Source: a virus. From it: a stretch of DNA of 64,000 bases. The stretch is taken from the IMG/VR virus record IMGVR_UViG_3300036765_000035, one strand, 5' to 3'. The notes under the pieces are model-generated. The model did no database searches, was not told the DNA's origin, and saw nothing but the letters and a program-made list of their open reading frames with translations. Of the stretch, positions 1 through 64,000 are shown one piece after another (position 1 is the first letter of the stretch; the number at the start of each line of letters is the position of its first letter). Both the position numbers and the translations under genes were made by a program.

Positions 1-53
1 TGAATAACGGTAGAACTATTCATAAAGAAATAATTAAAACCGTTTATGATAAA

Positions 54-806
54 TTATCTAATTAATTCTACCGCTTCTGTTTCCTCAATGTAGTCAACCA
101 AGCTATATATATTTGGGACAATATAGCAATTAGGTACATGTATCATTTGAGAATATGTTGTCAAATTTTTCTCAATTGTGTTAACATAATTAAATCCACT
201 ATACGTTTTATACATTTTAAATATTTTAAACCCTTCTTTTTGAGAACGATGTTTAATATCTAATGGTAAATCTTGTGTTAACCCAATTCTAAATACATTA
301 CTTGGTGTATTTGGATATTGTAATATAAATAAAATTGTGTCTGTTGATTGAAGTGTTGCTATTCTTTCAGCAACAGAATACCCTAAAAAATCTTTCCATG
401 ATAACCATTCATTACTTTTTCTATATATAATATCTGGTCGTGATGGTATATCATCAGGTTTATTACCTGATTTTGCGAATGTATACCATTGTTCTCTATT
501 TTTAAACAACAATGATTGTGCATATGCTTTTGCTTCTTTAAAACGTCTATAACGTTTTTTAGTTGGAAAAACATTTGAGTTACCCAACCAATCATTCCAA
601 GATATCCATTCTTTTTTATATGCCCTATCAGGGGATATTGGTATTCTAACAGGATTATTCAATCTATGCCATTTTATGTATTGTCTAATTGATTCAATCT
701 GCTCACTTCTAACTAATTCTCTTGCATGTTCAAATTCATAACATACTCTAGGTCTACCTCTAGGTCTTTTATTTTTTTTTATATCTGTTTTTTTCTTTTT
801 TGGCAT
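54..806 (-). CDS. DNA-binding protein with two tandem Trp-rich repeats (P..Y.(K)EW.SW.D(F/W)LG). Resembles DNA-binding modules of free-standing homing endonucleases and transcription factors; no nuclease motif seen.
   Basis: 250-aa ORF with basic N-terminus. Internal repeat IPISPDRAYKKEWISWNDWLG / IPSRPDIIYRKSNEWLSWKDFLGY is visible in the translation. Confidence 0.4.
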   Translation of the reverse strand: MPKKKKTDIKKNKRPRGRPRVCYEFEHARELVRSEQIESIRQYIKWHRLNNPVRIPISPDRAYKKEWISWNDWLGNSNVFPTKKRYRRFKEAKAYAQSLLFKNREQWYTFAKSGNKPDDIPSRPDIIYRKSNEWLSWKDFLGYSVAERIATLQSTDTILFILQYPNTPSNVFRIGLTQDLPLDIKHRSQKEGFKIFKMYKTYSGFNYVNTIEKNLTTYSQMIHVPNCYIVPNIYSLVDYIEETEAVELIR

Positions 807-820
807 GATTTTATTATAAT

Positions 821-1381
821 TTGTTTGTAAATATTATAAATATTTATATTATTTATTTCAATATTTTTTTTGTTATGGAAGAAAAAAAACTAAAAAAACT
901 AACACTTAAGGATAAATTAATTGATGTTGCTGAAATTATTGATGCATGGAGAATAGTTCCACGTGCATTTTTGGTTGTCTATGGTTTATTAGTTATTCAA
1001 CTATACACTTGGTTTATTAATATACCAACACATGTTCAAACAAAATGCGATGCAGCAGTAATGAAATTTTTGTCTGAAAATGGAGTAGGATTAAAAGAAG
1101 CACAAGAATTATCATGTTACGTTGTTGATACTGTTGGTGGGGCAACTGCTGCACAAACAGCTTTTGTCACAACAATTATTGGATTATCAAGTGCGATATT
1201 TGGTTTTTATGCTTCAACTGGTAGAAAATGGGAAAAGGGTGGCAGAGATAATGGTTATATTCAACCTATAATTAATTATCCACCATACCCAACTCCATCA
1301 CCACCAAATTATAGAAAACATCCGTATCACAATGATGCGAATGCTCCACCTCAAGATAATGAAGTTAAATTTGAACCATAA
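821..1381 (+). CDS. Small membrane protein, possibly holin-like, with two predicted TM helices and a Pro-rich C-terminal tail. The true start is probably the internal Met at MEEKKLKKL.
   Basis: Hydrophobic stretches AFLVVYGLLVIQLYTWFI and TAFVTTIIGLSSAIFGFYA. Proline-rich C-terminus YPPYPTPSPPNY. Confidence 0.35.
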   Translation: MFVNIINIYIIYFNIFFVMEEKKLKKLTLKDKLIDVAEIIDAWRIVPRAFLVVYGLLVIQLYTWFINIPTHVQTKCDAAVMKFLSENGVGLKEAQELSCYVVDTVGGATAAQTAFVTTIIGLSSAIFGFYASTGRKWEKGGRDNGYIQPIINYPPYPTPSPPNYRKHPYHNDANAPPQDNEVKFEP

Positions 1382-2335
1382 TTATCTTGGAAATGGTTTA
1401 TTTTTTAAAACTGGTGCTAAATCACTTAAATATGTTGTAATTCTTTCCATTTGATGTTTTACACAAAATCTCATAAAGGCATAATGGTTATATTTTTTAT
1501 CTCTGTTTTCTTCTAGTTGAATAACTTTTTTAATCATTTTTTTAATTGGTTTTGGTTGTTTTGTTAAATCCATTAACATTTCATTTTCTTCAAATAATTC
1601 TTCTGTAATGTATTCTATTTCAATTGGAGAATTATTAATCATTTCAATGCTTGTAAATTTATTTTTCATTAAAGTATTAAAAACATAATCATCTTTATAT
1701 GCTTCTTCTATTTTATTTTTTCTTAAACGTGGATAACTTGATTGTACATTATCTGATGCATCTCCTCTGAAACATTTTTCAAAAATATGAAATCTTGCAT
1801 CATCGTTCCATTCTGATAAATCTCTTTCTTTATCTTTAATTGGGTCAATTAATTTAACTCTTGGATTTGACATTAATTGAACAAAATCTTTATCTGCACT
1901 AATAATAATATTATCATCATTTTTATTCATTTGAACATACCCAGCAATTAAATCATCTGCTTCTAAATATTTACCACGCAATGTTATTATTCTGGTTTTA
2001 TTTTTTATTAACTCATAAAATTCATCAACATGCTCATCGAACTTTTTCATCATTTGCTCCTGACTTTCTGTCAGATTTTTTCTTCGATTTCCTTTATATT
2101 TTTTATTTGTTATACATGTTGATAGGTCCTTTGTATATTCTTTTCTCCATGAATATGAATCAAATGCTAACACAACATTATCGGGTTTATGTTTATCATA
2201 ATGATATTTTAATTGTAGTAATGCTGATTGATTGCATAACCCTGTTATTATTTCTTTTGCATCTGCATCTTTATTTGATGCAAAAAATACTCTATATAAT
2301 AAATTTGTTGTATCCATTATTAAATTTTTAGCCAT
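1382..2335 (-). CDS. rnh: RNase H / 5'-3' flap endonuclease (T4 rnh, FEN-1 family)
   Basis: Blocks LIMDTTNLLYRVFFAS, VVLAFDSYSWRKEY..GNRRK, YLEADDLIAGYV and IISADKDFVQL match T4 RNase H motifs (LIDFSQIAL, IVLCIDNAKSGYWRRD, YEADDHIAVLV, ISSDGDFTQL). Confidence 0.85.
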   Translation of the reverse strand: MAKNLIMDTTNLLYRVFFASNKDADAKEIITGLCNQSALLQLKYHYDKHKPDNVVLAFDSYSWRKEYTKDLSTCITNKKYKGNRRKNLTESQEQMMKKFDEHVDEFYELIKNKTRIITLRGKYLEADDLIAGYVQMNKNDDNIIISADKDFVQLMSNPRVKLIDPIKDKERDLSEWNDDARFHIFEKCFRGDASDNVQSSYPRLRKNKIEEAYKDDYVFNTLMKNKFTSIEMINNSPIEIEYITEELFEENEMLMDLTKQPKPIKKMIKKVIQLEENRDKKYNHYAFMRFCVKHQMERITTYLSDLAPVLKNKPFPR

Positions 2336-2841
2336 TATTCAAACTCACTTGTTTTTTCATTTATATAGTCTTTTGCAATATCAGTTAATTGTACGTGTCT
2401 ACTAACCATGTTTAAATATGAATGTACAATTGTATCTTCATCACCTGTCATACCTGCTTTTTTACACATTTCAATAAATTTAGAATTCCAATCCATTCGT
2501 ATTGCCAACCCATTTTCGGTTAACTTACTTCCAACGATTTCAATAAATGGTTGTCCGTTTCTTGTTGCAATTTCTTTACGTTGTTTAAATGCAACTTGGA
2601 CTCTTTTTTCTTCTTCTTCTTCTTTTTTTCTTTTTTCTTCTTCTTCTTTTTTTTCTTTCTCTATTCTTTCTTTTTCTTCTTCTTCTTTTTTTAATTTTTC
2701 TTCAAATAATATTTGAAGTGCTAGTTCTTTTGCTTTTATTAGAATTTCTTCTTCTCTTTTTTCTTTCTCTATTCTTTCTTTTTCTTCAAGTTCTTTAAGT
2801 TCTTTAAGTTTTGTTTTTTCTCTTTTAAATATTTCAAACAT
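2335..2841 (-). CDS. Protein with an N-terminal Glu/Lys-rich tandem repeat (coiled-coil or low complexity) and a globular C-terminal domain; function unknown.
   Basis: KEEEEKERIEKEKKEEEEKRKKEEEEEK repeats. The underlying DNA carries direct repeats (ttctttctctattctttctttttcttc occurs twice, about 2655 and 2765). Confidence 0.5.
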   Translation of the reverse strand: MFEIFKREKTKLKELKELEEKERIEKEKREEEILIKAKELALQILFEEKLKKEEEEKERIEKEKKEEEEKRKKEEEEEKRVQVAFKQRKEIATRNGQPFIEIVGSKLTENGLAIRMDWNSKFIEMCKKAGMTGDEDTIVHSYLNMVSRHVQLTDIAKDYINEKTSEFE

Positions 2842-2844
2842 TTT

Positions 2845-3576
2845 CTAACCCTCAAATTTTTCACGTAAAATATAAACTGGTATATTATCTATCATTACCT
2901 TCATAAACCCACGTTTTGTTATTGATACTTCAATTACACCATCATCTGATTTTCTTTTTGCATAACTTAAAGTTGATAAAATATTTTTAAATTTATAAGG
3001 AAAGTTAAAATCAAAATCATCTTCAGAAAATTCAACATTCTTAGTTATAATATGTTTAAAAGTATTAGAATTTATGTCATCCGTTTCAAAAGAGAGAACA
3101 CCATTGTGGTATTTTAAATATACGTTTTCACTCCCCATTACATTTTTAGATTTATTTAATAATTCTAAAGAATCTCCATCTAAATTAAATGTTAAACTTA
3201 TAGGGTCATTCAATCTTTTAGGTGCAACAATTGTCATAGGTGATGCACATCTATATTCAATTGATGTCCTTTTTTCTTTATATTTTACTAAAAGTCTATA
3301 TGGAAAACTGAACCCATCCCTATTATTTTTTAATTCATATTCTATTTTTGGATTATCTAATATATTAATAGAATTACTAAAAACATTTATATCTCCAATT
3401 GCAATAGCATCAAAATCCATATCTGGAATATTGTCTGTATCTAATACCATTATTCCATCTTGATTTTGTCCCCTAAACCCAACCTCATCAAAAATTACAC
3501 TCTCAATTCCGAGTATTTTAGATATTGCTGTTGCACTCTGCATATATTTAACAAAATCACTATTCATTTTATTCAT
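2845..3576 (-). CDS. 45: Sliding clamp-like protein (T4 gp45-like), lying immediately downstream of the DNA polymerase gene.
   Basis: 243 aa, acidic. Segments DFDAIAIGDINVFSNSINIL and PMTIVAPKRLNDPISL align with T4 gp45 DFDVAIYDLNGFLGILSLV and PSTVVAPNKPIPFPV. The size matches gp45 (228 aa). Confidence 0.5.
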   Translation of the reverse strand: MNKMNSDFVKYMQSATAISKILGIESVIFDEVGFRGQNQDGIMVLDTDNIPDMDFDAIAIGDINVFSNSINILDNPKIEYELKNNRDGFSFPYRLLVKYKEKRTSIEYRCASPMTIVAPKRLNDPISLTFNLDGDSLELLNKSKNVMGSENVYLKYHNGVLSFETDDINSNTFKHIITKNVEFSEDDFDFNFPYKFKNILSTLSYAKRKSDDGVIEVSITKRGFMKVMIDNIPVYILREKFEG

Positions 3577-3577
3577 A

Positions 3578-6208
3578 TTAATATTCCACTAATTCATCAA
3601 ATAATAAAGTTTTAAATGTTGGCATTATTTCACCAATTGCACCCAATATTGATTTAACTGTATTTTCAATCAATCTTTGTGTTTGTGCTTCTTTATCAAT
3701 TAAGATATAAAAATGTTCCATAAACCATGTTGGAAACTCATTCATGTCTGTTGGAACTGCTATACTTTTAAATATACCTATTGGTTTTTTTAAGTAATAA
3801 ACTTTTATTTTTGAACCCGACATTATACTATAACTTTCAAGGTCATTATACTTCTCTAAACAATAATTGTAAAGTATACTTGCACGAACATGTCCCGGAA
3901 TCTTATTCAATTCTTCTCCATTTTCATATTTTTCAGTATATTCTTCAACTTTATTAACACCTTTAGGTAAACCAATATCAATTAAAGTTGTTTTTTCTTT
4001 AATTGTATATCTATATTCAACTAATTCATAACTTATATCTTTCCAACTTCTTCCTGTTAACAAATCACGCATCAATCTAATTAAATTTTCTTTAATCATT
4101 TTTGGTACAGTTGTTCGTTTTAATGGAAGTCCCATTATTTTCATTTCATCAACATCATATCCATCCTTTTTAATCAAATGTAAAATATAATGTTTTTTCT
4201 TAACAAAAATTCCTTTGTCAGCTAATATTTCTTGTTCTGCAAATATTTTCTTAGAAAAATCACTATAACAAAAAAATGTTTCTTCCATAAATGAAGGAAA
4301 TGATTTATTTACTTTTTTCTCAACATATTTTCCAACAGAATATGCTTTTTCCATATCTTCACAATGTGTTTTAAAATAACAACTATCAGTGTCTGAATAT
4401 ATTGTGGAATCCGATGGATAAATATATTCACCGTCTAATATATTAGCAACCTTTCTAACCATGTGCATTAATATTTCTCTTCCACTTCTTGTAGTTGATT
4501 CTGCTAATCTAATATCAAAGAATTTAAACCATTTGTTACCAAGTGCACCATACATTGAATTAAGTTGGATTTTTTTGATATATTGTACACGATGATAATA
4601 ATTTGCTTCTATCTTTAATTTTTTTATTTTATCATTATTTATTTTCTCCATTTCAGGAGTTTTTGATAGTTCTTTTATTTTATCTTTAGTTACTGTTTTC
4701 TTTGCTTGATATTCTTTTCTACTTTTATACCATTCTGTTAAAATAGAAGGTATTATTCCTATAATGTCTGTTCGAAATACTGTACCATAACCACTTAATG
4801 TATATTTATTCTGTTTAAAAAAGTCACTCCATTCTTCAGCAGTTCTTTCATCAACATCACCATTTTCATAGAAAAAAGTTAATATTGTTTTAGTTTTATT
4901 TTTTATATTTTCATATGCTTTTTCTTTTTCAATAAACTGTCCAACAATAGTCTCAGGACTGATATTCAAAGAAATTATTACGTTAGGATACAATGAACCA
5001 ATGTCAATTGCACTTATACCAGAATGCATTCCTATTTGTGGTGGTAGAACTAATGCACCTGTAAATTTTTCATATATATCATTAAATACTGGTTTATCTT
5101 TAATGACATTAGTTGTGGTTTCATGTGAATAATTAATTACTGCTTGTTCAGCTAATTTAATTGTCCCCAATACATCATTTATTTGTCCACCTGTCATATG
5201 TGCCATATCAATGGCAACTTGCATGTATCCTAATACATCTTCAAACCCTTTAAGAACCTCTGTATCTCTCTTGTTATATCTTAAAAAGTGAAAAAAATCA
5301 TTATTGTATAATTCATGTAATGTTCCATTATATGTTAATTTTTGTAAATCAGGTAAAACATATTCAGAAATAGCTTCCAATGTATAACTTGGTTTTTCAT
5401 CCATTTCAAAATTTTTATAAAGTAACATATAGTCTATGTTAATTCGACCTTTTAATACTAAAAGTTTTTGTACATTTTTAAACTTTTCGTGTTTTACTTC
5501 CTTATAATAAGGATTTCCTGCACCTTCAAACGATAATTTATTTGCATATTTTTTTCCCAAAACTTTTAATAATCTTTCATACATATATGGAGTATCATAA
5601 AAATCAGAGTTCCAACCAGAAATTATGTCAGAATTTTCGATTTCTTTCAAAAATCTTAATAATAAATCCGATTCTTTTTTGAATAAATAAATTTCAACAG
5701 ATTCTTTAATATCTTCAGGAATGTCATCAATCGTAATGTTTTTAAATTTCTTTGATGGTATTGCTAATATAACCATTCTTTGGCTATATTCATGATACAT
5801 TGCAATAGCATTAACAGGTGCATATGCATTCTTTGGTTTTGCATATCCAATTTTAGGGTCATAATCTGTTTCTATATCATATAATGTGAAATTTAATTTA
5901 TTTGTGCTTTTTTTATTAAAATATTTGTTTGATAATGTTTTATATTCTAATGGTATATCAGATTCATAAATATCTTTTCCTTTTTCAATTAACATGTTTC
6001 TAGCATCTCTCATCTGAGAGTAACTATTAAATTCTAATTTTGAAACATTATTACCATATAAATCTTTTTTATCACCATATTCATCATTTTGATAATAAAA
6101 GTAATATTCAGGGGAATGTCTTTTAAGTATTCTTTCTCCTTTTTTATTTCTTTCCCAGACAAGAACATTTTTCTTGTCTGGGGACATTACTGATGAGATG
6201 TAAGACAT
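3578..6208 (-). CDS. 43: Family B DNA polymerase (T4 gp43-like) with a 3'-5' exonuclease domain
   Basis: Exo I motif LYDIETDYDP, polymerase motif C IYSDTDSCYF (YxDTDS), K..NSMYGALG motif B-like block. Length 876 aa. Confidence 0.9.
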   Translation of the reverse strand: MSYISSVMSPDKKNVLVWERNKKGERILKRHSPEYYFYYQNDEYGDKKDLYGNNVSKLEFNSYSQMRDARNMLIEKGKDIYESDIPLEYKTLSNKYFNKKSTNKLNFTLYDIETDYDPKIGYAKPKNAYAPVNAIAMYHEYSQRMVILAIPSKKFKNITIDDIPEDIKESVEIYLFKKESDLLLRFLKEIENSDIISGWNSDFYDTPYMYERLLKVLGKKYANKLSFEGAGNPYYKEVKHEKFKNVQKLLVLKGRINIDYMLLYKNFEMDEKPSYTLEAISEYVLPDLQKLTYNGTLHELYNNDFFHFLRYNKRDTEVLKGFEDVLGYMQVAIDMAHMTGGQINDVLGTIKLAEQAVINYSHETTTNVIKDKPVFNDIYEKFTGALVLPPQIGMHSGISAIDIGSLYPNVIISLNISPETIVGQFIEKEKAYENIKNKTKTILTFFYENGDVDERTAEEWSDFFKQNKYTLSGYGTVFRTDIIGIIPSILTEWYKSRKEYQAKKTVTKDKIKELSKTPEMEKINNDKIKKLKIEANYYHRVQYIKKIQLNSMYGALGNKWFKFFDIRLAESTTRSGREILMHMVRKVANILDGEYIYPSDSTIYSDTDSCYFKTHCEDMEKAYSVGKYVEKKVNKSFPSFMEETFFCYSDFSKKIFAEQEILADKGIFVKKKHYILHLIKKDGYDVDEMKIMGLPLKRTTVPKMIKENLIRLMRDLLTGRSWKDISYELVEYRYTIKEKTTLIDIGLPKGVNKVEEYTEKYENGEELNKIPGHVRASILYNYCLEKYNDLESYSIMSGSKIKVYYLKKPIGIFKSIAVPTDMNEFPTWFMEHFYILIDKEAQTQRLIENTVKSILGAIGEIMPTFKTLLFDELVEY

Positions 6209-6501
6209 TAATCTTCATCTTCCTCTTCATTATTTGCCATTACAGTTTCGTATATTACTTGAAATGTTGTTTGTTCTGTAACAAATTCCGAATACTTATT
6301 TTTAAAATACAATGTTAACATAGCATTTAAATCTTTTTTTGTTATTTGATGTTCTTCACTTAATTCAGCAATTGATTCTTTGATTGCTTCTTTTCTATCT
6401 GAAATGATTTGTAAATCCTGTGAACATGCTTCAAGAACTTTACGGATTTTTTCAATATCTCTAGGATTTGTTGGTGGTATAGATTCTTTAACAACTGCCA
6501 T
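6208..6501 (-). CDS. Hypothetical protein with an acidic C-terminus
   Basis: 97-aa ORF in the operon directly upstream of the polymerase gene. Its composition is coding-like, unlike the overlapping 6360..6575 ORF. Confidence 0.4.
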   Translation of the reverse strand: MAVVKESIPPTNPRDIEKIRKVLEACSQDLQIISDRKEAIKESIAELSEEHQITKKDLNAMLTLYFKNKYSEFVTEQTTFQVIYETVMANNEEEDED

Positions 6502-6565
6502 AGTTTTTTCTCCAATTTATAAAAAGTTTGTACATTATAAAAATTGAAAAACAAAATGTCAACAC

Positions 6566-7186
6566 TTAAAACCATGTTTTATAATTTCCTTGAAAATTAT
6601 TCATATCATATTTATACCCACCTTCTGCTTCAATATGAAAACGAATAAGGTTCAAATCACCTATTTCAACATTAGATACATTATACACAAAGTTTGGACC
6701 ACTTGGGTGAATTATCAATGTTCCTCTTATTGGATTAAACCCAAAATTATGGGTTGGAAACTCATATTTACCACCTTTAACTTCAAAATATGGGTCAAGT
6801 GGTGCTTTATCATTGTATTCATTTAAAAATATTATACCAGTAAAATCATTCTCGTTTATTTTTTTCCATCCATTATTTTTTGAATATACACTATTATCAC
6901 ATTTTCTAACATTTGATTTATATTTTTCTGGATACCATTCATGTGAAAATCTGGTTATTGCTTTATATTCAAACCCATAGTATTTTTCAATTTTTTCAAT
7001 TATTTCTTTTAACGGTTGTAATAATCTATTGTCAGTTAATTTATTATTTTTATTTACTTGTAATACCATATCATTTGAATCAAATGTTGGCATTACATTA
7101 TTTGAACGTTCTATTATATCTTCACACTGTAAAGGTGAAATAAAATCATCTACGATATAAAACGGGGATTTAGTTTGCATATACAT
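6566..7186 (-). CDS. Hypothetical protein
   Basis: 206-aa ORF followed by a hairpin terminator in the operon context. No confident family assignment. Confidence 0.4.
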   Translation of the reverse strand: MYMQTKSPFYIVDDFISPLQCEDIIERSNNVMPTFDSNDMVLQVNKNNKLTDNRLLQPLKEIIEKIEKYYGFEYKAITRFSHEWYPEKYKSNVRKCDNSVYSKNNGWKKINENDFTGIIFLNEYNDKAPLDPYFEVKGGKYEFPTHNFGFNPIRGTLIIHPSGPNFVYNVSNVEIGDLNLIRFHIEAEGGYKYDMNNFQGNYKTWF

Positions 7187-7225
7187 CTCCTATAAATGAA
7201 ATATTTATAGGAGATTTTTTTTAAT
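7187..7225 (-). terminator. Hairpin (CTCCTATAAAT / ATTTATAGGAG) followed by a T-run. Intrinsic terminator-like.
   Basis: 11-bp perfect inverted repeat plus a poly-T run seen in the sequence. Confidence 0.5.
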
Positions 7226-7682
7226 GATGATTTTTTTCAAACCATTTTTTTGATAAAACTATTTTTTCAATATTTGATTCTTCTAACCTAAATGGAACAT
7301 CACAGTATCTGTGTTCATCAATTTTTATAGTTAGGTTTGTTCTTGCAATGCCATTTGATTCACATACATTCATACTTGCAACGCTTTCAGATAATTGAAT
7401 TTCTCCAACACCACAAACATTTTCAAAAATATTTAATTTTTTGACGTACATGATATTTTCATCAGATTCTGATATAATCGCTTTAATAATAGGTTCATTA
7501 CCAAATGATGACATCTTAACATTAACGACATTATATGTATTATCTAATTTTTCTTCAATACTATTGTTTGATTCATTTAATTTAATATCATCTTCATTTT
7601 TTAATTTAATATTATATTCTTTTATTGATAAACCTTTATTATCCAAATATTGTTTAAATTCTTCTAATGTTTCAAATTTCAT
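7221..7682 (-). CDS. Hypothetical protein
   Basis: 153-aa ORF in the minus-strand operon. Confidence 0.4.
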   Translation of the reverse strand: MKFETLEEFKQYLDNKGLSIKEYNIKLKNEDDIKLNESNNSIEEKLDNTYNVVNVKMSSFGNEPIIKAIISESDENIMYVKKLNIFENVCGVGEIQLSESVASMNVCESNGIARTNLTIKIDEHRYCDVPFRLEESNIEKIVLSKKWFEKNHH

Positions 7683-8047
7683 ACATCACCTCTTAAAACT
7701 TTATTTCTTCTTGTTAATAATTGTGATAATGTTTTTCTTTTAGTTCTATTTGATTTTCTAACCCTTTCACCTTTTTTCATTCTTGCAGCTTTTTTCCCTA
7801 ATCGAACTCTTAATGGGTCTTTTCTTTTTCCACAATCAGTTGCCTTTTTAACCATTTTCCCTTGTTTTGGTCCACTCATACACCTAAATTGTCTGACAAA
7901 CTTCGTTCCATAACGTTTAAATTGTCTTTCTGCTGTTGCTTCTTCAATTATATTTTTGTCTAAATCATAAATATTACCATGTTCATCTACCAAACATTCT
8001 TCACATTCTTCATAGTATTCTTCAATCATTATATCTTCTAATTTCAT
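7679..8047 (-). CDS. Small protein with a Cys-containing acidic N-terminus and a strongly basic C-terminus. Possibly nucleic-acid binding or an internal protein.
   Basis: CEECLVDEHG in the N-terminus. The C-terminus is K/R-rich: RVRLGKKAARMKKGERVRKSNRTKRK. Confidence 0.4.
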   Translation of the reverse strand: MKLEDIMIEEYYEECEECLVDEHGNIYDLDKNIIEEATAERQFKRYGTKFVRQFRCMSGPKQGKMVKKATDCGKRKDPLRVRLGKKAARMKKGERVRKSNRTKRKTLSQLLTRRNKVLRGDV

Positions 8048-9336
8048 CTCATTGCTCCATTTTGAATATTTTGATTTTGTTGTGAAGCATTCATTTCTTG
8101 ATTTTTTTTCAATTCATCATCTTTTATTTGTTGTTTTTTATTAAAATTATCTCTTGAACGAACTTGTTGAATTTTTGCCATTAGTTCTTTTAATGCTAAC
8201 CTCATTTGCTCCTGTTTATACATTTTTTGTTCAACTGTATCTGTTGATGATGGTGCATACTTTGTTCTAATATTAATTTTTTCTCTTTGAAGAGACTGTA
8301 TTGAATCGAATTGGTCACTTTCTAATATATTATACATCATAGGACTAAATTTAAAGTTTTCACTTGCCATCATTTTATTTTTTTGATAATTATGTCTAGC
8401 AATATCAGCCATTTTTTTTGCTTCTTTTTCTTTTTCTTTTTGAGCATCCATTTCAGCTTCAATTTCCATCATTTGTTGTTGCTTATCCATTTCCATACTA
8501 GCGATTTTAGATGAATATTCCGCTTGTTGTGCTTTAGCTTTTTCAGCTTCAGCATCAGCTTTAGCTTTTTCAGCATCTGCCTGTGCTTTAAGTGTTGCCA
8601 TTACTGATGCTAATATTGATTCAGCACTATTTCCTTGTGGTTCTTCAAAATCTTCAACCGAATCGTCTTCCATATCATCCATATCTTGCATATCCGAACC
8701 ATCTGGTGCACCATTCATATCATCCATATCTTGCATTTCCATATCATCAGATTTTTCTAAATTTTCGTCTTGATTAAAATCATCTTGAACTTCTTCAACA
8801 GAAGTGGTTGTATTTTTTTCATTATAAATAACATCGGATGGTATCTTTGGAAAGTCAACATCAAGTATGTCAAACTCTTTTTTAAGTTCATATAACAATT
8901 CAGCCATGCTCATATTTTTCCCAACATGACCAGACTTTTTAAAATCTTCGATTTCTGCTAATTCTTTACTGACTCTTATTTCAAATTCATTTCCTTGTTC
9001 TGAAGGTAATGTAATTCGCATAATATTTCCATCATCATCTTCAATTCCAAACACTACAGTATCTTTTCTTTCAACTGATTTATATTCACTGTTTTTTAGT
9101 GTTGCAAATACATCAGAAATATCAGTAGATTCATACAACTTGTTTATTTTTTTTGGTATCATGTCTGTAACAGGTTTATAATCTAATTTAGTTGTGTTTC
9201 TATTAAAAAAATCTTTTAAAAAATCAATAAGTTTTTGAGGTGAATTTTTTTCACCAAAACCACGTGATGTTTTAACAGCTATTGAACCACCACCCATTGC
9301 ACCTGCTGATGCAGTTTCATTTATCTTTTTAACCAT
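8044..9336 (-). CDS. Acidic coiled-coil protein with an Asp/Met/Gln-rich repeat. Scaffold- or internal-protein-like, assignment uncertain.
   Basis: DMEMQDMDDMNGAPDGSDMQDMDDMEDD repeat; AEKAKADAEAEKAKAQQAE coiled-coil segment. Confidence 0.4.
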   Translation of the reverse strand: MVKKINETASAGAMGGGSIAVKTSRGFGEKNSPQKLIDFLKDFFNRNTTKLDYKPVTDMIPKKINKLYESTDISDVFATLKNSEYKSVERKDTVVFGIEDDDGNIMRITLPSEQGNEFEIRVSKELAEIEDFKKSGHVGKNMSMAELLYELKKEFDILDVDFPKIPSDVIYNEKNTTTSVEEVQDDFNQDENLEKSDDMEMQDMDDMNGAPDGSDMQDMDDMEDDSVEDFEEPQGNSAESILASVMATLKAQADAEKAKADAEAEKAKAQQAEYSSKIASMEMDKQQQMMEIEAEMDAQKEKEKEAKKMADIARHNYQKNKMMASENFKFSPMMYNILESDQFDSIQSLQREKINIRTKYAPSSTDTVEQKMYKQEQMRLALKELMAKIQQVRSRDNFNKKQQIKDDELKKNQEMNASQQNQNIQNGAMR

Positions 9337-9363
9337 GTTATTTTCCTTGTCAGTTTATATTAT

Positions 9364-9951
9364 TTATTTATTTTTCAACATAAATATATCTTTTTCTGTC
9401 ATTAGATTAAATCTAATTCCTCTTTCCATGCACCATATCTTAGCATATTTCCATTTTTCTTGATTCACAGCATATATTTTTGATTCATATAGCCTATTTT
9501 TCTGTGTTCTAGCTCTTGTTGGAATAGTTTGCTTATATGGTTTAATTTCAATTATCTCTTTGATAACAGCACCATTAGAATTATAATATTCAACATATAT
9601 ATCTGGATAATAAAACGCATGTTTTGCACCTCTTCCATCAAATGTTGGTTTTATATATGGTATTTTTATTTCTTCAGATGACCAACAAATAATATTTGGA
9701 TTATTATCACAAAAATCAAAAACTTCTAATTCCCATGAAGACCTAAATATAATGTTATTCACATCACCCATATATTTATCTGGGTACTTTGGTATATATA
9801 AACCTTGTTTATAATTTGATGTTTGTTTATTATTTGGTGACTGTGTTAATTTTTTTATTTTCCCTGCTTTTTTCTTTCTTCCATTAATTGAAGTTCTTCG
9901 TGTTGAAGATGTTCGTTGAATTTTTTTTCTTGTATTTTTTATCTTACTCAT
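9364..9951 (-). CDS. PD-(D/E)xK-like nuclease-fold protein with a basic N-terminal tail
   Basis: Candidate catalytic motif in SSWE ... YYPDIYVEY ... IIEIKPYK. N-terminus is K/R/S-rich. Confidence 0.35.
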   Translation of the reverse strand: MSKIKNTRKKIQRTSSTRRTSINGRKKKAGKIKKLTQSPNNKQTSNYKQGLYIPKYPDKYMGDVNNIIFRSSWELEVFDFCDNNPNIICWSSEEIKIPYIKPTFDGRGAKHAFYYPDIYVEYYNSNGAVIKEIIEIKPYKQTIPTRARTQKNRLYESKIYAVNQEKWKYAKIWCMERGIRFNLMTEKDIFMLKNK

Positions 9952-10582
9952 ATGTTATATTAACAGCATCATATGAAAAAACAAATGTGATTGTAGGTGC
10001 TTCTGATGTTGTCATATCTAATTCATCTGCAACCATACTTGTTATTTTGGGGTTAATATAATCATAATGCACTTTCGACACTTCATATAATTGATATACC
10101 CAATTGTAATGGTGGGTTACTCTAATGTTTTTTATTAAACCATTTCTTTGCATTGAATCTAACGGTCCAATACTTGCAGCACCATTTTGTCCCAATAAAT
10201 CAATTATATCTGCTTGACCACTTTTTATATTTGATACAGGACTTACTTCATTTAAATATTCTTTAAATATATCATGTGCTTTATTTGCATTATCATCATA
10301 AAATGTTATTGAACCTGTTCCATTTTCTGTTTTTATTGCGACTTTTGTTCTAAAATTATAATAATTGACATCCTCGTATGAAATATTTATAGTTGGTCTT
10401 GATGCTGTTTTTACACCAAAATCCATCTCATACATATCATCAGAACCACGTGTTGTATCCCCAAACCTAAGAGTAAATTTAACTGTGAAAGTAAACCTTT
10501 GTTTTGGTGCATCGGTTCCACCAAAATCATCTGCTGTATCACCATTAGTTAGTCTCCAAAATGATTGAAAATCCCCTGACAT
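9944..10582 (-). CDS. Tail-tube-family paralog (gp19/gp54-like fold?)
   Basis: 212 aa, beta-rich composition, adjacent to the tail tube gene. Weak resemblance only. Confidence 0.35.
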   Translation of the reverse strand: MSGDFQSFWRLTNGDTADDFGGTDAPKQRFTFTVKFTLRFGDTTRGSDDMYEMDFGVKTASRPTINISYEDVNYYNFRTKVAIKTENGTGSITFYDDNANKAHDIFKEYLNEVSPVSNIKSGQADIIDLLGQNGAASIGPLDSMQRNGLIKNIRVTHHYNWVYQLYEVSKVHYDYINPKITSMVADELDMTTSEAPTITFVFSYDAVNITYE

Positions 10583-11130
10583 TATTTATTCCCTTCAATT
10601 ATTGTATATTTATTCGCTAATCTTACGAGTTTTTTTACATATGATATTATTGATTTTTTATGTTTATTCATATCAAATATACCATTTTTAATTTCTCTAC
10701 CAATTGCATCTATTAAAACATACATCTCATTTAAAAATGTTCTTTCATTTCTTGATAATATTGGTATCAAATGAAAAACTTTTAAATTTGTTAGTATTAT
10801 TTTTCTCATTGTTTCAACATTTGCAAGTTTAACCATTTCCTTATCACCATATAATATTTTATTAAAATACCTTACTGGTGTTGAACCTTTTCCAGATATT
10901 ATTAATGATAATGAATTTAAAGATTTTATTCCTATATTTATTTGACCACTACCATAGTCTGATAATATACCAAAATTTTCTACTAAAGATGTTTTTTCTT
11001 CTTCTATCTTATTATATAAAATTGAAGTGTTAACATATTTTTTAACCATTAGCAGTTTTTCAACTTCAGTAAATTTATTTTTATCTAATAAAGTTGCAAT
11101 CTCTACAATGTCTGTGTTATTTGTTGTCAT
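10582..11130 (-). CDS. Hypothetical protein
   Basis: 182-aa ORF start-stop coupled to the downstream ORF. Confidence 0.4.
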   Translation of the reverse strand: MTTNNTDIVEIATLLDKNKFTEVEKLLMVKKYVNTSILYNKIEEEKTSLVENFGILSDYGSGQINIGIKSLNSLSLIISGKGSTPVRYFNKILYGDKEMVKLANVETMRKIILTNLKVFHLIPILSRNERTFLNEMYVLIDAIGREIKNGIFDMNKHKKSIISYVKKLVRLANKYTIIEGNK

Positions 11131-11142
11131 ATGTATATTTAT

Positions 11143-11173
11143 AAAAAAAGGAAGATTATAATCTTCCTTTTTT
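11143..11173 (-). terminator. Bidirectional hairpin terminator (AGGAAGAT..ATCTTCCT) with flanking A-run and T-run, downstream of the tail tube gene.
   Basis: 8-bp perfect stem and 4-nt loop, A7 on one side and T6 on the other. Confidence 0.55.
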
Positions 11174-11193
11174 GTTTATACATATTGATTATA

Positions 11194-11763
11194 TTATTGA
11201 CTACCTGCACCACCAGTAGCATTTTTTGTAACACCAGTAATTAACTGTCTTGCATTATCAAAACGGATTGTTGCTGTTATTCTCAATGCATCACTTGTTG
11301 AATAATCTAAATCTCCCCAATCCACATTACTAAACCATGCACCTTCTAATAACCATGATTCTAATACAAGGTCATCACCATCCAATGATTCAAGTTTAAC
11401 AGCAAATTTATACACTGAACCTGCAATAGCTGATGGCAATCTTGGTGCTGCACCATTACCAATCAATTTTTGTTGAATTTCTAATTGTTGTTGTACTGTT
11501 TGTTCTACTTGACCACCAATATCTGCTTCAAATGATATATTTACGGGTTCATATTCATGTTTACCTGCAACATATGCTTTTGAATTATATCTGTCCAATA
11601 CAACTTCATCAAATCTTACCTTTGGTCTATCTGCTGTTACAGCTTGTACTCTCAAAGGTTGTGGGTCACCAGCAATCCCTTGAAAATTGACTCTCCATTT
11701 GTGTTTTAGTTTTGGATGGAAAATACCGTTTCCATCAACACCCAAATCTGTAATTAATGCCAT
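11194..11763 (-). CDS. 19: Tail tube protein (T4 gp19 family)
   Basis: N-terminus MALITDLGVDGNGIFHPKLKHKWRVNFQGI resembles the gp19 N-terminus. Size 189 aa. Followed by a terminator and located next to the sheath module. Confidence 0.65.
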   Translation of the reverse strand: MALITDLGVDGNGIFHPKLKHKWRVNFQGIAGDPQPLRVQAVTADRPKVRFDEVVLDRYNSKAYVAGKHEYEPVNISFEADIGGQVEQTVQQQLEIQQKLIGNGAAPRLPSAIAGSVYKFAVKLESLDGDDLVLESWLLEGAWFSNVDWGDLDYSTSDALRITATIRFDNARQLITGVTKNATGGAGSQ

Positions 11764-11910
11764 TGTTTTCTCCTTATTGTTGGCTCAAATCGTTTATAAT
11801 GAACTTTCAAACATTATTTTTTTCTACATATTATTATTTATTATATTTACAAAAAAAATATTAAAAAAATTGATTTTAGGATAAATATTTTAACATAATG
11901 GAGTATTTAA

Positions 11911-12627
11911 ATGAGATTTATTGATTTTTTAAAAGAATCTGCTAATGGTTCTAAGATTATTATTCAACAAGTATTAGATAATATTGATTATGGTCATGTT
12001 GACTATAATGAAGAAGAAATTAAATTTAATGTTGGAAATATAGTTAAAAATAGTAAATTCAACAACTTAAACGTTATTATTGTACAAAGAAATAAAGATG
12101 AAATCCGTTTAGGTAAATCAAAATCAAACAATGATTATGTTATTGTTATTAAAACAACTCAAAAATTGCCTGAACGTAAAGAGATAGATACATTCATTTC
12201 AGAAAATAATAGGATATATCAATTATTTTATTCAACTTTAAAAAAATATATTAAAAGGGGGGAGTTTTCTGACAGTGATATATCCATTTATGAGAAGAAA
12301 AAACAATCACGTGAATATGGAACATTTGAAGAAATGTATAATAATGTCATTGATAAAATAAATGAAAAAATAAATGAGTTCAAATCTGTTACTAAAAAAA
12401 TGAAAGATAGAATTCAAAAAACAAATGATGAAAGTGAAAAACATAAATTGGAACTTGCTATTCTTTCATGTAAAAAAGATACAATCGGTGCATCATTTAA
12501 AGATTTTTTAAATATATCAAAAAAATTGGCATCTGAATCAAATTTTGAATTTGATAAAGAATCAAAGAATAAATTTGATTCAAGAATTGAAAGTTATTAT
12601 GAGAGTAAAGTTAATCCATTACTTTAA
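11911..12627 (+). CDS. Hypothetical protein, lone plus-strand gene inside a minus-strand structural block
   Basis: 238-aa ORF. Orientation is opposite to its neighbours, suggesting an inserted (moron-like) gene. Confidence 0.4.
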   Translation: MRFIDFLKESANGSKIIIQQVLDNIDYGHVDYNEEEIKFNVGNIVKNSKFNNLNVIIVQRNKDEIRLGKSKSNNDYVIVIKTTQKLPERKEIDTFISENNRIYQLFYSTLKKYIKRGEFSDSDISIYEKKKQSREYGTFEEMYNNVIDKINEKINEFKSVTKKMKDRIQKTNDESEKHKLELAILSCKKDTIGASFKDFLNISKKLASESNFEFDKESKNKFDSRIESYYESKVNPLL

Positions 12628-12854
12628 TCAAATTGGATTTCATCATTTGAACTTAGTGTAAAATTTAATTCAATTTGTCTTATTCCTACATTTGGTTTAA
12701 TTGTATATTCCAAAAAAATCTCATGTAAACCATCTTCATTCTTCTTTATATCAATTTTATTTAAACTATGTTCACAATTATTAAAATTGTATTCAAATGA
12801 TTTTATTCTTTTTTTATTTCTATGTTCTTCTAAACTATAAATATTATTTTTCAT
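12624..12854 (-). CDS. Small hypothetical protein
   Basis: 76-aa ORF, start/stop-coupled to the upstream endonuclease gene. Confidence 0.3.
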   Translation of the reverse strand: MKNNIYSLEEHRNKKRIKSFEYNFNNCEHSLNKIDIKKNEDGLHEIFLEYTIKPNVGIRQIELNFTLSSNDEIQFD

Positions 12855-14397
12855 TTAATGTATAACTCCAAACCATGTTCCCACAATCATATATTTTATA
12901 ATAACCCATTTCTAAAATTTTATCTTCGGTACTTTCATTAATATTTATATCCAATTTATGTCTCATAAACGATGTTCTGTGCTTTAATGTTTTAAAATCA
13001 TTTGTATACCAAGGTGATGGTGGTGAATCGTGGGTTAATTTAAAATTCAAAGTGTTATATATTTCCCCATAACTCCATCTCTTATCTGCATATGAAATAA
13101 TCTTTTTAGGTGAATAATCTTTTATAAATCTTTTAAATATTTTTGATGCAATACCAACAACACTAACATCACGTAAATTGCAATATCTACACAATTCATA
13201 TTCACCGTCAACATGCTTGGAAAAACGCAATTTAGAGAAAGTCATAACTGCAACAAGTTCATCGTTTTCATATGCACCATATCTAATTGATGATATGTCT
13301 TTCCCCTGTATATGATTTTCATTTAAGAATTTTTTAGATATTTTTGATGAAATTTCAATTACATTCGTTTTTCTGGCATATATAACTCTATTTGTTTTAT
13401 TTATAATATGTTTAATCCTAGATTTTGTTATATCTTTTTTGTATTCCCATTCACTATCAAATATTGTATACAGTTTAATGTTTTTTTCATTTGCTAACTC
13501 TCTTTTTTTTAACAAATGATTTTTATCTTTAAATAAATTAGAGTGCCAATATATTCCACAATATTCTATACCAATATTTAGTTCTGGTAAATATATATCA
13601 ATTTCTTTACCAGATAATTGTGTTCTATCATTTCTTATTACTTTACCACTATAAAACGTTTTAATCCATTCATACATTTCAGTTTCACCTTTAGATATAC
13701 AGTATTCTAACGGATAACATGTAGGACATATATTAATACCGTTTTTTGTTGATTGTCTAAATATTTGCCTAGTTCTATTGAATGTTGTTTCACATTTATT
13801 ACATTTTAAATGATACGTATAATAATCATGTGACAATATTGTTAAATTATTTTCTTTTGCTTTTATTTTAATTAAATTGTGGTATTTTATTCTTTTATTT
13901 TTTGCATTTATCAATAACTGTTCTTTTGATTTTTTTGCATGTTCATCTGATAGTTTTTCCCCCAATAACGGGCTTTTCCACCCATTTTTCTTTTTTTCTT
14001 GAATTGTTTTATTTCTTTTATTTACAGATTCAGTAGAATAAGTGTGTCCTTTTAAACTATCTGATATTTTATTTTTTGTTTCTTTAGACAATTTTTTATT
14101 TGTATTCCAATGTTCATTATTTGCATAATATTCTTTCATTGAAATAGATTGCTTATTTCTTTGCTCCTTTGATATTTGTTTACCTTTATTCCAAGGGATA
14201 ATTGTTTGTTTTGATTTTGTTTCTTTGGTTTTTTCTGATTTTTTTTTTGATACACTTTTTGACACAACTAATGGACTATTGTATTTTGACATATATTCAT
14301 CCATTGTCATATTATGTGATTTTTTTAAATGTGTTGCTGTTATTTGTTTAAAATGTTTACCACACTCTAAACATTCTATAGTATCAAATGTATTCAT
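12844..14397 (-). CDS. Free-standing homing endonuclease-like protein: N-terminal C2H2-type zinc finger, NUMOD3-like repeats, then a Vsr-like (PD-(D/E)xK) nuclease domain
   Basis: CLECGKHFKQITATHLKKSH zinc finger. NKKLSKETKNKISDSLKG and GEKLSDEHAKKSKEQ are NUMOD3-like. IEYCGIYWHS ... IKLYTIFDSEW resembles the Vsr FVDGCFWHGH ... GWxVxxVWE signature. The gene sits between tube and sheath genes, which are adjacent in T4. Confidence 0.6.
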   Translation of the reverse strand: MNTFDTIECLECGKHFKQITATHLKKSHNMTMDEYMSKYNSPLVVSKSVSKKKSEKTKETKSKQTIIPWNKGKQISKEQRNKQSISMKEYYANNEHWNTNKKLSKETKNKISDSLKGHTYSTESVNKRNKTIQEKKKNGWKSPLLGEKLSDEHAKKSKEQLLINAKNKRIKYHNLIKIKAKENNLTILSHDYYTYHLKCNKCETTFNRTRQIFRQSTKNGINICPTCYPLEYCISKGETEMYEWIKTFYSGKVIRNDRTQLSGKEIDIYLPELNIGIEYCGIYWHSNLFKDKNHLLKKRELANEKNIKLYTIFDSEWEYKKDITKSRIKHIINKTNRVIYARKTNVIEISSKISKKFLNENHIQGKDISSIRYGAYENDELVAVMTFSKLRFSKHVDGEYELCRYCNLRDVSVVGIASKIFKRFIKDYSPKKIISYADKRWSYGEIYNTLNFKLTHDSPPSPWYTNDFKTLKHRTSFMRHKLDININESTEDKILEMGYYKIYDCGNMVWSYTLNEK

Positions 14398-14410
14398 TCT
14401 CTTATTTTAA

Positions 14411-14439
14411 ATAAAAAAAATGGGGAAGTCAATTCCCCA
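14411..14439 (-). terminator. Hairpin terminator (TGGGGAA..TTCCCCA) flanked by an A-run, downstream of the sheath gene
   Basis: 7-bp GC-rich stem, which is exceptional in this AT-rich DNA, plus an A9 run on the plus strand (a U-run on the minus transcript). Confidence 0.6.
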
Positions 14440-14464
14440 TTTTTAATATCAATTAAAAATTATG

Positions 14465-16624
14465 TTATCCAATTAATATTTCTCTTCCACCAATGTCAGT
14501 TCCAGTATTTACAACCCTAACAGGCACATAAATAAATTCTACCGCTTTAACTGGTTTAATAGCAACGTCTATCCATAACTCATTTCTATCAATTCTGTCA
14601 GGAGTATTATTAGTTTCATTACACAATGATGCATAATCATATAATCCTCTTCTAGATATTAATTCAGCCAAAGTTGAATCTGTTGTTGCTTTAGCATTTT
14701 CTCTTGTAATTTCATCATTTGGGTCAAACAAATATGGGAACAATGCATGACGCAAAGTTCTTTTAATATATTTAACTAACCTTGATACATTTACTCTATC
14801 TAACGCTGATGATGCACCATATGATGTTTTTTGACCTAACACCATAATACCTCTACCTGCCATAAATGTTATTGGATTAATATCTTTTGGTGATTCATAT
14901 AATGAATCACGTGTACCAAAATCAATATAATCTTCAACAAATGTTGTTGGACCTCCTAATGTTCCAGAAACATATCCAATTTTTGTCAAATGTGGACATT
15001 CACCACGTTGAACACCAGCAGGTGCAAACCATAATTCACCGTTTAAATCATTATATGCAAATACTCTAAGTGCTGTTGATGCAGCAGATGTCATGATATC
15101 TTTTCCATCTAAATTAGATGATATACCATGAGGATAGTAATATGCTATATGATAAGAAGAATGATTTCTTTCTGGTGTTTGTGACCACACTGTAATTCCT
15201 AAAGGTCCTGTTGGTGGTTTATCAAATGGTGTTTCACCTATAACAAATACCTCTTCAAACAAATCTTCAGATAATCTGATTAATTCATCACTAGCTTCAG
15301 GAAATCCCGGTGCTAATGTTACATTATAAGTAACATATTCACCACGTATATTTGTATCAGGGTTATTAATTACTTGTTGAATTTGAGTTTTTACTTCTAA
15401 TCTTCTTTCAGAATCATTTGCACCAAGTGATGTTTCAAACAAAAATTCTCTTGTGTTATCGAAATCATCGGATGCTGCTAATAATAACCCTTCTGCTTCA
15501 TCGGCTGTAAATTCAGTTCCAACAACTGCACCAATGGACCAGTTATCTATTAATGAATATAATCCGTCATATCCACCAACAATTGTCGAATATGTATTAT
15601 CATATACATCCAAGTCACCGATACCTACACCCCCAACTGGTGTGTCAAATGATTCAAATAAGTTAACATTAGCAAATAATGCTGTTGTTCCACTTTGACC
15701 ATCTGTTAAAATCTCAACACTTGATGTTACACCTTTCAAACCAGATGTTATTCTTATTCTACCTTGAATCAATTCAACTGTTGTGTTTACATCTGTTGTA
15801 ACCGCTTGAATTTCGTTTTGGATTTCTAATATTAGTTCTCCAAATGTTTGTGCATCTTGACCAAAAATTGTAACTGGTACAACATTTGTTCCACCACTGT
15901 CTACAACTTCCACTTCAAAACCATATACAGTTGAATCATTTGTTAAACCTGTAATATCTGATTCCTGTAGGTATCCACCAGATGTATCAAATAATACATC
16001 TTGATATCCTGCATGGTCTTCAGTATGTGATTGTAAGAACCCTTGTTCAAAACCATCTGAACTAAATGAATATGATGTTAAAACATCTGTCAGTGCTTCA
16101 TTTAATAGTGGTTTAAGCTCTTCACCTGTCACTGTTTTTTTGTAACCTACATCAGCAGGAACTAAACTATTAACTCCATTATATTCTGTAATATAATCAT
16201 TTACTAATACATTTAGAAAATCTGCTGATTCTCCTATTTTTCTTGACCACAAAGTTTTTATAGACTCCAAGTCATCTGCCAGATTAACATTTGCTCGTAT
16301 AACATATGCTCTGTTACCCAACTCCAAAAACTTGTTTAAAGCATCTAAACCATACTCATTTCTTACATCACCATGATGTGCTTGACCGTCAGCACTTTCC
16401 AAGAATCTTGGAATACCATACAGTTCAGCACTTTGTCTAAGAGATGTTACTTCTCTCAAAACACCATGTTCAAATGTCCCAAGTGCAGGTGTGATACCAT
16501 CTGCTTGTAATTTTTCATCAGCAGTTGCTATAAAAATAAGTGGTACTGTTGTAGGTGCACCAGATGGATAAAATGATTCATCTATTATTGACACACTTAC
16601 TGCTGGACTTATTAATGCTGGCAT
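14465..16624 (-). CDS. 18: Contractile tail sheath protein (T4 gp18-like)
   Basis: N-terminus MPALISPAVSVSIIDES is typical of sheath proteins (M..L.SPGV..E.D.S). 719 aa, next to the tube gene. Confidence 0.8.
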   Translation of the reverse strand: MPALISPAVSVSIIDESFYPSGAPTTVPLIFIATADEKLQADGITPALGTFEHGVLREVTSLRQSAELYGIPRFLESADGQAHHGDVRNEYGLDALNKFLELGNRAYVIRANVNLADDLESIKTLWSRKIGESADFLNVLVNDYITEYNGVNSLVPADVGYKKTVTGEELKPLLNEALTDVLTSYSFSSDGFEQGFLQSHTEDHAGYQDVLFDTSGGYLQESDITGLTNDSTVYGFEVEVVDSGGTNVVPVTIFGQDAQTFGELILEIQNEIQAVTTDVNTTVELIQGRIRITSGLKGVTSSVEILTDGQSGTTALFANVNLFESFDTPVGGVGIGDLDVYDNTYSTIVGGYDGLYSLIDNWSIGAVVGTEFTADEAEGLLLAASDDFDNTREFLFETSLGANDSERRLEVKTQIQQVINNPDTNIRGEYVTYNVTLAPGFPEASDELIRLSEDLFEEVFVIGETPFDKPPTGPLGITVWSQTPERNHSSYHIAYYYPHGISSNLDGKDIMTSAASTALRVFAYNDLNGELWFAPAGVQRGECPHLTKIGYVSGTLGGPTTFVEDYIDFGTRDSLYESPKDINPITFMAGRGIMVLGQKTSYGASSALDRVNVSRLVKYIKRTLRHALFPYLFDPNDEITRENAKATTDSTLAELISRRGLYDYASLCNETNNTPDRIDRNELWIDVAIKPVKAVEFIYVPVRVVNTGTDIGGREILIG

Positions 16625-16694
16625 TTTTTTCTCCTTACCTAATTTAACTTTTATTAATATAATTATTTATCATCAATGCAAAAAAATTAATAAA

Positions 16695-17486
16695 TTATGT
16701 TATATCTGGAATATCTAAATCATCGATATTTATTAAATTCTCATCAATATCTGTTGTGTTTGTTACATCATTCACTTCAACATAAACATCTTTTTGTGTA
16801 CTGATTGCATCCATTCGTAATTTAATATTATTTACAATATTACTTTTAATATTTATAGGAACTGACAAATATACAGGTATTTTAAATGTCATTGTCATTA
16901 TCAACATTCTATTTGTTTCACCTGATGGATATTGTTCTTCATTTAATATATCTATTAATTCAACAGTTGATATTTTAGTTATATCCTGTGAATCATCTGA
17001 TGTTTGTATTTGTAGTGTAGGGTCAAATAAAACCAATATTTGCTCCAATATTTGCATTTTCTGATAATCATTGGATACATATATTGAAAGCTCCATATTC
17101 ATTTGATATGGTTTTGGATTTTCTTTAACAACGTTTTTTAAATCATCAGGAAATGTTCCACCTATTGGTAATCTTACATTTCGTTGCACTTGATTTGTTC
17201 CTTTTGCCCTTGATGCATCTAGATATATTCCTGTCATATATGCTGCCATCATAGGTAAACGAATTGGTTTATTCTGTGTAAATCCAGCAATAATATTTGA
17301 TACAACTCTATCTGATGTACCATATTTTATAGGCACTGACATTAAATCCGTATCAGAATCAAAATCATTTTTACCTATCTTTACTTTTATGCCTGTGAAT
17401 ATTGCCATAAACTGTATAATATATTTTCTAAGTTGGGCAGAATAAAAATAATCTCCTACAGAATTATCATGATATATATATGTCAT
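16695..17486 (-). CDS. Hypothetical structural protein between the giant fibre/baseplate gene and the sheath gene
   Basis: 263-aa ORF in the late structural operon. Confidence 0.4.
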   Translation of the reverse strand: MTYIYHDNSVGDYFYSAQLRKYIIQFMAIFTGIKVKIGKNDFDSDTDLMSVPIKYGTSDRVVSNIIAGFTQNKPIRLPMMAAYMTGIYLDASRAKGTNQVQRNVRLPIGGTFPDDLKNVVKENPKPYQMNMELSIYVSNDYQKMQILEQILVLFDPTLQIQTSDDSQDITKISTVELIDILNEEQYPSGETNRMLIMTMTFKIPVYLSVPINIKSNIVNNIKLRMDAISTQKDVYVEVNDVTNTTDIDENLINIDDLDIPDIT

Positions 17487-17502
17487 TTCTTATTTTACTC
17501 CT

Positions 17503-20500
17503 TTAATAATTTGGTAAATTATAATATGTTGCCATATCACTTTCTATTGATAATATATCAGGTGTTGGGACGTTGGTTGGGTATATGATTATCTCCTGTA
17601 CATATCCAATTGAATTACGTGTTGCATCTGCACCAAATCCAATATTATGCGTTGACCATGTTAATGTATTTGCATCAGATATTGTCAACATTGATTGTAC
17701 TCCAAACAATTCACCATAAAGACCATTTGCACTATTTCCAACATCAACAGCATTTGCATACATTGTTGGTGTACCTGCATTGGCATAACTTGATGAAAGT
17801 GTTGTATTTTCTGAAAATCCAACATATTCATTTATACTATCATGCATTAATACACCAGAATCTCTTGTTTGTTTTATAACTGCAAATATTGTTGTACTAG
17901 ATGAGCCACTAAAGAATGATGATAATATATCAGATTCATTTGATACATATTTAAATTTAAACGCTGGGTTTGAGTTCAATGTTTCCATACCATTATTATA
18001 TATTGTTGGTTGTAATAATGGGTCTGATTGTATCCAATCGTTTCCATTACCAGATTGGTCATATACTCTAACAACATACATAGTTACCCATGGTCCCCCT
18101 GCAAAAGAAACAATTGAAGTTGTATCCAAATTATTAGACCCATCATATCCAATATCCAACTCTGCATCATCTGTACTACGTCTTACCCTTAATATTGGTC
18201 CTTCATAATATTTATCTATTCTTCTAGAAGAAGACATTGCACTTATTGCACCACTATAATCATTTAATAGTAAATTTGCACTACTACTTGCACTAGGTGT
18301 CGGTGTTGGTGTAGGTGTATTACTTGCTGTTGGACTAGGTGTTACACTAACTGTTGGTGTCGGTGTTGGTGTAGGTGTATTAGTTGGTGTAATACTTGGA
18401 GTTACACTAGCACTTGGAGCAGGTGTTGAGCTAGGTGTTACACTTGGTGTAGGACTAGGTGTTACACTTGGTGTTGGTGTTGGTGTAGGGCTAGGTGTTA
18501 CACTTGGTGTAGGACTAGGTGATACAACTGGAACGTTTGGTATTTGACATTCACCGTTCTCTTCTAATACATAATCCAATGCCACTAAATTATTTACTGG
18601 TGGAATTACATTTTGTGATATTTCAGCAGATATCCATGATGTTTTAAAGAAATCTTTGACTTCTTTTTTGACACTAAACACATCATGTAACACATCGAAA
18701 AATATATCATTTACTTCTGTTATAGAAAAATTTTGATATATATATTCCATTGAATCAATTATGTCTTTATTTGTATCAAAGGAATAATTCTTTCTAAATT
18801 CATTTATATCAATATATCCAAAGTTTCTATTACTATCGTTAATAATACCCAATATTGATTCTAATGCCAAATCTGCTTTTACAAATATTTGTTCTTTTCC
18901 TAAACCATATTTTGTATCTGCATCATATAAACTATCATATAGTTTTCTGTTATAAGATGGCAGTGGAATATCATCATATAATGTTCCATCAACATATTTG
19001 TAACCTATTAATGCTTCTGTTATTTCATCCCATAATACTTTATCTATTTTTTCAAATTGACCTCTTCTAATTAATTTCCATTCTTCATGGACATTTTTTA
19101 AATATAAATTAGATTTAAACGCATCTTGGTTTGGCATTCTGTCTCTTAAAGTAAAATCTCTAGTGAATCTTAATGAATATCTATTATTATCTTTAACAGT
19201 TCCTTCTAGATTTTTTGCAATCATTTGTGTATATCTAAATGGCAAGTCATATTCATATTCATCATAAACATTACCATAAATCAAACCATATCCATAATCA
19301 GGTGTTTTAATGCCTTGTAATATCATATAAGGATGTGGCATATTTTTTAATTGCTTTTCAGCTTCATAACATGAAATTCCTGTACCTTGTTGATTTATAA
19401 TATGTTTTGTCTTTTTATTTCTTACCCAAAAATAATATTTGTATTCTGTTTTATTTCCATTTTTGTTATGGTTTGCTACCATATTATATGGTCGTACTAT
19501 TTTAAAATCACCATTAGCAAATTCAGTATCTGTTATTTCAAGAACTGTTGTTAAGTGAATATACGCACCTATACCATATGTTGCAATATAATCGTTTACA
19601 TGTGTTATATTGACTATTTTTCTTTCAATGAACTTTCCATTAATGTAAACATCTGTTTCTACCAATGGCAACAGTAATGTTGCATCTTCCACTCCTAATA
19701 TCCATTCAAAATGTTCTTTTTTAACCTCTAAATAATATTCATAACTTGTGACAGTTTGTGTAAACGGATTATAATCATATTGGATAAATCTTGCATGTAT
19801 TTGTTGTAATGGAATTCCAGTAATTTTTTCAGATAGCAATTTATTTGAGTTTGCTTCATCTAAAATTGACAATTCCTCATATTCATCTGGTGGTACATCT
19901 GACTCTACCCATTCATATAATGCAATATCAGACCATTCAGATTTTTCCCCCCAAACTTTTATTCTATCATTTAATTTTGGATATATTGATTTATCGTAAT
20001 ATGGTAAATATCCTTCTGCATAATCGTCAAACCATACTTGACCAACAAATTTTGAACCCCATAATGGTTTTTGATTTTCATATTTTGCTGGGTCTTCATC
20101 ACCTTTATATGTAACAATGTAATTAGATATATGGTAATATTGACCCAATGCTGGATTCCACAATGGTATATTTGTCACAACTGTACCAGAACTTTTATCA
20201 ATTAATTTTGCTGGATTCTGTGCATCAAACTCATATGTTAATAAACTTACTTTTAATCCTGACACACCATCAATGCTACTCGAAAATTGAATAAATTTAG
20301 ATGATAAAAATTCAAAATCATCACCTTCTATTAAAAATACATCTTTTTCTTGAACAGAATCATAATATGATATTATTGCACCATCTGCAATCATTCCATT
20401 TAAATCTAATAGTCTATGATTACCTGATTGTGAATATAATAACGTTTCTGCATTTTCAATTATATCTAATACTTTAGTATTAAAATAAAATGAAACTCTT

Positions 20501-23500
20501 GGTGAAAATTGTTCTAACTCATCTGGTTGATTCCACCATCGTGATTTATCAGTTAATTTTATTGGTTCAAACGTTTCATCCAATTGACCGCCTTCTGGTT
20601 CAATAAACTCTAATCTTAATTCAGTCCTTACAACATCATCTGTATATAGTTTTAATTCTGGATATATTTTTTCTTTTGAATCACCAAATGTTCCAAGTTT
20701 ATATGCCCAAAACTCATCAATAATTGCACTTTGGTATATTTTTTGGTTTGTAAATGCATCTATTGCATATTTTGTTCCTTTGGATTGAATCATTCCTCTC
20801 CAAAATATGAATTGTGATTTTGGATTCAATTTTATGTCATCCATATAATCTTTTGTTCCATCAAATCCCATTGATTTTCTTAACAATTTAGTGGCATCGC
20901 TACCTTCTAAAGATGTATATGTGCTATAAAAATTTCTCATTTCATCAACAGAACCTTCAATGTTTTGAATTTGTTGTTTATCTAACAACATTGTTCCACC
21001 AACGTTTGGTCTTAATGTAAAATCATTTTGTCTGTTAAACTGTACGGAAAATCTTGGTGTATTTAAACCAAAAAATGAATCATATATTAATACATTATTT
21101 GTAGAATAATCAGAAAATTGTATAATATGTTCATATGCATCCAAGAATAAGTTCATACCAGAAATATATGTTTTATTTTTATCTTTTGTATATTCTTTAT
21201 TGTTATTTTGTGTAATAGAATCAATTAATGATATATGTGATTGTCTATCATTTCTATATATCACCAATTCATCATTTGTCATTTTACTTCCATGATTATC
21301 ATATATATGAGGGGATATATAATTATTTTCTCCTTTAAATACATTTGATATTACACCAGTATCATGTTCAACCCATACGTTATTTTTAAATGGATTTAAT
21401 TCAAATGTTGGTAACTTTTTGATATCAATATATATTTTTGCTTTAAGTGTCCCAATTCCATCATCAGAAAATTGAATAGCTTTACCTTTTTTTGCATCCA
21501 ACAATGAAGATGCCAATTGAAAAGTGTTATTGTTTGTTCCTCTTATGACATAATATGGTATAGTAGCCGATATAGGATTATTGAACACAGTTGGAAGTGA
21601 ACTTCCGCTTTCAGCAATTAATAATATTCTTGTTCCATTTTGCCATGTTGATACAGCATTATTTAATAAAGTGAAACTATTGTTTGTATTATCAAATGCA
21701 ATGTTATATTCTAATTGATTGTCTTGTTTTAATGTTTTTAACTTATAAAAGTTATCAATCATTTTTTCAATTTCTAACTGCCATTCGTTTGGTCTACCTT
21801 CATCCAAATCAACATTATCACCTATATGATTTGATATAGTAAACCCAATGTCATTTAAATAATCAGAATATCCATGTATCACATCAATAATATTTTGAAT
21901 TTCTGTTATAGTAAATGGTGCAACCCTTGTTATGATATTTCTTTTATCAGAAAAATGTTTTTTCCAAACACTTTGAGTTTGTTTTTGTTTTAATATATTG
22001 AAAGTTCTTTCGATGTTTCCAATCATATGTTGACCGTTGCCATCATCTGAAACTCCAATTGTTATATTTTTTAATGCATTTTTTTCATTTTCTGCTAAAC
22101 TAAATTCTCTATCATTTAATCTTATTAAATAATATGGATATTCAGGAGTTAAACCATTTGGTAATTCGTCATTTGATGATACAAAAATTTCTTTTCCTGT
22201 AACCCATTCATCTGGTAATGTTAATGCATTATTAGATTCAATTGTCCCATCAATAACGTTTGATGACATTATAACATCTTCATACACATAAATATTTGTT
22301 ATTCCAACATTATCATATGTTACATTTTTAACTGTGTATGTTCCATTAAAATTTGTTGAATTAGTGACAGTAAAGGTTGACCCAATACTAAATTCTAGTA
22401 AATTATTTCCCTTAACTTTAAATACTTTTTCAAATTCTATATCCATTAAATCAGATGCCTTAATTGATATAAAACTTGAATGTAAATTGTTAAATAAATC
22501 TATATCAGTTATTGATATTGAAGATGATACTCCATTTGTTTGACTAGAAATAACAATATTTCCTTCTTTCAAATATGCAGTTGCATTATTTCCTAATTGG
22601 GTATTGATAACATTTAATAAATCCTGAAATGTTATTGTATCTGTACCATCAACAATTAAATCAATATTAAGTAATCCATCAACCAAAACATTAGCAGAAT
22701 ATGTGGTTGCTGTATTTAATTCTGTTTGTTTACTCAAATATATACTATTGCCATAGTCAATTACTTGATATCCATTTTCATCAACATAATCAACATCATA
22801 CACATCATGTGTATACAATCTAAATGTATCATTTTCACCATTTTTTAATTTAAATTGATAATTTTCTGGGTGATAATATGATATTGTTCTATTTACCAAT
22901 GAATTAGTATCTAAACTTATATTCCAACCAATTCCATTATCTCTATTTGGAGCATACTTACTGGGAATACTTAATAGTGTTGCATTTAACGAATCTAATG
23001 AGATATCTCTAATGCCATTTGTTTTTTTAAATAAAATGTTATAATCTTTGTTCGTTATATCAAAATTTTCACTATATATTAAAAAATTTTGCGTATCAAT
23101 AAATGCACCAAACATATATGATAATTTTGATTCCCAATCTTTCCATAAACTTCTAAATTCAGATGATACACCATCATACCCATTAAATCGATTATAATGT
23201 ACATACCATTGGTTCAAACCATTCATTTTTTTAACATTTGTTGTTCCATCAATAAAATCACCATGAAACTCAACATTTTTATGAGATGGTACTGTTTTTG
23301 TTTCTTTATCAACATTTAAACATGAAATAAATGTCAAATCATATCCAAAGTTTTGGAATATGAATCTCATTGGTTGTAATTTATATGATATCACCAATTT
23401 GTCATATTCTTTTCTAGACGAATTTCTCCATAACCATTCAAACTTGCCATTTTGACCAAATTCGAAATCATCAAAAGTTGTTACACCGAAATCTTGTTCA

Positions 23501-26500
23501 TTTGCATCATACACTGACCTTACATTTATATTTGCAGAATTACTAGAATTCCAAAATGGTGGCAATAATTCATCAGACTTATATCCATCAACAGTTGTTG
23601 AATTATCAATATTAACTGAAAAATAAGTAAATGTATTTAATATTTGACCTGCTAACCCTGTCCCATATGTTTCATATGCATCTTCTTCAGCATCATTTAT
23701 AAATGTTGTTGTACTGACTATTCCCTTGTCTAATGGAATTATTCCATTTAAAATATTAACCCACATTTGTTCTTTCCAATATCTATCAACAAATGGGTCA
23801 TCATTCAAATATTCCTCATCCCACCATTCAGGTTTATTATTATAATTTTGTAACATCCAAGGTTCTTTATGTGGGTATGGTGTGTTATATACCTTTTCAT
23901 ACAATGCTTGCCATGAACCACCAACATCATTTGATATAGTTCCTGTCAATGGATGTGTTTGTATTTGAGTATATGAATAATTCCATGTAAATGGGTCATT
24001 TTGCCTATAATAATTTAAATTACTCAATGGATTATCTATTCCAATATTTTTATAATATTGAATAAATTGTTCATATGATAAATTGTTATATTTTACATCT
24101 GATAATATTGAGTCAAAATCAAATTGACTCACGACATTAAAATCAACAACATCATATAATTTCTTTTCTATTTGATATAATGCTTCCTGTAGTATTAAAT
24201 TTAAATTTACTTCTTCCCAAATATCTAATGATAAATTATACCTATATAATCTACGTGTGTTTTTATTGGTATTTGTTCTAATAATATAATCACCATTTTC
24301 TAATGGTTGACCGTTTAATAATAAAGGAAAACTTTCATTATCATCTAATATTGTAAAACTTTCATTATTTACAACACTAAATATATCATTGTACATTAAT
24401 TCAAGTTCAGGTTTTTCATAACCAACTTTACTTCTATGACCATCATGATGAATTAACTCAACTTCTTGTGTTTTTTCATCATATATTTTATGTGGAACAT
24501 GTTTTTTACTCATTCCAAATATTACTGGTGATGCAATCCAATTTCTAACACCATTATTTCCATTATAAGATGTTGTGTCACCAAACCATTTATTTAATCT
24601 ATCATTATTTTCAAATTCATCTATTAAATATTCAACTATTGCATTTTGCATAGAAATAACACCGTCATATGATAAATCTGTCAACATATTTCTTGCTTTT
24701 GTTCTGAAAGTCTCTATTATATGTTGCTTTTGGAACATATATGTATCATGTGCAAAGTTTATTAATTCTATAGGTGTCACATTTTTTACAAAAATTGATG
24801 ACAATAAAGTATCAAAACCATCATTATGTTCCTTTATTGTTCCACCAATACCATAATTCACATCATCATTCACATAAAAATAATCTATGTCATTTAATAA
24901 AGATACAATGGGTTTTTGTGATGATATAATTGTTGTAAAATGACGATATAATTCTGTAAGTTTTACATCTCTTCTATTTTCATGTTCAACATTGAAATAC
25001 ATTTGATTCGGCAAATTCCAATTTTCATCTTCATCTTTGTAAGGTTTATATTCTTCAAGATTTTTCCCCTTCTTCCATACAGTTTGTATTTCATCATTTA
25101 CTAGGGAAATGTCTTTATATCCATATATTTCATTTGTATTTTCATTTATTAATAAATTCTCAAATGTATAATCTCTTTTAATTGTATCATGTTCTATTCT
25201 TTTCAATATATTCAGATTTAATGGATATTCTGATGATTCTTTAAATCTAAATATTTCATTTGCAAAAAGTTGAGGTTCTTCAAAAACATCAAATATTCTA
25301 AAAATAGGATATTGGTGTATTTCTGTTTTTGTTTGTTCAATTTTTTTAAAATTTGTTAAGTTGTATAATTCAATCCCTGTTGGTGTGTTTACTTCAACAT
25401 GTCTTTTACCTGATTCTTCAAGAGCGTATTCTCCTACTTCAACTCTAACTCTATCTCTTTCTCCTTTTACAAAAACATCATCATCAAATGTAATCCCTGA
25501 AACATAGATATTATCATCACTTAATTCAGTAAAATTGCCATATTGTCTGACATCATTTATATATACTCTGATATCTCCTTCTTGATAGTCCTCTATCAAA
25601 CATTTATCTCTTAACCTTATATCAATTGATGATGGAAACACAACAGTTTTTGCATAACCATCTGTATCATATACGCATTCAATATAATTATAATTTGTGA
25701 CATATTCATATTTATGTACTGGATTTACTCCAATATTCAAATATGAACTTAAAAATGGGTTAACTTCTGGTGTTATACTTGTTGGTATTACTTCTTTAAT
25801 TCCTAATAATTTCCAATGTTCTAAATGACCTTCAAATATATCTCCCCTTGATGTATATTTTGGTGTAATTGATGAGCCAATTGGTTTATCTGTTATATCA
25901 ATCAAAGCTTCTTTTAATGTTATCTCAATTCTATCTATGCTGTATGATGAAATAGACTGAATTGTATATTGTCCACTATTTAATTCAAAATCTGATAATA
26001 TTATGTAATCCCCTATGTTAGATTCATCTACAAAAAGTCCATATTTTCTTGAAAATCGTATTGTATTTTTATCAATTAATTCAAATTCTTCGTTTCCATT
26101 ATTTACAATGTTTAACAATTCAAATAATTTTGGCTCATTGTCAATTTGAACATAATCACTTAAAGATGTTTTCCTATATTCCCATTCTTTTACAGAATAT
26201 GCAACATGTGTTAATTCCAAATATGGTGAATATTCGATAATAGGCATTTGTGCCTTTACTTTTCCTGTGAATGTTTTTAATTGTGATTTATGTTTCCACT
26301 TATTTTGTTCTGCCCAATCATTTGTTGGAAAACTATCAATTGTATGTTTCCCATTAGATAACAAGGAAAATGTTGTAAAATTCTTTATGATGATATTCCA
26401 AGATACACCATCCCATTGAAGTATATCATCAGTTACATCATTCCAATATACATCATTTATCTCAGGTGATATTGGTGCTGTGCTTGATTTTGTATTATCT

Positions 26501-27867
26501 ATTAAAAATTTTCTATAAACAAAATAATCAAATTTTCCGTCGGTAAAAAAGAATGGCAAGTTTGATGTCCACCACAATTGATTTATAGATGAGTAACCAA
26601 AAAATTCACGTTCTCCTATATTTGGTCCTGATGTTATAACAACAACATCACCATCATTAACAATGCTTAAATCAACAACAGTGTCATTCATTGAAATATT
26701 AGAAAAAAGGACTTCACCTCTTGTTGATTCTAATATTACTTGTTTTTTATTCCATAAAATTTCACCAATATTACTTTCTTTAAAACTTGTAAATTTATTT
26801 GAATAATTATTACACACATAGTTTTTTTCACCTTCTATTTCAAGTAAGTGGGGTGATAATGTAATTGTTGTATCAGTTAATGATGATATTTCTTCATTAA
26901 CTGTAATCGTTGTTAAATTTGTTAAAACATCATAAGTTGATTCTTTTACACTCCAAAACGTTAGTACACTATTTGATGATACCGAAGATGCGAATACATA
27001 CCCATTTATTAACAGTTTTGTTAAATCATTCGATATTTTAATCGTTTTATCAATGTCATTATATGAAATAATTTTTTGTGTGGTGTTTACAACATATTGC
27101 ATATTAAACTCTGATGGCATTACTCTACCACTAGTAGTATCAAAAAATATTTCTGTTTGTGTTGTTGATGGATTATATACAACATTTAAAACTTCATATA
27201 TTTCAACATCTCTATCACTATTTGAACATGCCAATATGTTTCCTATATTTGCAAATGAAGTTTTATTTCCATTTATACAGATTTTATTTAAATTATAATC
27301 ATGTGCAACTATTGTTTCATTTGGTAATACATCTGTTACAGCTCTATTTGTTTCTAATAACCTTGCATTTGACCAAGTACACAAATTTTTAATTGTTATG
27401 TATTGTGGAACATCATTAAAAGATGACACATCCCAATAATAATTTTGATAATTAACTATTTTATCAATATCAATTGGTGGGACAAAGTTGAATTGTGTTG
27501 AATTTCCCCATGATGAAAAATTATCTAAATCAACACCTGTTCTCTCTATACGTGTTAAAAAATCTTCAAATGACATAAAATTATCAACATCACCAATTTT
27601 TGTATGCAATACTGGTTGTAATTGATTATTTTGTCTAAATGTGTTAATTTCTGTTATAGGGAATTCATTAGGGGAAGCTATATTATATTCTTCTCCTATT
27701 AATCCAATAATTCTTTGATACTCTGGTTTTGAAAAAACTCTGTTATATAAATTATGATTTATTGTTTCAACTAATTTTGTTCTATTAACACTAGGTAATA
27801 GATTATTTAAATCTGTTCTAACTTTTTTATAATCTGATAAATTTTTGTCTTGCACGGATTTCCCCAA
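17503..27867 (-). CDS. Giant (3454 aa) baseplate/tail-fibre protein with a C-terminal Pro/Thr/Ser-rich linker and a distal domain
   Basis: Single uninterrupted ORF after the gp6-like gene. PT linker [22 protein letters not shown]... lies about 85 aa before a roughly 260-aa C-terminal domain. Confidence 0.6.
18290..18540 (-). repeat. Imperfect tandem DNA repeats (ggtgttggtgtaggtgtatta... units) encoding the Pro/Thr/Ser linker of the giant protein
   Basis: cggtgttggtgtaggtgtatta occurs twice about 60 nt apart, with many degenerate copies. Confidence 0.7.
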
Positions 27868-27871
27868 CAGC

Positions 27872-27915
27872 TAATATAATAATTTGTTTAATATTATTTA
27901 TGTTAGCTGTTGGGT
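27872..27915 (-). other. Intergenic stem-loop (CCAACAGCTAA ... TTAGCTGTTGG, 11-bp perfect stem) between the gp6-like gene and the giant gene
   Basis: 11-bp inverted repeat with an AT-rich loop of about 22 nt, seen directly in the sequence. Confidence 0.5.
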
Positions 27916-27932
27916 TATGAAAATTGTGGTTT

Positions 27933-30833
27933 TTACAATATTTGCTTTAAAGTTCGTGGGTCTAAACTTTGAACAATACTAATATCATTTACTGATATAC
28001 TTGGTTGTATTATTTCATCTTCTTTTGCGAAAACCTGATATAAATCCCCAAAAACATGATTGTCAGATAATGGAACCAAAACAACAGAATCTAAATATGG
28101 TGCTAATCTTGCATGAATAAATGCAGACAATTCACTAAAATAGAATGTCTCTCCAAACTCCCATTTATTTATATCAAAAAATTCTAAAACCAAATCAACA
28201 ATTACTGTTTTAAGTTGGTTGTTTGTTACACTATTATTTGATGAGCGAATTATCTTAATGGTTGCCCTTAATTCATCTTTTGATTTTTCCCCAATGATTG
28301 GTTTTATTTTTCCTGTATGTAAAATTACAGTATCCGATAACATTGCATTACCCAACAAGTATCCAAAATCATTCCTTAATTGAAATGGTGTTGGTGCAAT
28401 CGGTTCATTTTTTACTTTATTGTTTAACCATAACACTAAATTTTTATAATATCCACGTGTAATGATGTAAGTATCCATTATGTTTGTTGTGGATGGGTCT
28501 ATTAAATTGTATCTAGGTGTTCTATGTTGCCATAAAAAGTTAATGCCTTCTTTACCTATCTCTCTTTTCCAAAGGTTTTCTGTATCATTTGCATAAGAAT
28601 TTAAAACAAATTCTGTAGTTTTTGTATATACCCAAGGAGAATCGACATCATCTCTGTAAAAATATACATAATGCAATGTGTCATCAATCAAATAATCCAT
28701 TGATACATTATCTGGTATACCATCCCCATTTTCATCATCTGGAACTATATAAATATCATGAATGCTCTCAATTCCTTTATATTCCCCCTCTTTAATTACT
28801 ACCTGACCAGTTACATCATTAAAATAATTTTTTGTTAAACATGTGTTATCTGCACCTAAATTTGCCGATAATATAACTAGTGTATCAAGGTTTGTATTAA
28901 GAGTATCATTTGTTAAAACTGAATTATTGTTGTTTGTTACAAAAAATTTAGTTTCATCGCTATGAAAAATAAGTCTGTTTGAAATGTAACGTATTGTCCA
29001 ACTATCATCTACATTTGATTGTATTGATATCCAATATGTAGATGGTTCTGTATTATAAAATAACCACTCACCGTTTGGTGTATTTGAATTAAAATCTAAA
29101 TAAAATGTTGAAGGTGTATTATTAATTGCTAAAAGTAAGTTACTGTCAAGCTCTAATCTTTCGGCTGAACTAAATTCATTTCTAATATTTGATGGTAATA
29201 CTCCAGATAATAAAAATCTTGTGTACAAATCAGATGATGATAGTAATGGTTGAATATGGTTTAAAACTAGTGCTTTTATTAATGATACATTTGCACCACC
29301 ATCTTCATCAGGAAGAACATCTGCTGTAACATTTATAACATTTATATCTGTATTATAATAAACAACACCATCGTCACCAAATATTTTAACATTATCATAT
29401 TGTTCGCTTGCATCAAACAATTGTCCAATATACTTTGAATCTCCTGCAAATGTTCTATTGATTGTACGAAGTTTCAATATTGAATTATCTTGCAACATGA
29501 ATTCATTGTAGTCTTTACCATTTACCATTCTATCTTGTGTATAATAAACAGATGGGGCAATTCTTCTAATTCTATCAATTGTTTCTGTAGGAGCAGAATT
29601 CTGAATTGGTGTTAACAAAGAATATGAAAAAGAAAATTTTTGTTGAATGTTATCACTATCAATATATGAAAATGATGAATTTATATTTTGTATTGCAGTT
29701 GTTGGTATTGTTAAATCTTCATTTGCTGATGTTCTAAACCATATTTCAAATTTTCCAGACGGAATATTTGCAAAATTTGCATCACCAAAAATTAATCTAA
29801 ATTTGTCATCATCTAATGTTTCAATTTCATATTTGTTTCTATTTGGATTTGTATTAAATAAAATATTTCTTGCATTTGCAACGTCAACACTTTCCCATTC
29901 TCCCAACTTTGTTCCTGATGTAAAATCTTCTTCATCAATTAAGACTTCGCCTGTATCAGCATCAATGTTATTAACCCATACATCAATTTCATTCGTATTT
30001 GAATAATTTACATCAAATGTTTGATTCGGTGTAACACCATCAAAGTCTGTTGTAATTCTATTAAGTTTCCCTTGTTTTGTAAAAACAAAGAATCCTGTAT
30101 TATCTGATGAATCTCCCAACCCATCATTCAAATATACAATCGAAAATTTAAGATTTTTCTCTGGTCTTTTTTCCAACGGTCCATATTCATCTAATTCAGA
30201 ACTTACTAACTCCATTGGATATTGATTACCAGATACACTTACTGTATATGGAAAAATATTATTATTTAATGGAATGTTATTAAATGAATACAATTCAAAC
30301 AATACATCTTGGACTTGTATTCTATCTGATGGTAAAACTGTCCCAAAGTTTTGTTCAAGAACTCTATCCATCACAGTTATGAATTGTTCTTTCCAATTTA
30401 CATTATTTGTGTCATTCCATGTGATTGTTCTATTTGCTAAACTTAATCCATTGGAATCAAAAACTTTTTCTGTTGTTGATATGCTTGTTATTTTAACTAA
30501 TCCTCTAGATGGAATATTTCTACTAACATCATATGATAATAATTTAACCAATCTCAGCACTGATTCTTTTCTTTCGGCAACGGTTATAAAGTTTTCATGA
30601 GCATTCATATCATATCTATATGCCATCAACTCACCCATATACGCAAATAACTCAAGATGTGTTATAAATTCTGAAGATTCAATATAATCGTTAAATTCTT
30701 CTGGGTGATATATTTTCATATAGTCCAACATTGATTCTTTGATTGTATCAAAATCCCATGCTGCAAAATTTATTTGCTGGAAAGAATCATATGTTTTCTC
30801 CCATACTTCTGCTCTATTTACTATTCTTGACAT
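27933..30833 (-). CDS. 6: Baseplate wedge protein (gp6 / P2 J-like) following the gp25-like gene
   Basis: 966 aa. Assignment from conserved synteny (gp25-like W, then J-like) and size. Confidence 0.5.
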   Translation of the reverse strand: MSRIVNRAEVWEKTYDSFQQINFAAWDFDTIKESMLDYMKIYHPEEFNDYIESSEFITHLELFAYMGELMAYRYDMNAHENFITVAERKESVLRLVKLLSYDVSRNIPSRGLVKITSISTTEKVFDSNGLSLANRTITWNDTNNVNWKEQFITVMDRVLEQNFGTVLPSDRIQVQDVLFELYSFNNIPLNNNIFPYTVSVSGNQYPMELVSSELDEYGPLEKRPEKNLKFSIVYLNDGLGDSSDNTGFFVFTKQGKLNRITTDFDGVTPNQTFDVNYSNTNEIDVWVNNIDADTGEVLIDEEDFTSGTKLGEWESVDVANARNILFNTNPNRNKYEIETLDDDKFRLIFGDANFANIPSGKFEIWFRTSANEDLTIPTTAIQNINSSFSYIDSDNIQQKFSFSYSLLTPIQNSAPTETIDRIRRIAPSVYYTQDRMVNGKDYNEFMLQDNSILKLRTINRTFAGDSKYIGQLFDASEQYDNVKIFGDDGVVYYNTDINVINVTADVLPDEDGGANVSLIKALVLNHIQPLLSSSDLYTRFLLSGVLPSNIRNEFSSAERLELDSNLLLAINNTPSTFYLDFNSNTPNGEWLFYNTEPSTYWISIQSNVDDSWTIRYISNRLIFHSDETKFFVTNNNNSVLTNDTLNTNLDTLVILSANLGADNTCLTKNYFNDVTGQVVIKEGEYKGIESIHDIYIVPDDENGDGIPDNVSMDYLIDDTLHYVYFYRDDVDSPWVYTKTTEFVLNSYANDTENLWKREIGKEGINFLWQHRTPRYNLIDPSTTNIMDTYIITRGYYKNLVLWLNNKVKNEPIAPTPFQLRNDFGYLLGNAMLSDTVILHTGKIKPIIGEKSKDELRATIKIIRSSNNSVTNNQLKTVIVDLVLEFFDINKWEFGETFYFSELSAFIHARLAPYLDSVVLVPLSDNHVFGDLYQVFAKEDEIIQPSISVNDISIVQSLDPRTLKQIL

Positions 30834-30843
30834 TTAAATTCCT

Positions 30844-31218
30844 TTATATATTAAATTCCATTTTTATATCCAAAACATCTGTTAAATCTAACTCAACATA
30901 ATTTAAGTTTGCTGTTATGATTAATGTACTTTCATCATAATATGGATATGTGTTTATTTCAATTAAATCAACTCTTGGGTCATAATTGAAAACTGTTCTT
31001 AATTCATCTAAAATAAGTTGAATTGTTATTTCATCAAATTGTTCAAATAATAAATCTGGTATAATTGTTCCAAATTTTGGCATTTTTACTCTTGTTCCTT
31101 TAAGCGTAAATATATGATTCAATAAATCACGTTTAACAAGTTCAATATCTGTCAACACTAATGATTTATTTCTTTCATATTCAACTGTCGATATACCTTT
31201 ATAATAGTAATTTGCCAC
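30844..31218 (-). CDS. 25: Baseplate wedge protein gp25 / GPW-like
   Basis: 124 aa. Pattern LKGTRVKMPKFGTIIPDLLFEQ..D......I...L..V.NYDPRV.L.EI matches the gp25/GPW family signature (G.R...P.FGS.L..L.FEP...). Confidence 0.75.
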   Translation of the reverse strand: MANYYYKGISTVEYERNKSLVLTDIELVKRDLLNHIFTLKGTRVKMPKFGTIIPDLLFEQFDEITIQLILDELRTVFNYDPRVDLIEINTYPYYDESTLIITANLNYVELDLTDVLDIKMEFNI

Positions 31219-31278
31219 TGTTACTTCCTTTTAGTCATATATTACTGTATTTATCTTTGTATCAATAATAATTTTTAA

Positions 31279-31620
31279 CTATCTTCTCCAAAATGAATTT
31301 CTTGTAAGTTTTTCATCACCTTCAGTTACACCTATTGGTTTCCTTCCTTCTGGTTTAGTTTCATTATCATATTGGTCAATTGAATCAACATTATTTTTAT
31401 ATCCAGTATTTTCTTCATTTACTTCATCATCTGAATCTTGTTTCATTACTCTTGCCCAAGGTTCATGCATTGGTACTCTATTGGGCCAAATTGCCAGTTC
31501 TGTTAAAGATAAACACGATTTTGTTGCAAACATTGGTTCACCATCTTTGAATGGTTCATTATATTGTTCAAAATCTTTTACAGTTTCTGTATTTACAGAA
31601 TAATTATTACTTTCTGGCAT
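31279..31620 (-). CDS. Small hypothetical protein between the hub/spike and gp25-like genes
   Basis: 113-aa ORF. Confidence 0.4.
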   Translation of the reverse strand: MPESNNYSVNTETVKDFEQYNEPFKDGEPMFATKSCLSLTELAIWPNRVPMHEPWARVMKQDSDDEVNEENTGYKNNVDSIDQYDNETKPEGRKPIGVTEGDEKLTRNSFWRR

Positions 31621-31622
31621 TA

Positions 31623-34100
31623 TTATATCCCTCCAAATATATCATCATTCATTGTACTAAATTCGTCTCTCGTTCCTATTAATCCAGAAAAATCATAACC
31701 GTTTAAATTATTTGGTGAATTTAATATCATTCGTGATATATTTTCTTGATGACCACTAAGTTTTGAAATTAATTGTAATGGAATTGTGGTTAATCCACCA
31801 CCCAATAATTCTGCACCAACATTAAAAGTTTCCATTCCTGTTATTAATGATGATAATGTCAATGAATAATTTTCTAAAACAAGACCATTATCTAATATAT
31901 TTATATCTATTAAATCATTAAATGCATTTAAAATTTCATCAAATGCTAATGATATATCTGTAATTTCTGCTTGTAATTGCGATGCAATATTTGCTAATGA
32001 TATGCTTGATTTAAATGCTTCAAAATTTGATTTAATATTATTAACCCATCCTTTTAAATTATCTAACGTCCATCCACCCATATCTAGGTTTAACTGAAAT
32101 AATGTTTCAGGAACAATATTAAAATCTGATATATCTATAAGTTTTGAAAAATCAAAACATAAGTTTGGTAAATTTAACGTTGGTAATTCAATTGCTGGTA
32201 ATTGTAAGTCTACTGTTATTGGGAAAATATTTCCAAATAATGGTGGAATTGTAAAATCAAATGGGTCTGATAATATTCCACTAAATGTATCATTTAGATT
32301 TTGCATTAATCCATTCCAATTTTCTGCAAATGTTTCCAATGATGAATTTATTCTATCCATTGTTTCTGACTTTCCATTACCAAACTTAAATGTTCTCTCA
32401 CTTGGAACATCCTCATCAACATCTTCTGTACCGTAACTTATCTTAACACCTTGAACCTGTAAACATCCATTTGTTGATTCTTGTTTGGCAACTGATGGTG
32501 TTATTTCTGTAGAAATTGTTGTTTCTTGTTTTGTTTTTGACATTACTACTACTTTTGGTTCACTATATATAGTTGCAGAATTTTCATTAACAGACATGAA
32601 AGATTTACCCTGTCCACCTTCCACTGTAACAGTTTTATTTACAGATTCAATTCCAACATTTTCTCCTTTAGATGAAACAGTAACATCTAATTGAGCACCT
32701 ATATCCATTGCACCTCTATATGCCATTATTTCTGAATTATTAACAGATTGTAATGTCATATCATTTCCTGCCATTTGGTTAACATTATTTGTTACGTTAG
32801 TATTAGAATCACCGTTTATTGATATGTTTAAATTTCCATCATTTGATATTGTGTTTATATCATTTTCAACTTGTGTAAACATAGATAAACCAACAGATGT
32901 ACAAAAGTCACCACCAATTTCTAATATATGATTTTCCTGTACTAATGTTCTTAGATTTTTTTCAACCATTATATGCATATCATCAGTTGAATGAAGTCTG
33001 ATTTGACCATCAGTAGGTATACTATTTAATGGTGTTTGTCCTGTTGTATCACCAGCATATAAATGAAGTCCTTTTTTTCCTTTTATTCGAACAGTTTCAT
33101 CAGATTCAATGTTTATATCTTTTGTTGAATGTACTGAAAGTCTTCTATCTGCAAATATATCAATGTTTCCAGTTTTATCCATTTCAATATATGATTTACC
33201 CTCATATGTTGAAATATATATTCTTTCATTTGTGTCATCTAATATAATTTGATGACCAGCAGTTGTTTTTAATTTAATTCTTGAGTTAAACGGTCTATCA
33301 TCCATAAAAAATGAATGTAACCCGGGACTTGACATTCCATATACACGTGATGATTTAAATGCTCCTAAACTTTTATGTCCTGACCAATCATAACCATGTG
33401 AACCAAGAATTGGTTTAACCCAATCATCTTTTTCAGCTTCAGATATTTGTGGGTATTGATTATCTAAATATGTTGATTTTGAAGGGTTTGGTATTTCTCC
33501 TAAATCTTCCCTAACCGATGTTGGTTGATAATCTGCACCACGTGTTTTCCATTCAGCTGATGCTCTATCATCATTAAATGCAATTGAAGCATTATCATAC
33601 ATTGGTTGAATTGGTGAGTTTGTTGATGATAAAGGTCCGTCAACATTACCATCTTCCCATTTAAACCTTCCTGTAAATTGTGTATGTGTTTCTTGATGTT
33701 GTGGGATTGAACCTAACCAAACCCTTCTTCTTATATCCCCATTTATACATGCAACCAATACATGTGCACCTTGTTCTGGTATACCCCAAAATCCATAATG
33801 TGTTGCACCAGATGTTTTTTCTTTACCTGTTTGATGACCACGTGAATAACAACTATTATTAATACTCCCACCATATGGTGCACCATATAATGCCCAAGGT
33901 ATATGGTGCAATTTTTTTGGATTATCGTTTAAATCTGGACACCATACTCTCAGTCTTCCTTGTTCTAACGGGTCGTCTGTATCAACAACAACACCAATTT
34001 TTATAGTTGATGTATCACTTTTAATATTATCATCTTTACCATTACTTGTATTAATGGCATAAAATTGGTCTATTAATTTTCTACTTAATCTATTTTCCAT
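31623..34100 (-). CDS. Baseplate central hub/spike protein (gp5/VgrG-like): N-terminal OB-fold, C-terminal beta-helical repeat region
   Basis: IKIGVVVDTDDPLEQGRLRVWCPDLN is the gp5/gpV N-terminal OB-fold signature. The C-terminal half carries repetitive short beta-strand-like motifs (NISINGDSNTNVTNNVN, VTVSSKGENVGIESVNKTVTVEGG). Confidence 0.6.
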   Translation of the reverse strand: MENRLSRKLIDQFYAINTSNGKDDNIKSDTSTIKIGVVVDTDDPLEQGRLRVWCPDLNDNPKKLHHIPWALYGAPYGGSINNSCYSRGHQTGKEKTSGATHYGFWGIPEQGAHVLVACINGDIRRRVWLGSIPQHQETHTQFTGRFKWEDGNVDGPLSSTNSPIQPMYDNASIAFNDDRASAEWKTRGADYQPTSVREDLGEIPNPSKSTYLDNQYPQISEAEKDDWVKPILGSHGYDWSGHKSLGAFKSSRVYGMSSPGLHSFFMDDRPFNSRIKLKTTAGHQIILDDTNERIYISTYEGKSYIEMDKTGNIDIFADRRLSVHSTKDINIESDETVRIKGKKGLHLYAGDTTGQTPLNSIPTDGQIRLHSTDDMHIMVEKNLRTLVQENHILEIGGDFCTSVGLSMFTQVENDINTISNDGNLNISINGDSNTNVTNNVNQMAGNDMTLQSVNNSEIMAYRGAMDIGAQLDVTVSSKGENVGIESVNKTVTVEGGQGKSFMSVNENSATIYSEPKVVVMSKTKQETTISTEITPSVAKQESTNGCLQVQGVKISYGTEDVDEDVPSERTFKFGNGKSETMDRINSSLETFAENWNGLMQNLNDTFSGILSDPFDFTIPPLFGNIFPITVDLQLPAIELPTLNLPNLCFDFSKLIDISDFNIVPETLFQLNLDMGGWTLDNLKGWVNNIKSNFEAFKSSISLANIASQLQAEITDISLAFDEILNAFNDLIDINILDNGLVLENYSLTLSSLITGMETFNVGAELLGGGLTTIPLQLISKLSGHQENISRMILNSPNNLNGYDFSGLIGTRDEFSTMNDDIFGGI

Positions 34101-34101
34101 G

Positions 34102-37041
34102 CTATTCCATTGATGATGCTTGTCCTGCTATATCGTCTGTTAATTTTGACATTAAATCATCTGATTTTCTTTTATATGCTAATGCTTTCAATTCATCTTC
34201 TTTTGTCAAATCATTTTCGATTGACTTAATTTGATTTTCTGTAATAACTTTAATATACGCTGATGTTGTTTTCATATAATCTAACATCAACTTTTCCCTT
34301 TCTTCTGTTTCAGAATTTTTTAATGATGATATATCAATCTCATAATTTAATAATGTTTTTCCATCTTGTTGTGTAATAATTGGTTTTCCATTTTGAATTA
34401 TGGGTGTACCAAGATTTGTAAAATCTATATATTCATTATTTAACATTTCTTGAATGTTAGAATTTCTTGGATTCATAATATCTTTTACATTTTGTGGTAA
34501 CATTCCCATTAAGTGTTCAACTCGTTGCGAATTTGTCATACTAAATAATTTATCATATTCTTGTTGATTAAAATATTTTGACATTAATTCTGTTTCACTC
34601 ATTTCCCCTGTTGCTACCATTATTCTTTCTTTTTTTGATGCTAAATTGTGTACAACATCTCTTTTTTGGTCAAGTAACTTATCTTCATATGATTTTTCTC
34701 CGAATGTTTTAGCAACACTTTCACCTAACCATGTTCCTATATTCTTTAAAGTTGAGTCACCCCCTGTAGCTCTACCGATTGCATCATCTAAAAGAAGTGT
34801 TATCCCACCCCATTTTAACATGGTTCTCAAAATTCCTCCACCACCTCCACCTCTTGGTGCATTTTTTGGTGAATTTTTTGGATTAGCTCCTTCTGTTGTT
34901 ATTGGTGGAATACCTCGTTGTGCCATTTTTTTCGTTAAATATAGTTCTGCTATACCACCCATTGCACCAAAAATACCTGCACCCATTTTTCCTATAGGTG
35001 ATTTTAAAAACCCTGATGTATTTTCTGCAATTTGGTTTAATAACTTTATTGCGTTTGAGTGTTCACCAAGTGCCTTTTCCATTGTTTCATCAAAGCTTCC
35101 ATTAACTGAATTTATTAATCCTGATGTTTTATTATTAAATGCGTTTGCATCTGTTTCTCCAAACATTCCTGCATTTTCCATTAAAGTAGAAATATATTGT
35201 TCATCTGGTGTTCCTGAAACTTTATTTATTGACTCAAGATTTGCTTTTTGTAATACTTTTATTACGTTAAGTGCTGTTGACATATCTGTTTCTGATACCC
35301 CAACACCTCTCATTCTGTATGCCCTAAGTGCTATATCAATATCTTCTTGTGTTAATCCATTTCCTGATTTTCCACCTTTAAAGTTTTTAAAAGCATCAGT
35401 ATCTTTATTTAATGCAAATAAATTTTTGGCAAACTCAATTTCAACCAATCTTGTTGAAAATTTTTTGTTTGTAGTAGATGTTGCAAAACTTTGAGCAAAT
35501 TCTAATATTTGTGGCATAGTCAATGCAAAATTTTTCCTTAACTCAAGTGATGTTTTTGTTAATATTCCTAATCCTTTATTACTTTTATCAATTCTACTAA
35601 AAAATTCCTTGAATCCTTTATCTTTACTCAAATTTGCAAACATTTGATTTATTTCTTCAGGTATCATATCTGTCATATTTCCTAACACCTGTATATCACG
35701 TGTATACTCATTTAATGCTTTGATTGATGGCTCAACGCCCAAATTCTTAAATGTGTTTAACTCGTTTCCAAAAAATTTAACTGCATCCCCTCCAATTATA
35801 TTAAACTTATCTCTAATTAAATCTAAAGATGAATTAAACTTTTCATTGTTTAAAACATTTGCTGATTGTATTTCACCAGTAAACATTCTTAACATTGTTC
35901 TATTTGATGAAATTGCTTGTGCCATTTCTGATTGGCTTGCACCTCTATCTGCTGAACCAATTGCAAAATCCAATAAAGAACCTGCATCAATACCTCTCAT
36001 ACCTGTACGTTGCATAGCAGACAAATCTGAATATTCTTGTTTGACACCATATGCAATTGCTCCTTTACCTAAATTACCTATAACACCCTTTAATTTATCT
36101 TTAAGATTATTTGTTTCATTTTTTATAGTTTTAGATAATTCCAATGTTGAATCTACAAAATCTCCCATTGCATTTTCTGCTTCTTGTTGCATTTTTTTGG
36201 TACTTTCCATTCCAGCTTTGTTTAACTCAATTTTATCAATTTGTGATTTTTTAAATATTTTTGAGAAACTATCAAAGTCATGTCCCATATCATTGAACAT
36301 TTCTTTTAAATCAAACCCTTCATCTTTTAAATTATCAAAATTCTCACCCAATATTTCAATTTGTTTTTTAGTAACAATTCCACTTTGTTGGATTCCATTC
36401 ATTATCTTAATAACATTTTCAAATCCTTTTGTTATTTCCCCCGTAGATGACATTAATTCACTAACATTATTATTAGTTTCTTTCATTTTATTTTTAAAAT
36501 ATTCAGACATTTTTTCACCAGCTTTTATGGATGACATTTTAAAACTCTTTTCCATGTTATCCATTGTACGTGAAATATTTCTTTCCATTGTTTTACTTGG
36601 AATGACATTGATTACTGAATCTTTTACTTTTTTGAATATATCCTTGAAACCATCACCAAAAGTTTTATTTAATTTTTCAGCATTTCTTGAAGCTTCAATA
36701 TTTATTTTTTTCCATTCTGCATTATGTTTTTTGAGATTTTCTCTCATTTTTCCTAATCCATCGTCATCTTTTTTAGTATCATTTTTGCTATATGATGTTC
36801 CATTATCTGAACCATTATTCATATTTGCAAAGTAACCAGAAAATTTAGATATTGTGTTATCCAATCTTCTAAGTATATTAATTAATTCAATTTGCTCGTT
36901 TGCCATATTATTTTCCATTAAATTGACGATATTAGTAGTATTTATTTCATTAACAACTAGATGAAAATTGTCATTTTCATTTATTTTGTAAAACCATAAA
37001 TATTTGTAAAATACAACATTGGTACAATATATGAACAACAA
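34102..37041 (-). CDS. Tail tape measure protein (coiled-coil-rich, 979 aa) at the head of the baseplate/tail operon
   Basis: Long alpha-helical, charged composition with a Gly-rich segment (GGGGGGILRTMLKWGGITLL). Position immediately upstream of the hub gene. Confidence 0.5.
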   Translation of the reverse strand: MLFIYCTNVVFYKYLWFYKINENDNFHLVVNEINTTNIVNLMENNMANEQIELINILRRLDNTISKFSGYFANMNNGSDNGTSYSKNDTKKDDDGLGKMRENLKKHNAEWKKINIEASRNAEKLNKTFGDGFKDIFKKVKDSVINVIPSKTMERNISRTMDNMEKSFKMSSIKAGEKMSEYFKNKMKETNNNVSELMSSTGEITKGFENVIKIMNGIQQSGIVTKKQIEILGENFDNLKDEGFDLKEMFNDMGHDFDSFSKIFKKSQIDKIELNKAGMESTKKMQQEAENAMGDFVDSTLELSKTIKNETNNLKDKLKGVIGNLGKGAIAYGVKQEYSDLSAMQRTGMRGIDAGSLLDFAIGSADRGASQSEMAQAISSNRTMLRMFTGEIQSANVLNNEKFNSSLDLIRDKFNIIGGDAVKFFGNELNTFKNLGVEPSIKALNEYTRDIQVLGNMTDMIPEEINQMFANLSKDKGFKEFFSRIDKSNKGLGILTKTSLELRKNFALTMPQILEFAQSFATSTTNKKFSTRLVEIEFAKNLFALNKDTDAFKNFKGGKSGNGLTQEDIDIALRAYRMRGVGVSETDMSTALNVIKVLQKANLESINKVSGTPDEQYISTLMENAGMFGETDANAFNNKTSGLINSVNGSFDETMEKALGEHSNAIKLLNQIAENTSGFLKSPIGKMGAGIFGAMGGIAELYLTKKMAQRGIPPITTEGANPKNSPKNAPRGGGGGGILRTMLKWGGITLLLDDAIGRATGGDSTLKNIGTWLGESVAKTFGEKSYEDKLLDQKRDVVHNLASKKERIMVATGEMSETELMSKYFNQQEYDKLFSMTNSQRVEHLMGMLPQNVKDIMNPRNSNIQEMLNNEYIDFTNLGTPIIQNGKPIITQQDGKTLLNYEIDISSLKNSETEEREKLMLDYMKTTSAYIKVITENQIKSIENDLTKEDELKALAYKRKSDDLMSKLTDDIAGQASSME

Positions 37042-37960
37042 TAACGATAAAAATGAAGTTTTGGAAGTAATTAAAAAAATAAATCCGTTACTAGAAAAAA
37101 ATAAAATGCCCGGTCAACGTTTTCGTATGCCATCAAGGGGGTTATTTTATACTAACGGAGAATTAGCTGACACTGTTAAAGATGGTGAAGTTGAAGTTTT
37201 TCCAATGAAAACAATAGATGAAATTAATTTAAAAACACCTGATTTGATTTTTCAAGGAAATGTTATTGAACGTGTGTTTAAAAGGTGTATACCTGAAATC
37301 GTAAAACCTATGGAACTGTTATCCAATGATGTAGATTATTTAATGGCTGCACTGTGGAAAGTATCACATGGGAATAGTTTGCCTATAAAAACAACATGTG
37401 AATGTACAAACCACAAAACAACACGTGAATATACAATACCATTGGATAAGTTGCTTGCACAAAATACAGTTGAACTTGATAAAGATAAACTGTTATCAGA
37501 ATATAATTTTGAAATAACAAATCCTTCTACAAATGTTACATTAGATATTCAACTTAAACCAATTAAATATGATAATCTTGTTTCAACATATCAAACACAA
37601 TCACAAAATTTGGTTAAATATAATGATTTTACTGTTCCTGAAGGATTAGATGACGAAGAAAAAGAAAAATATACAAAAGAGATGGAAGAATCAATGGAAC
37701 ATTATATCAGTTTAATATTATCATCAATGATTGAATCAGTTGATGGCATCACTGACAGAGACAATATCGAAGAATGGGTGTTGGATTTACGTGTTCCTAT
37801 GAAAAAACAACTTTCAGAAAAAATTGAAAAGGTTTCTTCATGGGGTGTAAAATTTGATTACACCGTTAATTGTTTTGATTGTGGTAAACCAATTGATGTT
37901 TCACCAATGTTAAATCCTGTAAGTTTTTTTTCGCAATCCTCAAGTCAGACAGAAGGTTAA
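37019..37960 (+). CDS. Hypothetical protein with Cys clusters (possible zinc ribbon). The true start is probably ATG at 37031.
   Basis: CECTNHK ... CFDCGKP motifs. Divergently transcribed from the tape-measure gene. Confidence 0.4.
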   Translation: MVQYMNNNNDKNEVLEVIKKINPLLEKNKMPGQRFRMPSRGLFYTNGELADTVKDGEVEVFPMKTIDEINLKTPDLIFQGNVIERVFKRCIPEIVKPMELLSNDVDYLMAALWKVSHGNSLPIKTTCECTNHKTTREYTIPLDKLLAQNTVELDKDKLLSEYNFEITNPSTNVTLDIQLKPIKYDNLVSTYQTQSQNLVKYNDFTVPEGLDDEEKEKYTKEMEESMEHYISLILSSMIESVDGITDRDNIEEWVLDLRVPMKKQLSEKIEKVSSWGVKFDYTVNCFDCGKPIDVSPMLNPVSFFSQSSSQTEG

Positions 37961-37968
37961 TATCTAAA

Positions 37969-38136
37969 ATGACCTCTGATTTGAGGAATCAAATTAGAAT
38001 GCATATTTATGAGGTTGTACAATTAACATATTTTATGAACGGTGCAATATCATATTCTGAAATGATGGAAATGTCTCTTGCAGAGAAACAAATTGTTTCT
38101 GATTTTATAAAACAATTAATGGAAAGCAAAAAATAA
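37969..38136 (+). CDS. Small ORF (55 aa) not in the supplied track, translationally coupled (TAATG) to the next gene
   Basis: ATG at 37969, translated MTSDLRNQIRMHIYEVVQLTYFMNGAISYSEMMEMSLAEKQIVSDFIKQLMESKK. The stop overlaps the start of 38136. Confidence 0.3.
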   Translation: MTSDLRNQIRMHIYEVVQLTYFMNGAISYSEMMEMSLAEKQIVSDFIKQLMESKK

Positions 38137-38858
38137 TGAACTATAATCTTATAACAATTGACCCATCTATAAAAAGCAATGGGGTTGTTGTTAATGGTAA
38201 CATCATTAGTGTTGTTGATGAGAGTAAAGCATTTGGAAAAACTAAATTAAATAAATGGTTTGAAATATGTGATAAAATTGTTGATTTTATTTACATAAAC
38301 TATGATTATCCAAAAAATTATTCAGAATCAGAATCATATAAATTAATTAAATATTCAGAAACTGTAAATGTTTTATTTGATAAAGTTTCTGAATATTTAA
38401 TTGATGGTGTACCAACAATATTTGCAATAGAAGGGTATAGTTATAATTCAGAAGCAGGTCATTTAATTGATTTAGTCACATATTCAACGCTTCTTAGATT
38501 AAAATTTAAAGAAATTGCAGATTATATTTACATTTTATCCCCTTCAACATTAAAATTGGAATCAGCAAAATTAACATATAAACCGACTAATATTGGTAAA
38601 CGTGTTGATAAATTTATATATCAAAACAATGAAGGTATAAAAGGAGGTTCATTTACAAAACATCACATGTATAAAGCTTTAATTGAAAATGAAAATATTA
38701 ATGATGAATGGAATGATATGCTTAAAGAATATGCTTCTGATATTTTGAGTAAATCTAAGATTGTAAAACCGATTGAAGATATCAATGATTCAAAATTATT
38801 ATATGAAATTATTAAAAATAGAATATTTTTAGAAAAAAAGCTTGACATTTCATTTTAA
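38136..38858 (+). CDS. Hypothetical protein, possibly a RuvC/A22-like resolvase fold
   Basis: N-terminus LITIDPSIKSNGVVV resembles the RuvC motif I (IxGIDPG...G). FAIEGYSY could be the second acidic motif. Weak. Confidence 0.3.
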   Translation: MNYNLITIDPSIKSNGVVVNGNIISVVDESKAFGKTKLNKWFEICDKIVDFIYINYDYPKNYSESESYKLIKYSETVNVLFDKVSEYLIDGVPTIFAIEGYSYNSEAGHLIDLVTYSTLLRLKFKEIADYIYILSPSTLKLESAKLTYKPTNIGKRVDKFIYQNNEGIKGGSFTKHHMYKALIENENINDEWNDMLKEYASDILSKSKIVKPIEDINDSKLLYEIIKNRIFLEKKLDISF

Positions 38859-38950
38859 TCAATATTATATTACACATATTACTCAAATTGGATTAGAGTT
38901 AATTGATGATAACGGATTTCATCTTTAAGAAAGAATTTAAGAATATCAAA

Positions 38951-39016
38951 GAAAACATTAAAGAAATTTTAAGAACAATTAAAGAAAACATTAAAGAAAT
39001 TTTAAGAACAATTAAA
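38951..39016. repeat. Two perfect tandem 33-nt repeats (gaaaacattaaagaaattttaagaacaattaaa) followed by degenerate copies extending to about 39080
   Basis: Identical 33-mers at 38951-38983 and 38984-39016. Further diverged units follow (agaatttttaagaacagtaaagaacattaaagaaagaaattttaagaacattaagaaactt). Confidence 0.8.
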
Positions 39017-39140
39017 GAAAGAATTTTTAAGAACAGTAAAGAACATTAAAGAAAGAAATTTTAAGAACATTAAGAAACTTTATACAATTAAAAAATTTTT
39101 TGGAACAGAAAAATAAAGGGATTTTATTAAAATTTGTTAA

Positions 39141-39385
39141 TTCTGAACAGGCTGCATATTCACTTATTAGTGTTTATCGGACAAGATGTTTGATTTAGGA
39201 AATGGTCAAACCACGTTATATCTTAAAGGTCTGTGCAAGGTTAATATTAGTGTTAAAAATTCGGAATTATTGTTGCTAATATTAATCGTCTTGCTAAAAC
39301 ATCATAACAAATCCTATTGTTATGAAAGTCTATTAATTATGTGGATTTTAATTGAAATGACAGCCGAATATGTTTAACTTTTTTA
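39141..39385 (+). ncRNA. Candidate structured non-coding RNA: an island of locally elevated GC content inside a 1-kb AT-rich intergenic region, ending in a T-run
   Basis: Blocks ggctg/cagcc and catattc/gaatatg at the two ends. The region ends cttttttattttttttttctg. Only a junk-like 63-aa ORF overlaps it. Confidence 0.3.
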
Positions 39386-39594
39386 TTTTTTTTTTCTGTT
39401 CATAAGCATATCAATCCCAATGGTAATATGGGATAAATTTACTGAGTTTGGATTGGGTAATTTGCTCTATAAACATTAAAAATAATTTTTTTATAAGAAC
39501 ATTATTTTTAATTTTTATAAAAAAATGGGGGGGATATCATTATATATACTTTTATATTTTTTTCAAAATAAATAAAAAAACCAAATATTCATCA

Positions 39595-39631
39595 AATATT
39601 AAAATATGAGCGAAGCGAATATTTTAATATT
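39595..39631. other. Perfect 13-bp inverted repeat (AATATTAAAATAT / ATATTTTAATATT) closing an 11-nt loop (gagcGAAGCga) containing the hyper-stable GCGAAGC mini-hairpin motif
   Basis: Verified by reverse-complementing the right arm. The loop is the only GC-rich stretch nearby. Confidence 0.7.
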
Positions 39632-39827
39632 GCAAAATTTTTTGAAAAAAAAAATTGCATTCATTTAAAAAAATATAGCCTTTGGCAAAACATGGTTTGT
39701 AAACAAACCAGTTTTAGATATTAGTTGCCTTTAAAATAAAAAATATTTATATATAAATTATATTGATTAATAACTTTATATATGTTAAACTATGAGATAT
39801 ATTAATATTAATTGAGGAATTACATTA

Positions 39828-41441
39828 ATGACAGATAAAAAAGATATAATGTCATTTTGGCCCATGCCAAACTTTAAACCACGTAAAAGTCAAGTTGAAG
39901 CACTTGAATGGATACAATCACTTCCAGAACATATCAAATATATTTTGGTTGAAATACCTGTAGGTGGTGGTAAATCACCTCTTGCATTAAATGTGAGTGG
40001 TTGGTTATCAGGTTTAAATGGTAATGGGTTCATTATAACAACTCAAAAAATATTACAAAAGCAATATGAAGATTCATTTGATTCACAATTGTTAAAAGCA
40101 GTATATGGAAAAGCAAATTATACATGTTCATCAAAAAACACAACATGTGATATTGGTTCAGATATAAAACCACAATGCGATAATTGTCCACATAGAAATG
40201 CAATTGGTAAAGCAATTAAATCACCTAATATGTTGTTAAATTATACACTTGCATTGTTGTTTTTTATGCAACATGATAAATTGGGATTAAAAAAACGAGA
40301 TGTAATTGTTTTTGATGAATGTCATACATTAGAAAACCATTTGACTGAATTTGGTTCAGTTAACATTACAATGAAAAAATGTATTGATTTAGATATTGTT
40401 TTTAAACCATGTACATCTATGAATGAAGCATTCAATTGGATAAATGAAACATATTATAGTGCTGTTTATGATTATGTGGAAAAACTCCATAATCAATATC
40501 AAGAAATATCTGATAAAGTATATTTAAATAATGCTGTATTAACCCGTGATGACAAAAAGATTATTATGAGTTACTTAAAATGGCAAAAACATTTTGATTC
40601 TTTACAAGTGTTATTAACAACAAATAAAAAAGAAATATTCGAAAATTATGTATTAGTTAATGATAAAGTTTCATTTAAATTTAAACAATTATATGGGAGT
40701 AATGCATTTCATCAAATAGTCAAACCAATGGCAAATAAATTCATGTTTATGTCATCAACAATATTAAATAAAGATGCATTTTGTAAAGATTTAGGTATTA
40801 ACCCAGATGAAGCAGAAATCATATCAATTGATTCAGAATTTGATTGTGATAATAGACCAGTAATTTATAAACCAGTTGCAAAAATGAATTATGGGTGGAA
40901 TACTGATGAAAGAAAGAAAGATAGACAATCTATGATTGAAGCAATCATGAATATTTGTGAAGAACATAATGATGAAAATGGAATTATACATACTGGAAGT
41001 TTTCAAATTTCTGATTGGTTGGTAAAAGATTTGAGAAATATGATTCCACATAGAATATTACATCATGGTACAGATTCAGGTAAATCGAGAGATGAAGTAA
41101 TAAACGAGTATATAAATGAATCTGATACTCCGACAATATTATTATCTCCTAGTATAACAGAAGGGTTAGATTTAGTTGATGATAAAGGAAGGTTTGCTAT
41201 ATTTGCAAAAGTACCATATCCGTACATGGGTGACCAATGGGTTAAGAAAAGAATGACACTTTCAAATGAATGGTATCAACGACAAGCTATGATAGCAATA
41301 ATTCAAGGTGGTGGACGTGTGGTTCGTTCTAAGGAAGATTGGGGTGTAACGTATATACTTGATTCAAGTTTTGGTTTTTTATATAGTAAAATGCATAATA
41401 AGATACCAAAATGGTGGAAACAAGCATATTTTAAATTTTAA
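39828..41441 (+). CDS. DinG/XPD (Rad3)-family ATP-dependent DNA helicase with an Fe-S cluster domain
   Basis: Walker A VGGGKSPLAL. Four-Cys cluster CSSKNTTCDIGSDIKPQCDNCPH lies between Walker A and the DEAH box (VFDECH). Motif VI QGGGRVVRS. Confidence 0.75.
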   Translation: MTDKKDIMSFWPMPNFKPRKSQVEALEWIQSLPEHIKYILVEIPVGGGKSPLALNVSGWLSGLNGNGFIITTQKILQKQYEDSFDSQLLKAVYGKANYTCSSKNTTCDIGSDIKPQCDNCPHRNAIGKAIKSPNMLLNYTLALLFFMQHDKLGLKKRDVIVFDECHTLENHLTEFGSVNITMKKCIDLDIVFKPCTSMNEAFNWINETYYSAVYDYVEKLHNQYQEISDKVYLNNAVLTRDDKKIIMSYLKWQKHFDSLQVLLTTNKKEIFENYVLVNDKVSFKFKQLYGSNAFHQIVKPMANKFMFMSSTILNKDAFCKDLGINPDEAEIISIDSEFDCDNRPVIYKPVAKMNYGWNTDERKKDRQSMIEAIMNICEEHNDENGIIHTGSFQISDWLVKDLRNMIPHRILHHGTDSGKSRDEVINEYINESDTPTILLSPSITEGLDLVDDKGRFAIFAKVPYPYMGDQWVKKRMTLSNEWYQRQAMIAIIQGGGRVVRSKEDWGVTYILDSSFGFLYSKMHNKIPKWWKQAYFKF

Positions 41442-41470
41442 AAAAAAGAGAGTTTAACTCTCTTTTTTAA
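41441..41470. terminator. Bidirectional hairpin terminator (AGAGAG..CTCTCT with flanking A- and T-runs) between the convergent helicase and gp46 genes
   Basis: Inverted repeat aaaaaaaagagagtttaactctctttttt. Confidence 0.55.
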
Positions 41471-43664
41471 TATTTGAAAAACGATTCTTTAATTCTATTT
41501 TCAAAGTTTTATTAAACATCGCTGATACTTCATTTCTATGTGAAACAACATACATTGATAAGTTATTTTCTTTTGAAACTTCTTTAATCATTTTTACAGC
41601 CATCATAACACCAACATCACTTAAACCAGTGTCTAGACATTCGTCTAACATACAAAAGTTTATTTTACTATGACCAAACTGTACAACATCTCTAAATGCA
41701 AAAGATAAAGCAAAATCTATCCTTGCCTTTTGACCAGATGATAAATTTGCATATTTTATTGGTGTTCCGAAATTACTAATTTCTGCTGTCATTTCATTAG
41801 TAAATTTGACAATATGTGGTAATCCAATCTTTTTTAAATAATAATCTAACCTTGAATTTAAATATGGTATACTTTTATCCAATAGAGCTTTTCTAATAAA
41901 CGAATCCTTTTTTGTCAATAATTTATACAAAAACATTTTATGCTCAATATCATCAGATAATTTTTCAATTTCTTTCTCTTTTGATTCATCTAATTCAATT
42001 TTATTATAATCATCAATTACCGAATCATATGGATTTGCACTTTTTGTAATTTCATCAATTAAAGATTTGGAGTTGTTATACTTGTTTTCATCTTTTATTA
42101 AATCATTTAATGATTCATATTCTATGTCAATATCATCAAATTCACTTTTTACGGTTTTAATAAGTTTATTTATTTTAACCCTATTTGATTTAAAATTAGA
42201 TATATCTTCATTTATCTCTCCATTATTATGAGGGTTTATTGAATCATTTAATTTATTTAAATCTCTTTTATAGTTTTTATATGTTATTTCACTTTTGTTT
42301 AACTCATCCAAAGTTTTGAATGATAACTCATTGGAAATAATTTTGATTTTATTTTTTATTTTTTTTATTTTAACATTGATTGATTCTTTATTTTTTTCAG
42401 ATGAATTAATATTTTCTTCAGTTGTTTTAATCGTCTTGATTAAATCATCTAATTTTAATTTTGCGTCATTGAACTGTTGTTTACAATAAGGACATTTAGA
42501 TTGTTCTAATAATGTCTCTTCTTTTTTCATTGTTTTTAAATTATTCAATGATGTTTTTATATTTGATTCAATATCATCAAATGTATCAATTTTTTTATCT
42601 AGTTTATTATCAAGACTTTCAAGTAGTAAAAATAATTCTCTGTTTACATCAAAATCATAGTGTTCATATTCATTGATTTTTAGTTTTAGTGAATTTATCT
42701 CATTTACCTTTTTATCTTCCCATTCTTTAGCATGGATTAACGATTTGTTAAGTAAATCAATTTTATAATCTATATTTGACAAATCATTTTTATAATCTTC
42801 AATCTGTTTTTTTAATTTTAAAAAATGTTCTAAATCGTTATAACATTTTTTAAAGTCTATATTTTTAAATTGTTTTAAAATATTTTTATGAAATTTTATT
42901 TTTTCATTTCTTTCATCTTCCCATGAAGATTGTTTCTCAATAGTCTTTTCAATTTGTTCATCGTATTTTCTTTTTTCAGAAATAAGTCTTTCTTCAAAAG
43001 CAACCAAATTTTCCAAATCCTTTTTATCTTCTTTAATAATATCTTTCAATTTTAACGCTTTTTCAGAGAGCATTGTTAAACGTGTTATTTCTTCAAGAAT
43101 CTGTTTTTGTGATACTTTGGATGAATCAGTCAATGGTAGACTTAAAAAAGGTCTATGTGACGTTGTATATAAAATTATTCTAGCACATGTATCAAAACTC
43201 ATACCAATTATCGATTCAATTACATTGTTTATATTTGATACACTATCAGGTGTTATATCTTCTGTTTTTTTATCTTTTTTATTAAAATTATTATCACCAA
43301 TTCTTCTATGAATAATTGCCCCATTTCCACCCAATGCTTTATTTTTTCTAAAACGTGATATTTTATAAAAAACATTGTTTATTTGAAAAAATAGGCAAAC
43401 TTCCATGTCTTTGTTATTAACATTATTAATAATATCATTAATTTGAACATCTGGGGTTAAAACTTTTCCAAACAATGCATACATTAATCCATTAACCATT
43501 GTGGTTTTCCCTGCCCCATTACTGTCTAGTTGTCCTTGGACAGTAACATCTAAGTTTTCACCTACAACTAAAATTGGTTCATTAAAATTTAGATTGAACT
43601 CATTTACGTTGTTTCCATAAGAAAAAAAATTTCTTAATGTCAATTTATGAAATGTTATTTCCAT
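41454..43664 (-). CDS. 46: Rad50/SbcC-like recombination ATPase (T4 gp46-like)
   Basis: Walker A NGAGKTT. Long coiled coil with a CPYC zinc-hook. C-terminal signature LSSGQKARIDFALSFAF and Walker B MLDECLD. Confidence 0.8.
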   Translation of the reverse strand: MEITFHKLTLRNFFSYGNNVNEFNLNFNEPILVVGENLDVTVQGQLDSNGAGKTTMVNGLMYALFGKVLTPDVQINDIINNVNNKDMEVCLFFQINNVFYKISRFRKNKALGGNGAIIHRRIGDNNFNKKDKKTEDITPDSVSNINNVIESIIGMSFDTCARIILYTTSHRPFLSLPLTDSSKVSQKQILEEITRLTMLSEKALKLKDIIKEDKKDLENLVAFEERLISEKRKYDEQIEKTIEKQSSWEDERNEKIKFHKNILKQFKNIDFKKCYNDLEHFLKLKKQIEDYKNDLSNIDYKIDLLNKSLIHAKEWEDKKVNEINSLKLKINEYEHYDFDVNRELFLLLESLDNKLDKKIDTFDDIESNIKTSLNNLKTMKKEETLLEQSKCPYCKQQFNDAKLKLDDLIKTIKTTEENINSSEKNKESINVKIKKIKNKIKIISNELSFKTLDELNKSEITYKNYKRDLNKLNDSINPHNNGEINEDISNFKSNRVKINKLIKTVKSEFDDIDIEYESLNDLIKDENKYNNSKSLIDEITKSANPYDSVIDDYNKIELDESKEKEIEKLSDDIEHKMFLYKLLTKKDSFIRKALLDKSIPYLNSRLDYYLKKIGLPHIVKFTNEMTAEISNFGTPIKYANLSSGQKARIDFALSFAFRDVVQFGHSKINFCMLDECLDTGLSDVGVMMAVKMIKEVSKENNLSMYVVSHRNEVSAMFNKTLKIELKNRFSNIKKES

Positions 43665-44740
43665 TATAACTGCCTAAATATTTCTTGTAGTTTAGTATTT
43701 TTTATTTTATCTGATTTAACATTAGTTAACATTAAAACAACAGATTCTTCAGTTGTCATAGCATTGAGTTCATCGTCAGATAAATTATGTTCTGTTTCCG
43801 CTAAAATACTCTGTAGATTGTTTATTTCTTTTAATCTCATCTCTCTTAGCTCATACATTTCCATGTATTTTGTTCTTATATCAATATCTTCTTGTAATGT
43901 TATGTCAATATCAACTAAACATTCGACCCTTGCATTTTTACACAGAATTGATTCATGTTCTTCCAAAAGTTGAGATAGTGTTACATTAATATATTTTGGG
44001 CAATCATCCCAATTAATATATTTTACAGTATCTGTATCAAAGTTATATGTTGCCATCCCTCTATTGACATCACCTGCATCACTAAAGTCAGCAGGAAAAC
44101 AATTTCCAATAAAATGAACATTATCTTTGTTCTGTCTTTTATGAAAATGCCCAGAAAAAATCTTTTTAATTGATTTAAAATTAGTATGGTCAGTACCATG
44201 CTCCATTACTACATGCTCACCAGTTAGCACAAATCCCTTGAATTCAAAATGACCAAACCAGACAGGTATATCCATGTATGCCAATAATTTATCATATTCA
44301 TCATGGAATAAATAAGGTGAAACTAAAGAACCTTTTTTACCCAACCTTGAAAAAACAGTTGGTTCATTAACAATTGTTATATTTTCAAAAGATTCAAAGA
44401 AATTGGTTGTATAAACTTCCCTGTTTGTTCGATAGTATAAATCATGGTTTCCTATTATCATAAAAATAGGTAAACCTAATTCATTTAATCTTTTTGCTCC
44501 ATTATATGAATATTTGAGTGTTAACCCATCAACTGATGAACGATGTTCATACCAATCTCCAATAAACACAATACAATCAATTTCTTTGTCTTTTGAAACA
44601 TTATCACAGAACCAATCAATATAATCCAAACAATCTTGGTTATGAACAGAACTATTTGCCATTCTACCAAAATGAATATCTGTAAACATTGCACATTTTT
44701 TGTAATAATTTTTATTCTTCATCTTCGCTTTCTTCAACAT
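43664..44740 (-). CDS. 47: Mre11/SbcD-like nuclease (T4 gp47-like)
   Basis: Phosphoesterase motifs DIHFG, GDWYEH, GNHD, GHFH. Start-stop coupled to the gp46-like gene. Confidence 0.85.
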   Translation of the reverse strand: MLKKAKMKNKNYYKKCAMFTDIHFGRMANSSVHNQDCLDYIDWFCDNVSKDKEIDCIVFIGDWYEHRSSVDGLTLKYSYNGAKRLNELGLPIFMIIGNHDLYYRTNREVYTTNFFESFENITIVNEPTVFSRLGKKGSLVSPYLFHDEYDKLLAYMDIPVWFGHFEFKGFVLTGEHVVMEHGTDHTNFKSIKKIFSGHFHKRQNKDNVHFIGNCFPADFSDAGDVNRGMATYNFDTDTVKYINWDDCPKYINVTLSQLLEEHESILCKNARVECLVDIDITLQEDIDIRTKYMEMYELREMRLKEINNLQSILAETEHNLSDDELNAMTTEESVVLMLTNVKSDKIKNTKLQEIFRQL

Positions 44741-45212
44741 AATTTATTTCAATTACGTCACCTTCAATATTTGTCCCCTCATATGAATCATGTTCAGTTC
44801 TCATTGCTTCTTCATGAGCAACCATATAAGAATATGAAGGTGATTTATTTAATTCAATCAATAAATCATTTTTTATATCTTTTTCTTTTTTCTCAGCATT
44901 TTGGTATTGATAAAATGCATTTTTAATAATAGATGTATAATATGAAAAAGGGTTTGGATTTTCTCTATCACAATCAAATTTACTCCATTTTTCAACCATT
45001 GTTTGTATTGCAAAGTTTTTCATATCATCTTTGAAATGTGTTGTGACATAAAATCTAGATGATGATGCATACTTGTCAACCAATAAAATAATCATTTTAG
45101 TCAGCTTATCTGTCAATTTGTTATTTTCCTTACTTAATTTAATTTCAGTAATTAAGTCTCTATTATTTACATAATTTTTTACTCTTCGAGTTTTAGGTTT
45201 TTTTTCTTCCAT
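44712..45212 (-). CDS. 55: Late-transcription sigma factor (T4 gp55-like)
   Basis: KPKTRRVKNYVNNRDLITEI and NPNPFSYYTSIIKNAFYQYQNAEKKEKD align with T4 gp55 KPKYNYVNNKELLQAI and [24 protein letters not shown]. T4-like synteny 46-47-55. Confidence 0.7.
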   Translation of the reverse strand: MEEKKPKTRRVKNYVNNRDLITEIKLSKENNKLTDKLTKMIILLVDKYASSSRFYVTTHFKDDMKNFAIQTMVEKWSKFDCDRENPNPFSYYTSIIKNAFYQYQNAEKKEKDIKNDLLIELNKSPSYSYMVAHEEAMRTEHDSYEGTNIEGDVIEINYVEESEDEE

Positions 45213-45233
45213 GTATTTCTTCCATTATATCAT

Positions 45234-45262
45234 TTCGATATATGATTATATCATATATCGAA
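45234..45262. promoter_or_regulatory. Perfect 13-3-13 palindrome TTCGATATATGAT-TAT-ATCATATATCGAA (operator-like) overlapping the promoter of the gp55 gene
   Basis: The right arm equals the reverse complement of the left arm exactly, checked base by base. Confidence 0.7.
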
Positions 45263-45273
45263 TAAAATGTCAA
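45245..45273 (-). promoter_or_regulatory. Consensus sigma70-type promoter on the minus strand (TTGACA, 17 nt, TATAAT) driving the gp55 gene
   Basis: Reverse complement of 45245..45273 reads TTGACAttttattcgatatatgaTATAAT. The ATG of gp55 is at 45212. Confidence 0.6.
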
Positions 45274-45323
45274 CATCTTTTTTAAAATTTTTAAAAAGGT
45301 AAATTTCTATAAATTTCCAATAA

Positions 45324-45331
45324 TATAAATA
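45324..45331 (+). promoter_or_regulatory. T4-type late promoter box TATAAATA upstream of the 45349 gene
   Basis: Exact TATAAATA 18 nt upstream of the ATG. Confidence 0.45.
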
Positions 45332-45348
45332 TACGTATATGGTAAATA

Positions 45349-45867
45349 TTGAAGGTTATAATAATGGATAATAAAATAACACTACGTGCTAATACTGATA
45401 TTGTTATATTGGATGTTACCCCAAGAATATCAGAGTCACGTACAACAAATTTTGTAGATGCACCAGCACCTTCAGTTAGTGCTGTTGTTGTATATGAATC
45501 AACACAAGGAAGAAAATGGTCTATAAACGCACGATTAATATCTAGAACAGTAGAAGAAGCTAATAAAAATTTTAAGTATATGAACATATTAAAGTCATGG
45601 ATGGTTCCAAAACAAAATTCTGGTGCACTAGGTGTACCACCTGTAGTAACATTGTCTGGGTACAAAGCACAATTTTATGATGTTACAACACAAATGACAT
45701 CATTAAATATTGATTTCCCTGATAATGTTGATTATATAGAAACATCAAAAGCACATGTTCCAATTATTCAAAATATAACTATAACATTAACAGAAAAACA
45801 TGAACCAGAAGATAGAGCTAGTTTTAATTTAACTAATTTTAAACGTGGATTATTGAGAGGATTTTAA
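45349..45867 (+). CDS. Hypothetical late protein (structural/assembly?). Preferred over the antisense ORF 45291..45665.
   Basis: 172 aa, coding-like composition, preceded by a TATAAATA box and followed immediately by the gp53-like gene. Confidence 0.45.
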   Translation: MKVIIMDNKITLRANTDIVILDVTPRISESRTTNFVDAPAPSVSAVVVYESTQGRKWSINARLISRTVEEANKNFKYMNILKSWMVPKQNSGALGVPPVVTLSGYKAQFYDVTTQMTSLNIDFPDNVDYIETSKAHVPIIQNITITLTEKHEPEDRASFNLTNFKRGLLRGF

Positions 45868-45868
45868 A

Positions 45869-46207
45869 TTGTCAAATTTCAAAACATACGAAAATAAAAC
45901 GTCAATAAAAAAAAGATATTCTAGACTTTTAAAAGGTGGAACAGTTGATGTCTTTGAAAAAAAATTAGGATGGTGGGAAAGAAAATCAGATATAGAAAAA
46001 AATCAAGTTGATGATATTGTTTTTAAAATTACCCCAAAATATGAAAACAGACCAGATTTAGTAGCATATGATATATACAATAGACCAGATTTAGAATGGA
46101 TTGTATTAATGTATAATAACATAATAGATATAAACGAAGAATTTATTACTGGTAAAACAATATTTTTGCCTAGTGTAGATAGAGTATTTTACAATATAAC
46201 AATTTAA
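45869..46207 (+). CDS. 53: Baseplate wedge protein gp53-like (LysM-like fold)
   Basis: RPDLVAYDIYNRPDLEWIVLMYNNIIDINEEF resembles T4 gp53 EEIANAIYGNPQLYWVLLMCNDNYDPYYGW. Confidence 0.45.
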   Translation: MSNFKTYENKTSIKKRYSRLLKGGTVDVFEKKLGWWERKSDIEKNQVDDIVFKITPKYENRPDLVAYDIYNRPDLEWIVLMYNNIIDINEEFITGKTIFLPSVDRVFYNITI

Positions 46208-46211
46208 AAAA

Positions 46212-48047
46212 ATGTCAACACCTAAAAATCCATTAGACAAATATTATAATTATAGAATGAAAAATGTTCTTGTTGCTTTCAAAAAAGTAGAGGATGCATC
46301 AACATTTAACATAACACAACAAATGGGACGAGAAGGAGATTCTGTTGCAGGATGTAGTACAGGGTTTATTGTATTGACAGATTATGATAAAGAAAGAAGA
46401 TTTTATTTAAATAGAGCAGAATTTGAATTTTCATTCTTCTCTCCAAATAATGACATCAACACATCAAATGTTGGTGTATTAGAAGTACACGAAAGTATAG
46501 GATATTCATTCTTAGATTATTTATATTTGGATATTATATCAAATTTTGGTGATACTACAGTTTCTCAAACAGGGTTTGCATTAAAGACTTTTTTTGAATG
46601 TTATGATATAAACGGTAATCTTATGGAAGTATTAACAGGAAACCAATATGTATTTCAAGTAAGTAATATTGTTTCATCAACCAACAGTTTATCAGCAAAT
46701 ATAAGAACACATAAGTTAATGGTAATGTCTTGTGGTCAAACAGTGGGACAAATGCCTTCATATTCAAATATTTATCAAATGAATTTGACACATAAAGATG
46801 GAGCACTGCATGATAAAGTACCTACACCTGAAGCACCTACATGTGGGTTAATGCCACGTGGTGCAGAAGATGGTATAAAATATCCTGCAAGAGAAAAACG
46901 TCTAGAAAGAAGTAAACCAATGAAAACATTAAAAGATGCATTTGATGCTTTTCAATTAGAATTAGATAGTCAAAAGAGTCCACATAAAGCACAATTACAA
47001 CAATGGTTGAGATATGTAAGAGATAATCATGTTGATAAAATAGAAGTTCCACCAAAGCATAAAAAACCTTTGGAGTCAGATGATTTACCAATTAAATTTG
47101 AAGTAAAATTAGATAGTGAATATCACTCATATGAAATAGATAATAGAAACATAATTGTTGAACAACCTGAACAAGACCAAACAAAAAATGGTATAAGAAC
47201 GTTATCATTTGAACCATCAACAACAATAAATTGTGCAATTGACAAAATCATGAGCTTATCCAAACGTGTTGGTGAAGACATTTTAGGTAAACCAGCATAT
47301 GTACCAAAAGTTAGTATTTCAGTTTATAGGGGATGTGATGATATTGTTAAAATAACAGTAATAATTAAAAAAATAGAGTTGGCACATAATTCAATATCAT
47401 TTGATACTGGACCGGGTAAAGGTGCAGTAAATCCATTAACGTTTAGGATGAATGAAAAAGATTCAGAAGATAATGATATTTTTTTAATAACATCAAAAAC
47501 ATCATATCAGGTAGGTAATGGAGTAATGGAAAATCATATTGATAGTCCTGAAGCAAATATAGTATATGGTGATAGGGAGCAAACAAGCGTAGAACGAGCA
47601 CAAGAGTTAAAATATTTTAAAACGTTTAATAGCGGTGTTAGATTATTGATTGATACACAAAAGGGAAATGGTGTAGAACAAGGAGATTTATTTTCAGCAC
47701 CAAATACATCAATTGCAATGCAATATTCACATTTTTCTATATTTATTCGTGGTAATCCATATTTATTATATGATGTAAACAGAAAACCAACAGACATTGC
47801 TAATGAGAATCCTAGTAACCCACACTATTACAAATTTCCTGAATATTATCCAATGTATGCAAAATTGATAATATATGAAAAAAAATATGCAACAAATGAA
47901 AACAATAAAGAAAAAGAGATGCATTATCATGATAAATATTATCATGTAACTAAGGTAAGAAATGTATTCGATTACAATGGTGGTAATTCTGTGGGTGGGA
48001 CATTTTCACAATTATTAGAACTTAGAAGAACAGATGATTTGATGTAA
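46212..48047 (+). CDS. Large hypothetical structural protein upstream of the portal gene
   Basis: 611-aa ORF with no NTPase motif. Context is gp53-like, then this gene, then portal. Confidence 0.4.
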   Translation: MSTPKNPLDKYYNYRMKNVLVAFKKVEDASTFNITQQMGREGDSVAGCSTGFIVLTDYDKERRFYLNRAEFEFSFFSPNNDINTSNVGVLEVHESIGYSFLDYLYLDIISNFGDTTVSQTGFALKTFFECYDINGNLMEVLTGNQYVFQVSNIVSSTNSLSANIRTHKLMVMSCGQTVGQMPSYSNIYQMNLTHKDGALHDKVPTPEAPTCGLMPRGAEDGIKYPAREKRLERSKPMKTLKDAFDAFQLELDSQKSPHKAQLQQWLRYVRDNHVDKIEVPPKHKKPLESDDLPIKFEVKLDSEYHSYEIDNRNIIVEQPEQDQTKNGIRTLSFEPSTTINCAIDKIMSLSKRVGEDILGKPAYVPKVSISVYRGCDDIVKITVIIKKIELAHNSISFDTGPGKGAVNPLTFRMNEKDSEDNDIFLITSKTSYQVGNGVMENHIDSPEANIVYGDREQTSVERAQELKYFKTFNSGVRLLIDTQKGNGVEQGDLFSAPNTSIAMQYSHFSIFIRGNPYLLYDVNRKPTDIANENPSNPHYYKFPEYYPMYAKLIIYEKKYATNENNKEKEMHYHDKYYHVTKVRNVFDYNGGNSVGGTFSQLLELRRTDDLM

Positions 48048-48055
48048 TATAAATA
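48048..48055 (+). promoter_or_regulatory. T4-type late promoter box TATAAATA upstream of the portal gene
   Basis: Exact TATAAATA 26 nt upstream of the portal ATG. Confidence 0.5.
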
Positions 48056-48080
48056 TATTAAATAAAAACGGTTTTTAGAA

Positions 48081-49778
48081 ATGGCAATAACAAAATATTA
48101 TAAAATAGTACAACCATCACATGATATAGTTGCAAGAGCAGATAATGCATCTATGAGTGGTATGTTATATGGTAATTATACATGGTATCATAGGTTAGTT
48201 CATGGCTCAAGTTCAAGAATAGTTAAATACAAAGAATATGATTTAATGGATGAAGATATTGATGTTGCACGTTCATTAGATATTATTGCAGAAGAGATGA
48301 CTGGTAATAGTCCAAAAACAAAAGAACCATTATTAATAAAATTAAATGATGAATATGGTCAAACAATACAAAGCAATACAGTTATAACATTAAAAGCTGC
48401 ATTGGCAACATGGTCAAGAATACAAGCATGGAAAACAAGATTATTTACAATAGCAAGACAAACAATTAAATATGGTGATTGCTTTTTTATACGACCTGAA
48501 AATACAAATGAAAAAATAATATATGTTCATCCAAAAAATGTATTATCCGCTGTTGTTTCCGAAAATGATATTTCAGATATTAGAGGGTGGTACATTCGTG
48601 ATAGATATATGCAACAAACATCAACAAACCAACCATATAATAGTATGGCAAATGGTTCCGATATTGCAAGTGCCGATGTTATAGCATATTTAGAAGATGA
48701 TATTATTAGGTTTTCATTAAATGATGAAATGTCAGATGAAGCTCCTTTTGGTATTTCAATATTAAGACCTGTTTATAAAACTTTTAAACAAAAAGAATTA
48801 TTAGAGGATGCAATATTAATATATCGTATTCAACGTGCACCAGAAAAAAGAGTATATTATGTAGATGTAGGTAAAACTCCACCAAATATGGTATCTGCTG
48901 TTTTACAGAATATTAAAAATGAGCTTAAACAAAAGAAAATACCGACATATTATGGTGGAAAATCAACAATTGATTCAATCTATAATCCAGAATCTATGTC
49001 AGAAGATATATTTTTACCACAACGTTCAGACGGTTCAGGGAGTAAAGTAGAAACATTGCCCGGTGGTGCAGGCTTGGGTGAATTAGCAGACTTAGAATAT
49101 TTTTATAAAAAAATGTGGAGAGCAATGCGTATCCCGAATTCATATATGTCTAACATGACTGAAGATGGTTCTGTTGATAATAATGGGAGAGTTGGTATTG
49201 CGTATATGCAGGAAATTAAGTTTAGTTTATATATCCAAAGGTTACAAAAATCAATTGAAGTAACAATGGATAAAGAATTTAAAAGATATTTACATACTAT
49301 TGGAATAAAAATCGACCCTACAATGTATGATGTAGTTTTACCAGAACCTTCTGATTATAGTAAATCTAAAGAATCTTCAACAAATCAAGAAAATGTTGGA
49401 ATATACACAAGTGTAGATGGAATAGAATCATTATCAAAACGTTTTTCTATGAAGAAATACTTACAATTAACACCTGATGAAATTAAAGAAAATGAAAGAT
49501 TGAAAGCAGAAGAATTAGGGTTAGATATGGATAATGATAAAAATAATTTGGCAAAAATATATAATCCAAAAGAAGCTGAATTAGGTGGATTCGAAGGTGG
49601 ATTGGGTGGAAGTCCATCATTTGGTGGTGGAATGAGTGGAGGTGGTGAAGGATTACCATCAGAAGAAAATGAAGGTGGAGAAAATACTGAAGGTGAACAA
49701 AATCCAGAAAATTCTCCAACTCAAAAGGGAATGAATGGTAATTCAATACAACAATCACCAGAAACACCACCACTATAA
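48081..49778 (+). CDS. 20: Portal vertex protein (T4 gp20-like)
   Basis: [30 protein letters not shown] aligns with T4 gp20 [62 protein letters not shown] aligns with [33 protein letters not shown]. Confidence 0.85.
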   Translation: [565 protein letters not shown]

Positions 49779-49891
49779 AAAATTATTAAATTTAAACAAA
49801 CATATAAATAATAGAAGGTAATATATTTTTTGAATCAATTATGAAAAATACCTTATTAAAAATAAGATTATAATAACTTGGGGAATAATCA

Positions 49892-50086
49892 ATGAAATCA
49901 ATGACATTTAAGAAATTTTTAGTTGAATACACAAAACAAAAGAAAAAAATGAAAAGTGATGTGTGTAAATGTGAATTACTAGAAGACGAAGATGAAAAAA
50001 AAGAATGTTTGAAAAAATTAATGGATAAAGAAAAAAACGATGAAATAGTGGACTATATTTCTAAATCTGTTATTGCAAATAATTAA
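49892..50086 (+). CDS. Small hypothetical protein
   Basis: 64-aa ORF. A TATAAATA box lies at 49803-49810 upstream. Confidence 0.3.
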   Translation: MKSMTFKKFLVEYTKQKKKMKSDVCKCELLEDEDEKKECLKKLMDKEKNDEIVDYISKSVIANN

Positions 50087-50095
50087 GGTGAAAAA

Positions 50096-50746
50096 ATGAA
50101 CGTATTATTTAAAACAAAAATAAATGAAAAAACAAGGGAAAATATTGAAAGCGTTGGTTTAAAAATTGTTGAAGAAAATAAGGATGGATACGTTATACAA
50201 ATTTCATCTGGTAAAGACAAAATTGATTTTACAAAATATTTAACAGAAGCAAAGCAACTTGCTATGAGTAAAATTAAATCAGAATACCCCAAATTATTTG
50301 AAGATAGAAAATTAGAACTAAATGATGATATGAAACAGAATTTAGATATGTTTATTGAATCAGTTGTATCTGAAAAAGAAGAACAAAGTAATAATATTTT
50401 TAGTAAGTATGTAAATAGTAAAGTTAGTCAAATTGTACAAGAATTTATTGAAGGAAGTGCAATTAGACTTAAAGGTGATGATGTGTATATTTATGATAAA
50501 TATGTTGGCTATATAGACACTAATTTAGATGATATTGGTGGTGGGATAAGTTTTACAACAGCAGATAATACATATTCAAAAGAGTTTAACGAAATACAAG
50601 ATTTATACAAATTTTTACAACTTAGGTATAACGTAAAAGAATCTGATTCAAAAGATACAATTACAAAAACAATTGAAGAACAAATTGAAATTGCTAAAAA
50701 ATCAAAAGTAGATAATGTTGCTAGATTTGAAAAATGGTATAAGTAA
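50096..50746 (+). CDS. Hypothetical protein in the portal-protease interval (prohead core component?)
   Basis: 216-aa ORF with a consensus-like RBS (AAGGTGAAAAAATG). Confidence 0.4.
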   Translation: MNVLFKTKINEKTRENIESVGLKIVEENKDGYVIQISSGKDKIDFTKYLTEAKQLAMSKIKSEYPKLFEDRKLELNDDMKQNLDMFIESVVSEKEEQSNNIFSKYVNSKVSQIVQEFIEGSAIRLKGDDVYIYDKYVGYIDTNLDDIGGGISFTTADNTYSKEFNEIQDLYKFLQLRYNVKESDSKDTITKTIEEQIEIAKKSKVDNVARFEKWYK

Positions 50747-51063
50747 TGAAAGAAAAATTAAAAAAAGTTATTGAATGTATTAGAAACAATAATTTCGATG
50801 AAGCAAACATTGCCTTTTCTGAATATGTTGAAGAAAAGAGTTCAGAAATTTTAGCAAATAAATATATCTCTGAAAATGAAGATGCTAATGATGTTGTGGA
50901 TAAAAAAAAGAAAAAATTGAAAGATAAGAAAAATGTTGATGATACAAAAGATAAAAATTTTGTTGCAAAACATATGAGAACTTTCAATAAATCTCAAACA
51001 CACAGAGATAGAAAAAATGACTATTCTAGGAAAGAAAAACATAAAGGAAAGGGGTTTGAATAA
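50746..51063 (+). CDS. Prohead core protein gp67-like (acidic/basic low-complexity tail)
   Basis: N-terminus LKKVIECIRNNNFDEANIAFSEYVEE resembles T4 gp67 LIEAIKSNDLVAARKLFAEAM, followed by a charged tail. T4 order is 20-67-68-21. Confidence 0.4.
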   Translation: MKEKLKKVIECIRNNNFDEANIAFSEYVEEKSSEILANKYISENEDANDVVDKKKKKLKDKKNVDDTKDKNFVAKHMRTFNKSQTHRDRKNDYSRKEKHKGKGFE

Positions 51064-51686
51064 TGAGTGAAATATTAATTGAACAAGTTGTTCCATCACA
51101 AGGTGGCATTATAACAGAAAGAGTAAATAACGGTGATGTTTGGATTCAGGGAATATATATGCAAGCAGAAACCAAAAATAGAAATGGTAGAAATTATCCA
51201 TTGGCTGAAATGGTTGCTGCTGTAAACCAAGCAAATGTCGCTATAAAAGAAAATGGTGGGATATTCGGGGAGTTAGACCATCCACAAACCATAACAATTA
51301 ATATGGATAGAATATCACATGTTATAACAGAATTATACATGAATGGAAATAATGCTATAGGTAAAGCTAAATTATTAGATACACCAATGGGGTTGATTGC
51401 AAAAGAATTAGCAAAATCAGGTGTTAGATATGGTGTTTCTAGTCGTGGTGCTGGTACTGTAAATGAAGCAGGTATTGTATCAGGTTTTGGATTAGTAACA
51501 GTTGATTTAGTTGTAACACCATCTGCACAAGGTGCAATGCCAAATGTTGTATATGAATCATTAGATTTGGCAAACAATGGTAAAGAAATCATTAAATTGG
51601 CAGAATGTGTCAAACATGATAAGGAAGCACAAAAATATTTTCAAAAAGAGATTTTAAAATTTGTTAAACAATATTTATATAAATAA
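51063..51686 (+). CDS. 21: Prohead core protease (T4 gp21-like)
   Basis: GIYMQAETKNRNGRNYP / GELDHP / GVSSRGAG match T4 gp21 GIFMQAEVVNRNKRLYP / GELNHP / GVSSRGLG. Confidence 0.85.
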   Translation: MSEILIEQVVPSQGGIITERVNNGDVWIQGIYMQAETKNRNGRNYPLAEMVAAVNQANVAIKENGGIFGELDHPQTITINMDRISHVITELYMNGNNAIGKAKLLDTPMGLIAKELAKSGVRYGVSSRGAGTVNEAGIVSGFGLVTVDLVVTPSAQGAMPNVVYESLDLANNGKEIIKLAECVKHDKEAQKYFQKEILKFVKQYLYK

Positions 51687-51752
51687 TTAAATTATATGTG
51701 ACATATAGTTTTAATGAATATATAATAACAAAATATTTAAAATGTTGTTATT

Positions 51753-53618
51753 ATGGAAAAATGGAAAACACTTCAACCTACAACGTCAGATATTTCTGAC
51801 GTTTCTTTTTTAGTTAAGGAATATAAAGATAAAAAAACTTCAAATATTCGAATTAAATATCCACAAGAATATGTGAATTTAATCAATATAACAAGTTTTT
51901 TACCTAATAATGCATCCACAACAAATAGATTATGGCATATTGAACATAATGTATTAGAAACAATTAAATGTGAAAAATGTAAAATAAATGATGTTAAATG
52001 GTATCCATCAAAAGGTGGATATGGTGAATATTGTTCAGTAAAATGTTCGAGTAATTCAAATGATACAAAAAATAAAATAAAAGAAACCAATTTAAAAAAG
52101 TATGGTGAAACATCATATACAAAAACAAAAAAACATAAAAAATTTTTAAAGTCTGATGAATTTAAAAATATAATGAATTCAAGAGAAGTTATAAACAAAA
52201 GAAAGAAAACTAATCTTGATAGATATGGAGTAGAAGAAATATTCCAATCTAATGAAATACAAGAAAAAATTAAAGAAACAAATGAAACAAGATATGGTGT
52301 TGACAACCCTATTAAATCGGATGAAATAAAAGATAAAATAAAAAGAACAAATTTAGAAAAATATGGAACTGAAACTCCATTTCAAAACAGTGAAATAAGA
52401 GATAAAGCTAAAGAAACACTTTATTCAGAATATGGTGTTGAATATGGGTTGCAAGCAAAAGAAATATTAGATAAAACAAAACAAAAATATTACGAAAGAA
52501 CAGGATATTCAACCCCATTTAACAATCCAATAGTTAAAGAAAAAATCAAAGAAATTTTTAAGAAAAAATATGGTGTACACCCAACACTCAAACAGTTTTC
52601 AGATAGAACAATCCAACGAATAAATGATGCAGAATGGTTGAAAGAAAAACACCATACTGAACAAAAAACATTGACAGAAATTTCTTTAAAATATCTTGAA
52701 GGATATGATATATCATCATTGTCAAATAGAATGAAACAATTTGGAATTGAAATAAATTCAAAATTGGTTTCCTTTGCAGAAAAACAATTAAGAGAATATA
52801 TAATATCTTTAGGTATCGATATTGTAACCAATGATAGAAAAACTATATCACCAATGGAATTAGATATATACATTCCAAGTTATAATATTGCAATTGAGTA
52901 TTGTGGAATATATTGGCATTCAGAATTATATAAAGATAAAAAATATCATAAAAATAAATACGAAAAGTGTAAAACACAAGGAATCAGATTAATAACCATT
53001 TTTGAGAATGAATGGATATACAAAAAAGATATTGTAAAAAATAAAATAAAGCATATTTTAGGGAAAACAATAACAAAAATATTTGCAAGAAAATGTAAAA
53101 TACGAGAACCAAGAAAAAAGGATGTTATTGAATTTATAAACAATAATCATATACAAGGATTTAAAGCATCAACAAATTACATTTCATTATATTATGATAA
53201 CAAGATGGTTTCATGTATGTGTTTAACAAAAATAAAAGAAGGATTATACAATATCGATAGGTTTGCATCAAATACAACTGTTATAGGTGGATTTAGTAAA
53301 TTATTAAAATATTTTATAAAAAATAATTTTGATAAGATTGATAAAATTGAAACTTTTTCTGATAATAGATGGGATAATGGTAATGTTTATTTAATAAATG
53401 GATTTAAACATGATAAAGAACTAGCAGAAGATTACTCATATGTTGTTAAAGATAAAACATATCATAAATCAAATTATAGAAAAAAGAATTTAAAAAATAA
53501 ATTACATTACTATGATTCAAATTTGACAGAACATCAAAATTGTTTTAATAATAAAATATATAGAATATATGATTGTGGGAAAGTTAAATTTACTTTAGAT
53601 ATAAAAAAAGAGGAATAA
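51753..53618 (+). CDS. Free-standing homing endonuclease-like protein, a paralog of 12844..14397. N-terminal Cys cluster, six roughly 30-aa K.K.TN..KYG... repeats, then a Vsr-like PD-(D/E)xK nuclease domain.
   Basis: ELDIYIPSYNIAIEYCGIYWHSELYKDK ... GIRLITIFENEW parallels the other copy and the Vsr signature. The shared C-terminal block ends KIYRIYDCGKVKF (compare KIYDCGNMVWSY). Confidence 0.6.
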   Translation: MEKWKTLQPTTSDISDVSFLVKEYKDKKTSNIRIKYPQEYVNLINITSFLPNNASTTNRLWHIEHNVLETIKCEKCKINDVKWYPSKGGYGEYCSVKCSSNSNDTKNKIKETNLKKYGETSYTKTKKHKKFLKSDEFKNIMNSREVINKRKKTNLDRYGVEEIFQSNEIQEKIKETNETRYGVDNPIKSDEIKDKIKRTNLEKYGTETPFQNSEIRDKAKETLYSEYGVEYGLQAKEILDKTKQKYYERTGYSTPFNNPIVKEKIKEIFKKKYGVHPTLKQFSDRTIQRINDAEWLKEKHHTEQKTLTEISLKYLEGYDISSLSNRMKQFGIEINSKLVSFAEKQLREYIISLGIDIVTNDRKTISPMELDIYIPSYNIAIEYCGIYWHSELYKDKKYHKNKYEKCKTQGIRLITIFENEWIYKKDIVKNKIKHILGKTITKIFARKCKIREPRKKDVIEFINNNHIQGFKASTNYISLYYDNKMVSCMCLTKIKEGLYNIDRFASNTTVIGGFSKLLKYFIKNNFDKIDKIETFSDNRWDNGNVYLINGFKHDKELAEDYSYVVKDKTYHKSNYRKKNLKNKLHYYDSNLTEHQNCFNNKIYRIYDCGKVKFTLDIKKEE

Positions 53619-53630
53619 ATCCTCTTTTTT
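53608..53630. terminator. Bidirectional hairpin terminator (AAGAGGA-ataaa-TCCTCTT) between convergent genes
   Basis: 7-bp stem flanked by an A6 run and a T6 run. Confidence 0.55.
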
Positions 53631-53994
53631 AACTTAAACCAAGCATTGCATCATTTCTTCTTCTAGCACCATCCCTTTCTCTAGGTCCACCTTGAGTAGC
53701 TTGAACATTACGTGGTACTCTACCACGAGCCTTGAATGCCCTAGAATCTGCTGAACCATATTCCTTGGCATATTTAGCCATATTGACCCCACGTGGTGTT
53801 AATTCTTCATCAGGTGTTGCTAAACCATATGCAACTAAATCATCAAATGCATCAAGTGTACTTTCTTTTGCAACACTTAAATCTAACGCACCATCATACA
53901 TTTTTTTAAGAACAAACACATGTATTGGTAATAAGTCATTAAGTTTAACATCATCTGATTCAAATGATTCAAATAAAACGTTTTTTATTTTCAT
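53629..53994 (-). CDS. Small protein with locally elevated GC and atypical codon usage, with an Arg/Gly-rich C-terminal tail. Possible recent horizontal acquisition; function unknown.
   Basis: 121-aa ORF whose DNA (ccacgtggtgt..., gccctagaatctgctgaacc...) is visibly more GC-rich than its surroundings. C-terminus ARGRVPRNVQATQGGPRERDGARRRN. Confidence 0.4.
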   Translation of the reverse strand: MKIKNVLFESFESDDVKLNDLLPIHVFVLKKMYDGALDLSVAKESTLDAFDDLVAYGLATPDEELTPRGVNMAKYAKEYGSADSRAFKARGRVPRNVQATQGGPRERDGARRRNDAMLGLS

Positions 53995-54087
53995 TTTTTT
54001 CTCCGATTTTTTAAAAACATGTTTAATAGTATTTATGATAATTGATTAAATAAGATGATATTTTTATTTAAATTTATTAAAAAAATG

Positions 54088-54116
54088 TTGACAATATATA
54101 AATATTATAATAATAT
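54088..54116 (+). promoter_or_regulatory. Sigma70-like promoter (TTGACA, about 17 nt, TAATAT) upstream of tRNA-Trp
   Basis: TTGACAatatataaatattataaTAATAT, 16 nt before the tRNA 5' end. Confidence 0.45.
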
Positions 54117-54132
54117 TTCCAATTATTAATTA

Positions 54133-54206
54133 AGGTGAGTGGTGTAATGGTAGCACAGCGTTCTCCAAAAGCGTTAATGGGGGTTCGATTCCTCTCTCAC
54201 CTGCCA
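54133..54206 (+). tRNA. tRNA-Trp (anticodon CCA), with encoded 3' CCA
   Basis: Hand-folded cloverleaf. Acceptor AGGTGAG/CTCACCT 7 bp, U8, D-stem GTGT/GCAC, anticodon stem GCGTT/AGCGT with wobbles, loop CTCCAAA, T-arm GGGGG-TTCGATT-CCTCT, discriminator G, CCA. Confidence 0.75.
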
Positions 54207-54221
54207 AAACAAAAACATTTC

Positions 54222-54875
54222 ATGAAAAAAATCAAACCAGAAAATTTTAAAATAGGTGATATATTCATTCAAGAGACAGATGGTATAACATTATATCGTT
54301 TAATACTTAATAAAAAACATGATAATAATATAGATTTTTTTATCTTTGATGATATTTTTGGATTTAACAATATTTCATTAGATTCAAATAAAGAATATGC
54401 TGTAATTTCAAATAAAACAAAAGTTAACAAAATAAAAGAAAAATATAGAAAAAGATTATTAGATAATTATAAACATTGTTTACAGTGTATATCATTATTT
54501 AATAAGCATAAACATTTATTAGATAATGGTACACAAAAAATCAAAAAATTTAAAGAATTAGAAACTGGTGATTTGTTTGACTCTGGATTTGTTTTGAATG
54601 TAGAGAAAGAAATGTTTCTTGGATATAGAGTTGAATTTTTATATAATAATGAATCATTATATCATATGATAGGTGAATTACAAACATGTTCAATAATCTC
54701 ATCAAAAGAATTATTTGATGATTGTGATGATTCTGATGATGAAACTGAATACAATATTTTTAATGGAAACATTGAAAAAGTAAAAGAATTTAAGGAGTTA
54801 ATGGTAAAGGTTATTGAACTTACTCATAATAATTATACAACATTATATAATTTAACAGAAATAGAAACAGAATAA
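54222..54875 (+). CDS. Hypothetical protein. Start moved to the first ATG downstream of tRNA-Trp.
   Basis: In-frame Met (MKKIKPENFKIGD...) at 54222. The upstream part of the annotated ORF overlaps the tRNA. Confidence 0.4.
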   Translation: MKKIKPENFKIGDIFIQETDGITLYRLILNKKHDNNIDFFIFDDIFGFNNISLDSNKEYAVISNKTKVNKIKEKYRKRLLDNYKHCLQCISLFNKHKHLLDNGTQKIKKFKELETGDLFDSGFVLNVEKEMFLGYRVEFLYNNESLYHMIGELQTCSIISSKELFDDCDDSDDETEYNIFNGNIEKVKEFKELMVKVIELTHNNYTTLYNLTEIETE

Positions 54876-54876
54876 A

Positions 54877-55425
54877 ATGTATTATGCAGGTATAGGCTCT
54901 AGAAAAATACCAAAAGTTATAAAAGATTTAATGGTAGTCATTGGATATGCAATGGCAGAAAACGGTTACGTCTTACGTTCTGGTGGTGCAGAAGGTGCAG
55001 ATACAGCATTTCAAAAAGGTTGTCAACAATGGTGTGATGACAACAATGTGCCATATTGTAAAAGACAAGAAATATATTTACCTTGGAATAATTTTAACAA
55101 TTTAAAAGTTGATAAGCATAAAGGAATAACAACAGAAACATTTTGGTTAGCACATGATTTGGTTTATGAAACTCACCCTAATGCAAAAAATTTATCACCA
55201 TCAGTAATGAAATTAATGGTAAGAAATGTTGCACAAATTTATGGCTTAAACAATACCCCATCTGATTTGATAATATGCTGGACACCTGATGGTGCAACAA
55301 AAACAACCACAAATGAAACAGGTGGAACAGGACAAGCATTAAGATTGGCATTAATAGATAACATTCCAATAATAAATTTAAAATTAAAAAAACACATAAA
55401 ATTGATTGAAAAAATATTAATATAA
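54877..55425 (+). CDS. DprA/Smf-like Rossmann-fold (SLOG superfamily) protein
   Basis: GIGSRKIPKVIKDLMVVIGYAMAENGYVLRSGGAEGADTAFQKG follows the DprA pattern (GSR......A..LA..G..VVSGLA.GID.AAH.GA). Confidence 0.45.
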   Translation: MYYAGIGSRKIPKVIKDLMVVIGYAMAENGYVLRSGGAEGADTAFQKGCQQWCDDNNVPYCKRQEIYLPWNNFNNLKVDKHKGITTETFWLAHDLVYETHPNAKNLSPSVMKLMVRNVAQIYGLNNTPSDLIICWTPDGATKTTTNETGGTGQALRLALIDNIPIINLKLKKHIKLIEKILI

Positions 55426-55433
55426 ATTAAAAC

Positions 55434-55462
55434 TTGTAAAAAAATTTTTTAAATGATATAAT
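55434..55462 (+). promoter_or_regulatory. Sigma70-like promoter (TTGTAA, 17 nt, TATAAT) upstream of the SPFH gene
   Basis: TTGTAAaaaaattttttaaatgaTATAAT, then the RBS AGGAG, then ATG at 55495. Confidence 0.5.
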
Positions 55463-55494
55463 TTTCTAACTTATTAATACTTAGGAGTAAAAAA

Positions 55495-56217
55495 ATGAAT
55501 CATTTAATTGGTATGGGAATATTTTTATTTATATATGCAGTTGCATATATTTTGTTTTTAAAAAATCATAGACAATATAATATAATTGCATTGCCATTAG
55601 TAATGGCATTAATTGTGTCATTGGGTTTTAGTGGAGCAACATTCTATGCAGAACCCGGTTTTATATATCATGTACGAACAATTACAGGAACTGAAAAAGT
55701 AATCAGTGATGTAGGGTATAATTTCCATTGGTTTGGGAGATATAACTCATGGAAAAGAGCGATGACTGTACAATCAACAGACATTGGAAATAATAATGAT
55801 ACTGATAAATTGACAGCAGAAAATACTGATTCAACTGTATTGTCAGCCATGTTACGTCCACAAAAAATAGTATTTCTTGACCAAGTTGATGCATTGATTC
55901 AATCATCTGTTAGGTTCAAAATTCCTTCAGAAGAAGAAGCTTTTTTAAGATTGGTACATGAATACAGAACACCAGATAATCTATTAAGGGCAACTTTAAT
56001 TCCAGCATTTAGAGAAACATTACAGGCAACAGCATCTTTAATGACAGCAGAAGAATATTATTCTGGTGGAAGAACAGAGTTTAGTAATGAATTTGAAACA
56101 CAGATGAATGATGGAATTTATATTGTTAAAAGGATTGAAAAAATCGAAAAAAATGTTGTAACATCAACAAGTTCCGCAAATGCATCGAAGGGTTGTAACT
56201 GTTTCATATTAATATGA
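55495..56217 (+). pseudogene. 5' portion of an SPFH/band-7 (stomatin/flotillin/HflK-like) membrane-protein gene, interrupted by the IS607-like element. The last ~10-15 codons read into the insertion.
   Basis: N-terminal TM helices, then band-7 core blocks (VRFKIPSEEEAFLRLVHEYRTPDNLLRATLIPAFRETLQATASLMTAEEYYSGGR ... GIYIVKRIEKIE). The ORF ends a few codons after GIxV..V.I.xI, where SPFH proteins normally continue. Confidence 0.5.
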
Positions 56218-56267
56218 TAAATTTTATAGAAAATTATATTTAATTTGCAATTTATATAAATACAAGT

Positions 56268-56867
56268 ATGAATAAATTAATATCTTTACAAAAAACAAGT
56301 GAAATATTGTGTCTTTCTAAATGGGGAGTCCGAAGAACACCAGAATCAATATTGCCAGTTTATCGAACAGCAGGAGGACACAGAAGATATAAACTTCAAG
56401 ATGTACAAAAATTAATAGGAGAAGAAACTAAACTAATAAGTGATGACAATAATGTTGCCATTTATAGTAGAGTTTCTTCTCATGAACAAAAGAAATCAGG
56501 TGATTTATCACGTCAAAAAGACAGATTAATCAATTATTGCATTAATAAACAATATACAATTGTATCCAACCTCGAAGAGGTTGGTTCTGGTATGAATGAT
56601 AAAAGACCAAAACTGGTTAAATTAATTGATTTGGCATGTAAAGGTGAAATAAATAAAATAATAATTGAACACCGAGACAGATTAACCCGTTTTAATTTTA
56701 ATATTTTTAAATTATTTATGAAACACCATAATGTTACTATTGAGGTTATTAAAGAATCAGAAAAAATATCTTTTGAAGAAGAATTAGTATCAGATATAAT
56801 TTCATTGATGACATCATTTTCTGGAAAAATTCATGGGAAGAGAAGCCATAAAAATGTTAATAAATAA
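56268..56867 (+). CDS. tnpA: IS607-type transposase TnpA: MerR-like HTH fused to a serine recombinase (resolvase) catalytic domain
   Basis: HTH region SEILCLSKWGVRRTPE ... YRTAGGHRRY. Catalytic-serine motif AIYSRVSSHEQK. 199 aa, overlapping tnpB by 35 nt. Confidence 0.75.
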   Translation: MNKLISLQKTSEILCLSKWGVRRTPESILPVYRTAGGHRRYKLQDVQKLIGEETKLISDDNNVAIYSRVSSHEQKKSGDLSRQKDRLINYCINKQYTIVSNLEEVGSGMNDKRPKLVKLIDLACKGEINKIIIEHRDRLTRFNFNIFKLFMKHHNVTIEVIKESEKISFEEELVSDIISLMTSFSGKIHGKRSHKNVNK

Positions 56868-58074
56868 AACATACAAAACAGAAATCAAACCAAATAATAA
56901 ACAGAAAACATTTCTTATGCAAAGTTGTGGTGTTTCGAGATTGGCTTATAATTGGGGATTGGATTTAATAAAAAATGATTATGAGCAAGGAGAAAAATAC
57001 AAAGGAGCGATTGGACTTCATAAAGCACTCTGTGCTATTAAAAAAGCACAATTTCCGTTTATGTATGATGTTAGTAAACAAGCACCCCAAAATTCACTCC
57101 GTGACTTAGATAAAGCAATGAAAAATTTTTGGAGAGGAATAAAAAATAAAAAACATATAGGGTTTCCTAAATTTAAATCAAAAAAATATTCCAAAAATTC
57201 ATTTCGTATTGATGGAGCAAATATTGATGTCACTGATAATTTTGTTAAATTACCAAAAATTGAAAAAATAAGACTGAAAGAAAGAAATTATATTCCAACT
57301 GAAAACATAAAAGTGCTGAATTGTACAATATCAAAAGAAATAAACCGATGGTTTATTTCTGTGTCAGTACAAGAAGAAATATTTAATGATAATATTCCAG
57401 AAGAAATTATTGGAATTGATTTAGGAATCAAAGATTTGGCTACTTGCTCCAATGGATTGATATTTAATAATCCAAAATATACAAATAAGTATGCTAAACA
57501 ACTAAAGTTTGCTCAACGAGAACTTAGTAGAAAAATAAAAGGTTCTAAAAACCGAGATAAACAACGCATTAAAGTTGCTAAAATACATAAGAAAATTAGA
57601 AATTCCCGAAAAGACACAATTAATAAAATGACCTCTAATATCACGAAAACCAAGTGCAGAATTATTGGAATTGAAAATCTGTGTGTATCAGGAATGACTA
57701 AGAACCATAAATTAGCAAAGGCAGTCACAGATGCCAGTTTTTTTGAAATAAGACGACAACTAGAATATAAAAGTGAATGGAATGGTGGCAGAATTTGTTT
57801 AGTTGACAGGTTTTTCCCTTCTTCCAAAACTTGTAGTTGTTGTGGATTAATCAAAGAAATGCCATTAAATGAACGGGTTTATTCATGCGATTGTGGATTT
57901 GTGATGGACAGAGACCTTAATGCGTCTATTAATTTAGAAACATATACCGCAAGTTCTGCGGAATTTAATGCTTATGGAGAGAACATAAGACTCGCTTCTA
58001 GTGAACTAGAAAAAAGCAATCTCTGTGAAGTAAGAAATAAACTTGAATTTGAATATATTGCTCAAATTCTGTAA
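56833..58074 (+). CDS. tnpB: TnpB (OrfB_IS605 / Cas12 ancestor, RNA-guided endonuclease family), apparently intact
   Basis: RuvC-I IGIDLGIKDLATCS (D), RuvC-II IIGIENLCVSG (E), zinc finger CSCCG...CDCG, RuvC-III DRDLNASINL (D). 413 aa. Confidence 0.85.
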   Translation: MGREAIKMLINKTYKTEIKPNNKQKTFLMQSCGVSRLAYNWGLDLIKNDYEQGEKYKGAIGLHKALCAIKKAQFPFMYDVSKQAPQNSLRDLDKAMKNFWRGIKNKKHIGFPKFKSKKYSKNSFRIDGANIDVTDNFVKLPKIEKIRLKERNYIPTENIKVLNCTISKEINRWFISVSVQEEIFNDNIPEEIIGIDLGIKDLATCSNGLIFNNPKYTNKYAKQLKFAQRELSRKIKGSKNRDKQRIKVAKIHKKIRNSRKDTINKMTSNITKTKCRIIGIENLCVSGMTKNHKLAKAVTDASFFEIRRQLEYKSEWNGGRICLVDRFFPSSKTCSCCGLIKEMPLNERVYSCDCGFVMDRDLNASINLETYTASSAEFNAYGENIRLASSELEKSNLCEVRNKLEFEYIAQIL

Positions 58075-58579
58075 GTTTTATAGAACGGAAGAACAAGAAC
58101 TATTAGCAAATGCAAAAGGAAAAAGACAAGTTGCTGAAAGACAGGCACAAGCAAAAGTTGAACAAATTGAACGTACAACTAAAGCAGAAACCGAAAAACA
58201 ATTAGCAATTACAGAAGCTTTAAAAATTAAAGAAAAAGCAACAATTGAACAAGAAGCAGCTAAGATTCAACTAGAAAGAGACAAACTAGTTGCTCAATCC
58301 CAAAAAGTTCTTGCAGATGCTGAAGCGTATAAAAGAAATGCAATTATTAAATCAGATAATGCGTTACAACAAAAACTTGAAGCTGAAATAAAAATTCAAA
58401 AGGTTTGGGCAGATGCATTTGCTCAACGTAAAGTTCCTCAAACAATGTTTATAACAGGAAGTTCAGGTGAATCAGGTCATGTTGGTTCAAACAATGAGTT
58501 GCAAAATATGATGCAAATGATGACACTTCAAATGGCAAAAAATCTTGATAACGATAGAAAAGTTGTAAAAGATAAGTAA
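58043..58579 (+). pseudogene. 3' portion of the same SPFH/band-7 gene (C-terminal coiled-coil/flotillin-like region), downstream of the IS607-like element. The frame opens at 58034 inside the end of tnpB.
   Basis: AKGKRQVAERQAQAKVEQIERTTKAETEKQLAITEALKIKEKATIEQEAAKIQLERDKL is a band-7 C-terminal helical repeat. The ORF has no ATG and begins within the IS. Confidence 0.5.
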
Positions 58580-58630
58580 CATTATAAAAAAACAGATATA
58601 AATAATATGATATTAAACAATAATGGATAA

Positions 58631-58876
58631 ATGATGGACAGTGATTATATATTTTCTATTAAAATAGTATTTGTTGATAATACAGAATTGGAAATTGAAA
58701 TTTCACGTAGAGCAAGTACTTATCAAATTGCAACTACAAAGATAAAAATGGAAATAGAAAAAATGGCAATGGAAGGATTTTATGAAAACTATAAAGACGG
58801 TAATATCTATACATTTCATTCCCCTTTTTCAATAAAAACAATTGAGGTAATAAAATGTTATGAAAAAAAATATTAA
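58631..58876 (+). CDS. Small hypothetical early protein
   Basis: 81-aa ORF in a same-strand array of small genes. Confidence 0.35.
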   Translation: MMDSDYIFSIKIVFVDNTELEIEISRRASTYQIATTKIKMEIEKMAMEGFYENYKDGNIYTFHSPFSIKTIEVIKCYEKKY

Positions 58877-59234
58877 TTTCACAATTGAAGAAATAGAATC
58901 AAAAAAGAAAGAAATTTTTAAAAGTCCAAAATATTGGTTATATAGAAATAAAATAAAACTGTTTAATACTGTTGAAAATATTGCAACTCTTGGATTTTTT
59001 TATGGGGTTGCAGTAACATTTTCACTCAATCATATGAATTTAATTGTTCTGGCAAATATTATAAAAGATGAATTAGATTTAATTGACGATAAAAATGATT
59101 GTCATAGAGAGTATAATATTTTAGTAAAAAACATTTTATCAAAATCGTTTTTGATGATAGATGAAGAAAATAATTTATATAATATTGAAAAACTGTTAAC
59201 AATATTATTGACATTAGAGAAAATAAACAAATGA
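58860..59234 (+). CDS. Small hypothetical early protein
   Basis: 124-aa ORF. Confidence 0.35.
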   Translation: MKKNINFTIEEIESKKKEIFKSPKYWLYRNKIKLFNTVENIATLGFFYGVAVTFSLNHMNLIVLANIIKDELDLIDDKNDCHREYNILVKNILSKSFLMIDEENNLYNIEKLLTILLTLEKINK

Positions 59235-59986
59235 AAAGAGAATTACATCATTTACAATTACTGGCAGGAATACAAAATGAAATAGGTAATACAATAAAAG
59301 ATAAAGTCCTATTTGATGATATTAAAGTTTATAAAAAGGATTGTGAGTATAAGATATTTTTACAATATCACAATTTTTTATTAAAAACAATTAAAGATGT
59401 TTTAAATCTTAAAGGACTATTTTCAAATAATACACGTGATAAATTAAATGTAAAGGATATAGAATTAGATTTGTTTTCAACATGTTATAGAATTGAAGTT
59501 TTTCTTGATGACATTAAAAAAGGAAAAAATAAATTTTATGAACATATTCTAGAAAAAACATCTACTAGGACACCCAATGTAAATAAAATTACGTTAAAAA
59601 CAAATAAAGAGAAAGAAACAAATACATTATCATTAAAAGATATAGTTGATGCTAATTTAGATATATTTGGAAATAATAACATAATTCCAGATTTTAATTC
59701 TTATATGTTTAATCCATATAATAAGAATATATATGAAACATTTTTATCAGATTTAAAAAATGGGTTAATAAATAAAATGGAATATGTTGAAAATGTTGTT
59801 GGAGATAATAAAAATAATAAAATACTTTCTTATTCTGACAAGAAAATTAAAGAAATTGATAAAATGTTTAAAAATGTAAATGATGGAAATTTTACATCAT
59901 CAGTAAAAGATTTAAAAGATTGCATTGTCAGCGTTTATAATAAATATATAACTTTTGAAAAAAAATATAATGAAGAAAAATCTTAA
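59231..59986 (+). CDS. Hypothetical protein
   Basis: 251-aa ORF coupled to its neighbours. Confidence 0.4.
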   Translation: MKRELHHLQLLAGIQNEIGNTIKDKVLFDDIKVYKKDCEYKIFLQYHNFLLKTIKDVLNLKGLFSNNTRDKLNVKDIELDLFSTCYRIEVFLDDIKKGKNKFYEHILEKTSTRTPNVNKITLKTNKEKETNTLSLKDIVDANLDIFGNNNIIPDFNSYMFNPYNKNIYETFLSDLKNGLINKMEYVENVVGDNKNNKILSYSDKKIKEIDKMFKNVNDGNFTSSVKDLKDCIVSVYNKYITFEKKYNEEKS

Positions 59987-60341
59987 AAGTTTGATTGAAA
60001 CCATCATTGATAAAAGGAAATATGTTTATGGGTGGGATGGATATGATGGAATACCAATTAACGACAGTACAGTGATAGATGGAATTAAATTATTGCTTAA
60101 TAATATTTTCTTGAATTCTCCTATTATTTCATATGCAGGTGATGGTGAACTTTCATTTTATTGGAGTAACAGTAATTTAACAATGTTAATAAGTTTATAT
60201 GGCAATGGGTTATATGAATATGGTGGAATTAATAAAATAACTAAAGAAGAATTAGAAGATGAAGATATTGATATAAATGAACCTATTCCAAAAAATATCA
60301 TGGAATTAATAAATATTGAAAACAATAATGAGGAAATATAA
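59955..60341 (+). CDS. Hypothetical protein
   Basis: 128-aa ORF. Confidence 0.35.
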   Translation: MKKNIMKKNLKSLIETIIDKRKYVYGWDGYDGIPINDSTVIDGIKLLLNNIFLNSPIISYAGDGELSFYWSNSNLTMLISLYGNGLYEYGGINKITKEELEDEDIDINEPIPKNIMELINIENNNEEI

Positions 60342-60535
60342 TGCCAATATTAGATTTTAAATGTAATAAATGTGGGAAAGAACATAAAGATAAGGTTGTA
60401 TCATTTTCTATTGCTGATTCAGGATATGAATGTGATAATGTAGAAAATGATGTTAAATGTGATGGGACAATGGAAAAAAGTAAGGTGATAACATCAAGCT
60501 CAACGTTCATTTTTAAAGGAAAATTAAGATATTAA
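60341..60535 (+). CDS. Small Cys-rich protein (zinc-ribbon-like)
   Basis: CNKCGKEHKDK ... CDNVENDVKCDG. Confidence 0.35.
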   Translation: MPILDFKCNKCGKEHKDKVVSFSIADSGYECDNVENDVKCDGTMEKSKVITSSSTFIFKGKLRY

Positions 60536-60642
60536 AATTATTTTAAAAAAATATAAAAATGTAAGTTATTGAATTTAAATGAAATTTTTATATATTAGAA
60601 CATTTTTTTAATTTTTTTTTGAAAAAAATATAAATAAAAGTA

Positions 60643-60670
60643 TTGACATAATAAAATTATTATGTATAAT
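60643..60670 (+). promoter_or_regulatory. Consensus sigma70 promoter (TTGACA, 16 nt, TATAAT)
   Basis: tatTGACAtaataaaattattatgTATAATgc. Confidence 0.6.
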
Positions 60671-60705
60671 GCACAATATTAATTAAATAAAGAAAAATAA
60701 TATTT

Positions 60706-60831
60706 ATGAAACAGCTAAAATCACAATTTGTTATTAAACAGAAACTTGGTAATTCGTTACCGAGTGAGCGTGATTATGCGTATAATTTTCATAGACAAAA
60801 AACGCTTCTTTGTTACAGGTGCATTAGATAA
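60706..60831 (+). CDS. Short transcription unit (promoter to terminator, about 200 nt) encoding either a 41-aa basic peptide or a small RNA
   Basis: ATG at 60706, translated MKQLKSQFVIKQKLGNSLPSERDYAYNFHRQKTLLCYRCIR. Bracketed by a consensus promoter and the 60859 terminator. Below the ORF-track size cutoff. Confidence 0.3.
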   Translation: MKQLKSQFVIKQKLGNSLPSERDYAYNFHRQKTLLCYRCIR

Positions 60832-60858
60832 AAAAAATAAATTACCTATAATCAAAGA

Positions 60859-60882
60859 AGCAGTCAAAAAGACTGCTTTTTT
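60859..60882 (+). terminator. Rho-independent terminator (AGCAGTC-aaaaa-GACTGCT plus TTTTTT)
   Basis: 7-bp perfect stem and T6 run. Confidence 0.65.
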
Positions 60883-60907
60883 GCTTTAAGAGATTAAGAA
60901 AATAAAT

Positions 60908-60923
60908 GTTCACAAATGTGAAC
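60908..60923. promoter_or_regulatory. 16-bp palindrome GTTCACA-AA-TGTGAAC (operator-like) just upstream of the tRNA cluster
   Basis: 7-2-7 perfect inverted repeat. Confidence 0.45.
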
Positions 60924-61014
60924 CCAATAACGAAATGTTATTGATGATATCATGAAATGTGGTATCAGGTGAAAATAGTTCATTAACAATTTGGAATAAA
61001 TGTTAATTTAGTGA

Positions 61015-61089
61015 GAACCAGTCGTCCAACGGTTAAGACGCTAGACTTTCAATCTGGTAATGGGGGTTCGATTCCCCTCTGGTTCTCCA
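61015..61089 (+). tRNA. tRNA-Glu (anticodon UUC), CCA encoded
   Basis: Acceptor GAACCAG/CTGGTTC, D-stem CGTC/GACG, anticodon stem CTAGA/TCTGG, loop CTTTCAA, T-arm GGGGG-TTCGATT-CCCCT. Confidence 0.65.
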
Positions 61090-61154
61090 ATCTTTTATTT
61101 TTTAATATTAAAAGATTCATAAATAAAATATTATGAAACTTGAAAATATATTAT

Positions 61155-61229
61155 GTGGGTTGTAGCTTAATGGCAAAGCAGAAGTTTGTGGCACTTCTGA
61201 TACGAGTTCGATTCTCGTCAATCCACCCA
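61155..61229 (+). tRNA. tRNA-His (anticodon GUG) with encoded G-1 and CCA
   Basis: G-1 opposite discriminator C. Acceptor TGGGTTG/CAATCCA, D-arm GCTT-AATGGCA-AAGC, anticodon arm GAAGT-TTGTGGC-ACTTC, T-arm ACGAG-TTCGATT-CTCGT. Confidence 0.8.
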
Positions 61230-61333
61230 ATATAAAAATGGTTGTTGAAATATACTAGCATGGTGGTAGCTAACCACCACATTAAATAATTAAAAAGCGT
61301 TCGACTTGGAGAAGTCAGAAAAACAATCATTTT

Positions 61334-61407
61334 GGGGATATCGTCTAATGGGAGGATAAAACTGTTGCATAGTTTAGATTTCGGTTCGAATCCGAATATC
61401 TCCACCA
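61334..61407 (+). tRNA. tRNA-Ala (anticodon UGC), CCA encoded
   Basis: Acceptor GGGGATA/TATCTCC, anticodon arm AAACT-GTTGCAT-AGTTT, T-arm TTCGG-TTCGAAT-CCGAA. Confidence 0.75.
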
Positions 61408-61413
61408 ATTTTT

Positions 61414-61491
61414 CTCTGTGTAGCTTTAATCTGGTAGAGCACTCGTTTTGGGAACGAGGGGTTAGAGGTTCGAATCCTCTCACGGAGACCA
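61414..61491 (+). tRNA. tRNA-Pro (anticodon UGG), CCA encoded
   Basis: Acceptor CTCTGTG/CACGGAG, anticodon arm CTCGT-TTTGGGA-ACGAG, T-arm AGAGG-TTCGAAT-CCTCT. Confidence 0.75.
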
Positions 61492-61636
61492 AACATAAAA
61501 AAATGAAAGAGTAAAAATAAATAGAGTAAAGATATATATTTCACATAAGTGCATTCCCTATTAAGATGTTAATAGAACGAAGGTTGTAAAAGGTCAATTA
61601 AATGTATATCGGTGAGACATCACTACTCTATTTTTT

Positions 61637-61727
61637 GGATGTGCGGTGACGATGGTGGTGTCACGGCAGACTGTAAATCTGTCCCCTCTGGGTAACATTG
61701 TAGGTTCGAATCCTACCGCATCCACCA
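61637..61727 (+). tRNA. tRNA-Tyr (anticodon GUA), type II with a long variable arm, CCA encoded
   Basis: Acceptor GGATGTG/CGCATCC, anticodon arm GCAGA-CTGTAAA-TCTGT, long variable region, T-arm TAGG-TTCGAAT-CCTA. The D-arm region is slightly irregular. Confidence 0.6.
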
Positions 61728-61821
61728 ATTTTTAAACCTCATTTAACAATAGGAAAAATGGTTTGAATAAATATATAAATACACATATAAATAAATATTT
61801 ATAACCATTAGAGGAATTATT

Positions 61822-62460
61822 ATGAGTCACAAAGAATTGTTGCATAAAATTATTGAAAATATTATTGAAGGTAGAACTGAAGATAATGATAGGTTGTTTT
61901 CAGAATACTTAACTAAAAAATCTAAAGATGTATTATTGGAGAAACATGAAGTTATAGTAAAAGAAGAATGGTCACCATCTGATATACGTTCCTTCATTCA
62001 GGGTATTTCTGATAAAACATTATATAATGCAGAGATAACAAATACATATGATGAAATTTTAAATATGATGCACCGTTATGGTGTTATTGATTTGAATCAC
62101 GATGATTATAAGCAAGTAATTAAGTACATTAAAAAGTTCAGCAAAGAAAAGGATTTTGATAAATTATATCAAAAATTTAGAGAAGAAGATGGTGCATATG
62201 ACAAAAAAAATCTATATGCATATTTAGATACTTTATCTTCAGATAAAGTCTTTAATCTTGGAAATAAAGAAAATATGATGAACCATGCAACGATTAAATA
62301 TTTGTTTGATAAAGAAATAATTAACTTTAATGCTAGAATCAATAATGAAGACAATATCGACTTATTAAAAAGTGCTATTAGAGATTATTGGAAAAATACA
62401 CATGACCAAGAATATATTAAACAAAAAGAATTGATTAAACGTAATTATGGAATTGAATAA
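61822..62460 (+). CDS. Hypothetical protein encoded inside the tRNA cluster, flanked by a repeated tRNA 3'-end motif
   Basis: 212-aa ORF with a consensus-like RBS (AGAGGAattattATG). Confidence 0.45.
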   Translation: MSHKELLHKIIENIIEGRTEDNDRLFSEYLTKKSKDVLLEKHEVIVKEEWSPSDIRSFIQGISDKTLYNAEITNTYDEILNMMHRYGVIDLNHDDYKQVIKYIKKFSKEKDFDKLYQKFREEDGAYDKKNLYAYLDTLSSDKVFNLGNKENMMNHATIKYLFDKEIINFNARINNEDNIDLLKSAIRDYWKNTHDQEYIKQKELIKRNYGIE

Positions 62461-62488
62461 TAACATTAAAGAAGGGTAATATTGAGAT

Positions 62489-62502
62489 ATCCACCAATTT
62501 TT
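62489..62502 (+). repeat. Orphan copy of the tRNA 3'-end motif ATCCACCAATTTTT (also at 61721-61734 after tRNA-Tyr; CCACCAATTTTT also follows tRNA-Ala at 61403-61414)
   Basis: 14-nt direct repeat bracketing the 61822..62460 gene. No tRNA body precedes this copy. Confidence 0.6.
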
Positions 62503-62513
62503 TATAAAAAAGG

Positions 62514-62541
62514 TTGACAGTTTAAATTAAATCATTATAAT
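62514..62541 (+). promoter_or_regulatory. Consensus sigma70 promoter (TTGACA, 16 nt, TATAAT) upstream of the second tRNA group
   Basis: aggTTGACAgtttaaattaaatcatTATAATataaaa. Confidence 0.6.
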
Positions 62542-62571
62542 ATAAAAAACATTATAATTATGTTGGGTGTG

Positions 62572-62649
62572 GGATAAAGTTGGAGCGTTACAACTGAATA
62601 TAAATCAGTTCCCGTTAATGGAAAGTAGGTTAGAATCCTACCTCATCCT
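62572..62649 (+). tRNA. tRNA-like element, probably a degenerate/pseudo-tRNA. Acceptor has mismatches, T-loop TTAGAAT lacks C56, anticodon loop ATATAAA, long variable region.
   Basis: T-arm GTAGG-TTAGAAT-CCTAC and anticodon arm ACTGA-ATATAAA-TCAGT fold well. The acceptor GGATAAA vs CTCATCC pairs at only 5 of 7 positions. Confidence 0.3.
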
Positions 62650-62706
62650 CTTAATTATATTAAGAAATTAAACAATTTAATATTATGTACTATAAAATAT
62701 TAATAA

Positions 62707-62781
62707 TGGCAATTAGCTCAGTGTTAGAGCACCACTCATCGGGAGTGGAGGTCAGAGGTTAAATTCCTCTATTGCCAACCA
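62707..62781 (+). tRNA. tRNA, probably Arg (anticodon UCG). The anticodon loop is non-canonical (A at position 33) and the T-loop is TTAAATT.
   Basis: Acceptor TGGCAAT/ATTGCCA perfect, D-arm GCTC-AGTGTTA-GAGC, anticodon arm CCACT-CATCGGG-AGTGG, T-arm AGAGG-TTAAATT-CCTCT, CCA encoded. Confidence 0.5.
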
Positions 62782-62804
62782 GATTTTGTAAATAAAAATA
62801 TAAT

Positions 62805-62880
62805 GGGTCTGTAGTTTAATTGGAAAAACACAATACTTTTAATATTGAAGCTTTCCGTTCAAGTCGGAACAGACCCACCA
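62805..62880 (+). tRNA. tRNA-Lys (anticodon UUU), CCA encoded
   Basis: Acceptor GGGTCTG/CAGACCC perfect, D-arm GTTT-AATTGGAA-AAAC, anticodon arm CAATA-CTTTTAA-TATTG, T-arm TTCCG-TTCAAGT-CGGAA. Confidence 0.8.
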
Positions 62881-62901
62881 AATTAAAAAAAAAATATCAT
62901 A

Positions 62902-63540
62902 ATGTACTATTTAATATATAAAACTACAAATATAATTAATGGAAAAATTTATATAGGTGCACATAAAACAAATAATATTGATGATGGTTATATTGGTTCT
63001 GGAATTAAATTGAATGAAGATATTATTAAATATGGCAAGAATTCTTTTAAAACGGAAATATTGGAATATTTAACAAATTCTGAAGAAATGTATCAAAGAG
63101 AAAAAGAAATAGTGAATGAAGATTTTATCATTAGAGTTGATACATATAACATGATAGTTGGTGGAAGCGGTGGTTGGGAATATGTTAATGATATTTTAGA
63201 TACAGAACACTATAGTCATTCTGGTAAATTAGGAAACAAAGCACTCCAAGAACGTAGGAAAGATAAAGAATGGAATGAAAAATATATCGATAAACTAAGA
63301 GTTGCAAATAAGAAAAAATTTAAAGGAATAAAAAATAGTGAAACAAGTTTTTTAGGAAAAAAACATACTGTTGAAACTAAGAAAAAAATAAGTAACGCAA
63401 ATAAAGGAAATGGTAAAGGTGAGAATAATTCACAATATGGAACAATGTGGATTAATGATGGAATTGTTAGTAAAAAGATAAAAAAAGATGATGAAATACC
63501 TGAAGGGTTTAAAAAAGGTAGAAAAATGAAAAATAAATAA
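62902..63540 (+). CDS. GIY-YIG homing endonuclease with NUMOD3 DNA-binding repeats (Seg-like), located inside the tRNA cluster
   Basis: N-terminus YYLIYKTTNIINGKIYIGAHKT (GIY...YIG). ...R..Y and N motifs follow. C-terminal NUMOD3-like GKKHTVETKKKISNANKG. Confidence 0.8.
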   Translation: MYYLIYKTTNIINGKIYIGAHKTNNIDDGYIGSGIKLNEDIIKYGKNSFKTEILEYLTNSEEMYQREKEIVNEDFIIRVDTYNMIVGGSGGWEYVNDILDTEHYSHSGKLGNKALQERRKDKEWNEKYIDKLRVANKKKFKGIKNSETSFLGKKHTVETKKKISNANKGNGKGENNSQYGTMWINDGIVSKKIKKDDEIPEGFKKGRKMKNK

Positions 63541-63541
63541 T

Positions 63542-63616
63542 GTACTCTTAGCTCAGTTGGTAGAGCATCTCACTGAAGATGAGATGTCCTCGGTTCGAAT
63601 CCGAGAGAGTACACCA
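63542..63616 (+). tRNA. tRNA-Phe (anticodon GAA), CCA encoded
   Basis: Acceptor GTACTCT/AGAGTAC, D-arm GCTC-AGTTGGTA-GAGC, anticodon arm TCTCA-CTGAAGA-TGAGA, T-arm CTCGG-TTCGAAT-CCGAG. Confidence 0.85.
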
Positions 63617-63621
63617 AATAT

Positions 63622-63695
63622 GACTCTATAGTTCAACGGTAGAACGGCTGTCTGTTAAACAGCGAATGAAAGTTCGATTCTTTCTGGAGTCTCCA
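63622..63695 (+). tRNA. tRNA-Asn (anticodon GUU), CCA encoded
   Basis: Acceptor GACTCTA/TGGAGTC, D-arm GTTC-AACGGTA-GAAC, anticodon arm GCTGT-CTGTTAA-ACAGC, T-arm GAAAG-TTCGATT-CTTTC. Confidence 0.8.
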
Positions 63696-63700
63696 AAAAA

Positions 63701-63843
63701 TAAAATAGTGAAATGTTGTGTGATTGTGGAGGTAGGGTTACCCCACGTAAATAACAGAAATACCCAAACAGATGAGTTATGGCAGTAAGAGTGCTCCATG
63801 TAAATAACAAAAATCTCTAAACAGAAATGACATTTCACTATTT
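63701..63843. repeat. 143-bp element bounded by a perfect 14-bp inverted repeat (AAAATAGTGAAATG / CATTTCACTATTTT) and containing two roughly 30-bp direct repeats (CCAyGTAAATAACArAAAT.C..AAACAGA)
   Basis: Inverted and direct repeats read directly from the sequence, immediately 3' of tRNA-Asn. Confidence 0.6.
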
Positions 63844-64000
63844 TATTAATGAAATTGAAATATGAGAAAATGAAATACAATGGTATTTAATTAATACCTA
63901 TATTATATAGAAAAATAACGAATAAATCAAGAATTATTTCTTTTTTCCTTTTAACATAAATATTATAATGATAAAATCAGAACGACACATAATAAAAAGA

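What the first reader, a model, noticed from the sequence alone, without database searches (positions are those of the whole stretch)
55495..58579. Phage-encoded SPFH/band-7 (flotillin/HflK-like) gene split into two fragments by the IS insertion
ORF 55495..56217 has N-terminal TM segments and the SPFH core, ending near the GI.V..V.I..I block. ORF 58043..58579 has no ATG, starts inside the IS right end and encodes the typical C-terminal Ala/Glu/Lys/Gln-rich helical region. Together they would give a band-7 protein of about 390 aa, so the IS interrupts a pre-existing phage gene. SPFH proteins are unusual phage cargo; they act in membrane microdomain or protease regulation and occur in some defence and anti-defence contexts. 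The insertion point gives near-single-nucleotide resolution of the IS boundaries.
Basis: partly seen in the sequence, partly recalled or inferred. Interest (0 to 1): 0.7.

Follow-up and report, generated by a model that had tools for sequence, protein, structure and literature searches.

The report
IS607 element disrupting a phage SPFH gene
A small mobile element (IS607 family: serine transposase plus RNA-guided nuclease TnpB) sits inside a membrane-scaffold (SPFH/band-7) accessory gene of an uncultured low-GC jumbo phage, and 78 conserved codons are missing at the site, so the gene is a recently killed, non-restorable remnant rather than a cleanly split gene.

Summary
The two ORFs are real and are complementary pieces of one SPFH-family gene (phrog_11908). 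The N piece covers profile positions 19-194 and the C piece 272-429. Between them lies a complete IS607-family element: TnpA, and a TnpB that keeps its nuclease and zinc-finger motifs.

The gene is not simply split. Against the closest intact ortholog (P0001, 475 aa, 77-81% identical, syntenic, in a related phage), residues 234-311 are missing from the whole window. That segment holds 27 family-invariant positions, two core beta-strands including the GIxV block, and the start of the coiled coil. Intact relatives are 447-475 aa, not about 390 aa. Removing the IS the way TnpA would (1896 nt, 56193-58088) leaves a frameshift.

A second, 100% identical IS copy in another context (a Mom-like gene remnant) fixes the ends: AGGG | TTGTAAC ... 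AACGG | AA. This matches the published IS607 target/TAM logic. The surviving pieces keep 124 of 125 invariant residues, so inactivation is recent.

SPFH genes and IS607/TnpB elements are both already known in phages. This is an ordinary, well-resolved case of IS-mediated loss of an accessory gene. No public short-read contig spans the IS, so the deletion rests on the window's assembly.

The parts
55495..56193 (+). SPFH gene, 5' fragment: codons 1-233 (two N-terminal TM segments plus most of the SPFH domain). The ORF runs on for 7 IS-encoded codons (CNCFILI) to the stop at 56215-56217.
   Evidence: tblastn of P0001 residues 1-233, 77% identity. Pfam Band_7 E 7e-7. phrog_11908 positions 19-194. 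Hydropathy.
56189..56192 (+). AGGG target / TAM-like motif abutting the IS left end. The GG core is at 56191-56192.
   Evidence: The same four bases precede the IS in the second copy, L010. Analogous to the TGGG target/TAM of the IS607-family CboIStron (PMC10690162).
56193..58088 (+). IS607-family insertion sequence, 1896 bp. No terminal inverted repeats, no target-site duplication, ends in ...AACGG. Boundary uncertainty is 56189-56194 on the left and 58087-58090 on the right.
   Evidence: 1902 nt (56189-58090) are 100% identical to L010 3771-5672 in a different context. The 1902-nt unitig L021 equals this repeat. Homology to the ortholog stops at 56193 and resumes at 58088. No inverted 7-mers or longer are shared between the ends.
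56222..56231 (+). Subterminal 10-mer TTTTATAGAA in the left end. It is repeated directly in the right end at 58076-58085 and is a candidate TnpA-binding motif.
   Evidence: k-mer comparison of LE and RE. The binding role is inferred.
56268..56867 (+). tnpA, IS607-family serine transposase (199 aa).
   Evidence: NCBIfam NF033518 transpos_IS607, 178 bits against a cutoff of 110. Pfam Resolvase E 2e-20.
56833..58074 (+). tnpB, RNA-guided endonuclease (413 aa). RuvC-type motifs GIDLG / IGIENL / DRDLNA and the CxxC...CxC zinc-finger cysteines are present.
   Evidence: NCBIfam guided_TnpB, 294 bits against a cutoff of 100. Pfam OrfB_IS605, Cas12f1-like_TNB and HTH_OrfB_IS605. PDB ISDra2 TnpB 8bf8, E 1e-57. 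The catalytic roles of the motifs are inferred from established TnpB knowledge.
57900..58088 (+). Right end and presumed omega-RNA scaffold region (overlaps the 3' end of tnpB, ends ACGG).
   Evidence: Inferred by analogy with IS607 TnpB systems. No Rfam family matched. The fold z-score is only -1.5.
58089..58108 (+). Flank that would serve as the omega-RNA guide / target sequence (AAGAACAAGAACTATTAGCA).
   Evidence: Inferred from position next to the RE, using the IS607 architecture in PMC10690162. Not tested.
58088..58579 (+). SPFH gene, 3' fragment: equivalent to codons 312-475 of the ortholog (coiled-coil helices and C-terminal helix) plus the stop. The mechanical ORF begins at TTG 58043 inside tnpB. 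JGI's gene caller used TTG 58058.
   Evidence: tblastn of P0001 residues 312-472, 81% identity. phrog_11908 positions 272-429. L009 gene call 1870-2391.

Best explanation
The window comes from an uncultured, low-GC (about 27%) jumbo myovirus with a T4-type portal. One of its accessory genes encodes a membrane-anchored SPFH (band-7) scaffold protein of the phrog_11908 family. Its closest relatives are chromosomal SPFH proteins of marine Gammaproteobacteria.

An autonomous IS607-family element (serine transposase TnpA plus RNA-guided nuclease TnpB) integrated in this gene at an AGGG motif, using a GG core. The 78 codons that followed the insertion point are gone. The gene is therefore inactivated.

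At most, the phage can make a 240-aa truncated membrane protein: 233 native residues plus 7 IS-encoded ones. That product lacks two core beta-strands of the SPFH domain and the whole coiled-coil region that SPFH proteins use to assemble into rings or cages. The 3' remnant of 163 codons has no ATG.

**Shown:** the identity of both fragments, the missing segment, the IS family, the IS boundaries, the second identical IS copy, and the frameshift on precise excision.

**Inferred:**
- The event is recent. The IS copies are 100% identical and the fragments keep 124 of 125 invariant residues.
- The deletion was IS-mediated. Either TnpA recombined the right-end GG with a downstream GG, or two nearby IS copies recombined with each other.
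- TnpB with an omega-RNA from the right end helps retain or spread the IS by cutting empty sites during co-infection.
For: - **Complementary fragments of one family:**
- **Intact syntenic ortholog:** P0001/L004, with the same flanking DprA-like and Zn-ribbon genes and an upstream S77 protease and portal.
- **Missing segment:** residues 234-311 are absent from all six frames of the window. This segment holds 27 of 152 family-invariant columns. In the AF2 model it contains strands 243-251 and 272-283 plus the start of helix 285-349.
- **Fold:** matches HflK/C, prohibitin, erlin, flotillin, stomatin and QmcA.
- **IS607 TnpA and TnpB:**
- **Second identical IS copy and shared AGGG / ACGG-AA ends:**
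- **Published target logic:** GG core, TGGG TAM and a scaffold ending UCGG in an IS607-family element (PMC10690162).
- **Frameshift on removing 56193-58088:**
- **Population data:** the N-fragment protein is identical on 6 contigs, and the places shown come from three samples. No intact allele above about 77-81% identity was found among 5.8 billion clusters.
- **Against a tandem IS:** JGI contig L009 runs unbroken from the first IS base through the right end into the C fragment.
Against: - No public short-read contig spans the whole IS in the SPFH context. Left contigs stop at the left end and right contigs start in the IS. The N-IS-C linkage therefore rests on the window's own assembly.
- The search for the missing middle segment was insensitive. 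It did not even return P0001, so the segment's absence from the source population is not proven.
- No omega-RNA family was detected and the right-end fold is not significant.
- The mechanism of the deletion is untested.
- The high conservation of the fragments could also reflect continuing selection rather than recency.
Confidence: 0.85

Rival explanations
1. Clean split: the IS simply inserted into an intact gene of about 390 aa. Removing it restores a full band-7 protein.
For: The fragments are complementary and do not overlap in the profile. The IS has canonical junctions.
Against: 78 residues that are conserved in every relative are missing, including the 77-81% identical ortholog. All intact relatives are 447-475 aa. 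TnpA-type excision leaves a frameshift.
Confidence: 0.03
2. Assembly artefact: the real genome has two IS copies in tandem orientation flanking the 'missing' 236 nt (N-IS-mid-IS-C), or the window is a chimeric join across the IS repeat. In that case the deletion is not real.
For: The IS is a repeat with at least two contexts. Short-read assemblies break at it. The search for the middle segment was insensitive.
Against: L009 passes from the IS through the right end into the C fragment without a branch. The repeat unitig L021 starts exactly at AGGG. A middle-to-LE context ending in the expected Glu codon (GAG-G) would not allow that. Two same-orientation insertions 236 nt apart are unlikely. The flanks on both sides are the expected syntenic neighbours.
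Confidence: 0.05
3. Functional two-piece gene: the N and C fragments are both expressed and assemble. This would resemble the HEG-split nrdA of Aeromonas phage Aeh1, which I recall from memory and did not check. Alternatively, the truncated N fragment alone has a new role, for example interfering with the host's homologous SPFH.
For: Both fragments keep open frames and 124 of 125 invariant residues. The interrupted allele is found in several samples. The C ORF overlaps the tnpB stop, so translational coupling is conceivable.
Against: Two core beta-strands and 27 invariant positions are lost. The C fragment has no ATG and no evident ribosome-binding site. The 100% identical IS copies argue that there has simply been no time for decay.
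Confidence: 0.05
4. The 78-codon deletion pre-dated the IS and was independent of it. The IS later landed by chance exactly at the deletion joint.
For: The L010 copy sits in a Mom-like remnant that has also lost its N-terminus. Decaying genes therefore exist in these regions independently of the IS.
Against: It requires the IS to hit the exact joint. A frameshifted, deleted gene would not be expected to keep 124 of 125 invariant residues for long.
Confidence: 0.05

Closest known systems
phrog_11908 phage SPFH proteins (e.g. Sinorhizobium phage phiN3 gp385 'membrane protease subunit stomatin/prohibitin', Pseudomonas phage Astolliot UOL48670, Alishewanella phage Slickus01 WGH49761) and chromosomal 'SPFH domain-containing proteins' of marine Gammaproteobacteria (Marinobacterium, Alcanivorax, Oceanobacter)
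   Same: Same family and architecture: N-terminal membrane anchor, SPFH domain, long Ala/Glu/Lys/Gln-rich coiled coil and a conserved VPQ..F..GG C-terminal region. In the MAFFT alignment, ortholog P0001 is 53-58% identical to the bacterial members and 35-36% to the other phage members. tblastn of the window fragments against the phage members gave 31-48%.
   Different: The window copy is interrupted by an IS and lacks residues 234-311. The intact members are 447-475 aa. Function is unknown in all of them. The two bacterial genomic contexts examined showed no NfeD partner and no shared operon structure.
HflK/HflC, prohibitin, stomatin, flotillin, erlin, QmcA (structurally characterised SPFH cage/ring proteins)
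   Same: The predicted fold of the intact ortholog matches them: SPFH alpha/beta domain followed by long helices (Foldseek E 4e-10 to 1e-5). A membrane-anchored oligomeric scaffold is the expected mode of action.
   Different: Only 10-16% identity. No NCBIfam hit to any model at E<=0.01 (NCBIfam's HflK/HflC models, as I recall them, would be covered) and no sequence hit in the PDB. No evidence of an FtsH or NfeD partnership.
IS607-family elements with TnpB, e.g. the Clostridium botulinum CboIStron / IS607 of Helicobacter, and IS607-like elements already annotated in phages (Microcystis phage Ma-LMM01, Nodularia phages, Staphylococcus Kayvirus, Clostridium phage c-st, Helicobacter phages)
   Same: Serine TnpA plus TnpB in the same order. 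No TIRs and no TSD. GG core at both junctions. An NGGG motif at the left flank and an NCGG end at the right, as published for CboIStron (TGGG / UCGG). TnpA homologs occur in 66 phage records and TnpB homologs in 427.
   Different: TnpA is at most about 40% and TnpB at most 46% identical to any phage record. The left-flank motif is AGGG rather than TGGG. No group I intron. The element is associated here with loss of 234-236 nt of flanking target DNA.

Membership tests
SPFH / Band 7 superfamily (Pfam PF01145) | Significant match to the Band_7 profile above the gathering score | tested here: met
   N fragment 29.9 bits against a cutoff of 23.6. Intact ortholog P0001 39.1 bits.
SPFH / Band 7 superfamily (Pfam PF01145) | SPFH alpha/beta fold followed by long coiled-coil helices | tested here: met
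   Tested on the ortholog, not on the window copy. AF2 model pLDDT 72.9. Foldseek top hits are HflK/C, prohibitin, erlin, flotillin and stomatin.
SPFH / Band 7 superfamily (Pfam PF01145) | N-terminal membrane anchor | tested here: met
   Two hydrophobic 19-residue windows with KD > 1.6, at about residues 4-22 and 30-48. Helices 2-21 and 26-45 in the ortholog model.
SPFH / Band 7 superfamily (Pfam PF01145) | Complete, uninterrupted domain in this window (a functional member) | tested here: not met
   Residues 234-311 are absent, including the GIxV strand and 27 invariant positions. The window copy is a gene remnant.
HflK/HflC (FtsH-modulating SPFH pair) | Match to the HflK/HflC equivalog models, and a paired second SPFH gene | tested here: not met
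   No NCBIfam hit at E<=0.01 for P0001 or either fragment. Only one SPFH gene was found in the window.
SPFH-NfeD operon (QmcA-YbbJ / YqiK-YqiJ type) | Adjacent NfeD-family partner gene | tested here: not met
   Window neighbours are DprA-like and unknown small proteins. No NfeD in L004 or in the bacterial contexts L014-L018.
Flotillin | Flotillin-specific sequence signature beyond the generic SPFH fold | tested here: not met
   Pfam returns only Band_7. Flotillin is just one of many SPFH structural hits, with TM about 0.28-0.33.
Known anti-phage defence systems (PADLOC) | Match to a defence-system protein model | tested here: not met
   No hit for P0001 or either fragment.
IS607 family insertion sequence | Serine-recombinase TnpA with N-terminal HTH, matching the IS607 transposase equivalog | tested here: met
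   NF033518, 178 bits against a cutoff of 110.
IS607 family insertion sequence | No terminal inverted repeats and no target-site duplication; GG core dinucleotide at both junctions | tested here: met
   No inverted 7-mers or longer between the ends. Junctions are AGGG|TTGT and AACGG|AA in two independent contexts. Criteria taken from PMC6188088 and PMC10690162.
IS607 family insertion sequence | Mobility: identical copies in different sequence contexts | tested here: met
   1902 nt are 100% identical in the window (SPFH context) and in L010/L011 (Mom-like context).
TnpB / OMEGA RNA-guided nuclease | TnpB family protein with an intact RuvC triad and zinc finger | tested here: met
   guided_TnpB, 294 bits against a cutoff of 100. 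The alignment to a solved TnpB-like nuclease shows the GIDLG, IENL and DRDLNA motifs and the cysteine pairs conserved. Residue roles are inferred from the literature.
TnpB / OMEGA RNA-guided nuclease | Omega-RNA encoded at the right end, with a guide reading into the flank | tested here: inconclusive
   No Rfam match, including RAGATH-18-type RNAs, at E<=1. The right-end fold has z = -1.5. No relatives were aligned for covariation.
IStron (IS607 plus group I intron that splices to restore the host gene) | Group I intron at the left end | tested here: not met
   No intron family in 55000-59000. The left end is only 75 nt long before tnpA. The missing codons exclude restoration by splicing.

The most novel reading that the evidence does not exclude
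An IS607/TnpB element is actively circulating among co-infecting low-GC jumbo phages. It would behave like an RNA-guided homing element: TAM AGGG, with the guide taken from the right flank. It would repeatedly destroy accessory genes (SPFH here, a Mom-like gene in L010) together with loss of DNA adjacent to its right end. That would be IS-driven gene erosion in lytic phage genomes, with a previously undescribed TnpA-mediated adjacent-deletion activity.
Probability: 0.2. Interest if true: 0.5.

Novelty: new member of a known kind. Interest (0 to 1): 0.25.

Why it matters
The value is mainly in annotation. The two ORFs should be recorded as one IS-disrupted pseudogene carrying a 78-codon internal deletion. 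They should not be recorded as two genes or as a restorable split.

It shows that this phage SPFH accessory gene can be lost in nature. The interrupted allele was recovered from several samples, and no intact close allele was found.

It gives a cleanly delimited, apparently recently active IS607/TnpB element in a jumbo phage, with a predicted TAM (AGGG) and two natural guide/flank pairs. That could be used to test TnpB homing during phage co-infection.

None of the components is new. SPFH genes and IS607/TnpB elements have both been reported in phages before.

Tried and rejected
- **Missing 78 residues elsewhere in the window:** tblastn with word size 2 and E up to 100 found nothing.
- **Second IS copy in the window:** none found.
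- **Close DNA relatives among cultured phages:** none by megablast.
- **Exact IS end sequences:** absent from IMG/VR and from the JGI metagenome collection. That collection evidently does not hold the source samples.
- **TnpB relatives in reference genomes, to identify a host:** only a 39% Lachnobacterium hit, which is uninformative.
- **P0001 relatives in viral contigs:** a single 38% locus.
- **Rfam for an omega-RNA or group I intron:** nothing, so an IStron is rejected.
- **Promoter and terminator scans:** at background level.
- **Protein search with the middle segment:** returned only 2 unrelated fragments and missed P0001 itself. It is treated as uninformative.
- **Exact-protein look-ups of the C fragment:** not on record.
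- **NCBIfam, PADLOC and PDB-by-sequence for SPFH subfamily assignment:** no hits.
- **Bacterial gene neighbourhoods:** no conserved partner in the two contexts examined.
- **The L010 Mom-like remnant as proof of recurrent right-side deletion:** considered, but that gene has also lost its N-terminus, so the case is ambiguous.
Full report
**What is in the sequence.**

Mechanical ORF listing confirms a 240-aa ATG ORF at 55495-56217 and a 178-aa TTG ORF at 58043-58579. Two overlapping genes lie between them, at 56268-56867 and 56833-58074.

- The first ORF has two hydrophobic N-terminal segments. It matches Pfam Band_7 above the gathering score (29.9 vs 23.6 bits).
- The second ORF has no Pfam hit.
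- Both ORFs hit the same PHROG family. The N ORF covers phrog_11908 profile positions 19-194 and the C ORF covers 272-429 of 430.
- Both ORFs also hit the same single annotated genes in phages phiN3, Astolliot/Milchi and Slicko/Slickus.

They are therefore complementary, non-overlapping parts of one gene family.

**The gene is not simply split.**

- Intact relatives are 447-475 aa.
- The closest one, P0001 (475 aa), lies on a 57-kb contig (L004). It sits at the same relative place as in the window: downstream of a T4-type portal, an S77 prohead protease and a DprA-like gene, and upstream of a Zn-ribbon gene.
- tblastn places P0001 residues 1-233 on 55495-56193 (77% identity) and residues 312-472 on 58088-58564 (81%).
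- Residues 234-311 have no counterpart anywhere in the 64-kb window. The multiple alignment shows the same gap.
- In a 37-member family alignment, 27 of 152 invariant columns fall in the missing piece. The two surviving pieces keep 124 of the 125 invariant residues they cover.
- An AlphaFold model of P0001 (pLDDT 72.9) places the SPFH domain at about 49-283, followed by long helices at 285-349 and 354-424.
It also removes the first part of the coiled coil.
- Foldseek against the PDB returns only SPFH cage and ring proteins: HflK/C, prohibitin, erlin, flotillin, stomatin and QmcA, at 10-16% identity.
- There is no sequence-level membership in any characterised subfamily. NCBIfam, PADLOC and PDB-by-sequence are all negative.

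**The interrupting element.**

- TnpA passes the NCBIfam IS607-transposase equivalog (178 vs 110 bits).
- TnpB passes the guided_TnpB model.
- TnpB aligns end to end with solved TnpB structures (ISDra2 TnpB, E 1e-57). Its RuvC-type motifs and zinc-finger cysteines are conserved.
- Exact-protein look-ups found the same TnpA and TnpB in a second context. In contigs L010 and L011 the element sits in a Mom-like gene remnant.
- The two contexts share exactly 1902 nt at 100% identity, window 56189-58090.
- The junctions are AGGG|TTGTAAC... and ...AACGG|AA.
- A 1902-nt Logan unitig (L021) equals this repeat.

Combined with the ortholog comparison, the ends are fixed to within 56189-56194 and 58087-58090.

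The pattern matches experimentally defined IS607-family behaviour. That behaviour is a strict GG core, a TGGG target/TAM on the left, and an omega-RNA scaffold ending UCGG on the right (PMC10690162). It also includes no TIRs and no TSD (PMC6188088). No inverted k-mers link the two ends, and a direct 10-mer TTTTATAGAA occurs in both.

With the IS defined as 56193-58088 (1896 nt), precise excision gives GG|AAGAAC and a frameshift. About 236 nt of target have therefore been lost and the gene cannot be restored.

No group I intron or known omega-RNA family is detectable. The element is not an IStron, and the omega-RNA is inferred only.

**How it probably arose and works.**

- *Recency.* The identical IS copies, the undecayed fragments and the identical N-fragment protein on six contigs point to a recent event.
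- *Cause of the deletion.* It is most simply IS-mediated. One route is recombination between the right-end GG and a downstream GG. The other is recombination between two nearby IS copies. These are inferences.
- *The Mom-like remnant.* The second IS copy also lacks the target gene's downstream 53 codons. That remnant has lost its N-terminus too, so it is not clean support.
- *Consequence.* The result is a null or severely truncated SPFH allele. SPFH proteins need the coiled coil to oligomerise; this is established from the HflK/C, flotillin and prohibitin structures found.
- *TnpB.* It probably acts as in other IS605/IS607 elements, cutting empty TAM-plus-guide sites to promote retention and homing. 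That could be effective in co-infected cells. This is untested.

**Caveats.**

- Public short-read contigs break at the IS. Left contigs end 30 or 127 nt into it, and right contigs start at or inside it. The N-IS-C linkage therefore relies on the window's own assembly.
- A collapsed tandem IS-middle-IS is unlikely. L009 runs through the right end into the C fragment without a branch, and the repeat unitig begins at AGGG. It is still not formally excluded.
- My search for the middle segment was insensitive.

**Context and novelty.**

- The portal is closest (47-52%) to those of jumbo phages XacN1, Xoo-sp13 and the Stenotrophomonas jumbo phages.
- The window also has a 3454-aa ORF, ten tRNAs and several homing-endonuclease-like genes.
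- In the MAFFT alignment P0001 is 53-58% identical to chromosomal homologs of marine Gammaproteobacteria. It is only 35-36% identical to other phage members. This suggests acquisition from a host-like source.
- The two bacterial contexts examined showed no shared operon structure and no NfeD partner.
- SPFH genes were listed in T4-like phages in 2006 (PMC1524935). Erwinia jumbo-phage papers that mention SPFH also turned up in a full-text search, though I did not read those passages.
- Among 50,697 phage records, IS607-type TnpA homologs occur in 66 and TnpB homologs in 427.

This is therefore a new, well-resolved instance of known kinds of things, with low to moderate interest.

Noticed in passing
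L010:3453-5672 (JGI 3300036764 contig Ga0376080_0010363): A second, 100% identical copy of the IS interrupts a Mom-like DNA-modification gene. Only residues 33-139 of the 192-aa Vibrio phage homolog remain, so both the N-terminal 32 and the C-terminal 53 residues are missing. Its left flank is again AGGG and its right flank again starts with AA.
   Followed up: partly
window 51753-53618 (+) and 12844-14397 (-): The 621-aa ORF between the prohead protease gene and the accessory region is homing-endonuclease-like (DUF7487, phrog_3339 / phrog_559). Its 3' part is 72-73% identical at the DNA level to part of a 517-aa minus-strand ORF that carries ROS_MUCR and NUMOD3 motifs. These look like paralogous mobile endonuclease genes.
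   Followed up: partly
window 54133-54206 and 61015-63695: Ten tRNA genes: Trp, then a cluster of Glu, His, Ala, Pro, Tyr, Arg, Lys, Phe and Asn. The cluster is interspersed with two 212-aa ORFs (61822-62460 and 62902-63540), the second of which has a NUMOD3 motif. These may be endonuclease genes inside a tRNA cluster. ORF 54135-54875 begins inside tRNA-Trp, so its upstream GTG start is probably spurious.
   Followed up: partly
window 17503-27867 (-): Giant 3454-aa ORF with internal 12-nt-periodic repeats (18274-18525) and only a sub-threshold Pfam hit. It is probably a structural or fibre protein of this jumbo phage.
   Followed up: no
L004:5881-16468 (Logan SRR29889419 contig, ortholog phage): The related phage carries unusual membrane and periplasm cargo around its intact SPFH gene: a GluR0-like protein (SBP_bac_3 + Ion_trans), an NMT1_3 binding protein, DUF2491 (which I recall from memory as YjfK-like), and a trypsin-PDZ protease that looks HtrA/DegP-like. 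This hints at a membrane-stress or envelope-remodelling gene set that the window phage lacks.
   Followed up: no
window 48081-55425: After the T4-type portal (48081-49778) and the S77 prohead protease (51063-51686), the expected scaffold and major capsid genes do not follow. Instead there is a plastic accessory region holding the HEG, tRNA-Trp, a DprA-like gene (phrog_768, 54877-55425), the SPFH remnant, the IS and the tRNA cluster. The closest cultured portals are those of jumbo phages XacN1 and Xoo-sp13 (about 52%).
   Followed up: partly
window ~64000 / L009, L022, L023 right ends; L010:7232-7384: All public contigs to the right of the IS are only 5.9-7.8 kb long. L009 matches the window right up to position 64000, and L010's tail is 90% identical to window 63841-64000. 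This suggests another repeat or a strain-variable breakpoint just beyond the window end.
   Followed up: no

What the first reader, a model, noticed from the sequence alone, without database searches (positions are those of the whole stretch)
57900..58100. Predicted omega-RNA / right-end region of the TnpB element overlapping the tnpB stop and the resumption of the SPFH reading frame
In characterised TnpB systems the guide RNA scaffold is transcribed from the 3' end of tnpB plus the right end. The guide itself is the first about 16-20 nt of flanking DNA, here the SPFH C-fragment beginning around 58080. This locus is where a reprogrammable guide would sit.
Basis: inference. Interest (0 to 1): 0.55.

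Follow-up and report, generated by a model that had tools for sequence, protein, structure and literature searches.

The report
Guide-RNA scaffold of a phage IS607 TnpB
The flagged stretch is the conserved, folded guide-RNA scaffold of a mobile IS607 element's RNA-guided nuclease (TnpB) sitting in a large phage genome; it is a clean example of an already known system, not a new one.

Summary
The prediction holds. Window 57944-58088 (+) is a structured RNA element. It overlaps the last 131 nt of tnpB and ends exactly at the right end of a 1,897-bp IS607 element (…GAAC|GG).

A covariance model built without this window or its close relatives finds it as the only hit in 64 kb (110 bits, E 5e-26). 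About 236 of 254 related tnpB loci carry the same element at the same place. All 24 base pairs show compensatory changes. A pseudoknot between the 5' hairpin loop (GUUC) and the 3' tail (GAAC) also covaries.

The central domain (57971-58036) is a below-threshold match to Rfam RAGATH-18. That motif is the experimentally validated core of IS607 TnpB guide RNAs (ISFba1, PDB 8IAZ).

A 100% identical copy of the element sits at a second site with a different 3' flank. This fixes the boundaries and shows that each insertion acquires a new guide (here 58089 onward, AAGAACAAGAAC…).

Left flanks of 14 independent insertions end in RGG (here GAAGG). The right end is always ACGG, as in the published self/non-self rule.

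Expression, TnpB binding and cleavage are untested.

Side finding: about 79 codons of the SPFH gene are missing at the insertion.

The parts
55495..56191 (+). SPFH/Band_7 gene, N-terminal fragment up to the left core GG
   Evidence: Pfam Band_7 matches residues 62-206, profile positions 12-128 of 176 only. It is 76% identical to residues 1-236 of the intact homolog P0121.
56187..56191 (+). Left-flank TAM-like motif GAAGG (core GG at 56190-56191)
   Evidence: Sequence. In 14 independent insertions of this clade, position -3 is A (10) or G (4) and never C or T; positions -2 and -1 are GG.
56192..58088 (+). IS607-family element, 1,897 bp counted with one copy of the GG core
   Evidence: Logan contig L001 equals window 56189-58090. 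An identical copy lies in another context in L261/L263. Homology with L165 ends at 58089.
56268..56867 (+). tnpA, serine recombinase
   Evidence: Pfam Resolvase. NCBIfam transpos_IS607 scores 178 bits against a cut-off of 110.
56854..58074 (+). tnpB, RNA-guided nuclease (the ORF could also start at 56833)
   Evidence: Pfam HTH_OrfB_IS605, OrfB_IS605 and Cas12f1-like_TNB. NCBIfam guided_TnpB scores 294 bits against a cut-off of 100. D196, E281, D361 and the four zinc-finger Cys are invariant columns in A1. E 1.5e-55 to ISFba1 TnpB 8IAZ and about 1e-58 to ISDra2 TnpB.
57944..58088 (+). Omega-RNA (reRNA) scaffold core
   Evidence: R1 scores 114.8 bits. Held-out R2 scores 110.4 bits, E 5e-26, the only hit in the window.
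57945..57963 (+). P1 hairpin: 57947-57951 pairs with 57957-57961, plus the extra pair 57945-57963; loop AGUUC at 57952-57956
   Evidence: All five pairs covary, 97.9% paired. The extra pair (columns 2-58) has MI 1.14.
57971..58036 (+). RAGATH-18-like domain. P2 is 57971-57975 with 58030-58034. P3 is 57979-57982 with 58020-58023. The conserved internal loop is UGGAG...UGAAG, and the apical part is variable.
   Evidence: Rfam RF03064 matches model positions 1-71 at 25.4 bits, below the gathering score of 44.9. P2 and P3 covary.
58037..58081 (+). P4 (58037-58041 with 58077-58081) and P5 (58045-58051 with 58063-58069) stem-loop
   Evidence: P4 is 96.2% paired with all pairs covarying. P5 is 79.4% paired. 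The window pairing is read.
58083..58086 (+). 3' arm (GAAC) of the pseudoknot with the P1 loop GUUC (57953-57956); the last two bases, GG at 58087-58088, are the recombination core
   Evidence: 98.1% paired. The fourth pair is C-G 58, U-G 15, A-U 9, G-C 6, U-A 2. It corresponds to PK2 of the ISFba1 reRNA.
58089..58108 (+). Predicted guide (AAGAACAAGAACUAUUAGCA; the usable length of about 16-20 nt is inferred)
   Evidence: Conservation stops at 58088 in all relatives. The identical element in L261 is followed by AAATGTACTTAC... instead. The 16-mer has no other exact match in the window.
58088..58579 (+). SPFH gene, C-terminal fragment
   Evidence: 81% identical to residues 316-472 of P0121. The frame is restored across the GG joint.

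Best explanation
Window 57944-58088 encodes the scaffold of the guide RNA (omega-RNA or reRNA) of the TnpB nuclease carried by a 1,897-bp IS607 element.

The scaffold overlaps the 3' end of tnpB and runs to the last base of the right end. It has three parts:
- a 5' hairpin (P1);
- a RAGATH-18-like central domain (P2/P3, with a conserved UGGAG...UGAAG internal loop);
- a 3' stem-loop (P4/P5), then the tail AGAACGG.

The GAAC of the tail forms a pseudoknot with the P1 loop.

Transcription continues into the flanking DNA, so the 16-20 nt after the GG (58089 onward) would become the guide.

Inferred mechanism, from published IS607 and IS605 work:
- TnpA excises the element at the two GG cores. This leaves a donor joint GAAGG|AAGAACAAGAAC....
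- TnpB with this RNA would recognise the RGG TAM plus the guide match in that joint, or in an IS-free allele of a co-infecting phage.
- TnpB would cut, and recombinational repair from an IS-bearing copy would restore or spread the element.
- The element's own right end (ACGG, with C at -3) would be spared.

Shown here: conservation, structure, boundaries, mobility, a variable guide position and the flank motif. Inferred: RNA expression and processing, TnpB binding, the exact TAM, and cleavage.
For: - **Held-out detection.** Model R2 finds 57944-58088 as the only hit in the window, 110 bits, E 5e-26.
- **Presence across relatives.** The same element sits at the 3' end of tnpB, on the same strand, in about 236 of 254 loci from bacteria, archaea and viruses.
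- **Covariation.** 23 of 24 pairs are compensatory on a MAFFT alignment. On the model alignment 93.5% of cells pair, against 67% when shuffled and at most 52% when slid, and 24 of 24 pairs have double changes. A mutual-information scan ranks the model's pairs at the top.
- **Pseudoknot.** It covaries and matches PK2 of the ISFba1 reRNA seen by cryo-EM.
- **RAGATH-18.** It matches the window at 25.4 bits. It passes its threshold inside R1 hits in phage c-st ISCbt4 and phage Romulus. RAGATH-18-derived RNAs guide IS607 TnpBs (PMC11061315).
- **RNA rather than protein constraint.** The tnpB stop falls anywhere from before the RNA to its last quarter, and never beyond it.
- **Boundaries and mobility.** Conservation ends exactly at ...AACGG in independent element pairs. 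An identical copy exists at a second site with a different 3' flank.
- **Intact nuclease.** The TnpB catalytic D/E/D and zinc-finger residues are present.
- **Flank motif.** Left flanks end in RGG in 14 of 14 insertions, while C at -3 of the right end is invariant. This parallels TGGG versus TCGG in the C. botulinum IS607 element (10.1101/2023.11.20.567912).
Against: - There are no transcript or protein-binding data.
- No sigma-70-like promoter lies just upstream of the RNA. The RNA would have to be processed from the tnpB transcript or use an unrecognised promoter.
- The window copy scores below Rfam's RAGATH-18 gathering threshold (25.4 against 44.9) and was missed in the wider Rfam scan.
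- The published TAMs of RAGATH-18-type TnpBs are AGGAG or GAGGG, not simply RGG, so the TAM proposed here is only a flank statistic from 14 sites.
- The 5' end of the RNA is not defined.
- The last roughly 20 bp must also serve as the TnpA recombination site, so part of the conservation there may act at the DNA level.
Confidence: 0.9

Rival explanations
1. The conservation reflects only the C-terminal tail of the TnpB protein. The region is coding sequence with no RNA role.
For: 131 of the 145 nt lie inside the tnpB ORF. The translated tail (TxSSxEfxAyGExxRL) looks conserved in A1. It even aligns with the tail of ISDra2 TnpB.
Against: - Conservation continues 14 nt past the stop, to the exact end of the element.
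- In 15 of 119 relatives the stop lies before the element, and in 27 more it lies within the first three quarters.
- Changes are pairwise compensatory rather than synonymous.
- In phages c-st and Romulus the same RNA lies wholly downstream of the ORF.
Confidence: 0.02
2. The region is only the right-end DNA site bound by the TnpA serine recombinase. Any apparent structure is incidental.
For: It ends at the GG crossover core. The terminal GTTxTA/TAxAAC motif forms a short imperfect inverted repeat with the left end. Some right-end DNA must be bound by TnpA.
Against: - Serine recombinases act on double-stranded DNA and impose no base-pair covariation over 145 nt.
- Only 97 of 265 loci have a tnpA within the flanks, yet about 236 of 254 keep the element next to tnpB.
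- The central domain matches an RNA family shown to be bound by IS607 TnpB.
Confidence: 0.04
3. The RNA is a genuine omega-RNA relic, but this copy no longer works as a homing system. It could be decaying, or acting only as a regulator in the manner of the nuclease-dead TldR proteins.
For: The flanks are not contiguous in the ancestral SPFH gene. No empty-site allele was found among proteins at 90% identity or more.
Against: - Both ORFs are intact and the catalytic residues are present.
- Every model pair is a standard pair in the window copy except the basal P5 pair (U58044-U58070), which the single-sequence fold replaces with a shifted 7-bp helix.
- Two 100% identical copies at different sites indicate very recent transposition.
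- The donor joint that TnpA would create still has an RGG followed by the guide match.
Confidence: 0.04

Closest known systems
RAGATH-18-derived reRNA of IS607 TnpB (ISFba1; PDB 8IAZ; Cell Res 2024, PMC11061315; Rfam RF03064)
   Same: - Three-part layout: a 5' hairpin, a central domain with CCUGUGGAG...UGAAGCAGGAA, and a 3' stem-loop region followed by the guide.
- A pseudoknot between the 5' hairpin loop and the bases just before the 3' end (PK2 in ISFba1).
- An IS607 TnpB partner, E 1.5e-55 to 8IAZ.
- My model R1 covers threshold-passing RAGATH-18 loci.
   Different: - The window copy scores 25.4 bits against the gathering score of 44.9.
- Here the scaffold overlaps the last 131 nt of the ORF, whereas the ISFba1 reRNA is described as wholly outside the coding sequence.
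- The flank motif here is (W)RGG, not AGGAG or GAGGG.
- The core is about 145 nt, against a 187-nt scaffold in ISFba1.
Omega-RNA of the Clostridium botulinum IS607 IStron TnpB (10.1101/2023.11.20.567912)
   Same: - A serine-recombinase TnpA with a GG core dinucleotide.
- A scaffold that ends in ...CGG at the right end, with the guide starting immediately after.
- The TAM equals the left-flank target motif and differs from the right end at position -3 (TGGG versus TCGG there; RGG versus ACGG here).
   Different: No group I intron is present here (Rfam scan of 55000-59500). Position -3 is more often A than G. Nothing has been tested biochemically.
ISDra2 (IS200/IS605) TnpB omega-RNA (PDB 8EXA, 8H1J)
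   Same: The RNA overlaps the 3' end of tnpB and ends at the right end, with the guide drawn from flanking DNA. TnpB similarity is E about 1e-58, and the match extends into the RNA-encoded tail.
   Different: ISDra2 uses a Y1 (HUH) TnpA with single-stranded 'peel and paste' transposition and a TTGAT TAM. The element here is IS607, with a serine recombinase and a GG core.

Membership tests
IS607-family insertion sequence | TnpA is a small serine recombinase of the IS607 type | tested here: met
   NCBIfam NF033518 transpos_IS607 scores 178.1 bits against a cut-off of 110. Pfam Resolvase also matches.
IS607-family insertion sequence | tnpB lies directly downstream of, and overlaps, tnpA on the same strand | tested here: met
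   tnpA is at 56268-56867 and tnpB at 56833/56854-58074.
IS607-family insertion sequence | The same core dinucleotide (GG) at both junctions and no target-site duplication beyond it | tested here: met
   ...GAA[GG]GTTG... and ...GAAC[GG]AAG.... The same holds in 14 insertions.
IS607-family insertion sequence | Mobility: the same element at different sites | tested here: met
   1,902 bp are 100% identical in L261/L263 with unrelated flanks. The Logan contig L001 ends at the element boundaries.
TnpB RNA-guided nuclease | RuvC D-E-D catalytic triad and a CxxC...CxC zinc finger | tested here: met
   D196, E281, D361, C334, C337, C352 and C354 are invariant columns of A1 and are present in the window protein.
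TnpB RNA-guided nuclease | RNA-guided, TAM-dependent DNA cleavage | not testable with these tools
   This needs plasmid-interference or in vitro cleavage assays.
IS607 TnpB omega-RNA / RAGATH-18-derived reRNA | Located at or overlapping the 3' end of tnpB, on the same strand, and ending at the right end | tested here: met
   57944-58088. The same position is found in about 236 of 254 loci.
IS607 TnpB omega-RNA / RAGATH-18-derived reRNA | Conserved secondary structure supported by covariation | tested here: met
IS607 TnpB omega-RNA / RAGATH-18-derived reRNA | Pseudoknot between the 5' hairpin loop and the 3' end of the scaffold | tested here: met
   GUUC at 57953-57956 pairs with GAAC at 58083-58086. 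It is 98.1% paired, with 17 compensatory cells at the fourth pair. Compare PK2 of ISFba1.
IS607 TnpB omega-RNA / RAGATH-18-derived reRNA | Match to Rfam RF03064 at or above the gathering score | tested here: not met
   25.4 bits against 44.9, with model positions 1-71 fully aligned. Relatives L264 and L265 pass at 64 bits. The window RNA is therefore a divergent relative, not a member by Rfam's threshold.
IS607 TnpB omega-RNA / RAGATH-18-derived reRNA | A variable guide immediately 3' of the scaffold, taken from flanking DNA | tested here: met
   Identical scaffolds are followed by AAGAACAAG... in the window and AAATGTACT... in L261. Flanks are unrelated across the clade.
IS607 TnpB omega-RNA / RAGATH-18-derived reRNA | The TAM equals the left-flank target motif and is distinguishable from the right end | tested here: inconclusive
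   The flank statistic fits: RGG in 14 of 14 insertions against an invariant ACGG. No cleavage-based TAM is available.
IS607 TnpB omega-RNA / RAGATH-18-derived reRNA | A stable RNA that is expressed and bound by TnpB | not testable with these tools
   This needs small-RNA or RIP sequencing.
IStron (group I intron fused to IS607) | Group I intron domains flanking the element | tested here: not met
   No intron family was found in 55000-59500 at E up to 10.

The most novel reading that the evidence does not exclude
In this large phage the TnpB and omega-RNA may act as an RNA-guided homing or marker-exclusion nuclease against IS-free SPFH alleles of co-infecting relatives. The inferred wild-type site is GAGG|AAGAACAAG.... 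Repair from the IS-bearing genome would convert those alleles to IS-bearing ones and drag along the adjacent 79-codon deletion.

Related to this, the deletion lies between two RGG sites that coincide exactly with the two element ends. It may record an IS607-specific route to adjacent deletions, either two nearby insertions followed by recombination between the copies, or TnpA acting on a nearby pseudo-site.
Probability: 0.15. Interest if true: 0.55.

Novelty: new member of a known kind. Interest (0 to 1): 0.3.

Why it matters
It confirms that the stage-one inference can be trusted here. It also gives an exactly delimited, recently mobile IS607 tnpA-tnpB-omega-RNA unit in a phage genome: scaffold 57944-58088, guide from 58089, candidate TAM RGG.

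The comparative set adds three modest points:
- The RAGATH-18-type reRNA and the ORF-overlapping omega-RNAs of many bacterial, archaeal and viral TnpBs form one structural family. The current Rfam model misses part of it.
- The conserved 'ACGE/AYGE' tail of TnpB proteins is the translation of the RNA motif GCCUGUGGAG.
- The published rule that position -3 distinguishes self (right end) from non-self (TAM) holds across a much wider clade.

None of this changes current understanding of the system.

Tried and rejected
- **Single-sequence folding** of 57860-58088 gave z = -1.5, which is uninformative.
- **Rfam scan of 55000-59500** at E up to 10 found nothing relevant. RAGATH-18 appeared only when the search space was reduced or in relatives.
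- **Megablast-like search of phage records** found only weak tnpB coding similarity.
- **Exact-pattern scans of IMG/VR** for the right end and the left end of this element found nothing.
- **A left-end HMM** recovered only a few extra boundaries, because left ends are poorly conserved beyond about 12 nt. The TAM statistic therefore rests on 14 sites.
- **A sigma-70 promoter scan** gave fewer sites than shuffled sequence and none just upstream of the RNA.
- **IStron** was considered and rejected: there is no group I intron.
- **Protein-tail-only and TnpA-site-only explanations** were rejected (see rivals).
- **A simple clean insertion into SPFH** was rejected because about 79 conserved codons are missing.
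- **An empty-site or wild-type SPFH allele of the same phage** was not found among proteins at 90% identity or more.

Full report
**What is at the locus.** The window is AT-rich (27% GC) and looks like DNA of a large phage. Its only DNA matches are weak ones to uncultured huge phages and Lak phages. Between 56192 and 58088 lies an IS607-type element.
- tnpA (56268-56867) passes the NCBIfam IS607 transposase model at 178 bits, cut-off 110.
- tnpB is a full TnpB with HTH, OrfB_IS605 and zinc-ribbon domains. It occupies 56854-58074; an upstream ATG at 56833 is less likely, given the homolog N-termini in A1.
- The RuvC D196/E281/D361 and four zinc-finger cysteines of TnpB are intact.
- The element interrupts an SPFH/Band_7 gene.
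- The junctions are ...TCGAA[GG]|GTTGTAAC... on the left and ...TATAGAAC|[GG]AAGAACAAG... on the right. This is the pattern expected for a serine recombinase exchanging at a GG core (10.1101/2023.11.20.567912).

**Boundaries and mobility.** A 1,902-bp Logan contig is identical to window 56189-58090 and stops there. Looking up the exact TnpA protein found the same 1,902 bp, 100% identical, in a different context. In L261/L263, from JGI samples of the same series, the left flank is ...GTGCTAGG and the right flank is AAATGTACTTAC.... One L261 flank is 90% identical to window 63841-64000, so that copy sits in a related phage with a different arrangement. The element is therefore exactly delimited and recently mobile. 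The sequence that follows its right end changes with each insertion.

**The RNA element.** After the RuvC-III motif (DRDLNASINL, 57907-57936) the tnpB 'protein tail' stays conserved among homologs, although some homologs stop early.
- With window 57937-58088 as an nhmmer query, 36 other tnpB tails matched at E<1e-3. After iteration 202 of 232 matched, and 136 of them ran to the last model position...GAACGG.
- In independent pairs of related elements, DNA homology ends at that same base.
- A MAFFT alignment of 86 cores gave an RNAalifold structure of 24 pairs, 23 of them with compensatory changes.
- On the covariance-model alignment 93.5% of cells pair. The figure is 67% after shuffling (0 of 500 shuffles reach the observed value) and 39-52% when partners are slid by 1-3 columns. 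All 24 pairs show double changes.
- A mutual-information scan over all well-occupied columns ranks these pairs at the top. It adds one more P1 pair and the pseudoknot.
- The P1 loop GUUC pairs with GAAC just before the terminal GG. The combinations seen are GUUC/GAAC, GUUU/GAAC, GUUA/UAAC, GUUG/CAAC and GCUC/GAGC, and 98.1% of cells pair.
- The window copy keeps P2 and P4 through its own compensatory changes. P2 is CUUA/UAAG where the consensus is CCUG/CAGG. P4 is AUAAA/UUUAU where the consensus is CCAAA/UUUGG.

**Not circular.** Model R2 was built from 35 loci, without the window and its closest relatives (L165, L247, L248, L252, L254, L256, L258). It still finds 57944-58088 as the only hit in 64 kb, full length, at 110.4 bits and E 5e-26.

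**RNA rather than protein or recombinase site.**
- The tnpB stop codon lies before the element in 15 of 119 loci. It lies in the first three quarters in 27, in the last quarter in 77, and never beyond the element.
- Only 97 of 265 loci have a tnpA nearby, yet about 236 of 254 have the element attached to tnpB.

**Identity with a known family.**
- Restricting the Rfam search to 57900-58110 gives RAGATH-18 (RF03064) over model positions 1-71, at 57971-58036. The score is 25.4 bits, below the gathering score of 44.9. The signature CUUAUGGAG...UGUGAAGUAAGAA aligns to the consensus CCUGUGGAG...GAUGAAGCAGGAA.
- Relatives score 28-31 bits.
- In Clostridium phage c-st (ISCbt4) and Staphylococcus phage Romulus, RAGATH-18 passes its threshold at 64 bits, inside hits of my model R1. 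The window RNA and canonical RAGATH-18 RNAs are therefore one structural family.
- RAGATH-18-derived RNAs were shown to bind and guide IS607 TnpBs. The ISFba1 scaffold has a 5' flank, RAGATH-18 and a 3' flank. A pseudoknot (PK2) joins the 5' hairpin loop to the bases just before the 3' end (PMC11061315). This is the layout and the pseudoknot found here.
- The window TnpB matches the ISFba1 structure 8IAZ at E 1.5e-55.
- The main difference is placement. Here the scaffold overlaps the last 131 nt of the ORF. In ISFba1, c-st and Romulus it lies downstream of the stop.

**Guide and TAM.** By analogy with the C. botulinum IS607 TnpB, the scaffold ends at the GG and the guide starts at the next base. 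Here that gives a guide from 58089, AAGAACAAGAACUAUUAGCA. This sequence has no other exact match in the window.

For 14 independent insertions of this clade I could fix the left boundary. Their flanks end in GG, preceded by A (10) or G (4) at position -3 and mostly T or A at -4. The right end is invariantly ...ACGG. This mirrors the published TGGG (TAM) versus TCGG (self) discrimination at -3. The window's left flank is GAAGG. The TAM is a flank statistic, not a cleavage result. The published TAMs of RAGATH-18-type TnpBs are AGGAG or GAGGG.

**Mechanism (inferred).** TnpA excision would give the joint GAAGG|AAGAACAAG.... TnpB with its RNA would cut that joint, and recombination with an IS-bearing copy would restore the element. 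This is the 'restorative homing' described for IS605 and IS607. The same RNP could also cut IS-free alleles in co-infecting phages. No sigma-70-like promoter lies just upstream. The RNA is therefore probably processed from the tnpB transcript, as reported for ISDra2 (PMC10278001, abstract seen).

**Side finding.** Joining the two SPFH fragments across the GG keeps the frame but gives 395 aa. Homologs are about 450-475 aa. The closest intact homolog, P0121, aligns at residues 1-236 and 316-472. Its residues 237-315 (QQQDEYGD...AIAREERVQE) have no counterpart in the window, although they are conserved in other SPFH proteins. Both ends of this gap coincide with the element ends and with RGG sites: AAGG on the left, and an inferred GAG|GAA on the right. 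The insertion is thus associated with a deletion of about 237 bp. Its origin is open. Possibilities are two nearby insertions followed by recombination between the copies, or a TnpA-mediated event.

**Verdict.** This is a new, divergent member of a known kind of system. Interest is modest.

Noticed in passing
window 56190-56191 and 58087-58088 (SPFH fragments 55495-56191 and 58088-58579): The SPFH gene is not simply split. About 79 conserved codons are absent between the two flanks of the element; they correspond to residues 237-315 of homolog P0121 and include the end of the Band_7 domain. Both deletion ends coincide with the element ends and with RGG sites.
   Followed up: partly
L261 3422-5323 and L263 1-1902: A 100% identical copy of the 1,902-bp element lies at a second site, after a Mom-like ORF and before a 321-aa ORF. 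It has the flanks ...GTGCTAGG and AAATGTACTTAC.... Part of the L261 flank is 90% identical to window 63841-64000.
   Followed up: yes
L005, L166 and L167 at 1157-1288 and 5980-6144: There are extra hits of the omega-RNA model: 115.9 bits at GC 0.55, and 31 bits. They lie near the queried tnpB but are not attached to it. They could be remnants of other elements or orphan guide RNAs.
   Followed up: no
window 51753-53618 (+): A 621-aa ORF has DUF7487 and a weak REase_MTES_1575 match. Its DNA resembles the HNH/Hef-like homing endonuclease genes of Bacillus phages AR9 and PBS1. This is probably another selfish element a few kb from the IS.
   Followed up: no
L264 4281-4498 (Clostridium phage c-st): A HEARO RNA (the IscB-type omega-RNA, RF02033, 140 bits) lies about 1 kb downstream of the ISCbt4 tnpB and its RAGATH-18 RNA. 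Two different guide-RNA systems therefore sit side by side in that phage.
   Followed up: no
window 57969-57983, and the TnpB C-terminal tails in alignment A1: The peptide 'ACGE/AYGE', conserved near the C-terminus of many TnpB proteins including ISDra2, is the in-frame translation of the RAGATH-18 5' consensus GCCUGUGGAG. Its conservation reflects the RNA, not the protein.
   Followed up: partly
window 56833 versus 56854: The longest tnpB ORF starts at 56833 (413 aa). The identical database protein P0001 and the homolog N-termini start at the ATG at 56854 (406 aa, MLINKTYK...).
   Followed up: partly
L249, L255, L257, L258 and L005 (about 200-300 nt upstream of tnpA): Relatives of this element that are 2.1-2.2 kb long carry one extra small ORF (about 60-70 aa) between the left end and tnpA. 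The 1.9-kb window element lacks it.
   Followed up: no
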